The position numbers and the translations under genes were made by a program. Under the pieces are notes generated by a model, which made no database searches, had not been told where the DNA came from, and worked only from the letters and a program-made list of their open reading frames with translations. Shown one piece after another: positions 1 through 32,000 of a stretch of 32,000 nucleotides of DNA; positions within the stretch are counted from its first letter, which is position 1, and every line of letters starts with the position of its first letter. The DNA is from Desulfotalea psychrophila LSv54 (GTDB lineage Bacteria; Desulfobacterota; Desulfobulbia; Desulfobulbales; Desulfocapsaceae), in the NCBI RefSeq assembly GCF_000025945.1, contig NC_006138.1:2370001-2402000 (forward strand), given 5' to 3'.

Positions 1-162
1 ATTCGTAATTGTTGGGTGAAACCTACTCGACTTTTTAAAAGATACCGAACATAAGTTAGAGGAATACTTGACCAAGTCCTCGGGAAATTTTTGCAGGGGA
101 TGCAACTGAAGTATCGAGGAGAAGAATACTCGGCTAATGTAACTAGGCCACAGCCATTTAAA

Positions 163-188
163 CTCAGGTGCATTCTACTACACCTGAG
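163..188 (-). terminator. candidate intrinsic terminator downstream of the 232..660 ORF
   Basis: 8-bp inverted repeat ctcaggtg (163-170) / cacctgag (181-188) with a 10-nt loop. On the minus strand it lies about 45 nt after the stop at 232-234 and is followed by TTTAAAT. The T tract is weak. Confidence 0.3.
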
Positions 189-231
189 AGGCGGGCTGTT
201 GACCTGCTGACGGTGTTATTTTTTAAGCTCC

Positions 232-660
232 TTATAAAGGCTCACTGCCTTTATGTAGAGAAGAAAACTTGGTGGTATCCCAGTCAGCAACTTCTTCCTT
301 TGGTTTTTGTCGAGTGTGAATACCCTGTGCCTGTTTGATATCGTAATTGAGGGCATCTTCCTCCCCTCTTACCTGTAACCAATTACAGAGCTGAGTGTCA
401 TTATTAGCATCATCAGCTGCATTGGGTGTAGTAAGGTAGGCGATTTCCAACATACGATCGTGGGTGGTGTCGACATCAGCCTCTTTTGCATACCGCTCTG
501 CTTCGGCATATGTGTTGAATTTCATCATTTTTTCAATATGCTCGAAACGGCAGTACTTGTCGAAGGCGATGCACCATGGTGTATAGTGATAATCAGCGCC
601 AAACATCGTGGTATCAAACTGTTTTATAACAATGACAAAGAACCCTTTGACCTTTTTCAT
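232..660 (-). CDS. hypothetical protein, 142 aa, no family recognised
   Basis: ORF track; ATG at 658-660. Contains H-x4-C-x6-C-x3-H (YHYTPWCIAFDKYCRFEH) and an acidic C-terminal half. No homology recognised by eye. Confidence 0.5.
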   Translation of the reverse strand: MKKVKGFFVIVIKQFDTTMFGADYHYTPWCIAFDKYCRFEHIEKMMKFNTYAEAERYAKEADVDTTHDRMLEIAYLTTPNAADDANNDTQLCNWLQVRGEEDALNYDIKQAQGIHTRQKPKEEVADWDTTKFSSLHKGSEPL

Positions 661-934
661 AGATGACCTCTCTTTAAAAAATGGACTTCCAGTTGCCCCC
701 TACTATGCTTTATAACTTATATATAGGTTTTTTTGGAATTCATTACAAGTAAAAAAAGTGTAAAAAAATGCTGTCAACTGACCAAAATCCTGTCTTTATT
801 TGGATAGACACGTTTATCGTCGGTTTTTGAATTCTTTTGCATACTGTTTACGCATTCTCAGTTCTCGTTTCGCCCAAGGATTTTCCAATATTTTTTGAGG
901 AGCAAACTATCCTGACACCTATGCCTTCGTCTAT

Positions 935-2410
935 TTAGTTTACGCTGCCCTTCAGTATTTGATCGGAATAGATAGCCATTTCGGATTCAAACTTTTTAAA
1001 GCGATTTGTGAGAGAAATGATTGTCTTCTCTCGTTCTTTGTTGGGGAGGAAAGAATATTTAATGCTGTTAAACGCATATTGTTTGATGGTTTGGTAACTT
1101 GGTTTATATCTCGTAGCTAACAAAACATATTCATGACTTAAGTTGTTTCTCGAAACCCCAGAATCGTCTGTGCATATAACTATTGGGACACCATATGCAG
1201 AATAAATCAAATATGGGTGCTCTTGACCTTTAACTCCTAATATAAATTCATTGCTGGTAAAATTAATTTCTACCACTGCTTTCTCTTTAATTGCCCTCAA
1301 AAGGTCGATGGCATCTTCTTCATAAGGTAAGTCAACGCCATGGCCAATTCTTTGAGCACCGGCAATATTTACTGCCTGATCAACATGGAATGTCAAATTT
1401 TTTGGGCGCACCATACCAAGAGTAAGCTCTCCAGCGTGCAATGCTACGTTAACCTCAGGATATTTTTTTCTGAGATAAGAGAAAAATTGCATATGTAATT
1501 CGTAATCCTCGATTGCCACCACGCCATTTTCAGGGCCCACGAGATTAACCCCGACGATAAGCTCAGATTGATCAGCTGCCTGAAATGCTGCATAGAGTGC
1601 AGAAAAAACTTTGCTTGGCACACTATTTCGTGATGTGTATGTTTGATAGCGCATCATGAATTGCTCATCGTCCACATTCGCGTTTTCGTGAGCTGTTTTA
1701 ATTCCTGTGGTAAAATCATTTGTTTTTTCAGTAAAAGTATTATCCCCGTCAATCTTTGATGATTGTTCGTCCAAAAGCGAAAATAATTCTTCGTTATCAC
1801 TATATGTTCTTACGTTTGTATCAAATATTGGATCTGGATATGAATAGCCAACTGATTTAATCATCGTCTCTATATAGCTGACATTTTCTTTTATGGCTCG
1901 CTTTTTGAAGACCAGCATACCCTTTTCATAGCTTTGAGAAACGTATCCAAAATAGCCAAATGTATTAAAGAAATTTGCATCAGGTGGTAATTGCAACTGA
2001 TAATGGTTGGAATAATCTTTATCGGACCAAAGGGTTAATAGCCTTCTGTAAAGCTCTGCATTAGAACGTAATGCATCAACTGTTAGTAGCGTTTTCGTCT
2101 TGTCTTCACTTATTTTTAGTGTTTCCGTGTCGATAAGCTGACTGTTGGCCTTTGCCCAATCCAAATAAGTTTCCACATAAATACTTCCTGAGAAGTGATG
2201 ATGAATATCTCCGCCCTTAGGCATCTCTGTAAGAAAAAGATTTAGTTGAGCAATATTAGGAGACTGTCCTTCAATAAAGTTATTGTAAAGTAATTCAGTC
2301 TTTGCCTCATCAGAGCTGACCTTATTAAGATTCGCCCCGTGGTTGATCTGGGTGCAGCCGGTGAACGCGAAGGCTACAACAATAATGAGTAAGGCTAATT
2401 TTGATTTCAT
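935..2410 (-). CDS. adenosine deaminase family protein, secreted lipoprotein (ADA2/ADGF-like, 491 aa)
   Basis: ADA metal and catalytic motifs are present in order: GGDIHHHFSGSI (HxH), HAGE, RIGHGV, ICTDDSG. I prefer the internal start MKSKLALLIIVVAFAFTGC (lipobox LTGC-like, ATG at 2408-2410), which has GGAG 7-10 nt upstream. The track ORF starts 14 codons earlier at 2452. The protein is about 150 aa longer than a cytosolic Add enzyme. Confidence 0.8.
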   Translation of the reverse strand: MKSKLALLIIVVAFAFTGCTQINHGANLNKVSSDEAKTELLYNNFIEGQSPNIAQLNLFLTEMPKGGDIHHHFSGSIYVETYLDWAKANSQLIDTETLKISEDKTKTLLTVDALRSNAELYRRLLTLWSDKDYSNHYQLQLPPDANFFNTFGYFGYVSQSYEKGMLVFKKRAIKENVSYIETMIKSVGYSYPDPIFDTNVRTYSDNEELFSLLDEQSSKIDGDNTFTEKTNDFTTGIKTAHENANVDDEQFMMRYQTYTSRNSVPSKVFSALYAAFQAADQSELIVGVNLVGPENGVVAIEDYELHMQFFSYLRKKYPEVNVALHAGELTLGMVRPKNLTFHVDQAVNIAGAQRIGHGVDLPYEEDAIDLLRAIKEKAVVEINFTSNEFILGVKGQEHPYLIYSAYGVPIVICTDDSGVSRNNLSHEYVLLATRYKPSYQTIKQYAFNSIKYSFLPNKEREKTIISLTNRFKKFESEMAIYSDQILKGSVN

Positions 2411-2704
2411 CTCTTTCTCCAAAAGGGTTCCGCTATTAATCGTGGCGCTCACTGGCGAATTTCGGGCGAGTCTGGTAGGGGGGGCGGAATATATGATGAG
2501 GATATCATATTATTTGACAATATTACAAACTGTTGAAAGATATACTGAACCTTTTTCTTAGATTCCAGAAATCAACTAAGGTGGTTTAAATTTATCAGAA
2601 TCGTCTGAGCAATGGTTTTTAGCTTGGTTCGTGCAGGTAATTTATTATGGTAAGATGTCCCAACCCAAAATGGCAGCATTTCCTGCTCTAATGCAATAAG
2701 GCCA

Positions 2705-3712
2705 TTAATTGGTTTCATTGAGGCATTGGGGGTGCAAAACCTCTTTTGCATAAGCGCCATATTTTTTCTGGGCGGCCACACACTCTCCAGCTACGTAAGA
2801 ACAGTTGAAGTTGGGATTAACATTATGTATCCGTGCTGTAACTTTTTCTTCAATATTCGAGTCTGCGTAGCTGCTACAGTTGTTGCCTTCGTCCCACGCG
2901 CCATCTATGTAATCCGCCAAATCAAATCGGGTGTTGGATTCCCAGGCCTTGACTGTTTTCCTGCTTTTTATGGAAGAAATAACTTGGATGTCACAGGTTA
3001 CGTAGGGCCGATTAAAAAGAGCAGCAAACCATCCCTTTAAAGGATCGTTATCTTTGTTTAAGACTTTGTTCCAAAATCGCCAGCCATTAAAATTGGCGAC
3101 AAGATCAGCAGAGGAAAAAATTCCGGTGGTTGTATAACCAAATTTTCCAGCTTCCTGTTCCTCTCCCCAGCTCAGAGCCTGGTCGATATTATTGCCCTTT
3201 TCGGTTAGCTCAAAATATTGCCAGCCCTCACCAAAGAAAAGAACCACTTTATCCAGACCAATAAGATGACCATTGATATTAACCACATCACTGAGCTTTT
3301 TCAGGTTTAAAGAAAACCCTTCTATGTAGCTGATATCACGGTAAATGGAGTCTTCTAGTGCTAAAGAGTAACTTTTGCTGGTGAGTAAACTGCGTAATTG
3401 CTGGTCAAGCGCGTAGCCTTTGAAGCCCCACGATGCGGTAAAGGATTGAAAAATTGCTTTTCTAAGTTCGGTATAAAGGATCTCTTCATCACAAAATTCA
3501 TCGCCTTCAAGGTTGTCGGTATCATCCAGTCGGGCATTGGCTTTCTGGATTCCCTCTTGAATACGTTGATTAAATATTTTGTTAATAGAAACGAGGCTAT
3601 TATCAAGTTCAAGGTCTCTTGGGGTGACGCTATCAATTTCAGATGCAAAACTGGTTTGAAAGACAAAAGTACTTATTAAAACGCATAAAATTATTAATCT
3701 GGAAGTAATCAT
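2705..3712 (-). CDS. secreted hypothetical protein, 335 aa
   Basis: ORF track. N-terminal signal peptide MITSRLIILCVLISTFVFQTSFA|SE and several Cys residues in the C-terminal third. Same strand as the deaminase and 252 bp upstream of it. No family recognised. Confidence 0.6.
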   Translation of the reverse strand: MITSRLIILCVLISTFVFQTSFASEIDSVTPRDLELDNSLVSINKIFNQRIQEGIQKANARLDDTDNLEGDEFCDEEILYTELRKAIFQSFTASWGFKGYALDQQLRSLLTSKSYSLALEDSIYRDISYIEGFSLNLKKLSDVVNINGHLIGLDKVVLFFGEGWQYFELTEKGNNIDQALSWGEEQEAGKFGYTTTGIFSSADLVANFNGWRFWNKVLNKDNDPLKGWFAALFNRPYVTCDIQVISSIKSRKTVKAWESNTRFDLADYIDGAWDEGNNCSSYADSNIEEKVTARIHNVNPNFNCSYVAGECVAAQKKYGAYAKEVLHPQCLNETN

Positions 3713-4176
3713 AAAAAAATATTTACCTTGAATGCAGCTTTAATCACTACCCCTGGACCTGCCACCAACCTCAAAACTTAGTCTCTTTCAGCTAAGTGCA
3801 TGGCCATGGTGGTTAGGGGGAGTGGGACGAAGAAATTTCCGAGGAGAGTAGCTGAGTTTAAGCAATAAGTCCAATATTACCGATAGAAAAAAGTATCCGC
3901 TAGTAATGGTTCGATCTTAGGGCCGGAATCCTTTTAATCCGAAGTTACCTATATTTTAAAAACTACCCCCTACACGAACACACCTATAGCTTGCCCACAG
4001 AGGGCCTCACCTGTTTCTCTGCTCAATAGGACACCACAGGCCCTTCTTTGATACAGACGCCCGGGCCATCTCAACAACCAGACAGGCATGGTCTGTTTCT
4101 TGCCATTCTAAATGTCTATAGGGGGTAATTCATACTGTCATTGTTGAAATCTTACAGAGTAGCTCTAGATAGAGTC

Positions 4177-6699
4177 CTACATTTTGCGCTTAGTTCTTGA
4201 TGTTGCCTGTGCCTCCAGGGGGTTATCGGGCCAATAATGTTTTGGATAACGTCCTGCAAGTTCCTTTTTAATTTCTGGATATGTCCTCTGCCAAAATGAT
4301 TTTAAATCCTTAGTTATTTGCATTGATCGTCGTGCCGGTGAGAGTAGGTGCAGAGTTAATGGTAGTGAACCTCCACAAATAGTTGGTGTATCGCACATGC
4401 CAAAGACCTCTTGGAGTCGTACTGCAAGCCTTGGCTCATCACCCAGGTGATATGTTATTTTTATATTCGATCCACTAGGAACTTTGGTGTGAGTTGGAGC
4501 CAAAGTTTGTAATAGTTGTTGTTTGTTGTATGAAAGTTTCGCGAGCAATGCGGATTGAAAATCAATATCTCTAAGTTGCTGCACTTTGGTGAATCCGTAG
4601 CAAAAAGGCTCTAACCATGTGAGGTCTTGTATAAGGGCCTCATCTGAGAAATCCTGCCAGTTATTTTGATCGTAATTAAATAAAGTTTGAAGACGGGCTT
4701 GTAGCTCTCGACTTGATTTGGACCATGGTAAGGCCTCACTGCCAGTCTCTTGTATGCCTTTCAGCAATAGAGTGAGAGCGACATCCTTGTCTTGCAAAGA
4801 GATTGGTTTAGAAGATATTTTTGCCAAACCAATAAATGTCTCGCGCCTTGCCTGTACTGCCAGCTCTTTTTTATCCCACCTGATATGATCCGAAGTTGAA
4901 ATAAGGTCGGGATGATTCTTTTCTAGTTCCATGAGAGTTGTTGGTGCTGCTAGAAATATTTTCCCATTTCCTCCTCTAACATCTACCTTGGCAGCTACAA
5001 TTATTTGTGAGTTGTTCAGACTATCCTGGGCACTGATTCGTGCTTGTCGACCATTCGCCAGTTGGAAGGTAGAGTCCTGTTGAGATCGCCCAATTGCAAT
5101 ACGGTCCGGATAACAAAAGCAAAGAAGATTGCCGGTTTCCTCAGAGTTGATTGTTTCTGCCCACCTGATGCCAAGCGTTTTTCGCCATTGTTCAACTTGC
5201 TGTAAAATTTGTTTGCACACCTGAGTGTTGAGGTTTGCTCTCCCAGAATAGCTGGAAGAGCGGTTGCTTAGAGAGGAAAGTGCTTTTATACGATCTCGAA
5301 TATCTATACCATTATCATGCCCTTGGAAAATATCTCGTTCTGAAAGGATACCGGCAAGGTAACAGCCAGTGAGGCCTAAAGAGAGTTCTGTTGCCTTAAG
5401 TAACATGTAGCTTAGGCGTGGATGGAGTGGGAATTTTCGTAGCTTTCTGCCGATATCGGTTATTTCACCCTTTTTGTTCAGTGCACTTAATTGAGTTAAG
5501 AGCTTTACCGCTTTTTCCCACGCTCCTTTACCGGGAGGATCCAGCCACTTGAGCTGTTTTGCATCGTTTACACCCCAGTGAGCAAGTTCGAGCACCAAGC
5601 TCGTGAGATCAGCATTGCAGATTTCAGGTGGTGTGAATGCAAGCAGGCCATGATGAATTTTTTCATCCCAAAGTCTGATACACATACCGCTGTTTTGTCT
5701 CCCTGCCCGGCCACGACGCTGCTCTGCAGATGCTCTAGATATCCTTGAAGTGACAAGGCTTGTTAGACCGTTCTTTGGGTTGTAAACCGGATGTTTATGT
5801 AAGCCGCTATCAACAATACAGCGCACACCATCAACAGTGAGGCTTGTCTCTGCTACCGGAGTTGCGAGGACCACTCTTCTTTGCCTGTTTTGTTTTGGGG
5901 CGAGAATTTTATCTTGCTGTTCTATTGGCAGATCACCGTATAGGGGCAGTATCTTGACATTGTTCCCAATGCTTTCAAGTTCCCTCTCAACAGATTTAAT
6001 GTCTGCAATTCCAGGGAGGAAAGTTAAAATATCACCTTCATAGTTGGCCAGGGCATAGGATATAGCCGAAGTTACACTCATTGACAATGGGGTGAATTCT
6101 GTGGCAGGAGGCTGGTAAATCACAGAAACGGGGAAACTCTTACCTGCACTTTCCACTATTCGGGCATTATCAAGAAGTTTTGCTAATTTCTCACTATCTA
6201 AGGTAGCGGACATTACAAGTAACCTGAAATCTTCACGAAGAGTTGCCAGGTCAAGACAAAGTGCAAGGCAGAGATCTGCAATGAGGCTTCGCTCATGATA
6301 TTCATCGAAAATAACAAGCCCAATATCTGTGAGTTCCTGATCTTTTTGGATTGTTTTAAGGAAAACGCCTTCTGTAACGATAAATATTTTTGTATTTGCT
6401 GAAAATTCTTTGGAGTAGCGAGTGATGTAACCAACCGTTTGTCCAATCCTTTCTCCTAAGAGAGAACTCATTCTGTAGGCAGCGGCCCTTGCAGCCACTC
6501 TGCGCGGCTCAAGCATGTAGATTTTTTTCCCGTGAAGCCAATCTTGGCCTAATAGGGTTATTGGTGCAATTGTAGTTTTTCCTGAACCCGTAGGGGACTT
6601 GAGGACGGTGTGACCAGCGGCAAGGCTCTCTTGCAGGCTATCAAGAACAGCAGAGATTGGGTAATTTGAGAGAGATTTAGTTATAGTTGGGTTTTGCAT
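4177..6699 (-). CDS. hrpB: ATP-dependent RNA helicase HrpB (DEAH box), 840 aa
   Basis: Motifs in order: TGSGKTT (Walker A), DEYHERS (DExH), SATLD, TPVAETSLTVDGV, QRRGRAGR. Length and the long C-terminal extension are typical of HrpB. ATG at 6697-6699. Confidence 0.9.
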   Translation of the reverse strand: MQNPTITKSLSNYPISAVLDSLQESLAAGHTVLKSPTGSGKTTIAPITLLGQDWLHGKKIYMLEPRRVAARAAAYRMSSLLGERIGQTVGYITRYSKEFSANTKIFIVTEGVFLKTIQKDQELTDIGLVIFDEYHERSLIADLCLALCLDLATLREDFRLLVMSATLDSEKLAKLLDNARIVESAGKSFPVSVIYQPPATEFTPLSMSVTSAISYALANYEGDILTFLPGIADIKSVERELESIGNNVKILPLYGDLPIEQQDKILAPKQNRQRRVVLATPVAETSLTVDGVRCIVDSGLHKHPVYNPKNGLTSLVTSRISRASAEQRRGRAGRQNSGMCIRLWDEKIHHGLLAFTPPEICNADLTSLVLELAHWGVNDAKQLKWLDPPGKGAWEKAVKLLTQLSALNKKGEITDIGRKLRKFPLHPRLSYMLLKATELSLGLTGCYLAGILSERDIFQGHDNGIDIRDRIKALSSLSNRSSSYSGRANLNTQVCKQILQQVEQWRKTLGIRWAETINSEETGNLLCFCYPDRIAIGRSQQDSTFQLANGRQARISAQDSLNNSQIIVAAKVDVRGGNGKIFLAAPTTLMELEKNHPDLISTSDHIRWDKKELAVQARRETFIGLAKISSKPISLQDKDVALTLLLKGIQETGSEALPWSKSSRELQARLQTLFNYDQNNWQDFSDEALIQDLTWLEPFCYGFTKVQQLRDIDFQSALLAKLSYNKQQLLQTLAPTHTKVPSGSNIKITYHLGDEPRLAVRLQEVFGMCDTPTICGGSLPLTLHLLSPARRSMQITKDLKSFWQRTYPEIKKELAGRYPKHYWPDNPLEAQATSRTKRKM

Positions 6700-7307
6700 G
6701 CAGAATGTGGCCTTTGTTAGTGTTTGATCTTATTGACGTTATCCCATCGTCAGTCCCATTTTTAGCTGAGTAGTTTCGTATGCCTGCACCTAGATGTCAA
6801 ATTATTACGGTACAGATTATCCTGAGACATAGGGTTTACTTGGGGTAGATAAGAGGCAAGCATTAATTTTATTCAAAGCCTTGATCGCAGCCCTACCTGC
6901 TTGTAGTGACACATCGTCTTTTCAGCAAGAGATATTTGTTGGTACCCTGTGCTTTCCTGCTCCTTTTTCTTTAGTGTTTTTTACTGCATCATATTTTCTA
7001 CGCCTTTGTATAGCCGAGCCTCCTGCTTTCCGTGCTATAATGAGTTAATATGGACTCCATAATGTTGGGTTGGATCATGTGGAAGGAGCTAATAGATAAT
7101 ATCGCAGCTCACCTCAAAGGTTAATACTGCCACGTCAAGCTAGACATCACAGGAACTGTTAGTTCGAATATACCGAAACATCTTAGCGTATTTATCTATT
7201 TGTACTAAGTGAATATTTGCTTTATTATTCGATTCATGACGGATTCAATATCAGAATTGAGGATAGATTTTTCTTATAAATCAATTTAACTAATAAAAGG
7301 TATCATC

Positions 7308-7490
7308 ATGGAAATATTACTGTTTTTTGGTTTAGTAACTTTTTCTGCCCTCTTTTGTTTTACCCTGAAAGTCAACCAGTCGAAACACAGGCCCAACCCA
7401 AATACCCCTGGGGACCTTGTCTTTTTGAAAGTTACGCCAATCCAACAACCAGAGCGTTCCTATAACAATATTCGGCTGAGGCCATTCTAA
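7308..7490 (+). CDS. possible small membrane protein, 60 aa
   Basis: ATG preceded by AAAGG about 9 nt upstream. One hydrophobic helix (ILLFFGLVTFSALFCF). No other support; it may be spurious. Confidence 0.2.
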   Translation: MEILLFFGLVTFSALFCFTLKVNQSKHRPNPNTPGDLVFLKVTPIQQPERSYNNIRLRPF

Positions 7491-7568
7491 CAATATTCTG
7501 TAGGTGGTGGAGCCTCATCCACAGATTCCTCGTAGCAGGTTTATCATTAAATTATCAGGAGTTTCACA

Positions 7569-9006
7569 ATGCGTAGATTTTTAAACTTTTTTTCCTTTAC
7601 TACAGCCCTTGTGGTCTTTTTGGGTTTTGGCGGAGTAGCCTTTGCGACTGGCTCTGGAATGGTTCAGGACACCTTGAATCTGACAAAGCACTGGGGAGGA
7701 TATGTTGCATTGATAGTCTTCGTGGTGGCGTATGTATTTGTCATGCTTGAAGAGATTACGCATATGCGAAAATCCAAACCGGTCCTGTTAGCTGCCGGTA
7801 TTATCTGGGGTGTGATCGGCCTGATATATGCGATGAATGGCATTGATCATGCTGCAGAGGCTGCCCTGCGTCATAATATTCTCGAATATGCAGAGCTGTT
7901 TCTCTTTTTGCTGGTGGCCATGACCTTTATCAATGCCATGGATGAGCGGCAAGTCTTTGAGGTTCTCCGGGTAAAGCTGGTCAATGCCGGTTACTCCTTC
8001 AGAAAACTCTTCTGGATCACCGGTTTGCTGGGCTTTTTCATCTCTTCGGGTGCAGACAATCTTACCACGGACCTGTTGATGTGTGCTGGGGCGATGGTTA
8101 TCGGCAAAGAGGATAAAAAATTTGTAGGCCTGGACTGAATTAATATTGAGTGCTGCCGCCAATGCGGGCGGTGCTTTTAGCCCCTTTGGAGACATTACCA
8201 CCTTGATGGTATGGCAGAAGGGAATTATCCAGTTTCAGGAATTTTTCGTATTATTTATCCCCTCTGTCGTCAATTGGCTTGTGCCGGCAGTTATAATGAG
8301 CTTTGCCGTACCAAATAAGCAGCCTGAATCAGGCATTGATGATATAAAACTGAAGCGTGGGGCCCTTGTGATTATAGGTCTTTTTCTCTGGACCATCGCC
8401 ACTGCTGTAAGCTTTCATAATTTTCTGAAACTGCCACCGGTGGCTGGTATGATGGCCGGTTTGTCGCTCTTGAAAATATTCGGCTACTACCTTAACAAAA
8501 CCCATGTTAAAAACCGTTTAACCTATGATCCAGTAAAAGCGGAACAACGGATCGGCCAGATCGTTCCATTTGATATTTTCGCCAAGGTAGCACGGGCAGA
8601 ATGGGATACACTGCTTTTTTTCTACGGTATCATCCTCTGTGTTGGTGGTCTCGGTTTCATGGGTTACCTCGGCCTTGCCTCAAACATAATGTACCTTGAC
8701 CTGGGGCCGACAACCGCCAATATCATTGTAGGATTTCTCTCAGCAATTGTTGATAACATTCCGGTCATGTTTGCCGTTCTGACCATGATGCCGGAGATGT
8801 CTCAAGGTCAGTGGCTACTTGTCACCCTGACAGCGGGAGTTGGTGGAAGCATGCTGTCCATTGGTTCAGCCGCAGGGGTGGCACTTATGGGGCAGGCCAG
8901 AGGCAAATATACATTTTTCGGACACCTCAAATGGTCTCCGGTGATTGCCCTGGGATACGTAGCAAGTATCTATACCCATTTCCTCATAAACAGTTCATTG
9001 ATGTAG
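7569..9006 (+). pseudogene. nhaD: NhaD-type Na+/H+ antiporter, interrupted by a frameshift (pieces 7569..8138 and 8146..9006)
   Basis: The two adjacent ORFs are 189 aa and 286 aa, both polytopic membrane proteins, and together match the roughly 475 aa of NhaD. The second piece opens with AANAGGAFSPFGDITTLMVWQ, which I recognise as the NhaD signature. AGGAG lies 9 nt upstream of the ATG at 7569. Frame 0 stops at TGA 8136-8138. The downstream frame is closed upstream by TAG 8125-8127. The only stop-free path therefore switches frame within 8128-8135. Confidence 0.65.
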
Positions 9007-9055
9007 CTGAAAAGTGGCTGGTAGTACAGAGCTTATTTTTCAATGATAATAAAAT

Positions 9056-9089
9056 CCCCGTTAGGAGCTTATCAAGTCTCCTGACGGGG
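9056..9089. terminator. strong hairpin between the convergent nhaD and nhaR genes
   Basis: ccccgttaggag (9056-9067) pairs with ctcctgacgggg (9078-9089): a 12-bp stem with one G:U pair and a 10-nt loop. On the minus strand it is followed by GATTTTATTATC, which is T-rich. There is no T tract on the plus strand. Confidence 0.5.
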
Positions 9090-9331
9090 GCAGTAGAGTG
9101 TAGTTATATGCAGGCTTGAAAACATTTAAGAGGCATAATTTTCTAAGAGTAAAAAATCAGTTTTTAACACCAGTTGATTGATCGAGGTACTCTCCACCCT
9201 GTTGCTCTTTGTCGGTAGCATAGGAGGTGCCTAGTGTTTTCAAACAAGGAGTGAAACTATTGTTGAGGTGCTGTTGGATTGTTCACGCAAGCCTTGCAGG
9301 TGCCCTTGTTGTTTTTGGGCTCTCCTGCTTA

Positions 9332-10237
9332 CTAACATTCAAAAAATAGTTTTTGTTGGGCAGCATCAGAGATAGCTGCTACGGCAGGATGTTTGATAAT
9401 CCGCTCAACCGAAATTGCATAAAATTTTTCTCTTATTTTATTTGTACGTCCAATCACCTGAACTTGATACTGTTGTGCAACTTCTTTTTCGATAACTGTT
9501 GGTGCCATGAAAATGCCATCACCAGCTTGTCCAAACACTTTAACTAATGCATTATCATCAAACTCGCCAATTATTACCGGGTGAACTCCAATTCTTTCAA
9601 ACCACTGGTCGAGCATGCCTCGCGATGAGCTCATGGGCATGGGCAGCAACATGGGCGCTTCATCTAGGGAATGGGGGAAGTTGCTCTGGCGCGGTTTGGC
9701 AAGTTTTTCGACCCCAAAAAAAGAGACACCGCACTCACCTAGAAGATGATTGTAGGCCTTGATACTTAAACTTGAGCGAATCGGAGTATCTGTCAAAACC
9801 ACATCGAGATTATGCAAGGCCAGTTCGGCAAGTAACTGTTCATCTTTTCCCTCGTGACAACTCAAACGCACTTTTTCAGGTAGCTTTCCTGTTGGCTCAA
9901 GAAGCTTTCGAGCCACAAGTTTTGGAATTACGTCGACGATGCCCACTTTCAGTGATAAGGGGCCAGCAACTGGCCGACCATGTAGAGAGTCCATCATTTC
10001 CCGGCCCAGAGAAAATATCTCATCTGCATACCGAAAAACAAGATGTCCCATGTCTGTAGGTTCAATATTTCGGCCGACCCGCCTGAACAGTTTTGCCCCT
10101 AAATTTTCTTCGAATTTAGATAATTGGGCGCTCACTGTTGACTGAGCTAAGCTGAGTTTGGCGCTGGCTGCTGTGATGCTCCCCTCTTTCATTACAGTCC
10201 AAAAATAAAACAGATGATGGTAGTTGAGCCATTCCAT
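9332..10237 (-). CDS. nhaR: LysR-family transcriptional activator, NhaR-like, 301 aa
   Basis: The N-terminal wHTH NYHHLFYFWTVMKEGSITAAS resembles E. coli NhaR NYNHLYYFWHVYKEGSVVGAA. Further shared blocks are GECGVSF, GEFDDNALVKVFG and ERIIKHPAV. It lies next to an Na+/H+ antiporter gene. Confidence 0.85.
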   Translation of the reverse strand: MEWLNYHHLFYFWTVMKEGSITAASAKLSLAQSTVSAQLSKFEENLGAKLFRRVGRNIEPTDMGHLVFRYADEIFSLGREMMDSLHGRPVAGPLSLKVGIVDVIPKLVARKLLEPTGKLPEKVRLSCHEGKDEQLLAELALHNLDVVLTDTPIRSSLSIKAYNHLLGECGVSFFGVEKLAKPRQSNFPHSLDEAPMLLPMPMSSSRGMLDQWFERIGVHPVIIGEFDDNALVKVFGQAGDGIFMAPTVIEKEVAQQYQVQVIGRTNKIREKFYAISVERIIKHPAVAAISDAAQQKLFFEC

Positions 10238-10399
10238 GATATTGCAATCTCTCCAGGGTTGATTTGCGCGGCTTTACTGCGAGATAACACGTTTCGTTAA
10301 ATTCGATATATTGTAACATTTTTATCTGTATGCTCTATTTGTTTCTTCACTATATAATTGCTTAGTGATTGATTCAATATAAGTATTGAACTGTAGAAT

Positions 10400-10680
10400 T
10401 TAGTGCCTGTTAGACGGCCCATAAATTTTTGGATTTACCTGTTTGAACGTTGTATTCGCGGTTACGGTCATGCTGCCCTGATAATGCTGTGCTGTCCCAA
10501 CTTTCCCTCGTTTTCTTGTCTACCCAAGACGTCAAGGTCATTGCTTCAGCGCCCCACTCTGGCCAAATTTTGGTTTTTCTCCTGCTAGCTACCATGACTC
10601 CTCCAATGCTCTATGTTATAAGAAAACATCATCGAGCAAAGTCAGTAACTTCTATTTATGCAATAAGGCCTCGATTAATC
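10400..10680 (-). mobile_element. heavily decayed Tn3-family tnpA 3-prime remnant (left, inverted copy)
   Basis: 10592-10670 is an inverted copy of 19769-19847, which lies in the right-hand Tn3 tnpA remnant. Continuing on the minus strand, the translation gives ENEGKLGQHSIIRAA, compared with ENQLGALGLVLNA in the right copy. It is broken by several stops, and I could not find a terminal inverted repeat. Confidence 0.35.
10592..10670. repeat. left arm of a 79-bp inverted repeat pair (partner 19769-19847)
   Basis: By-eye alignment to the reverse complement of 19769-19847 gives 11 mismatches in 79 bp. There is a perfect 30-bp core, tctatgttataagaaaacatcatcgagcaa. Confidence 0.85.
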
Positions 10681-10927
10681 CAAAACAGGGGTAGCGTCAT
10701 GCCTGAAACGGTGGGGATCTCTCAATGTTGTTTTTTCTGTTTTTTAGATCATATGCTATTAAAATTATTACAAAACATTCCTCGTTCAGGAAGGTGTATT
10801 TCTAGTTGACAATGTTAGAGAAGTTCGGTTAAGGTAGTTTTATTAGATACCTCCAAGGTAGATGATACGTATGATGGATAAAGTATCGTACAACACTCGT
10901 GCTAATGTAGCGCGGTACGATAGCAGA

Positions 10928-10959
10928 GAAACCCAAGGTTGGTTACCTTGGGTTTTTTT
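10928..10959 (+). terminator. orphan Rho-independent terminator
   Basis: aaacccaaggt / accttgggttt forms an 11-bp perfect stem with a 5-nt loop (tggtt), followed by a run of T residues up to 10959. No credible CDS lies upstream. Confidence 0.55.
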
Positions 10960-11174
10960 GTATTCTATCCGCTATATAGAGCTTACGTCAAACGTTGCAT
11001 TTTTCCGAGTCATGCTTTCGAAGAATTATTCCAAAAGAAGACTATTATCTACAGGATAGATGCACTCATTTTTCTGATCTTCTTCTTTCTATAATTGCTA
11101 ATTTTCATACGGAAATATTTATAACAGGACTAGGGGAGACTCTTTGCGTGATAACGATGGGGGGCAAATCGTTA

Positions 11175-11213
11175 TTGGCTTGAGGCTCCCTAAGGGAAAG
11201 CCAAGGTTTTTTT
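11175..11213 (+). terminator. second orphan intrinsic terminator
   Basis: ttggctt (11175-11181) pairs with aagccaa (11198-11204), and an inner tccc/ggga pair adds to the stem. It is followed by ggTTTTTTT (11207-11213). Confidence 0.4.
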
Positions 11214-11323
11214 AAGCGCCCCGATCGACTTTTTATGCATTTTGTTGGCCTTGTTGCATAAATTCTGAAGGAAGAAAATCAGTTTTCCTCTGTTCCACTC
11301 CATCTTAGCAAACAACCTCTTGA

Positions 11324-11551
11324 ACAGGCATTGCTCTTGCTCAAGGTCTTGATTACAGTGGACTTAGGCTTGACCGTTGTATTCGCGAAGGCTTAAATTA
11401 TCGTTCATCAACTGCTTGTAGTGATACATGGCAGAATTTAAATTTTCGAACGATGTTAAAGCGATTCAATTGCAAAACAATCGAGTTTTCCAAAAGTACT
11501 GAGCTGCATGATAAGGTAATTGGTACTTTTTTCGAACGAGAATTTTATTAA
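11324..11551 (+). mobile_element. IS1-family transposase C-terminal remnant
   Basis: Open frame with no start codon. It ends [38 protein letters not shown], compared with the E. coli IS1 InsB tail [27 protein letters not shown]. Only the last 40 or so codons are recognisable. Confidence 0.55.
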
Positions 11552-11751
11552 ATAACAAATTGGCATTACGACCTAAGTTGTTTATAGCTTATGCTTACCC
11601 CTCCCAAAAATAGTTTAATTACTACTTGCGAAGTGTAAACTTGCTTTTTCTTTTACGTTTTTTACAGAGCGATTTTACGAAGTCAGCACTTGTTATATGA
11701 ATTCAGGCATTAAAAAATTATCAAAATAATGAAAAAGGGAATTTGCATAAA

Positions 11752-12399
11752 ATGAATATTACCTACAGAGATGCTTCTGTTAATGACTTTAGCACTATTA
11801 TACAAATATTTGTAAAGAATATGTCCCACAGCGTATTTACTAAAGCAACTGATAAAGATGTCCTTAGCTGCATAGCAGCTATTCAGATGGCAGAAGAATT
11901 TCATATTGCAAGTTGTATCAAAATAGCTGAATGGGATGGAGAGATATGTGGTGTTTTGATAGGTGCAACTGATGCTAGTGTGCCACCAGCAGTTTCATTC
12001 GACTATAACGCAATGATAAGAGATGCCAACATAAAGTTAACGACCACGAGTGAAGGACAGATGGTTTTAACAGAAATGCTTTTACATAATAAAAACGTAA
12101 AATTTGAATCGGAATGTGAGGTGATATTAGACTGTGATGGAGAATTGATGTTTTTTGCTGTGAATCAAGAGTACCGGCGCTACAAGATAGGATCTTGCTT
12201 AGTGAAGAACTTTGAAGAGTTTCTTCAGAAATGTGGTAGCAAAAAATATTTCCTTCATACTGATAGTCAATCCACTTTTCAATATTATGAGAACAACGGG
12301 TTTGAATGTGTGTGGAAAAAACAAAGTATATTTAACTCATCCGTTGAGCATTATACATACGTAAAAGAATTAGGAGCATGTTGCGTTTCGAGGTCGTAA
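11752..12399 (+). CDS. GNAT-family N-acetyltransferase, 215 aa
   Basis: Acetyl-CoA binding block FFAVNQEYRRYKIGSCLV (the Q/R-x-x-G-x-G/A type) followed by YENNGFE. AAAGGGA lies 11 nt upstream of the ATG at 11752. The track's TTG at 11743 is too close to this RBS. The last 68 nt overlap the transposase remnant on the opposite strand. Confidence 0.7.
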   Translation: MNITYRDASVNDFSTIIQIFVKNMSHSVFTKATDKDVLSCIAAIQMAEEFHIASCIKIAEWDGEICGVLIGATDASVPPAVSFDYNAMIRDANIKLTTTSEGQMVLTEMLLHNKNVKFESECEVILDCDGELMFFAVNQEYRRYKIGSCLVKNFEEFLQKCGSKKYFLHTDSQSTFQYYENNGFECVWKKQSIFNSSVEHYTYVKELGACCVSRS

Positions 12400-12742
12400 C
12401 TTGGTAAAGGAATGTTTTATTGTTACTTGTTGGGGCCCGACGATTGGTTGGCCGCTTCTTAAATAAATTTGGTTTGAGTTGATGAAACTCTTTCAGCTTA
12501 TCCATGGGCGTTAAATGCTTCAATGCTTTTTGCGGGTGGCTATTATAAACGAGTTCGTATCGGTGCATTGTATCCTCAAGATCTTGTGCTGACTCGAAAG
12601 TAGTTCTTTTCAGAATGGCAGCAATGCGCCCATTGAAACGTTCAACCATTCCGTTTGATTGAGGATGCATTGGCTTTATAAGTCTATGCTCAATATTGTG
12701 GACGGTGCAATTTTGGTCAAAACCATGTTTACCTGTATGTAC
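12332..12742 (-). mobile_element. rve (DDE integrase-core) transposase C-terminal remnant, IS481-like
   Basis: The frame is open from 12742 (closed upstream by TAA). It reads ..FDQNCTVHNIEHRLIKPMHPQSNGMVERFNGRIAAILKRTTFES..LYNSHPQKAL..TP... This is the block that follows the catalytic E in rve transposases. The N-terminal two thirds, carrying the two catalytic D residues, are missing. Confidence 0.7.
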
Positions 12743-12978
12743 TTACGAATTCGGGGCGTTGTGGTTGCATTTGCATGTAGCTTATGGCAAAAATCACCTT
12801 TTGAAAGGAAGTTAATAAAATCCTGCATCCATGCATATGATTGCAACAACCTTTCACTACGGATGTCTAGGAAATCATCAGGGACCCAACAATTAGGTTT
12901 GAATAGGTTGACTAACTACGTACTTCTTTATTATTATCCCGTGATAAACACTCTATCGTCGTGGACTTGGTACTTCTC

Positions 12979-13995
12979 TCAAGATTCTTCAGGATAACAG
13001 CCACAAAGGCAGTTCGCAAGCTTGTCAGGCGTCAGTTGCCAGAAGTAGCACTGCAGATCGACGCTACATAGCGCCCTTTTGAATTCATCAAGATCATAAC
13101 GTCGACCGGTCAGCACTGCTTCCAATCCTTGCATATCATTTCCACAGGCACTATCACCACAAATCTTGATATTTTTGACAATCCCCCCCTTTACCATTAG
13201 GTCAAGGTCAATCCGGCAGTCATTCAACCGGGCGGTTCTGCGGATACGGCATTCAGGGGATTTGCCATAGTTCCATTCCCAGGCATGGTACTTTTCTTTG
13301 GACAGCAGGTGGATGTCTTTCCAGTCCTTGTCGGTCAGTTTCTTTTCCCGCATGCCGCCGTACGGCGCAAAAATAGAATCCTGTATACTGTTCTTGAAAG
13401 TGTCCATATCCATGTAGCCTACAAGGTGCTCGCAGATGTTTGTCACCCTGCTTCTGACGGATGGTACGCCCCTGGAGTCAGTTTGCTCCACTTTCCCCTT
13501 CAGGGCGCGAGCCAAGTCTTGCATCTCCACATCAAAAAGCAGTGTTCCGTGGCTGACTATGCTCTTTTTCGTTGAATATTGGGCCATTCCAGATATTTTC
13601 ATGCCGAAAGCGAAGATATTGTTTCTCTCGGAAAGTTCTGCCGGAACGCCCAGGCCCTGCAATGCCTTGATAACCGGCGCGGTGATTTTTTTGAAATTAA
13701 GTATGTTCGATTTTTCGTATTTGGTGATGAAACTAAAATTCAGATTCCCGTGGTCATGGTAGACGGCGCCACCTCCCGAAATCCTGCGAACGACATGAAT
13801 CTCCTTCTGTCTGACGAATGCGTGATCGATTTCCTGAAACGCATTCTGGCTTCTTCCTATTATGACAGCAGGCTCATTGATATACAATAGCAGGTAGTCA
13901 TGCTGCGGATCAAGATTCCTCAGGCAATATTCTTCGAAAGCCAGGTTGAGGCGCGGGTCGGTAATGCCGGAATTATCGATAAATAACATGGCCAT
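12979..13995 (-). CDS. lplA: lipoate-protein ligase A, 338 aa
   Basis: The N-terminus DPRLNLAFEEYCL...YINEPAVIIGRSQN...VVRRISGGGAVYHDHGNLNFSFI is the classic LplA pattern. ATG at 13993-13995. GC is 43-53% on three hand-counted lines, intermediate between the flanks and the upstream operon. Confidence 0.9.
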   Translation of the reverse strand: MAMLFIDNSGITDPRLNLAFEEYCLRNLDPQHDYLLLYINEPAVIIGRSQNAFQEIDHAFVRQKEIHVVRRISGGGAVYHDHGNLNFSFITKYEKSNILNFKKITAPVIKALQGLGVPAELSERNNIFAFGMKISGMAQYSTKKSIVSHGTLLFDVEMQDLARALKGKVEQTDSRGVPSVRSRVTNICEHLVGYMDMDTFKNSIQDSIFAPYGGMREKKLTDKDWKDIHLLSKEKYHAWEWNYGKSPECRIRRTARLNDCRIDLDLMVKGGIVKNIKICGDSACGNDMQGLEAVLTGRRYDLDEFKRALCSVDLQCYFWQLTPDKLANCLCGCYPEES

Positions 13996-14078
13996 CCTTG
14001 ACCTCTGCTGTTGAAACCTGAAAACAGGCTATGGATCGGTTACGGGCATTGGCAAGGTGCAGGCCGGCCTGCCAAACC

Positions 14079-14324
14079 TCAGTCGATGCGGGCAGCGAGG
14101 TAGCCGATGAGGTCGTTTAGGGTAATGATCTGTCCATAGTCCTCCTCTGGAATTTCCACCCCGAGTTCTTCATAGAGCTTGACGAAAAAAGTGAGGACAT
14201 CAAAAGAGTCGATGTCGAGGGCATCCTGCATGTTCTCGTCGGCAGCCAACCCATCTAAATCGGCTTCGGGGGTGATTGGTTGCAGGGCCCGGAGGATGGT
14301 CTCTTTGATTTGCTCTTTTCTCAT
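14079..14324 (-). CDS. acyl carrier protein, 81 aa
   Basis: [11 protein letters not shown]...[28 protein letters not shown]...LNDLIGYL has the D-S-F/L-D phosphopantetheine attachment motif and the acidic helix II of an ACP. Its ATG overlaps the E2 stop (ATGA at 14321-14324). The 46 Pro/Arg-rich codons upstream in the track ORF are read-through of the E2 3-prime end in another frame. Confidence 0.85.
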
Positions 14325-15514
14325 AACTCTTCCGGTTTTTGCAGGTGGTGGTTGAGGGCTTCCAGAAACTGGGCCCCGCGATGGCCGTCGGTGGCACGGT
14401 GGTCTGCGGCCAGAGTGGCTGTCAGGATGGGACGAATGCCGAGCATACCGTCCTTGGCCCAAGGCTGCTCCAGGATTTTACCGAACCCGACCAGCGCTAC
14501 TTGGGGGGGATAGATGACGCCATGAACCACCTCAACCCCCAGGTCCCCCAGGTTTGTTATGGTAACGGTAGCATCGGTCAGCTCCGAGCTGCGCAGGTGA
14601 CCGCTGCGGGTGCGGGTAATCAGGTCGGACAAGGTTTCCATCAGCTCGGGCAGGCTCTTGAGGTTGGCATGGTGAATGGCCGGTGCCACCAGGCCGCCCT
14701 GCCGAAGCGAGATAACGAAGCCGATATGCACCGCTTCCTCGGGCTGTTGGCGATTGTCGAGCCAATAACCGTTGAGTTCCGGCACCTTTGCCAGGGCCAG
14801 GGCGGTGGCTTTGATCAGCGGCACCACAGGCAATACCCGCTCCTTGATAGAACGTTTCTTGTTCTCTGCCTCCAGCCAGCGCAGGGTATTGCTCATATCG
14901 ATGCGGCTGGCCAGATAGTAATGAGGAATTTCCCGGTTGGACCGGGCCATTGCGGTTGCAATGGCCTGCCGCATGGCGGCCCCTGGCGTAGATGGCACCG
15001 ATTGGGCTGCGGCCTTTTCCGCCGCTGCGGCACGTTCAATGTCGATGCCGGTGATGGCGCCGCCCTGCCCTGTGCCCTGGACTGTGCTCAGTTCAACGTC
15101 CAGTTCAGCAAGCAGCTTGCGCGCCCGGGGCGAAATCCTCAGCCTTTTGCCCGCTGCAGTGACCACAGCCGGAGGCGGCTCTGCCGCCGGTTCCTCACGG
15201 TGCGCCGCGATCAGGCAGGCCTTGTACTTGAACACCGGTTCCGGCAACGCTTCTTCCCTCAGCTCCCTGCCCTGCTCTCCGTTCCCCTGGATGGTCGCCA
15301 GCACAGTGCCCACGGGAACATTCTCGCCCCGCTGGACCAGGATCTGCTCGATGACGCCGTCGGTAAACACCTCGATCTCGATCACCCCTTTTGCGGTTTC
15401 CACCTCGGCAATGATATCGCCACGTTTGACCTGATCGCCCAGCTTGACCTTCCATTCGACCAGCCGCCCCTCTTTCATGTCGGCACCCAGGCTGGGCATG
15501 CGGAACTCAGTCAT
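14321..15514 (-). CDS. 2-oxoacid dehydrogenase E2 (dihydrolipoamide acyltransferase), 397 aa
   Basis: Lipoyl domain [23 protein letters not shown]...[10 protein letters not shown]3-binding-like segment [34 protein letters not shown], and catalytic domain ending [19 protein letters not shown] (DHRxxDG). The start at 15512-15514 overlaps the E1beta stop by 8 nt (ATGACTGA). The track ORF extends 66 codons further upstream. Confidence 0.9.
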
Positions 15515-16505
15515 TGGAAGCCACCATTCTTTTTGCGGTTGTGACGATGGTCTCAGCCTGCGGCATCGCCGCGTCTTCAAGGTGTTTGGCGTAGGGCATG
15601 GGGACCTCGGCGCCACAGATCCTCTCGACGGGGACATCCAGATCGTAAAAGGCACCTTCCATGATACGTGCACTGATCTCTGCGGAAATTCCCCCGCTAC
15701 GCCAGCCTTCATCGACGATCAGTGCCCGGTGCGTAGTTGCGATGGAGGAGAGGAAAGTCTCCTCATCCAGCGGCCGCAGGGTCCGCAGGTCTATCACTTC
15801 CGCCTCGATGCCTTCGCCGGCGAGTGCTTCGGCCGCCTCCAGAGCCTTGAACAGGCTGGCGCCGTAGGTGATGATCGTCAGGTCACGGCCTCGTCGGCGT
15901 ATCAGGGCCCTGTCAATGTCCACGGCTCCTGCGTCTGCCGCCAGCGGCCCCTCCATGTTCAGCAACCCCTGGTGTTCAAAGATGAGCACCGGATCGGGGT
16001 CTTCCAGGGCGGTCCAGAGCATGCCTCGCGCATCCTCCAGGGTTGCCGGGGTCAACACCTTGATGCCGGGAACATGGGCATACCACCCCTCCAGGCTGTG
16101 AGAGTGCTGGGCCGCCAGCTGCTTGCCGCCGCCGGTGGACATGCGGATAACCAGAGGAACATTGAACAGCCCGCCCGACATATGCAGAAATGTTGCGGCA
16201 TTGTTGATGATCTGATCGGCTGCCAAAAGGCTGAAATTGACCGTCATAATTTCCACGATGGGACGCATGCCGCCAAGGGCAGCCCCAATGCCGGCCCCGG
16301 TGAAGGCCGACTCCGACAGGGGCGTGTCGATGATCCGCTCCGGGCCGAACTCTTCGAGCAGCCCTTTACTGACTGCAAAGCAGCCACCGTACCGGCCGAC
16401 ATCCTCCCCCAAAAGAAACACTCTTTTGTCCCGTTGCATCGCTTCGCGCATCGCTGCCCGCACAGCTTCCCGATACGTGGTCTGAATCATGTTTTTTTCG
16501 CTCAT
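15507..16505 (-). CDS. 2-oxoacid (pyruvate/acetoin-type) dehydrogenase E1 beta subunit, 332 aa
   Basis: [63 protein letters not shown] is the typical transketolase-like pyrimidine-binding domain of E1beta. ATGA overlap with E1alpha at 16502-16505. Confidence 0.92.
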
Positions 16506-17509
16506 GTCGTCCCCCTTTCCGAATAAACAAAGCGCGTTAGATCCTCCACCGGCTCCCAGGTACCGTTTTCGGCAAAAGCCACCGCCTCTTCAATTTCCCT
16601 GGCAACTTGCCGCTCCAGTTTCTCCATGTCGCCATCGCTTAGCAGATCCTGCTTCTTGAGGCGTTTGACGAAGGAATCGATGGGGCAACGTTTCTTCCAC
16701 TTGTCGACCTCGGCCTTGGACCGATAGAGTTCCGGATCAAACATCGAATGGGCCCGGAAACGGTAGGTGCGGCACTCCAGAAAGTACGGTTTTTGTCCCG
16801 AGCGCACAGCGTTCACAGCTTCATTGGCCGCCGCCTCAACGGCAAGTACATCCATGCCATCCACGGCTGAGGCGGCAATGCGGTAGCTGACCGCCTTACG
16901 GGTCAGATCGGTGACCGACTGCGACCGCTCCAAGGCGGTGCCCATGGCATAAAGATTGTTCTCACAGATAAAAAGGACCGGGAGGTTCCAGAGGGCGGCC
17001 AGGTTCATCGATTCGTGAAACTCCCCTTCGGAGACGGCTCCGTCACCGAAGAAACAGCAGGTGACACGCTTTTTGCCCTGCATCTTGTCAGCCAGGGCCA
17101 ATCCCACCGCCAGTGGCAAGCCGCCGCCGACGATGGCGTTACCGCCGTAGAACCGGGTCTTGTCGTCAAATATGTGCATCGACCCGCCTCGCCCCCGGCT
17201 GCAACCCTCCTGTTTGCCGTACATTTCCGCCATGATGGCGCCGGCGGATATGCCACGGGCCAAGGCGTTGCCGTGTTCGCGGTAGGTGCCCACTGAGGCA
17301 TCCTCCGGTTCAAGCGCCGCGCTCACGCCAGCGGCCACCGCCTCTTCACCAATATAGAGATGCAGAAAGCCGCGGATCTTCATCTTGGTGTAGAGTTCAG
17401 CAGCCTTCTCTTCAAAACGCCGTATGCGCACCATCTGATACAGCAGCTGTCGCGCATGCGCAGGATCAACCCCGGCCCCTGCCGAGCCGCTTGTCGCTTT
17501 TACCTTCAT
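16502..17509 (-). CDS. 2-oxoacid (pyruvate/acetoin-type) dehydrogenase E1 alpha subunit, 335 aa
   Basis: [27 protein letters not shown]...YREHG... followed by the TPP motif [35 protein letters not shown] overlap with the upstream synthetase at 17506-17509. Confidence 0.92.
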
Positions 17510-19281
17510 TCGTCTACCTCCAGTGTCGATGTGTCGCCCTCGGCGAGCCCCAGCTCACGCGCCTTGAGTAGCCGCCGCATGATTTTGCCGCTGCGGGTCT
17601 TGGGCAGATTGTCACGAAATTCAATCTCTTTCGGAGCCACCGCCGAGCCAAGCTTCTTGCGTGCGAAGCCGATGAGTTCCAGACGCAACTCTTCGCTGGG
17701 TTCTGTGCCCGGCTTAAGGGTGACGAAGGCCTTGACCAACTCACCGATCAATGCTTCGGGCTTGCCGATGACGCCTGCCTCAGTCACCGCCGGATGCTCC
17801 AGCAGCGCGCTTTCGACTTCGAACGGCCCGACCATATGGCCCGAGGTTTTGATAATGTCATCGGCACGGCCGACAAACCAGAAATAGCCGTCCGCATCGC
17901 GATAAGCCAGATCACCGGTTATGTACCAGTCGCCGACAAAGCATTTGCGGTAGCGCTGCTCCTCATGAAGATAAGCACGGAACATGGAGGGCCAGCCGGG
18001 CCGTAAGGCCAGTTCGCCCTGGGTGCCCGGTTCGGTAACTGCTTCGGCCCTTTCCCCGGTGCCGCGCCGCACGATCGCCGCCTCGATCCCCGGCAGCGGT
18101 AAGCCCATAGAACCAGGGCGGATGTCTACGGCTGGGTAATTGGCGATCATAATGCCGCCTGTTTCGGTCTGCCACCAGTTGTCATGGATTGGTAGGCCCA
18201 GACTTTGCTGTCCCCAGGATACGGCTTCGGGGTTGAGCGGTTCACCAACGCTATGAATGCAGCGCAGGTGGCTCAGATCATACTGTTTGGTGGGATCGAT
18301 GGCCAGGCGCATCAGTCGCCGAATGGCTGTGGGGGCTGTGTACCAGATATTTACCTGCTGCTCCTCCAGCAGCTGGTACCAGCGCTTGGCATCGAACTCT
18401 GCTTCGTCGATGATGTTGGTTACGCCGTGAACGAGAGGGGCGATAATGCCGTAGGAGGTGCCGGTGACCCAGCCGGGGTCGGCGGTGCACCAGAAAACAT
18501 CTCCGGGGTGAAAATCGAGTACGTACTTACCGGTCAGGTAGTGGGTAAGCACCGCATTGTGTACATGAACAGCACCCTTCGGCATCCCCGTGGTACCACT
18601 GGTAAAATGGACAATCGCCATATCCTCCGGGTCAGTCGGTGGAATGATAAACGCGTCCGCAGCCTCTTCCATACGTCTGGGCAGCGACCAGAGGCCTTCA
18701 CCGATATCTTGCGCCGCATCGATGAGCAGGATATGTTTTAGCTGCGGCAGTCGCTCGCGCAGAGCGGCGACTTTCTGTTTATAGAGCCGCTCGGTGGTCA
18801 CCAGGACCTTGGCATCGCCCTTGCTCAGGCGTTGATAGATTGGCTCCGAGCCAAAAGCGGAAAACAGTGGACAGAAGACGCTGCCGTTCTTCCAGGTGCC
18901 AAAGGCAGAGAAATATAGCTCGGGCACCCGCCCTGCCAGGGTGAACACCCGCTCTCCCCTGCCGATATCCAGTTCCCTGAGCACGTTGGCAAAACGGTTG
19001 CTCTGTCTCTTCAGGTCTGAGTAGCTGAAGTCACGAACGCCGCCGTCCTTGCCCAGCCAGCGTATGGCCAGACGGTCACCCCGCGGGCCATTGGCATGAC
19101 GGTCTACAGCCTCATGGGCGATGTTCAAACCCTTGTTTTCCGGTAGTCCGTCCAATTCCCGACGGGCTGTTGCCCATGAAAACTGGTCACAGGTTTTGCC
19201 ATAGTCCAAGAGGTTCGGTTGCACTGCCCAGGAATTGGCAGCCTTTGTGATCGCTTTGCAAGGCCCGGAATCATCTTTCAT
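17506..19281 (-). CDS. AMP-forming acetyl/acyl-CoA synthetase (Bacillus AcsA-like), about 591 aa
   Basis: AMP-binding motif [23 protein letters not shown]-like [12 protein letters not shown]-terminal RSGKIMRR. The N-terminus resembles short AcsA-type enzymes ([11 protein letters not shown]). I prefer the ATG at 19279-19281, preceded by GAGGTG. The track starts at a GTG two codons earlier (19287). Confidence 0.85.
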
Positions 19282-19768
19282 CTTCACCTCTGTCTGCCGG
19301 TATCACTGGAATCAATCAATAGTTGCCAGCTTCTTTTCAGTTCATCTGGGCTTTTAGCATTTTCGACAGCCGCCGAAACAATTGTTGTTCATTTCGGTTA
19401 TGATGCAGATAATCTGGCAAGCCGTTTGGCTCTGGTTCCTCTGTCAATTATACAAACGCAGGTGCTGGCGGTTAGCCTGGCTGCATAATGTCTTAAACGT
19501 GCACCATATCAGAAGCTCAGACCTCTCAAATAAGCCTCTGACTATAGGTCGGAAATTGTGAAAAGGTTGTGTTGAGCCATGAAGTTGTAGCCGGTTTTAT
19601 GATAAATCGGGTCGTGCTTGACACTGCCTTTATATTATATATCTGTATGGCAGAAACATTTGCACTCCATACCAATGTTTAATGTTCGCATTTTCCCTGG
19701 TTCATATCAAGAAAAAGGCGACAAAAAGAATTTCAAGGATTCATTCGTGTCCATTGACAGTTGCTACC

Positions 19769-19847
19769 GGCCTTGTTGCACAAATAGAATTTGCTAGCAT
19801 TGCTCGATGATGTTTTCTTATAACATAGATTATTGGAAGAGTTATGG
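19769..19847. repeat. right arm of the 79-bp inverted repeat pair (partner 10592-10670)
   Basis: See the entry for 10592-10670. About 86% identity by eye, with a perfect 30-bp core. Confidence 0.85.
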
Positions 19848-20245
19848 AAGACAGCAGCAGAAAGATCAAGGCTTTGAACAAGAGAGATGCCTGTTCGAGA
19901 GGTTGTTTGCTAATATGGAATGGAGCAGAGAGAAACTGATTTCCTTCTCTCATGATTTATGCAACAAGGCCCTCGACGCGGTGAAATCCGCAAGAGATAT
20001 AGAGAGGACAGGAGAATCAACTCGGTGCTCTTGGCCTCGTGCTAAATGCTTCAGTGCTTTGGCAAACACTATATATGGATCAAGCGGTGGAAACGTTACG
20101 TAATCAAGGAAGAGTGATTACGTCCGAGGATATATCTCGCCTTTCACCATTGGTGCACTCGAATTTAAACGTGCTTGGCAGCTATTCATTTGATTTATCG
20201 CCAGAGGTGGAGAAAGGCAAACTTCGGGCACTAAGGCCGATTTAG
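19769..20245 (+). mobile_element. tnpA: Tn3-family transposase (tnpA) 3-prime remnant, frameshifted and 5-prime truncated
   Basis: The in-frame tail 20003..20245 reads ENQLGALGLVLNASVLWQTLYMDQAVETLRNQGRVITSEDISRLSPLVHSNLNVLGSYSFDL....LRALRPI*. This matches the conserved C-terminus of Tn3-family TnpA (..LNxxxLWNTxY......L...G.....ED..RLSPL...HIN.LG.Y.F). Weaker similarity continues upstream in another frame (..LCNKALDAVKSARDIERTGE), with a frameshift near 20012. About 900 N-terminal codons are absent. Confidence 0.7.
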
Positions 20246-20271
20246 GTATGCAAAGAAGTCTGAGCATTATT

Positions 20272-20310
20272 GCTTAACCCGGTTTTGTGTTCCGTTACTG
20301 CCCAAACCCC
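20272..20310. repeat. Tn3-family terminal inverted repeat (right end)
   Basis: gcttaacccggttttgtgttccgttactgcccaaacccc lies 27 nt after the tnpA stop. In reverse complement it reads GGGGTTTGGGCAGTAACGGAACACAAAACCGGGTTAAGC. This shares the GGGG tip, the internal ACGnAAC/AAAAC block and the GTTAAG inner end with the 38-bp Tn3 inverted repeat (GGGGTCTGACGCTCAGTGGAACGAAAACTCACGTTAAG). Confidence 0.6.
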
Positions 20311-20535
20311 TGGGTTTGACACCTTCCAAAAATTTGGGTCTGGTACTGACTAAAATGGGGAGGTCATAAACGGGTTGAAAGTCTTGTCGGCGGCTTGTTT
20401 ACGTAAAATCCTATGGAACTTTAGAGCCGTTTGTTTAAACGCACCCACTTTACTATCGTCAAATGTGACCTTGGTGTCACCATTTAAGCAGGGGCCGAAT
20501 TCCTGTGGTGGTTTATGTACCTTTGTTTAAATTAA

Positions 20536-20727
20536 TCCATTGATCAAAGAAGACTTAACATTGAAGGAAATCAAGGTTCCATTCTTTTGCCTATTGCAAC
20601 AACTATAAATTGCAGCGCTTGGGTCTGTTACGCTTTGTTAGGGAAAAATAAAGACTGGCCTGTATTTGCTTGTAATGCATTGGGCATAATAGCTGGTTCT
20701 GTCAGCACAATAACGGCAATTATTTGA
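20536..20727 (+). pseudogene. SemiSWEET/PQ-loop sugar transporter remnant lacking its N-terminus
   Basis: A 63-codon open frame with no start codon anywhere: ..EGNQGSILLPIATTINCSAWVCYALLGKNKDWPVFACNALGIIAGSVSTITAII*. It fits the SWEET pattern S..P....L.N...W..YGLL..D......N..G. It is absent from the ORF track because it has no start codon. Confidence 0.5.
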
Positions 20728-20729
20728 CC

Positions 20730-20876
20730 ATTACCTGTGGTCAACGACTTGAACGACAGAATTTTAATTTGCGAACGAGGCTAAAAAGACTCAAGCGCAA
20801 AATAAGCGGCTTTGCCAAAAGTACTGGGCTGCAGGGGATTGCACATATCGAACGAGAATTTATGGTGCCACCTTGA
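20730..20876 (+). mobile_element. second IS1-family transposase C-terminal remnant
   Basis: The frame reads ..LERQNFNLRTRLKRLKRKISGFAKSTGLQGIAHIEREFMVPP*, compared with the IS1 InsB pattern IERxNLNLRQHLARLxRKxxxFSKS. It abuts the SemiSWEET stop and overlaps the last codons of the minus-strand gene that ends at 20860. Confidence 0.55.
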
Positions 20877-22056
20877 TCGGATTTTTACGATATGAAGTAC
20901 TGGGGGCGCCATCAACCCAAATGCCTTCTAAGTAAGAGAGTTTTCTTGGTAGCTGTTTCACGGTCCCCTTAGTAATCAGGAAAGTTGCTTTCCGGCCAAC
21001 TGTAAGAGCCCCAAGATTCTCCATTCCGAAAAATTGAGCACCATTTTCCGTTGCGCTGCGGACAGTTTCCTCCAGTGAATAGTCAGCCTTCATAAATAAC
21101 TTCATTTCCTCTACCATCGACTCACCATGAAGTATACCAGCACTGCCCGCACCTGTTCCAATAAGCGTTGTCACCCCCAACTGTCTGGCTAAGCGCAGTT
21201 GGTTTAATTGCTCGGCGAGCATCTTTTTCCAAAATTTATCCGCTTCGAGAACTGGTTTTCCCGGAGTCAGGCAAGACTGGGCAAAACGACAACAGACGTT
21301 TCCACCAGCACTCGCACTATTTAAACCATTCTTGGCCCGCAGGACACTCGGAATCCACACGACACCCTCTGCAGCCATTTTTTTCAGATTTTCCTCCCCC
21401 ATACAATATCCCTGTTCAATAGCGTCACACCCTGCCGCAAGTGCATCTCCAACTTGTTGCACTCCATTGGCAACCACCACCACCTTCTCTTTTGTCTGGT
21501 GCATAATACGGCATAACTCTTCATTATCCAGCTGAGGATGGGCGGTCTCTTCCCCATCGATATTGCCGAAACGATTGATCTTGATAAAATCTTCTCCCGG
21601 ATTATCTGCTATATAATTTTCTCTACTTGGAGAGAACTGGCTGGATATTTTAATATCAACCATGTTCACCTCGGTCATTTCTTCTTGAGACCGATTCACT
21701 AAATCACTTATATTATCACTGTCGGCCACGCCCAACACTCCGTGGTCATAACAGTAGCCGACATGCTTCTCCAACATGGTTATTTTTTCAGCAAAACTTG
21801 CATTTTCTGATGAGATTTGCACCCTTCTATCTACAGAAGGCGATCGTGAAAGAGAAACACTACAGTCCACGAATGCTGGCACAATGATGCAGTGTGAAAA
21901 GTCATCGACTACACTGCTGTCATTGCCAGGCAGGTCCGATACGGGACCAATATCAGTGATCACGCCATCTTTCACACCAAGAAAGATATTCCTGCGCAAA
22001 GCAGCGCCGGTACCATCGACAAACTTTCCCACTATTACGAATCGTTTTACGCCCAT
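20860..22056 (-). CDS. amidohydrolase-fold protein with substituted metal ligands, 398 aa
   Basis: The overall pattern is that of COG1228-type amidohydrolases: IVGKFVDGTG...VKDGVITDIG at the N-terminus, GTGAGS..GILHG..EEMKLFMKADYSLEETVRSATENGAQFFG, and GALTVGRKATFLI at the C-terminus. The start MGVKR at 22054-22056 has AAGGA 8 nt upstream. The track ORF begins 15 codons earlier. Confidence 0.7.
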   Translation of the reverse strand: MGVKRFVIVGKFVDGTGAALRRNIFLGVKDGVITDIGPVSDLPGNDSSVVDDFSHCIIVPAFVDCSVSLSRSPSVDRRVQISSENASFAEKITMLEKHVGYCYDHGVLGVADSDNISDLVNRSQEEMTEVNMVDIKISSQFSPSRENYIADNPGEDFIKINRFGNIDGEETAHPQLDNEELCRIMHQTKEKVVVVANGVQQVGDALAAGCDAIEQGYCMGEENLKKMAAEGVVWIPSVLRAKNGLNSASAGGNVCCRFAQSCLTPGKPVLEADKFWKKMLAEQLNQLRLARQLGVTTLIGTGAGSAGILHGESMVEEMKLFMKADYSLEETVRSATENGAQFFGMENLGALTVGRKATFLITKGTVKQLPRKLSYLEGIWVDGAPSTSYRKNPIKVAP

Positions 22057-22877
22057 GTTTTTTTCCTTATGTATTGAATCGTACGTGCACGTTTGAAACA
22101 AAAAACAACTATTTATATTTTATGTTAAGGACATCTACAAAAGAAGTCCTAATTATAAATCGCTGAAACAAATTTCTAGGTGCTGGGCAAAATACTCGAA
22201 AAAGGAGTCTTAAAAACTCTACAAAAAACATCTGCATCAGGAGCCACGTATGTCTTTATGTCGCTTGCAATCAAGGTTATGGGGGTGTTGCAGGCGCGGT
22301 TTAGATAAGGTCATAATAGTAAAATGTGGAAAAGCTCAGTCATATGGTAATGGGGATTATGCCAATAACTCAGGTCCATACGACAAAGTTAATTCGCTTT
22401 CATCAAGAGGGAAGTTTCCTATTACAATAGATTAGCATTACAATCGGTGAGTTGGTTCTGAGTCAACAGCATCTCCGTAAAGGTTTCTCAGGTTGACCCC
22501 TTAAGCTCTCCACTCTCCTGCGAAAGCCGTTAAGTCTTCTTTTATTCTTAGCTAGATACTACAGGGTAGCACCTCTGGAGAAAGTTGCTCCTTGGTATCT
22601 CTGCCACTGCGGCATACCTCCCTTCCATGGGAATAAAAACATAAAGAAAAAAAGGTAGTTGCCAGCAACTGGGCCCGTGGTGTACAAGTTTATTCTAGTT
22701 GTTAATGGTGTCGTTAGAAAGGGGCATTGTTTGATCAGGAAAGGGGCTCGGAGCTGAATCCTCCCCTGACTCCACTAGGGGGAGGAAGAAATAAGAATTA
22801 TTAAATATAATATTGAAATAAAATAGTAATGCTCAAAATTCTCAAAAATAATACTCCTTTTTTAGACAAGGAACAGT

Positions 22878-23975
22878 ATGCCCAATATATTCACCTTTGC
22901 AACCAGTGAGCTCTCCACCTCCGCCTTCTACGCCTGGCTTCTGGAAAATCTCAATCCCAAGCATACCTCTACCCCAGAGACCAAACAGGTTGCCCTGGAA
23001 TTCACCAACTACTGCCTGGGAAAAGCCACTATAGCCCCTCTTGCCGCAGTCGATATAAAAGATCTTCAGGTTACAACAGAGCAGCAACTCAACAAAACAT
23101 GCAGAATAGATATCTATGCAAAATTTACTAAAATCGACGACAGCTTAATACATCTCTTTATTGAAAATAAGGTGCAGGCAAACGAGACCAAAAAAGACCA
23201 GTTAATAGAGTACGACAAGGCAATAAAGGGAAAGGCTCTTACTGGAGATATTGCTGAAATTTATCTTAAATCAGGCTACGATTTTGCGGATCCCCTGCAC
23301 TGTAAAGACATCAAGGGAAAGGTTGTCTGTAAAGGCACTTTCAAAAAGATCAACTGGCAGGACTTGCAGATAATATTTTCTCCTCACCGTGGTGCAAGCA
23401 GTGATTTTATTCGAGACATGGCATCTTGCGTGGAGAATAAATATAACTTCATCAACAGTCAAAAAAGTGCCAGTTCCTTTGCAGACTTCGATTTAAACGA
23501 CCATGTGGGGCAGTCTTTCCTGCTCCAAACCATCTTTCACTCCTGCTTTTCTAGCAACGTTCCTCTCTATACCTCAACAGTAAACGGCCGGACCCGAACC
23601 CACTATAACAATAAATGTTATCTGCAGGTGGGTAATAGCAAGGGCAAACCCTGGACAAAATTTGTGCCCTTTTTAGGCCAAAACATCCTTAAATGCCGTC
23701 TTGAAGAATTAACTGGAGGCTATGTCCTTAGGCTGGGCATCCATATTCCCAAGGATGATCTGCCCACAAAACAGACATATATCAAAGCACAGTGCAATAA
23801 AATGCACGACAAAATTGATGCTACAGGGCTGGGTTTTGTTAAAAAGCTCACCCCCTCAGGCAACACCTCTGCCCTCTTTTTTGCCCAAATTAGTCTTAGC
23901 ACCAAGGGAAGCACATTAAGCATAGCAGATCTGCAAAAACTTGATGACGTGGTCCAAAACTATGTAGTTCCCTAA
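22878..23975 (+). CDS. PD-(D/E)XK nuclease-family protein (PDDEXK_4-like), 365 aa
   Basis: N-terminal NIFTFATSELSTSAFYAWLLENLNP, then CRIDIYAKF...LIHLFIENKVQANETKKDQLIEY. This gives the D...(D/E)xK core (D-I-Y ... E-N-K) followed by the QL.rY helix seen in that family. AAGGA lies 6 nt before the ATG. Confidence 0.65.
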   Translation: MPNIFTFATSELSTSAFYAWLLENLNPKHTSTPETKQVALEFTNYCLGKATIAPLAAVDIKDLQVTTEQQLNKTCRIDIYAKFTKIDDSLIHLFIENKVQANETKKDQLIEYDKAIKGKALTGDIAEIYLKSGYDFADPLHCKDIKGKVVCKGTFKKINWQDLQIIFSPHRGASSDFIRDMASCVENKYNFINSQKSASSFADFDLNDHVGQSFLLQTIFHSCFSSNVPLYTSTVNGRTRTHYNNKCYLQVGNSKGKPWTKFVPFLGQNILKCRLEELTGGYVLRLGIHIPKDDLPTKQTYIKAQCNKMHDKIDATGLGFVKKLTPSGNTSALFFAQISLSTKGSTLSIADLQKLDDVVQNYVVP

Positions 23976-24371
23976 GCTTGGGGGGTACAGAAAAGATGCT
24001 CATAAAAAAAGACATCAGACATTACCAATGAGATGGTAACAGTAAAATTCAAAAACAACTCCTTCCAGTTTAAAATGAGAAGATCCTTTGCTAGAAAATA
24101 ACCCTGCAATATAGCAAGAATATGCCGATTATATCATAGCGGCAAAGGTCTAAAGAGCATTTTATCTCCTACTTGGTGCCGCAGGTAGCCCGCTAACTCT
24201 CGTGCTGAAAATTAGAATAGAAAACCCAACAACCGCCCAAGAGGGCATTGGTAACTGTTTCGTTCGAGTTCTTTGCAGCTGGGAGGAAGGGGGTGGCTTC
24301 TTTTAACAAATTTTTCCCTCGAATTGTGCGACTGTGAGCCTTGTTGATGATAGGGTATTATCTTGAATTGG

Positions 24372-25226
24372 TTACTGATATTTAGCAAAGAGGCTTTGCA
24401 TTGTCTCCTCCGATATCCTTCGCTTATAAAGCGGTGTGGTGGCATCATGGTATAAACGATGGGACTTTTCAAAAGGAGTTTTGTTCATGTTTTTATAGAT
24501 AATCCCAAGCGGATACGGATCGGTTTCCAGCGACTTGGCGAACGCCACAGCCTGATTGGACCAGTCATGGTCTTCTGCTAGCTCGGCTGTATTTTCTACA
24601 TACCATTTATAGGTATTTGTCTTGTTAAAGGTTACGCAGGCCTGAAAGATATCTACTATTGCCATGCCATCGTGAGCGATAGCCTCTTTAATGATTTCTT
24701 TACTGAGTTCTGGTTTATGCATTGAAGTGCGAGCAACAAAAGAGGCATCAAGGCTTATTGCCAGGGCGAGTGGATTAAGAGGTGTTGCAGCTACACCTGT
24801 TACCTGAGCAGGAGTCACCATGCCATACAGACTGGTGGGAGAGGCCTGCCCTTTGGTAAGACCATAAACCATATTGTCATGCACCAGAACAGTGATATTA
24901 GGGTTACGCCGGATAGCATGAATAAAATGATTACCACCCTCTCCATACATATCCCCATCGCCACTCTCAACAATCACATGAGTTTCGGGTTGAGCAGCCT
25001 TAATTCCTGTGGCTGCGGGCAGGGACCTACCATGCAATCCATTAAAATAACTTGCATTATAAAACTGAGGTGCCTTGGCCGCCTGACCTATGCCTGAAAC
25101 AAAAATCACCTCTTGGCGTTCCATCTCAATCTCTTTTAAGATCTCTAATATTATTTTTCGGATAGCAAAGTTGCCACAACCTGGGCACCAGGAAATATCA
25201 GGTTGTAGATCAAATAAGTCTTTCAT
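24372..25226 (-). CDS. korB: 2-oxoacid:ferredoxin oxidoreductase beta subunit (TPP-binding), 284 aa
   Basis: WCPGCGNF near the N-terminus and the TPP motif GDGDMYGEGGNHFIHAIRRNPNITVLVHDNMVYGLTKGQASPT. ATGA overlap with korA at 25223-25226. GGAGGAG RBS. Confidence 0.9.
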   Translation of the reverse strand: MKDLFDLQPDISWCPGCGNFAIRKIILEILKEIEMERQEVIFVSGIGQAAKAPQFYNASYFNGLHGRSLPAATGIKAAQPETHVIVESGDGDMYGEGGNHFIHAIRRNPNITVLVHDNMVYGLTKGQASPTSLYGMVTPAQVTGVAATPLNPLALAISLDASFVARTSMHKPELSKEIIKEAIAHDGMAIVDIFQACVTFNKTNTYKWYVENTAELAEDHDWSNQAVAFAKSLETDPYPLGIIYKNMNKTPFEKSHRLYHDATTPLYKRRISEETMQSLFAKYQ

Positions 25227-26923
25227 ATCATCTCCTCCGTAATGCTCTGGACAAGTTCTTCAACTGAGAACGGCATGCCATTATATTTTAGTATGCGATG
25301 AGGAAAGAGCCTGCCCAGTTCTCTTTGCAGAAAATCTGCAAATTGGCCTAGCTGATTATTCTCCACCACCACCACCTTTTGCGCACCATCTATATACTCA
25401 GCAATTTTCTCAGAGAGCGGATAGAGTTGCGGGCAAAACAGAAAAGATACCTTGCCACTACCAATAATCTGAAGAGCCTCACAAATTGCCCCGTAGGTCG
25501 AGCCCCAACCAATGATCAAGGTTGCATAGTCAGGTTCACCCACCAGCTCTGGTAGCATGGCCGCTTTTGTAAGAGTTTCTAGCTTTTTCAGCCGATTATC
25601 TGCCATTGCCAGATGTATCCCATCAAGGTCTTCTGTGATTTTACCATCTTCATCATGCTCGTCTGAGTCTAAACAGACATTGCCAGAACCATATCCGGGT
25701 ATGCCGCGTGGTGAAACACCATCTTCGCTTAGTTGGTATCTCTTATAGCTATCATCGGTTTTAATCACTGCGGATTCAATCTGCACCTGCCCTGCATCCG
25801 GATGAGCAATAGGGTAATAACTATCCACAAAGAATTGATCCGTTAAGACAAAAACTGGTATTTGAAAACGATCTGCAAGGTTGAAGGCAAGTCGCGTATA
25901 CTCAAAGGCCTGTTCAAGGGTGCCGGGTGCGAGAATAAGTCTGGCAAATTCCCCATGTCCTGCATACAAGACCAGATTCAGGTCACCTTGCTCGGTTCTT
26001 GTTGGTAACCCTGTTGCAGGCCCTGGACGTTGCGCCAAATGCACCACAACGGGAGTTTCTGTCATGCCGGCAAGAGAAATTCCCTCGGTCATCAAGGCAA
26101 AACCACCACCTGAAGTAGAGACAATGGCACGACCACCTGCATACCAGGAGCCTATGGCCATATTAATCACCCCGATTTCATCTTCCACCTGTTCCACAAC
26201 AATGTCTGCCTGCTTGGAAAATTCGGCCAGTGTTAAAAAAACTGATGTACCCGGTGTCATTGGATAGGCAAATGCAGCATTACACCCTCCTGCCATAGCA
26301 CCAAGTGCCACTGCATCAGCACCATTGAGGAGTAGGTTCTCTTGCAATGATCTGTTTTTGGCGGGAGTTGGTCGCCCACTAGTCAATAGTCTTGAATGAG
26401 AGGCCATGCCAATCTTATACCCCTCTTCGGCAGCGTCTATATTGCCAGCAATAATCCCTTCTGATTTGAGGGAAAAAGTGTCTCTGATCTCTTTATACAA
26501 ATTAGCAGAATCGAAATCGAGCAGACCACAGAGAAAACCTAAGGCTACAGAATTGGTGTACAGTTGATTACCATGTTTTTTGGCTGTTGCTGCAAAATCG
26601 ATTTCAGTGTCACGACCGCCGATATGCTCACGGCTACCTACTATTGTGGTTGATTTGGTAACCCTGCTACCAAGATGTTCTATAACACCATTTTTCAGTG
26701 GAATGAGAAGATCTATCACATCCACATGGGCACGAACTGGCTCGGAAGAAATTCTTATTTCTGTGGTATTTATTCCTCCCCGTACCCGGGACATATATTC
26801 TTTAGTAGCAAAAACATACAAACCACTTTCTTTGACAATATGTAGCAGGGCCTTTTCTAGGAATTGAATTCCTTGACCCGCTTCGCCGCCCAAAACAAGG
26901 GTAAAACCTTTGACTCCACCCAT
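25223..26923 (-). CDS. korA: 2-oxoacid:ferredoxin oxidoreductase alpha subunit (fused gamma-alpha domains), 566 aa
   Basis: N-terminal gamma-like domain GGEAGQGIQ...EYMSRVRGG, then the alpha domain NGADAVALGAMAGGCNAAFAYPMTPGTSV...GGRAIVSTSGGGFALM. The size is typical of two-subunit KorAB/OFOR enzymes. ATG at 26921-26923. Confidence 0.9.
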   Translation of the reverse strand: MGGVKGFTLVLGGEAGQGIQFLEKALLHIVKESGLYVFATKEYMSRVRGGINTTEIRISSEPVRAHVDVIDLLIPLKNGVIEHLGSRVTKSTTIVGSREHIGGRDTEIDFAATAKKHGNQLYTNSVALGFLCGLLDFDSANLYKEIRDTFSLKSEGIIAGNIDAAEEGYKIGMASHSRLLTSGRPTPAKNRSLQENLLLNGADAVALGAMAGGCNAAFAYPMTPGTSVFLTLAEFSKQADIVVEQVEDEIGVINMAIGSWYAGGRAIVSTSGGGFALMTEGISLAGMTETPVVVHLAQRPGPATGLPTRTEQGDLNLVLYAGHGEFARLILAPGTLEQAFEYTRLAFNLADRFQIPVFVLTDQFFVDSYYPIAHPDAGQVQIESAVIKTDDSYKRYQLSEDGVSPRGIPGYGSGNVCLDSDEHDEDGKITEDLDGIHLAMADNRLKKLETLTKAAMLPELVGEPDYATLIIGWGSTYGAICEALQIIGSGKVSFLFCPQLYPLSEKIAEYIDGAQKVVVVENNQLGQFADFLQRELGRLFPHRILKYNGMPFSVEELVQSITEEMI

Positions 26924-27651
26924 AGCATCTCCACAAACGAATCTATAAAAAGTTTCTTATATTTTAAAATAACAAACCTTACACTAATAGTTTGTTATTT
27001 CTATCCGTTTCAAAGTCTATCACCAATGAGATCAGGAATGCAAGAAGGAGCAAATCGTTGCTTCCGGCCACGCTTGTGGGAGAGTAATAAAGTGTCAGCT
27101 ACTTCAAGTAATAAGGGCAACACACTTGTCCGTAAAGACTTCTAGCGGTGTCAGTCCTTGCAAAATGCTTCTTGATGGCAAATTAAACATGTTTCCTTTG
27201 CAACCTCTCCTTCTGACAAAACGCTATCTTGATTTTTATCTTCCTGGATACGGTGATAAATGTTGGGACAACAGAACCTTTTCTTTAGGAAAATTTATCC
27301 GTAAGCGTAAGCTGATTGCCTCTGGCGACTAATTAAGAGTAAAATATCCTCTTGTCATTTGGGCAGCTGCTGACAATGAGGAATGGGCATGTCCCCCACC
27401 CTTTGCTATTCATGTTAGGATTTAGCTCTATCCTCATCGTCCTTAGTTTCTGTCATATCCTTAGTCCCACCTTGTCTTCACCTAAAAGGCACCTTAGCTG
27501 AGTGGAAAAATAATAAACAGAAATAAAAGATGCCAGATGAGAGATGGCCTGCTTTTTTTCTTGCGCCTATGGGCTTTAGATGCTTAGCTCTCGGAACATC
27601 TTGCAATCACACTCTATTTTTAGAAATACTGCCCATGGATATTGAGCAAAT

Positions 27652-30600
27652 ATGAAAAATTTATTATTGATCGAAGTATTGGCTGGCGGAGAAGTTGTTG
27701 AACATCCTCTGACAATATCGGCGTCCTTTGGCGCCCAGGCGGGGGCGATTTACTCTGTCCTCGACCAGGACCATCGCATCCCGGACAATCTCATCATAAA
27801 ACGAAGCGGCGATAATCTTGACATTGAAATCGATGAAGAGCCTGTTGCCCAAATTGAAGATTTCTACGGTCAGGAGCTTGGGGCTAGATACAGTGTCGAT
27901 GGATCCCTGGCCCCCGCTGAGGGGATGGCCATCACTGACACCACAACGGCTGGCCCAACGGATGAAATCGTCTGGCAGGCCTCCGAGGGGGCAGAGTCAA
28001 TCAGCCCGTGGGTTTGGGCCGGTGGCCTGTTGGGTGCCGGCGGTATCGCCGTCGCAGCAGGCGGAGGCAGTTCAGATAGTAGCAGCTCAGTAGATAAGGG
28101 TAGTGATAGCCACGACGTCACCGTCAGGGGTGTTGCCGGTCCATTTCTGGCCACTTCCCATGCGATCGTTGAAGTTTACGATGGCCAGGGCAATCTGCTC
28201 GGCGGTGGTAAATTTGAGACCAGCGGCCAGGTTAAACTCACCATTGGCGACTATAAGGGGGCAATTCTTGTCAAGGTAATCGACAACAATGAGGGTGCAG
28301 GGGATTACCTTGATGAGGCCAGCGGCCTTTCTCTCAGCCTCGGTGCGCCCCTGCGCGCCATGGGCTATTCCGATGGAAACGGTGATGTCTATATCAGCGT
28401 CACCCCTCTGACCGAGCTTGCCGCCCGCCAGGCCGGCATCACCGGCAATGAGGTCAACGAAGCCGATCTTGCCGCCAACGACCAGATCGCAGAACTCTTT
28501 GCCGTTGAAGATATCCTGGCCCCCGTTGTCACCGTTGTCGAAGACGGCTACGACAGCAGCGACGAGATCAATGAGACGGCAGAACACTATGGTGAGATCC
28601 TCGCCCAGCTGTCCGGTGCCGATAGTACCACCACCGGAATGGCCAAGACCCTTGACCAACTGGAAAACGCCATCACCGAGCTGGGGGATGGAAAATTAGC
28701 CTTAAGTCAAGAGGGGGTTGAGCTACTCGCTGACGGTGTTGATGCCTTTACAAACGGAGTTAATGGCAATCGGGCTGACCTCGGGAACAGCCTCATTCAA
28801 CCTCCCCTGATCGAGGCGGCCAATGACGGTATTAATGCTGCCGACAAGGATGCCGGCATCCTTGTAAAAATATCTGGGGTAAAAGCTGATGACGGGGTCA
28901 GCCTCCAATGGGGAGAGCAAACGCAAGACTTTATCATTGCAGGCATAGATATCGATGACGAGGGAATGGCCTCCATCACCCTGCCCGCCAGTATTGTTGA
29001 GGCCGCAGGTGATGGCTCAACTGTCGTTCGCTATCAGATCAACGCCGGTGATATGAGTCCGGCCGTTATAATTGAGGTCGACACCATGGCACCAGATGCA
29101 CCGACCTTAGCCGAACTCATTACAACCGATCTGGACGACACTCTCATGAATGCTGCTGAGTCGCTATCAACAGACTTCCAAGCAACACTACCAACAACAG
29201 GTTCACTTGCAGTGGCAGGTGACAGCATCGAGTTGCTTCTTGATGGCAGCTCATTTGCAACAGCAAAGACGGTGATACTTTCTGCTGATGACATCACTAA
29301 CGGCTCTGTGAATTTCACTGTTACTAACGCTGATCTCGGTAGCGACGGTGCCAAGGCATTGACTACACAGTTAACCGATATGGCTGGCAATGTGGGCATT
29401 ATCAGCAATGCGATGGACTTCACCCTTGATACCACCCTACCAGCTGCACCGACCTTAGCCGAACTCACTAGCACCGATTTGGGCGACACTCTCATGAATG
29501 CTGCTGAGTCTCTATCAACAGACTTCCAAGCAACACTACCAACAACAGGTTCACTTGCAGTGGCAGGTGACAGCATCGAGTTGCTTCTTGATGGCAGCTC
29601 ATTTGCAACAGCAAAGACGGTGATACTTTCTGCAGACGACATCACTAACGGCTCTGTGAATTTCACTGTTACTAACGCTGATCTCGGTAGCGACGGTGCC
29701 AAGGCATTGACTACACAGTTAACCGATATGGCTGGCAATGTGGGCATTATCAGCAATGCGATGGACTTCACCCTTGATACCACCCTACCAGCTGCACCGA
29801 CCTTAGCCGAACTCACTAGCACCGATTTGGGCGACACTCTCATGAATGCTGCTGAGTCTCTATCAACAGACTTCCAAGCAACACTACCAACAACAGGTTC
29901 ACTTGCAGTGGCAGGTGACAGCATCGAGTTGCTTCTTGATGGCAGCTCATTTGCAACAGCAAAGACGGTGATACTTTCTGCAGACGACATCACTAACGGC
30001 TCTGTGAATTTCACTGTTACTAACGCTGATCTCGGTAGCGACGGTGCCAAGGCATTGACTACACAGTTAACCGATATGGCTGGCAATGTGGGCATTATCA
30101 GCAATGCGATGGACTTCACCCTTGATACCACCCTACCAGCTGCACCGACCTTAGCCGAACTCACTAGCACCGATCTGGGCGACACTCTCATGAATGCTGC
30201 TGAGTCGCTATCAACAGACTTCCAAGCAACACTACCAACAACAGGTTCACTTGCAGTGGCAGGTGACAGCATCGAGTTGCTTCTTGATGGCAGCTCATTT
30301 GCAACAGCAAAGACGGTGATACTTTCTGCAGACGACATCACTAACGGCTCTGTGAATTTCACTGTTACTAACGCTGATCTCGGTAGCGACGGTGCCAAGG
30401 CATTGACTACACAGTTAACCGATATGGCTGGCAATGTGGGCATTATCAGCAATGCGATGGACTTCACCCTTGATACCACCCTACCAGCTGCACCGACCTT
30501 AGCCGAACTCACTAGCACCGATCTGGGCGACACTCTCATGAATGCTGCTGAGTCGCTATCAACAGACTTCCAAGCAACACTACCAACAACAGGTTCACTT

Positions 30601-32000
30601 GCAGTGGCAGGTGACAGCATCGAGTTGCTTCTTGATGGCAGCTCATTTGCAACAGCAAAGACGGTGATACTTTCTGCTGATGACATCACTAACGGCTCTG
30701 TGAATTTCACTGTTACTAACGCTGATCTCGGTAGCGACGGTGCCAAGGCATTGACTACACAGTTAACCGATATGGCTGGCAATGTGGGCATTATCAGCAA
30801 TGCGATGGACTTCACCCTTGATACCACCCTACCAGCTGCACCGACCTTAGCCGAACTCACTAGCACCGATTTGGGCGACACTCTCATGAATGCTGCTGAG
30901 TCGCTATCAACAGACTTCCAAGCAACACTACCAACAACAGGTTCACTTGCAGTGGCAGGTGACAGCATCGAGTTGCTTCTTGATGGCAGCTCATTTGCAA
31001 CAGCAAAAACGGTGATACTTTCTGCTGATGACATCACTAACGGCTCTGTGAATTTCACTGTTACTGACGCTGATCTCGGTAGCGACGGTGCCAAGGCATT
31101 GACTACACAGTTAACCGATATTGCTGGCAATGTGGGCATTATCAGCAATGCGATGGACTTCACCCTTGATACCACCCTGGCAGCTGCACCGACCTTAGCC
31201 GAACTCACTAGCACCGATCTGGACGACGCTCTCATGAATGCTGCTGAGTCTCTATCAACAGACTTTCGAGCAACACTGCCAACAACAGGTTCACTTGCGG
31301 TAGAAGGTGACAGCATCGAGTTGCTTCTTGATGGTAGCTCATTTGCAACAGCAAAGACGGTGATACTTTCTGCTGATGACATTACTAACGGCTTTGTGAA
31401 TTTCACTGTTACTAACGCTGATCTCGGTAGCGACGGTGCCAAGGCATTGACTACACAGTTAACCGATATGGCTGGCAATCTGGGCATTATCAGCAATGCG
31501 ATGGACTTCACCCTTGATACCACCCTACCAGCTGCACCGACCTTAGCCGAGCTCACTAGCACCGATCTGGACGACACTCTCATTAATGCTGCTGAGTCTC
31601 TATCAACAGACTTTCGAGCAACACTGCCAACAACAGGTTCACTTGCAGTGGCAGGTGACAGCATCGAGTTGCTTCTTGATGGCAGTTCATTTGCAACAGC
31701 AAAGACGGTGATACTTTCTGCTGATGACATTACTAACGGCTTTGTGAATTTCACTGTTACTGACGCTGATCTCGGTAGCGACGGTGCCAAGGCATTGACT
31801 ACACAGTTAACCGATATGGCTGGCAATCTGGGCATTATCAGCAATGCGATGGACTTCACCCTTGATACCACCCTACCAGCTGCACCGACCTTAGCCGAAC
31901 TCACTAGCACCGATTTGGGCGACACTCTCATGAATGCTGCTGAGTCTCTATCAACAGACTTTCGAGCAACACTACCAACAACAGGTTCACTTGCGGTAGA
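27652..32000 (+). CDS. giant BapA/LapA-type repeat adhesin, 5-prime part only (continues past the window end)
   Basis: I translated the frame starting at ATG 27652 by hand through about 29,500 without meeting a stop, and the repeats then continue in the same frame. The N-terminus MKNLLLIEVLAGGEVV...LIIKRSGDNLDIEI...IEDFY looks like a BapA prefix domain. It is followed by a hydrophobic Gly-rich segment, WVWAGGLLGAGGIAVAAGGG, and then by Ig-like modules joined by the ..DxAGN....S....F.LDT..P.AP.. linker. It is missing from the ORF track because it has no stop in the window. Confidence 0.9.
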   Translation, partial: MKNLLLIEVLAGGEVVEHPLTISASFGAQAGAIYSVLDQDHRIPDNLIIKRSGDNLDIEIDEEPVAQIEDFYGQELGARYSVDGSLAPAEGMAITDTTTAGPTDEIVWQASEGAESISPWVWAGGLLGAGGIAVAAGGGSSDSSSSVDKGSDSHDVTVRGVAGPFLATSHAIVEVYDGQGNLLGGGKFETSGQVKLTIGDYKGAILVKVIDNNEGAGDYLDEASGLSLSLGAPLRAMGYSDGNGDVYISVTPLTELAARQAGITGNEVNEADLAANDQIAELFAVEDILAPVVTVVEDGYDSSDEINETAEHYGEILAQLSGADSTTTGMAKTLDQLENAITELGDGKLALSQEGVELLADGVDAFTNGVNGNRADLGNSLIQPPLIEAANDGINAADKDAGILVKISGVKADDGVSLQWGEQTQDFIIAGIDIDDEGMASITLPASIVEAAGDGSTVVRYQINAGDMSPAVIIEVDTMAPDAPTLAELITTDLDDTLMNAAESLSTDFQATLPTTGSLAVAGDSIELLLDGSSFATAKTVILSADDITNGSVNFTVTNADLGSDGAKALTTQLTDMAGNVGIISNAMDFTLDTTLPAAPTLAELTSTDLGDTLMNAAESLSTDFQATLPTTGSLAVAGDSIELLLDGSSFATAKTVILSADDITNGSVNFTVTNADLGSDGAKALTTQLTDMAGNVGIISNAMDFTLDTTLPAAPTLAELTSTDLGDTLMNAAESLSTDFQATLPTTGSLAVAGDSIELLLDGSSFATAKTVILSADDITNGSVNFTVTNADLGSDGAKALTTQLTDMAGNVGIISNAMDFTLDTTLPAAPTLAELTSTDLGDTLMNAAESLSTDFQATLPTTGSLAVAGDSIELLLDGSSFATAKTVILSADDITNGSVNFTVTNADLGSDGAKALTTQLTDMAGNVGIISNAMDFTLDTTLPAAPTLAELTSTDLGDTLMNAAESLSTDFQATLPTTGSLAVAGDSIELLLDGSSFATAKTVILSADDITNGSVNFTVTNADLGSDGAKALTTQLTDMAGNVGIISNAMDFTLDTTLPAAPTLAELTSTDLGDTLMNAAESLSTDFQATLPTTGSLAVAGDSIELLLDGSSFATAKTVILSADDITNGSVNFTVTDADLGSDGAKALTTQLTDIAGNVGIISNAMDFTLDTTLAAAPTLAELTSTDLDDALMNAAESLSTDFRATLPTTGSLAVEGDSIELLLDGSSFATAKTVILSADDITNGFVNFTVTNADLGSDGAKALTTQLTDMAGNLGIISNAMDFTLDTTLPAAPTLAELTSTDLDDTLINAAESLSTDFRATLPTTGSLAVAGDSIELLLDGSSFATAKTVILSADDITNGFVNFTVTDADLGSDGAKALTTQLTDMAGNLGIISNAMDFTLDTTLPAAPTLAELTSTDLGDTLMNAAESLSTDFRATLPTTGSLAV
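29098..32000 (+). repeat. tandem 348-bp (116-aa) coding repeats, 8 complete units plus a partial ninth
   Basis: The anchor gcaccgaccttagccga recurs at 29098, 29446, 29794, 30142, 30490, 30838, 31186, 31534 and 31882, an exact 348-bp period. Units differ by only a handful of substitutions. Confidence 0.95.

Follow-up and report, generated by a model that had tools for sequence, protein, structure and literature searches.

A compact set of minus-strand genes in the genome of the sulfate-reducing bacterium Desulfotalea psychrophila LSv54 combines an acetate-activating enzyme, the core of a 2-oxoacid dehydrogenase, an acyl carrier protein (ACP) and a lipoate ligase, and raises the question of where this combination came from and what its products do together. 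The DNA analysed was a 32,000-nucleotide stretch of the chromosome, hereafter the window. The explanation that best accounts for the results, and that we consider likely, is that an operon of six genes was acquired as a copy of a widespread gene cassette and that its products act by the mechanism proposed below. The locus lies between a GNAT/IS stub and an amidohydrolase gene, and its features are the following:

~12,985 to ~19,340, minus strand: the whole operon, 6.35 kb, six genes
12979..13995, minus strand: lplA, LplJ-like lipoate--protein ligase with C-terminal domain, 338 aa; TIGR00545 375 bits against a cut-off of 280
13996..14078, minus strand: ACP-lplA spacer, 83 nt, including the palindrome GCAGGCCGGCCTGC at 14059-14072
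14079..14324, minus strand: dedicated ACP, 81 aa; Pfam PP-binding 29.6 bits against 20.8
14321..15514, minus strand: E2 dihydrolipoamide acyltransferase, 397 aa; three domains (lipoyl, subunit-binding, catalytic)
15507..16505, minus strand: E1 beta, 332 aa; NF006667 409 bits against a cut-off of 321
16502..17509, minus strand: pyruvate dehydrogenase (PDH)-type E1 alpha, 335 aa; TIGR03182 469 bits against a cut-off of 394
17506..19281, minus strand: acs, AcsA-type acetate ligase, 591 aa from the ATG at 19281
19282..19347, minus strand: conserved 5' leader, where homology to related cassettes ends on the right

The gene content (synthetase, E1 alpha, E1 beta, E2, ACP, lplA) is as stated in the preliminary description, and the four stop/start overlaps that join five of the genes into one compact unit are all present: ATGA at 17506-17509 (acs/E1 alpha), 16502-16505 (E1 alpha/E1 beta) and 14321-14324 (E2/ACP), and ATGACTGA at 15507-15514 (E1 beta/E2). 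An obvious purine-rich, Shine-Dalgarno-like stretch precedes five of the six starts and is weak before E2. The open frame of acs extends to a GTG at 19287. The 55-60 nt immediately 5' of the acs start codon are conserved among four sequences; upstream of acs, no promoter of the sigma-70 type was detected.

The palindrome in the ACP-lplA spacer had been read as the marker of a compositional step. It is present at that position but is not kept in the relatives, whose aligned spacers show a mean column identity of 72%; because it is not conserved, its role as a recombination seam was ruled out. The sole terminator-like match in the spacer (14003-13990) is located at the lplA start codon, away from the palindrome, and the next one (14216-14196) lies inside the ACP gene.

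Family models and solved structures were used to assign the enzymes. The AcsA-type ligase scored 945.6 bits with NCBIfam NF003313 (acetate--CoA ligase; cut-off 729). Its best solved-structure match was 9g79, a 572-aa acetyl-CoA synthetase chain (569 bits; ~53% identity counted from the printed alignment), which we take to be Bacillus subtilis AcsA, the organism being unnamed in the search output. The WWQTETGG tryptophans, the catalytic Lys566 and Arg541 are present in the D. psychrophila ligase and kept in 39-40 of 40 cassette copies. The best solved relative of E1 alpha is human PDH E1 alpha (254 bits, against only 131 bits for a branched-chain E1 alpha), and E1 beta consists of Transket_pyr and Transketolase_C domains. 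E2, 100% identical to D. psychrophila WP_011189335.1, matches Biotin_lipoyl, E3_binding and 2-oxoacid_dh in Pfam, and mitochondrial PDH E2 is its best solved relative; it reached none of the curated NCBIfam cut-offs (top score 235 bits against 445). Lipoyl Lys42 and His372 and Asp376 of the DHRATDG motif were found in 44 of 45 E2 copies, the remaining copy not being resolvable. All six genes gave dN/dS values of 0.07-0.22 against L002, a contig of a Desulfuromonadales metagenome-assembled genome.

The system had been described as an acetoin/pyruvate-type dehydrogenase. The PDH-type cut-offs passed by E1, the three-domain E2 and the AcsA cut-off passed by the ligase agree with this general assignment, but the models favour pyruvate over acetoin. 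Judged from these family models, pyruvate is the more probable substrate of the predicted E1/E2.

The proposed mechanism would start with LplA loading scavenged lipoate or octanoate onto Lys42 of E2. Pyruvate would then be decarboxylated by E1 on thiamine diphosphate, with reductive acetylation of the lipoyl arm. From there E2 would transfer the acetyl group to a thiol, which could be that of CoA or that of the phosphopantetheine arm on the co-encoded ACP. Acetate and this acetyl thioester may be interconverted by the AcsA-type ligase; one direction would consume ATP, the opposite one AMP and pyrophosphate. No E3 gene was present in this operon or in any cassette copy examined; hence the dihydrolipoyl arm would have to be re-oxidised by an enzyme encoded elsewhere.

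The core acs-E1 alpha-E1 beta-E2-ACP was found in the same order in about 40 fetched loci from many phyla, including plasmids of Leisingera, Burkholderia, Cupriavidus, Rhodococcus and Streptomyces, and the D. psychrophila operon is very likely a member of this conserved cassette. No other universal neighbour accompanies the five-gene core in these loci. No paper describing the cassette was found in the literature: it is widespread but unstudied. Its interest lies in the link between an acetate-activating enzyme, a pyruvate dehydrogenase core and a small ACP of their own.

The ACP is an unusual and conserved feature of the cassette, which the preliminary description had missed. Its score lies below all curated AcpP cut-offs, and its profile is nearest to fatty-acid-synthase-type ACPs. 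The DS phosphopantetheine site is invariant and the IAPE and IPExDY motifs are conserved among 45 cassette copies, and purifying selection acts on the gene. Wherever an ACP was found (45 copies), its gene comes immediately after E2, commonly with a start/stop overlap; in L006, the only rearranged locus, it sits between E2 and acs. Its predicted role as a true acyl acceptor is possible, but we hold it tentatively.

Of 34 cassette loci, 12 have genes for universal stress proteins in the flanks that were fetched (at most 10 kb per side). Such genes were absent from 143 kb of control loci, namely seven cassette-free loci from the E2 search, five of them with E1 and E2 genes, and the present window. 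PpsA/PPDK, Hsp20, hibernation factor and CBS genes also recur near the cassette, and the Rhodococcus copy is adjoined by a GAF sensor kinase and a response regulator. FNR/FixK boxes were detected 5' of acs in 7 of 36 copies, with 0.75 expected. In aerobes, the core is often surrounded by genes for dormancy and universal stress proteins or preceded by FNR boxes.

A stronger role for the carrier protein would be an acetyl shuttle in which the acetyl group goes from E2 to the dedicated holo-ACP and not to CoA, and the AcsA-type enzyme acts on acetyl-ACP, possibly in reverse, with acetate and ATP made from AMP and pyrophosphate. If true, the cassette would be a self-contained energy shunt from pyruvate to acetate for anoxic or hypoxic maintenance that spares the CoA pool. 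The position of the ACP gene next to E2, its place in the rearranged locus, the invariant serine and the purifying selection are consistent with such a shuttle, as are the lack of any conserved downstream gene able to use acetyl-ACP in the loci examined and the neighbourhood in aerobes, which points to low oxygen. As a precedent, E2-to-ACP transfer was reportedly described for the naphthyridinomycin and quinocarcin systems (Peng et al. 2012, cited in PMC7570522). However, Arg541 is the equivalent of R584 of Salmonella enterica Acs, which contacts the CoA 3'-phosphate, and an arginine occupies this position in 40 of 40 cassette ligases; this is what ordinary use of CoA would predict, and it makes the ACP less plausible as acceptor. 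The closeness of the ligase to an acetyl-CoA synthetase also argues against the shuttle, no E2-ACP or Acs-ACP fusion was seen, and the reverse reaction would require a source of pyrophosphate. The neighbouring genes give a correlation, drawn from loci that are not all independent (four are from Reyranella), and the D. psychrophila window shows no stress genes around the operon. We regard the shuttle as unlikely.

The dehydrogenase could act instead on acetoin, or on another acyloin or 2-oxoacid, with acs recycling acetate from the released acetaldehyde. Acetoin dehydrogenase systems share the layout of E1 alpha/beta and E2. Linkage to an acetyl-CoA synthetase gene occurs in Cupriavidus (acoE) and Bacillus (acsA/acu), and in Pelobacter carbinolicus, an anaerobe of the Desulfuromonadales, the cluster includes a lipoate gene of its own (acoS); in addition, E2 reached none of the curated PDH cut-offs. 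Both E1 subunits did pass PDH-type cut-offs, however, and mitochondrial PDH proteins are the best solved relatives of E1 alpha and E2. The acetoin E2 model NF011457 matched the lipoyl domain only (80 bits against a cut-off of 307), and no acoR-type regulator, E3 (acoL) or acoX gene is adjacent. A substrate of this kind is rather unlikely, even more so than the shuttle.

It is improbable that the cassette turns pyruvate or acetate into acetyl-ACP to prime the synthesis of lipids, storage polymers or secondary metabolites. An AMP-forming ligase paired with an ACP of its own is typical of loading steps in biosynthesis, and the likeness to fatty-acid-synthase-type ACPs agrees with such a role, but the ~40 loci show no conserved gene for a ketosynthase, acyltransferase, PKS or NRPS beside the cassette.

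Returning to the preferred reading of an acquired pyruvate-oxidising cassette, the composition of the operon was compared with its surroundings and with the host, the latter baseline consisting of one published GC value and the window itself. The five overlapping genes (14079-19281) have a GC content of 59.4%, against 43.7% for the window outside 12979-19500 and ~42-44% for the local flanks. Along 14001-19000, 500-nt windows gave 0.56-0.63; 1-kb windows averaged 0.598 inside the block and 0.422 +/- 0.029 (maximum 0.474) outside it with 28-32 kb left out, and the block stands at z = 6.0 against the rest of the window. Another patch, with 50-58% GC, lies at 28-32 kb. The single-line counts given earlier were exact (0.65 at 15001, 0.67 at 18001, 0.30 at 1201), but single lines overstate the whole: the block is GC-rich, at ~59-60% and not ~65%. 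The D. psychrophila small plasmid has a GC content of 28.6%, 18.2 points under that of the chromosome (PMC4224046); these figures place the chromosome at ~46.8% GC, and not at the ~40% previously supposed. GC3 is 0.65-0.73 in the five block genes and 0.36-0.50 in most neighbouring genes (0.53 in a CitMHS fragment). Tetranucleotide correlations of the block with three native segments were 0.56-0.65, those among native segments 0.79-0.84, those with homologous modules 0.88-0.89, and that with housekeeping DNA of the Desulfuromonadales contig 0.75. Foreign composition, as first proposed, is therefore borne out by GC, GC3 and tetranucleotide signature, each of which separates the block from its flanks.

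Metagenome contigs with a GC content of 56-58% carry the nearest relatives, and in one of these contigs recG and greA of Desulfuromonadales type lie alongside. Positions 1100-7461 of this contig, L002, align collinearly to window positions 19337-12985 with 81.8% nucleotide identity. Similar alignments were obtained with L001 and L004, and that with L005 stops where the ACP gene ends; for L001, L002 and L005 the collinear alignments stop at window positions 19306 to 19347. In L002 the composition of the five-gene core is that of its host (GC3 0.71-0.80 for the module, 0.64-0.68 for recG and greA), and the adjoining RecG is 79% identical to a Syntrophotaleaceae protein and 70-72% to Desulfuromonas proteins. 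In L005 the cassette is a GC island elsewhere, with molybdenum-cofactor and transport genes on one side and a rubrerythrin gene on the other.

Remnants of mobile elements lie on both sides of the block, in agreement with the transposase debris noted before:

12332..~12740, minus strand: IS integrase core remnant (rve_3), interrupted upstream by stop codons
19769..19971, no strand assigned: MITE-like element, 203 bp, with 17-nt terminal inverted repeats GGCCTTGTTGCACAAAT / ATTTATGCAACAAGGCC (pair I12)
20003..20245, plus strand: Tn3-family transposase remnant, the C-terminal 80 codons and stop
20273..20310, minus strand: Tn3-family terminal inverted repeat GGGGTTTGGGCAGTAACGGAACACAAAACCGGGTTAAG, 38 bp, a lone end with its inner side toward the operon

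The Pfam match to rve_3 had E = 7.9e-10 (extended translation), and DDE_Tnp_Tn3 matched 20003-20242 with E = 1.5e-14 (profile positions 330-389 of 389). The repeat GGGGTTTGGGCAGTAACGGAACACAAAACCGGGTTAAG, which we take to resemble the Tn3 repeat (GGGG...GTTAAG), occurs once in the window, its best other match (23 of 38 bases) equalling the best in shuffles. No second Tn3-type end and no flanking target duplications were found around the operon. Partial inverted copies of the MITE-like element occur at 10570-10670 (83%) and 11247-11353 (85%).

A second E2 copy, 92% identical, is carried by the 121,587-bp plasmid of the strain (PMC4224046). Very recent copying from plasmid to chromosome is excluded because the two copies of the strain differ by 8% at the protein level. 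The higher-GC relatives, the mobile remnants and this diverged plasmid copy uphold the view of an acquired module, and we are highly confident that the operon was horizontally acquired. Native DNA shaped by selection (codon bias, high expression) or an assembly artefact is very improbable and already disfavoured: atypical codon usage is possible for central-metabolism genes and a further GC-rich patch exists, but GC3 is shifted by 20-35 points together with the tetranucleotide signature, the block boundaries are the exact limits of homology to foreign contigs, mobile-element stubs flank it, and E2 is recorded on a single 3,523,383-bp contig, with its second copy on a separate one.

The donor would have been similar to marine Desulfuromonadales, with ~57-60% GC, and a plasmid or a Tn3-family transposon is the most likely route. 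After arrival, the host may have eroded the mobile-element flanks while the composition of the cargo barely changed.

For lplA, a separate history had been suggested. Its GC content is 47.8% and its GC3 0.57, and both sampled lines were at 0.53, within the 43-53% reported. The protein is most similar to cassette-linked ligases (66-77% identity), with proteins of Bacillaceae and Desulfoplanes coming next (49-53%); beyond the cassette's own group the nearest named relatives are Bacillaceae LplJ-type enzymes (~50%). The suggestion thus holds for deep ancestry but not for a separate arrival: lplA came together with the other five genes, since the alignment to the relatives is unbroken across the spacer. 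The LplJ-type ligase, of Bacillota-like ancestry, would have joined the cassette in this sub-lineage prior to the transfer; in the Desulfuromonadales contigs, too, the GC content of lplA is low.

The region between 12979 and 19281 contains six intact and tightly packed genes, all on the minus strand. The four stop/start overlaps that join five of them into one block (14079-19281), and the GC-rich palindrome at 14059-14072, were found exactly as the preliminary description had placed them. The products were assigned to families as follows:

17506-19281, minus strand: AcsA-type ligase (NF003313, 945.6 bits against a cut-off of 729)
16502-17509, minus strand: PDH-type E1 alpha (TIGR03182, 469.4 against 393.85)
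15507-16505, minus strand: E1 beta (NF006667, 409.3 against 321)
14321-15514, minus strand: E2 (Pfam lipoyl, subunit-binding and catalytic domains; under all curated cut-offs)
14079-14324, minus strand: 81-aa ACP (Pfam PP-binding, 29.6 against 20.8; under all AcpP cut-offs)
12979-13995, minus strand, after an 83-nt spacer: lipoate--protein ligase, lplA (TIGR00545, 375.3 against 280; LplA-B_cat and Lip_prot_lig_C)

Both E1 subunits pass curated models of the PDH type, and the closest solved structures to E1 alpha and E2 are the mitochondrial (human) PDH E1 alpha and E2. None of the curated equivalog models was reached by E2 (best TIGR01349, 234.9 bits against a cut-off of 445) and none of the curated AcpP equivalog models by the ACP (best 39.5 bits against 70), the profile of which is nearest to fatty-acid-synthase-type ACPs. 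E2 residues Lys42 (lipoyl), His372 and Asp376 (DHRxxDG) were present in 44 of 45 copies, the remaining one being unresolved. D39 and S40 of the ACP were invariant in a 20-sequence alignment; the DS motif was conserved in a 45-sequence alignment, as were IAPE and IPExDY across 45 copies. The best solved match to the ligase was a 572-aa acetyl-CoA synthetase, chain 9g79, which we take to be B. subtilis AcsA (about 53% identity, counted by hand). WWQTETGG, K566 and R541 were kept in 39-40 of 40 cassette copies of the ligase; following the literature on S. enterica Acs (SeAcs), these provide the acetate-pocket Trp, the catalytic Lys and, in R541 (SeAcs R584), the contact with the CoA 3'-phosphate. 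dN/dS values against the metagenome contig L002 were 0.07-0.22 for all six genes; relative to this contig, purifying selection acts on each of them.

Sliding-window GC, GC3 and tetranucleotide analyses performed within the window showed that the block departs from its flanks. The 500-nt windows from 14001 to 19000 had a GC content of 0.56-0.63, against 0.33-0.50 for most of the others, with the exception of a patch of 0.49-0.58 beyond 28 kb. In 1-kb windows, the mean was 0.598 in the block and 0.422 +/- 0.029 outside (28-32 kb excluded), giving z = 6.0. GC3 was 0.65-0.73 in the five block genes, 0.57 in lplA and 0.36-0.50 in most neighbours, including hrpB, korAB and lysR, one CitMHS fragment having 0.53. 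The four single-line GC counts of the preliminary description that could be checked were exact on recount. The contrast that it drew, about 65% GC inside a genome of roughly 40%, is real; its figures were too extreme, the block (14079-19281) having 59.4% GC, the window outside 12979-19500 43.7% and the chromosome about 46.8%. The chromosomal value follows from the small plasmid of D. psychrophila, which has 28.6% GC, 18.2 points below the chromosome (PMC4224046).

The origin of the block was traced by comparison with related loci. Window positions 19337 to 12985 aligned with contig L002 without interruption, at 81.8% nucleotide identity; two further related contigs (L001 and L004) aligned in much the same way, and the alignment with L005, which comes from an isolate under the label Deltaproteobacteria bacterium IMCC39146, ended where the ACP gene ends. 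Identities to the proteins of the related contigs were as follows: ligase 84-89%, E1 alpha 82-86%, E1 beta 89-91%, E2 75-80%, ACP 78-83% and lplA 71-76%. In L002 the cassette adjoins recG and greA. The RecG of this contig shares 79% identity with a protein from Syntrophotaleaceae and 70-72% with those of Desulfuromonas, and the host of L002 is therefore a member of the Desulfuromonadales. GC3 of the L002 housekeeping genes (0.64-0.72) is close to that of its cassette core (0.71-0.80). In tetranucleotide signature, the correlation of the block with the modules of L002 and L005 was 0.88-0.89, and that with the housekeeping flank of L002 was 0.75; with three native stretches of the window it was only 0.56-0.65, the three correlating among themselves at 0.79-0.84. 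The composition of the block departs from the window flanks and fits a foreign lineage. The core of L005 is also a GC island (55-61%, flanks 38-55%, mostly 41-53%), and its neighbours, genes for molybdenum cofactor and for transport and one for rubrerythrin, are unrelated to those in the window. Among the loci listed by a pattern-based scan of species-representative genomes, none was a Desulfotalea/Desulfocapsaceae cassette locus, and the closest named hosts lay outside this group.

Remnants of mobile elements were located on both sides of the operon:

19769-19971, promoter side: 203-bp MITE-like element with 17-nt terminal inverted repeats
20003-20242, promoter side: last 80 codons of a Tn3-family transposase (E = 1.5e-14)
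20273-20310, inner side towards the operon: 38-bp terminal repeat GGGG...GTTAAG, presumably comparable to a Tn3 terminal repeat
12332 to about 12740, side opposite to the Tn3 remnant: rve_3 integrase stub

These features bear out the transposase debris reported around the block, as a Tn3 DDE stub with a terminal repeat on one side and an rve_3 stub on the other. No second Tn3-type terminal repeat was present in the window, the best candidate matching 23 of 38 bases, equal to shuffled sequence. The single repeat and the 80-codon transposase stub identify a Tn3 remnant and not an intact element. In common with genomic islands and Tn3-family transposons that carry metabolic genes as passengers, the block has a jump in composition, a Tn3 DDE remnant with a cargo-facing 38-bp repeat behind it, the remains of an IS at its opposite end and a plasmid-borne paralogue. 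It departs from them in keeping a single terminal repeat and in lacking a resolvase gene, an intact transposase and a target duplication; an intact Tn3 element would have 38-bp repeats at both ends and a target duplication of 5 bp. The tRNA and Rfam scans of the window were both empty, indicating that it holds no tRNA insertion site and no riboswitch. Partial inverted copies of the MITE-like element occur at 10570-10670 and 11247-11353, where these left-hand copies are rearranged, and a 77-nt direct repeat (81% identical, 11432-11508 and 20757-20833) flanks the island on both sides.

The E2 of the block shows 100% identity to the D. psychrophila protein encoded on a 3,523,383-bp contig. The 121,587-bp plasmid of the strain carries a second E2 gene, the product of which (WP_011190399.1) is 92% identical to the chromosomal protein; this copy has been mentioned as cold-shock-related 'AceEF, DPPB38-40' (PMC4224046). 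Extending from the two E2 copies, we infer that D. psychrophila keeps two diverged copies of the whole cassette. A nucleotide search of the plasmid collection found distant cassette copies only (about 70-78% identity).

Composition, foreign homology and mobile-element remnants are thus in agreement with the original interpretation of the block as an acquired metabolic module, which was essentially right. A horizontal-transfer island as such is a well-documented and ordinary kind of event. D. psychrophila offers a clean, datable case of a sulfate reducer importing a lipoate-dependent, probably pyruvate-oxidising system, which came into this anaerobe along with an enzyme for its own lipoylation. 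The strain already encodes 2-oxoacid:ferredoxin oxidoreductase subunits (24372-26923). The alpha and beta genes of this oxidoreductase are the host's own, are on the minus strand with a GC content like that of the host (44-46%), and are 5 kb away from the imported system.

A separate history had been proposed for lplA on account of the step in GC. A separate ancestry is supported, as the nearest named relatives of lplA outside the cassette-linked group (66-77% identity to the D. psychrophila gene) are the Bacillaceae LplJ-type ligases and Desulfoplanes (49-53%); the split is older than this transfer, since lplA has a low GC content in the Desulfuromonadales contigs too (46-51%, GC3 0.55) and the ACP-lplA spacer is homologous to that of the relatives throughout. 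The palindrome, which had been taken to mark the step, is specific to D. psychrophila and not conserved in relatives, where the homology is unbroken. It was rejected as a recombination seam, being absent from relatives in which homology continues straight through, and as a terminator, with no T-run following it and no terminator-like match on it.

In another cassette locus, from an uncultured bacterium (L045, LT984854.1), a divergent lipB-like octanoyltransferase gene and lipA are found upstream (4192-5749), replacing lplA. This is a second, independent bundling of lipoylation with the cassette, and a lipoylation supply beside the cassette is therefore a recurring solution. In the related contig L001, lplA (6819-7568) is shortened to 249 aa with loss of the C-terminal domain, and an IS200-type Y1 transposase gene (8421-9284) lies 0.85 kb past it.

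An E2 scan of species-representative genomes (at least 8000 candidates and at least 120 homologues; among the matches listed, all at least 51% identical where identity was given), together with plasmid searches, yielded about 40 loci with the order acs-E1a-E1b-E2-ACP. Hosts include Prosthecobacter and other Verrucomicrobia, Acidobacteria, Halomonas, Rhodocyclaceae, Reyranella, Chelativorans, Nitrospirales, Chitinophagales (where acs is last) and Photobacterium; plasmids of Leisingera, Burkholderia, Cupriavidus, Rhodococcus and Streptomyces also carry the cassette. The five-gene cassette is thus abundant, plasmid-borne and present in many phyla. On the Leisingera caerulea plasmid (L048, 4185-6182), E1 alpha and E1 beta are one 665-aa gene annotated pdhA. 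No other gene was found as a universal neighbour in the approximately 40 loci. In public annotation the parts are recorded only individually, under generic names (acsA, pdhA, "dihydrolipoamide acetyltransferase family protein", "acyl carrier protein"), and a description of the cassette was not found in the literature on the Desulfotalea PDH, on PDH-like systems with ACP, on acetoin with ACP, or on lxa, OsdR, DosR and quinocarcin. The cargo belongs to a conserved, mobile and apparently uncharacterised variant of the PDH system, defined by its own ACP and AcsA-type ligase, and it is this cargo, rather than the transfer itself, that deserves follow-up.

The cassette resembles PDH complexes of the E1 alpha/beta type (mitochondrial, alphaproteobacterial, Geobacillus) in its E1 subunits, which pass the same curated models, and in the lipoyl, peripheral-subunit-binding and catalytic (DHRxxDG) domains of E2. 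It differs from them in that E2 falls under the curated cut-offs, the ACP gene always follows E2, the AcsA-type ligase gene is first in the operon, and the whole is accessory and mobile, on plasmids and in GC islands. In addition, no E3 (lpd) gene was identified among the larger ORFs of the window or adjoining the cassette in any annotated or inspected locus.

On the basis of these assignments, LplA would lipoylate E2, and E1 would decarboxylate pyruvate and then acetylate the lipoyl arm. The acetyl group could pass from E2 to CoA or to holo-ACP, the ligase would connect acetate with the same acetyl thioester pool, and the lipoyl arm would be recycled by an E3 encoded elsewhere or by some other oxidant.

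We consider it improbable, although worth stating, that the cassette is an undescribed type of 2-oxoacid dehydrogenase in which the private ACP, not CoA, takes the acetyl group from E2. It is likewise doubtful that this ACP then passes the acetyl group to the AcsA-type enzyme, making the cassette a mobile, self-contained unit for the conversion of pyruvate to acetate, or the reverse. Should this be true, bacteria would deploy the cassette under oxygen limitation or anoxia, and D. psychrophila would have gained a version with its own lipoate ligase. The placement of the ACP gene, invariably behind E2, speaks for ACP as acceptor, and the naphthyridinomycin and quinocarcin systems may provide a precedent by analogy. 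The conservation of the CoA-contacting Arg (the R584 equivalent) in the ligase mildly favours CoA; the R191/R194 loop is uninformative on this point because it is also missing in chain 9g79.

In the NapB/NapD/NapC system of naphthyridinomycin, quinocarcin and dnacin, which Peng and colleagues reportedly described in 2012, an E1-like enzyme that depends on thiamine is said to act with a lipoyl carrier to place a two-carbon acyl unit on a stand-alone ACP. The E1 parts of this system are transketolase-like, the unit derives from ketose phosphates, and the genes lie inside NRPS clusters and include no AcsA-type ligase. The cassette shares with it an E1-like enzyme, a lipoyl carrier and a small stand-alone ACP; its E1, unlike that of the Nap system, is of the PDH type, and no NRPS or PKS genes were found near the cassette in about 40 loci. 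PMC7570522, which cites the work of Peng and colleagues, provides a gene table for a system of the naphthyridinomycin/quinocarcin type.

The content of the block had also been taken to fit an acetoin/pyruvate-type dehydrogenase; the curated models favour pyruvate and make an acetoin-type substrate less likely. The acetoin dehydrogenase system AcoABCL likewise has genes for E1 alpha/beta and E2 and a physiological link to acetyl-CoA synthetase, and the acetoin cluster of Pelobacter carbinolicus includes its own lipoate synthase gene, a lipoate-supply gene in an anaerobe. We know of no ACP in Aco clusters. In contrast to AcoABCL, the E1 subunits of the cassette belong by curated cut-offs to the PDH clade, the acetoin E2 model NF011457 matched the lipoyl domain only (79.6 against a cut-off of 307), and the search of the window's larger ORFs identified no partner gene of the acoL, acoX or acoR kind.

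The surroundings of the cassette in other hosts were analyzed by a Pfam scan of 288 ORFs from 34 loci, each ORF no more than 6 kb from the cassette. Most frequent were Usp (13), PPDK_N/PpsA (7) and Hsp20 (4, and a further 3 for the related ArsA_HSP20 model), together with the ribosome hibernation factor, cold-shock domain and CBS families, found five times each. Using a purpose-built Usp profile and flanks of up to 10 kb on each side, at least one Usp gene was detected in 12 of the 34 cassette loci, whereas none was detected in 143 kb of control loci, which comprised seven loci from the E2 search without the cassette (five with E1 and E2 genes) and the present window. Five Usp genes, Hsp20, nicotinate phosphoribosyltransferase, alcohol dehydrogenase and flavodoxin surround the cassette on Streptomyces fungicidicus p1 (L050); on pDK1 of Rhodococcus sp. 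DK17 (L052) its neighbours are ppsA, Usp, a kinase of the PfkB type, and a GAF sensor kinase plus response regulator. Stress- or dormancy-type neighbourhoods were observed in the aerobes of loci L047, L048, L049, L050 and L052, with nitroreductase and CBS proteins among the genes.

In 7 of 36 copies, against 0.75 expected by chance, an FNR/FixK box (TTGAT-N4-ATCAA, at most one mismatch) was found upstream of acs, at a distance of 53-102 nt. Three of the seven boxes are perfect; all belong to alpha- and betaproteobacterial copies (L022, L029, L031, L032, L033, L035 and L053), four of which are related Reyranella loci. DosR-like boxes gave just two single-mismatch matches upstream of acs, which were judged unconvincing. 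The neighbourhoods and the boxes are evidence, by correlation, that aerobic hosts use the cassette when oxygen is limiting. No stress or dormancy neighbours, or context of this kind, occur in the window at the D. psychrophila copy.

Dormancy and low-oxygen gene islands are represented by the lxa locus of Burkholderia cenocepacia (PMC3721108) and the DosR/DevR and OsdR regulons of actinobacteria (PMC5069765). The cassette loci of aerobes share with such islands Usp, Hsp20, nitroreductase, CBS, phosphoribosyltransferases, alcohol dehydrogenase, PpsA and a PfkB-type sugar kinase; no cassette proteins were found in the main text of the lxa (PMC3721108) and OsdR (PMC5069765) papers. That a PDH core is invariably combined with an ACP and an AcsA-type ligase, together with the stress, dormancy and FNR link in aerobes, constitutes a concrete and testable lead on the question of what bacteria do with pyruvate and acetate under limited respiration.

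Three further features of the window were noted. The CitMHS-family transporter gene (7569-9006, plus strand) is broken into two frames near 8138-8146, and is either a frameshifted pseudogene or the product of a sequencing error. A second GC-rich patch contains a 190-aa ORF without Pfam match (28087-28659, minus strand; 57% GC, GC3 0.665), which may also be foreign. A tandem repeat at 29091-31994 (unit of 348 nt, 8.3 copies, 97% matches) lies inside the ORF 29034-31931 (minus strand), for which no solid Pfam match was found; it encodes a repetitive protein of more than 965 aa, has about 50% GC and runs past the end of the window.

Follow-up and report, generated by a model that had tools for sequence, protein, structure and literature searches.

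Canonical operons for PDH, acetoin dehydrogenase and BCKDH contain the genes for E1 alpha, E1 beta, E2 and E3, in this order; E2 passes the acyl group from dihydrolipoamide to CoA, and E3 reoxidises the lipoamide. PDH complexes belong to textbook knowledge, with CoA regarded as the acceptor of the acyl group. In the stretch of DNA from Desulfotalea psychrophila which was analysed here (32 kb, called the window in the following), the gene behind E2 encodes an acyl carrier protein (ACP). This raises the question whether the E2 of this locus delivers its acyl group to free CoA, to the carrier protein, or to both. A first-pass annotation had described the ACP as occupying the place of E3 and had suggested that it may be loaded by E2, or alternatively by a ligase encoded in the same operon. 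The five genes are a widespread module, for which no published description was found in a search of the full-text literature, and within which the acetyl group probably travels on a carrier protein of its own, and not on free CoA alone.

Organization of the gene cluster

The cluster is located on the reverse strand and is headed by the gene for an AMP-forming acetate ligase of the AcsA type (593 aa, positions 17506–19287; NF003313, AMP-binding, AMP-binding_C). Downstream are the genes for a ThDP-binding E1 alpha of the PDH type (335 aa, 16502–17509; TIGR03182, Pfam E1_dh), for E1 beta (332 aa, 15507–16505; NF006667, Pfam Transket_pyr and Transketolase_C), for the dihydrolipoyl acyltransferase E2 (397 aa, 14321–15514; Pfam Biotin_lipoyl, E3_binding and 2-oxoacid_dh) and for a dedicated ACP (81 aa, 14079–14324; Pfam PP-binding). 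All five reading frames are intact in the window, and all four junctions between them are overlaps of start and stop codons: the ligase stop overlaps the E1 alpha start, and at the last junction the ATG of the ACP and the TGA of E2 share the four nucleotides ATGA (reverse strand, 14324–14321), a case of translational coupling. An open reading frame of 401 aa on the plus strand (14339–15544), antisense to E2, was taken as an artefact of the GC-rich sequence.

The carrier protein behind E2, its start codon within the E2 stop and the AMP-forming ligase at the head of the operon had all been pointed out in the first-pass annotation and were found again. The statement that no Lpd is encoded in the 32 kb was borne out as well, since Pyr_redox domains were absent in a Pfam search of the window's reading frames of at least 120 aa, and a true Lpd (from locus L012, see below) gave only a match of 34 residues (E = 0.69) when compared to the window by tblastn.

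Horizontal acquisition in D. psychrophila

A GC-rich island (14000–19290, from the GC profile, no strand) matches the five cassette genes. GC contents are 58–62% inside and 38–47% outside, with sharp edges, or 59% versus 44% overall; the difference between cassette and flanks (+15.5 points) is the largest among 73 loci, with a median of +2.4. The acquired block is bordered by a transposase remnant with an integrase core (12332–12670, reverse strand; a reading frame of 112 aa, Pfam rve_3, 1.3e-06). On the same strand, 83 nt downstream of the ACP, a lipoate-protein ligase, LplA, is encoded (338 aa, 12979–13995), which reached 375.3 bits with TIGR00545 (cut-off 280) and has a GC3 of 0.57, between those of the cassette (about 0.70) and the host (about 0.40). 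Among the 80 genome loci examined, homologues of this LplA type were lacking, apart from a weak one in a single locus (L004). D. psychrophila acquired the cassette horizontally, either along with the lipoate ligase or beside it; the latter is probably a local addition that lipoylates E2 and stands outside the conserved cassette. Both LplA and the sharp GC island had been missed in the first-pass annotation.

Distribution and conservation

Comparisons were made with 80 species-representative loci from more than 10 phyla; other counts refer to 72, 73, 82, 84 or 85 loci or proteins. The arrangement ligase, E1 alpha, E1 beta, E2 and ACP was found in one order and on one strand in 78 of the 80 genome loci. 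The two remaining contigs stop at E2, so that the ACP follows in 78/78 loci which reach past E2; gene order and strand were also kept in four of four metagenomic contexts. An overlap of four nucleotides between E2 and ACP, either ATGA or GTGA, occurs across phyla in 72 of 82 loci. The adjacency of E2 and ACP is thus far beyond chance. Hosts include Nitrospira, Rhodococcus, Streptomyces, Burkholderia, Cupriavidus, Sinorhizobium, Bacteroidota, Acidobacteriota, Chloroflexota and sulfate reducers, in which the genes are currently annotated as plain "pdhA", "acsA" or "acyl carrier protein". A paper on the OsdR regulon makes no mention of the cassette genes.

The first-pass annotation had asked how often E2 is followed by an ACP, and had regarded its idea as untenable if the ACP were not conserved with E2 and lpdA lay regularly beyond. 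With the ACP present as described and Lpd within 10 kb in only two of the 80 loci, the idea survives. The nearest plasmid-borne E2 beside an lpdA belongs to an acetoin-type operon of Enterococcus, with 31% identity and without an ACP. The view of an "ACP in place of E3" is correct as to the position behind E2, but it is positional only: the peripheral-subunit-binding domain of E2 is kept, and in two Anaerolineales loci (L012 and L014) an Lpd follows directly after the ACP. For these reasons, and because the lipoyl-lysine and the catalytic His and Asp of E2 are intact and LplA is adjacent in the window, an E3 is probably still used by the cassette.

E1 and E2 components

E1 alpha scored 469.4 bits with TIGR03182, above the cut-off for the PDH equivalog (393.85), and 3e-91 with Pfam E1_dh; among solved structures, human PDH E1 alpha came closest (254 bits). 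E1 beta reached 409.3 bits with NF006667 (cut-off 321) and contains both Pfam domains mentioned above. Judging from these family scores, pyruvate would be the substrate of E1. Operation of E1 and E2 in reverse, from acetyl-ACP to pyruvate, was considered and dismissed on thermodynamic grounds, as deduced from established redox potentials.

E2 possesses the three domains expected (Biotin_lipoyl, 1.3e-19; E3_binding, 1.2e-10; 2-oxoacid_dh, 9.5e-60) and has human E2p as its nearest solved relative (203 bits), yet it remained below every NCBIfam cut-off for E2 equivalogs, the top score being 234.9 versus 445 for TIGR01349. The lipoyl-lysine K42 (codon 15389–15391, reverse strand; motif ETAKG) is kept in 85/85 cassette E2s. 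The catalytic His372 (codon 14399–14401, reverse strand; motif DHRATDG) is kept in 84 of 84 and Asp376 in 83 of 84, and the general motif DHRxxDG was found in 83 of 85. At its C-terminus, this E2 has the sequence PE(K/E)L. In the binding domain, the Arg of the motif GTGxxGR(I/V), which is present in human E2p, is kept in only 8 of 85 sequences and is mostly replaced by Ala, Val, Ser or Thr. None of the sequence features tested tells CoA and ACP apart as acceptors of E2. An exchange of Ser for Thr in the "TISN" motif had been considered as a marker of an altered acceptor; it was dropped, since E. coli E2o carries Thr at this position, too.

Acyl carrier protein

The ACP was recognized by Pfam PP-binding (PF00550) with 31.5 bits (cut-off 20.8) and contains the motif DIDSFD. 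Its Ser40 (codon 14205–14207, reverse strand) is the predicted site of phosphopantetheine attachment, and Asp39-Ser40 is invariant in an alignment of 82 sequences. In an AF2 model (pLDDT 92.5) Ser40 is placed at the N-terminus of helix II, and a Foldseek search with the model yielded a TM score of 0.85 to the ACP of T. maritima, so that the predicted four-helix fold can be assigned with confidence; the structural neighbours also include the ACPs of complex I, MmpL5 and EmbAB, which are structural components there. The protein falls outside the named families (AcpP, AcpM, DltC etc.), the best NCBIfam score being 39.5 with NF009104 (cut-off 70).

At E<=1e-10, the family comprises 1086 cluster representatives at 50% identity; the best 150 of these are nearly all stand-alone proteins of 80–150 aa, with one of 239 aa. 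No fusions of an ACP to E2 or to the ligase were present among the best 150 ACP and the best 120 E2 relatives, and support of the Rosetta-stone type is thus absent. D. psychrophila has a second copy of the ACP, 91% identical to that of the window, on a contig of 121,587 bp; it had no match in the plasmid collection searched.

Ligase

The ligase exceeded the cut-off of the acetate-CoA ligase family NF003313 (945.6 bits versus 729), and its nearest solved structure is an AcsA of 572 aa (9g79_B, 569 bits). The residues corresponding to the acetate pocket of the S. enterica enzyme (V310, T311, V386, W414) are kept in 68–72 of 72 ligases, as are the motifs NWWQTETG (72/72), SVGEP (72/72) and GWVTG (68/72); the motif of the catalytic lysine, PKTRSGK, is present as well. 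With such a pocket and with E1 subunits above the PDH equivalog and subfamily cut-offs, the unit handled by the cassette would be a C2 unit, and acetyl is the most likely cargo of the ACP. An activation of octanoate or lipoate for lipoylation was also considered for the ligase and rejected, since the W414-equivalent acetate pocket is invariant.

R584 of S. enterica Acs, which binds the 3'-phosphate of CoA, has an aligned Arg in essentially all cassette ligases. Its retention is consistent with binding of CoA by the ligase, and the enzyme may therefore simply make acetyl-CoA. The loss of a loop with R191/R194 had been thought to speak against CoA; this argument was abandoned, as a bona fide AcsA (9g79) aligns without the loop, too.

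Genomic neighbourhood

Usp-like reading frames were detected at 25 of 85 loci, and Hsp20, GroEL, PEP synthase, malic enzyme, P-type ATPase, CBS, BON and PRTase were seen repeatedly as neighbours. Annotated examples of the cassette are from Streptomyces, Burkholderia, Leisingera, Sinorhizobium and Rhodococcus; in the latter it adjoins a pair of a GAF kinase and a regulator similar to DosS/DosR. Usp-dependent fermentation of pyruvate aids the anaerobic survival of Pseudomonas aeruginosa. The lxa island of Burkholderia cenocepacia, which was shown experimentally to be induced by low oxygen, carries ackA and pta, an ATP-yielding acetate branch, and islands of this kind can hold genes for storage polymers (PMC3721108); the cassette itself is missing from the lxa locus (PMC3721108).

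A domain search of the window's reading frames of at least 120 aa detected no NRPS or PKS, in agreement with the first-pass annotation, which had seen no PKS, NRPS or FAS partner there. NRPS and PKS were also absent from the recurrent neighbours of about 85 loci, and no FAS family recurred beside the related loci. Within 10 kb of the cassette, in 80 loci from many phyla, no conserved consumer of an acyl-ACP was found; a carrier-bound intermediate would thus most simply be made and used within the cassette.

Proposed function and alternative explanations

The reading which we prefer, although we hold it tentatively and with somewhat less than even confidence, is that E2 acetylates the ACP, that the ligase interconverts acetyl-ACP with acetate and ATP, and that an E3 is borrowed. 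E1 would decarboxylate pyruvate and reductively acetylate the lipoyl-lysine of E2; the components for this step are present, and the substrate is suggested by the family scores. In the next step, the catalytic domain of E2 would load acetyl onto the phosphopantetheine thiol of holo-ACP, with which E2 is co-translated; this would replace the transfer to free CoA or take place besides it. The acetate-specific ligase could act on the same carrier, according to acetyl-ACP + AMP + PPi <-> acetate + ATP + holo-ACP; we favour the direction of acetate and ATP, which would amount to a compact survival fermentation of pyruvate. The dihydrolipoyl arm would be reoxidised by an E3 encoded elsewhere. Across bacteria, the module is frequently set in stress or dormancy islands of the Usp/Hsp20 type.

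Several observations weigh against this proposal. E2 resembles an ordinary PDH E2, with human E2p being nearest, and a reversed, ATP-forming ligase requires a source of PPi, of which none is evident. D. psychrophila is a strict anaerobe and already has a 2-oxoacid:ferredoxin oxidoreductase, encoded in the window at a distance of 5 kb from the cassette. A stress-island context, moreover, was limited to about one in three of the 20-kb loci and is absent from the window. The ACP may be served by E2, by the ligase, or by the two together. This part of the first-pass annotation is favoured by the conservation of the ACP with this clade of E2 and by the rarity of lpdA, but the precedent that was adduced fits poorly. 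A wider version of the proposal appears unlikely to us; it would regard the cassette as a self-contained, CoA-independent salvage of energy, from pyruvate via acetyl-ACP to acetate and ATP by a reversed AcsA-type ligase, forming one unit with the PEP synthase, the sugar kinases and the malic enzyme that are encoded alongside it in dormancy islands throughout the bacteria. Should it be true, growth-arrested bacteria of many phyla would regenerate ATP directly from AMP.

An ordinary CoA-dependent module, in which AcsA and E1/E2 make acetyl-CoA with a chromosomal E3 and the ACP, rather than being the acceptor of E2, is bound as a subunit with a structural or regulatory role or senses the acetyl supply, would appear rather doubtful. 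The canonical catalytic motifs of E2 and ligase, the conserved Arg for CoA contact, the binding domain of E2 and the structural ACPs among the neighbours of the model would all be in accordance with it; on the other hand, translational coupling in a stoichiometric manner and specifically to the acyltransferase, in 72 of 82 loci, speaks against such a role, and an LYR-like partner was not seen. The invariant Asp-Ser (82/82) argues for a functional prosthetic group, though structural ACPs keep theirs, too. The evidence for acetyl-ACP would equally fit a supply line, with loading of the ACP by the ligase (from acetate) and/or by E2 (from pyruvate) and use of acetyl-ACP elsewhere, for example for priming of storage lipids, polyhydroxyalkanoates or further kinds of acyl chemistry during growth arrest. 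A second PP-binding paralogue behind the first ACP in two loci (L004 and L020) and the possible occurrence of storage-polymer genes in such stress islands (PMC3721108) could be cited in favour; we consider this quite unlikely, given the lack of a conserved consumer within 10 kb in the 80 loci and an ACP which, being below all NCBIfam ACP cut-offs, would hardly be served by the housekeeping FAS of so diverse hosts.

In the quinocarcin and naphthyridinomycin pathways, E1/E2-like enzymes reportedly hand a C2 unit to a dedicated ACP, and this was the precedent named in the first-pass annotation. It is a real one: in QncN/L/M (quinocarcin) and SclQ1-4 (scleric acid), a ThDP-dependent E1-like protein and a lipoyl E2-like protein deliver a C2 acyl group to a stand-alone ACP, and the cluster does not encode an E3 (PMC6335953). 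These genes are part of NRPS clusters with a PPTase, and formation of a glycolic acid unit from ketose phosphate was reported (PMC6335953). That the cassette likewise provides a hydroxyethyl or glycolyl unit from ketose phosphate, via the ACP, to a natural-product assembly line is very improbable, despite the matching set of E1-like protein, E2-like protein with lipoyl and acyltransferase domains, and ACP without a cluster E3 (PMC6335953). No NRPS, PKS, condensation domain, thioesterase or dedicated PPTase was found in the window's reading frames of at least 120 aa, and none recurs in related loci; E1 alpha is above the PDH equivalog cut-off, a ligase with an intact acetate pocket is an invariant member, and the context is one of stress and dormancy genes. 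Fortuitous adjacency, or decay of functionless foreign DNA in D. psychrophila, is hardly credible. The GC island beside a transposase remnant and a transporter gene near the cassette, which is broken into two reading frames, would fit with decay, but five intact reading frames with overlapping junctions, the presence of all catalytic and prosthetic-group residues checked, and the same arrangement in 78 of 80 genomes speak against it.

Significance and comparison with known systems

If E2 indeed acylates a protein-bound pantetheine, a device of the quinocarcin type would no longer be confined to rare secondary metabolism but would serve a primary or stress function that is widespread, and a conserved component of low-oxygen and dormancy islands, which matter for the persistence of pathogens and the survival of environmental bacteria, would obtain a biochemical role that can be tested. 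The analysis also corrects metabolic reconstructions in which the cassette genes are read as a complete aerobic PDH.

Among the closest known systems is the PDH complex with heterotetrameric E1 of the alpha-proteobacterial and mitochondrial type (PdhA-PdhB-PdhC-Lpd). The cassette E1s pass the PDH cut-offs, E2 has the three domains, the lipoyl-Lys and DHRxxDG, and the human E1 alpha and E2p are the closest solved structures. In contrast to PDH, the cassette operon is without an E3 gene (except in 2 of 80 loci), has an ACP translationally coupled to E2 and an acetate ligase as its invariant first gene, and its E2 is below the curated equivalog cut-offs, with the Arg of GTGxxGR mostly replaced. 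Acetoin dehydrogenase (lpdA-E1a-E1b-E2 and butanediol dehydrogenase) shares the heterotetrameric E1 and the lipoyl E2, and the Enterococcus proteins mentioned above are the next-nearest plasmid-borne E2 group; however, the acetoin operon contains lpdA and neither ACP nor ligase, and the window E2 reached only 79.6 bits with the AcoC model NF011457 (cut-off 307), in the lipoyl domain only. With QncN/L/M and SclQ1-4 the cassette shares, by description, a stand-alone ACP beside an E2-like lipoyl acyltransferase and the lack of a cluster E3, whereas its PDH-type E1, its E2 with a binding domain, its AcsA-type ligase and the absence of an assembly line nearby are different.

Pta-AckA in the lxa island of B. 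cenocepacia (PMC3721108) is set among Usp, Hsp20, PRTase, P-type ATPase, nitroreductase and two-component regulators, in which it resembles the cassette; by analogy, acetate and ATP from an acetyl thioester would also be the output proposed here, although the enzymes are unrelated, the likeness being one of context alone, and the lxa locus is without the cassette. Finally, the Bacillus-type AcsA (PDB 9g79) matches the cassette ligase over its full length and shares with it the acetate pocket, the catalytic lysine motif and the short-form architecture; what distinguishes the cassette ligase is that it is always linked, in one operon and via overlapping start and stop codons, to E1, E2 and an ACP.

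Gene Organization of the Cassette

Six co-directional genes occupy the minus strand from 19287 to 12979. They encode an AMP-forming ligase of 593 aa (19287-17506; acetate-CoA ligase family NF003313, score 945.6 against a cut-off of 729), E1 alpha (17509-16502; TIGR03182, 469.4 against 393.85), E1 beta (16505-15507; NF006667, 409.3 against 321), E2 (15514-14321), an ACP of 81 aa (14324-14079; PF00550 PP-binding, 31.5 against 20.8) and, after a gap of 83 nt, the lipoate-protein ligase LplA (13995-12979; TIGR00545, 375.3 against 280). The first five genes, here termed the cassette, are linked by start/stop overlaps (ATGA three times, 8 nt between E1 beta and E2). E2 contains the Pfam domains Biotin_lipoyl, E3_binding and 2-oxoacid_dh; in the family search it remained below all curated E2 equivalog cut-offs (best, TIGR01349, 234.9 against 445), and the ACP below those of all NCBIfam ACP models (best, NF009104, 39.5 against 70). 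No Lpd-like gene was found in the 32 kb, either by Pfam annotation of all ORFs of at least 120 aa or by tblastn with a genuine Lpd. Family searches, Pfam and tblastn thus bore out in every particular the first-pass annotation, which had described an ACP overlapping the preceding E2, a ligase at the head of the operon and no Lpd.

Conservation across Bacteria

The ACP is strictly co-inherited with E2 and translationally coupled to it. The order ligase-E1 alpha-E1 beta-E2-ACP was present in all four contexts of divergent ACP homologues (44-61% identity). An E2 profile scan of one genome per species yielded 80 loci (E2 identity 47-64%) from Desulfobacterota, Chloroflexota, Acidobacteriota, Verrucomicrobiota, Planctomycetota, Gemmatimonadota, Cyanobacteriota, Myxococcota and others, including Bacteroidota (Flavobacterium caseinilyticum, Ginsengibacter hankyongi), Nitrospirota (Ca. 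Nitrospira defluvii) and Actinomycetota (Cellulomonas soli). A regular lpdA just beyond, together with an ACP not conserved with E2, had been named beforehand as refuting the idea that the ACP is loaded by E2; ORF and HMM analysis revealed the reverse, with the ACP immediately 3' of E2 in 78 of 80 loci and Lpd within 10 kb in only two, both from Anaerolineales and both with Lpd as the very next gene after the ACP. The two loci without ACP (L027 and L039) end at a contig edge at most 270 nt past the E2 stop. In 72 of 82 loci the E2 stop and the ACP start share 4 nt (ATGA or GTGA).

All annotated plasmid-borne E2 homologues at least 37% identical to the window E2 lie within the same cassette, in hosts including Rhodococcus, Cupriavidus, Ralstonia, Burkholderia, Paraburkholderia, Methylocystis, Azospirillum, Leisingera, Sulfitobacter, Sinorhizobium, Streptomyces and Photobacterium. 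The next plasmid group, from Enterococcus (31% identity), belongs in contrast to a classical acetoin-type lpdA-E1 alpha-E1 beta-E2 operon with butanediol dehydrogenase and without ACP. In Leisingera plasmids (L087 of Leisingera caerulea, 4185-6182) E1 alpha and E1 beta form a single 665-aa "pdhA", whereas E2 and ACP are still separate and overlapping.

Predicted Properties of the Components

The solved structure nearest to the ligase was AcsA (PDB 9g79, 572 aa, 569 bits). In Salmonella enterica Acs the acetate pocket is shaped by V310, T311, V386 and W414; at the aligned positions, 68-72 of the 72 cassette ligases kept these residues, and the catalytic lysine motif is conserved too; the ligase would therefore activate acetate, at most propionate. 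Octanoate and lipoate are ruled out as substrates by the conserved pocket residues. Since E1 is of PDH type by family score, both thioester-handling enzymes point to acetyl.

The lipoyl lysine was present in 85 of 85 cassette E2s, with the catalytic His/Asp retained; as the window also supplies an LplA, a working lipoyl arm is to be expected. The peripheral-subunit-binding domain is also retained. Its GTGxxGR(I/V) arginine (residue 153, at about 15056-15058; Arg in the aligned human E2p) is, in the Geobacillus complex, a contact residue for both E3 and E1. As this position is mostly replaced in the 85 E2s (Ala 52, Val 13, Ser 6, Thr 3, Arg only 8), a family signature, docking of E3 and E1 may be altered. 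The C-terminus of the 85 E2s (14321-14345 in the window) reads ...Q-E/K-P-E-K/E-L and is a few residues shorter than that of human E2p in the alignment. Because trimers in E2 cores contact one another through a hydrophobic C-terminal "knob", cassette E2s may have a different oligomeric state.

The ACP is predicted to be a real carrier protein. Its AlphaFold2 model (40-sequence alignment, pLDDT 92.5) has the four helices of an ACP, with helix II beginning at Ser40, and its Foldseek matches were type II ACPs (Thermotoga ACP, TM 0.85, 20-25% identity). Asp39-Ser40 and Pro19 are invariant among 82 family members, which share a conserved signature specific to the family, IAPE...IPExDY. Searching 1.84 billion representatives with a profile gave 1086 clusters at E<=1e-10; of these, the 150 listed were nearly all stand-alone proteins of 80-150 aa (one of 239 aa). 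A second family ACP (P0002), 91% identical to the chromosomal one, is located on a plasmid-sized D. psychrophila contig of 121,587 bp; no plasmid E2 partner for it appeared among the best E2 matches. At two other loci, L004 (10327-10596) and L020 (11598-11873), a second PP-binding paralogue directly follows the first ACP.

Origin and Genomic Surroundings

In D. psychrophila the cassette stands out as a sharply bounded GC island (59.4%, compared with 43.9% for the flanks); among 73 loci none shows a larger difference (median +2.4). Its genes have a GC3 of about 0.70 against about 0.40 in host genes. A truncated rve_3 transposase remnant (12332-12670, minus) adjoins the island 3' of LplA. These features indicate recent horizontal acquisition. 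The acquired block may be composite, with LplA recruited separately: its GC3 is intermediate (0.57; 12979-13995), and in none of the 80 genome loci was an LplA homologue detected beside the cassette. The region of a 965-aa ORF without convincing Pfam match (29034-31931, minus) may be another foreign segment, because GC is raised there (about 50%, above its surroundings) and at 28001-29000 (56%). Two overlapping genes at 24372-26923 (minus) encode a 2-oxoacid:ferredoxin oxidoreductase (alpha: POR, POR_N; beta: TPP_enzyme_C, PFO_beta_C); the host is thus already equipped for anaerobic 2-oxoacid oxidation, 5 kb from the cassette. Two adjacent plus-strand ORFs, 7569-8138 and 8146-9006, match positions 1-112 and 127-336 of the CitMHS transporter profile; this split of one gene probably reflects either a frameshift in a pseudogene or an error in the sequence.

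In other genomes, neighbour ORFs were clustered and annotated with Pfam. Recurrent were tandem Usp (22 loci; 25 of 85 by HMM), phosphoribosyltransferase (13), PolX (12), GroEL (11), Hsp20 (10), malic enzyme (9), P-type cation ATPase (8) and PEP synthase-like genes (7), besides CBS, BON and response-regulator genes; no NRPS, PKS or FAS family recurred. Stress-type neighbours were not found in the D. psychrophila window. Annotated loci with such neighbours are those of Streptomyces fungicidicus (five Usp, Hsp20, nicotinate PRTase, ADH, flavodoxin), Burkholderia sp. JP2-270 (CBS, PRTases, nitroreductase, BON), Leisingera (Usp, ppsA, hexose kinase, beside the fused E1), Sinorhizobium fredii (DnaJ-like, FtsH, Usp, pncB, Hsp20) and Rhodococcus DK17 (ppsA, pfkB-like kinase, Usp, GAF sensor kinase with response regulator, otsB). 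In gene content these neighbourhoods resemble the mycobacterial DosR regulon. They are also similar to the lxa locus of Burkholderia cenocepacia, for which low-oxygen induction is experimental and which encodes acetate kinase and phosphotransacetylase, although the cassette itself is absent from it (PMC3721108).

Some lineages carry insertions within the cassette (flavodoxin, nitroreductase, DUF5655, HtrA, DnaJ, GroEL, BON, glucokinase). Unrelated lineages have small flavoprotein genes separating E1 alpha from E1 beta (L004, 7390-7857; L044, 8078-8650; L040, 8436-9005; L054; L066, 8538-9026): two flavodoxins, two nitroreductases and one weak FMN-reductase-like match. They may be stress-island passengers or, at loci without a nearby E3 gene, may oxidise the dihydrolipoyl arm instead. 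The L004 locus also has, at a distance of about 5 kb from its cassette, a block (15087-19721) that encodes an LplA-like ligase and a GcvH-like protein along with two radical-SAM genes and looks like a lipoate-assembly/sulfur-carrier set.

Proposed Function

The alignments show that catalytic and prosthetic-group residues of the components are intact and that the ligase has an acetate pocket. The neighbourhood holds no conserved external consumer and Lpd is nearly absent from it. We infer that the ACP carries acetyl and that E2, the ligase or, as the most economical option, both use it as their thiol partner. In the preferred model, pyruvate would yield acetyl-lipoyl-E2, the acetyl group would pass to the ACP, and the ligase would run in reverse with AMP and PPi, converting acetyl-ACP to acetate and ATP; E3 would be supplied in trans. 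Two parallels serve as leads: an AMP-forming acetyl-CoA synthetase that runs in reverse and makes ATP has reportedly been found in Syntrophus aciditrophicus, and Usp-dependent pyruvate fermentation helps Pseudomonas aeruginosa to survive anaerobically. Several points count against this model: E2 and ligase look fully canonical, the ligases keep the Arg aligned with S. enterica Acs R584 (which contacts CoA), fusions backing a specific ACP pairing were absent among the best 150 ACP and best 120 E2 relatives, and there is no evident source of PPi. The route from E2 through ACP to ligase is therefore put forward tentatively, and its ATP-yielding direction in particular seems unlikely.

Comparison with Known Systems

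Full-text literature searches found no published description of the cassette, and database names of its genes are generic; it is widespread, unrecognised and directly testable. Lacking E3, and with E2 below the equivalog cut-offs, it is not a complete PDH operon. From its sequence it would appear to work like a PDH complex with acyl output to a carrier protein. The sole precedent for such output is that of the quinocarcin/scleric-acid C2-unit systems (PMC6335953); the quinocarcin-type parallel drawn in the first-pass annotation holds as a precedent, but not in context, as no assembly line surrounds the cassette. Unlike those systems, the cassette combines a PDH-type E1, an E2 binding domain and an obligatory acetate ligase.
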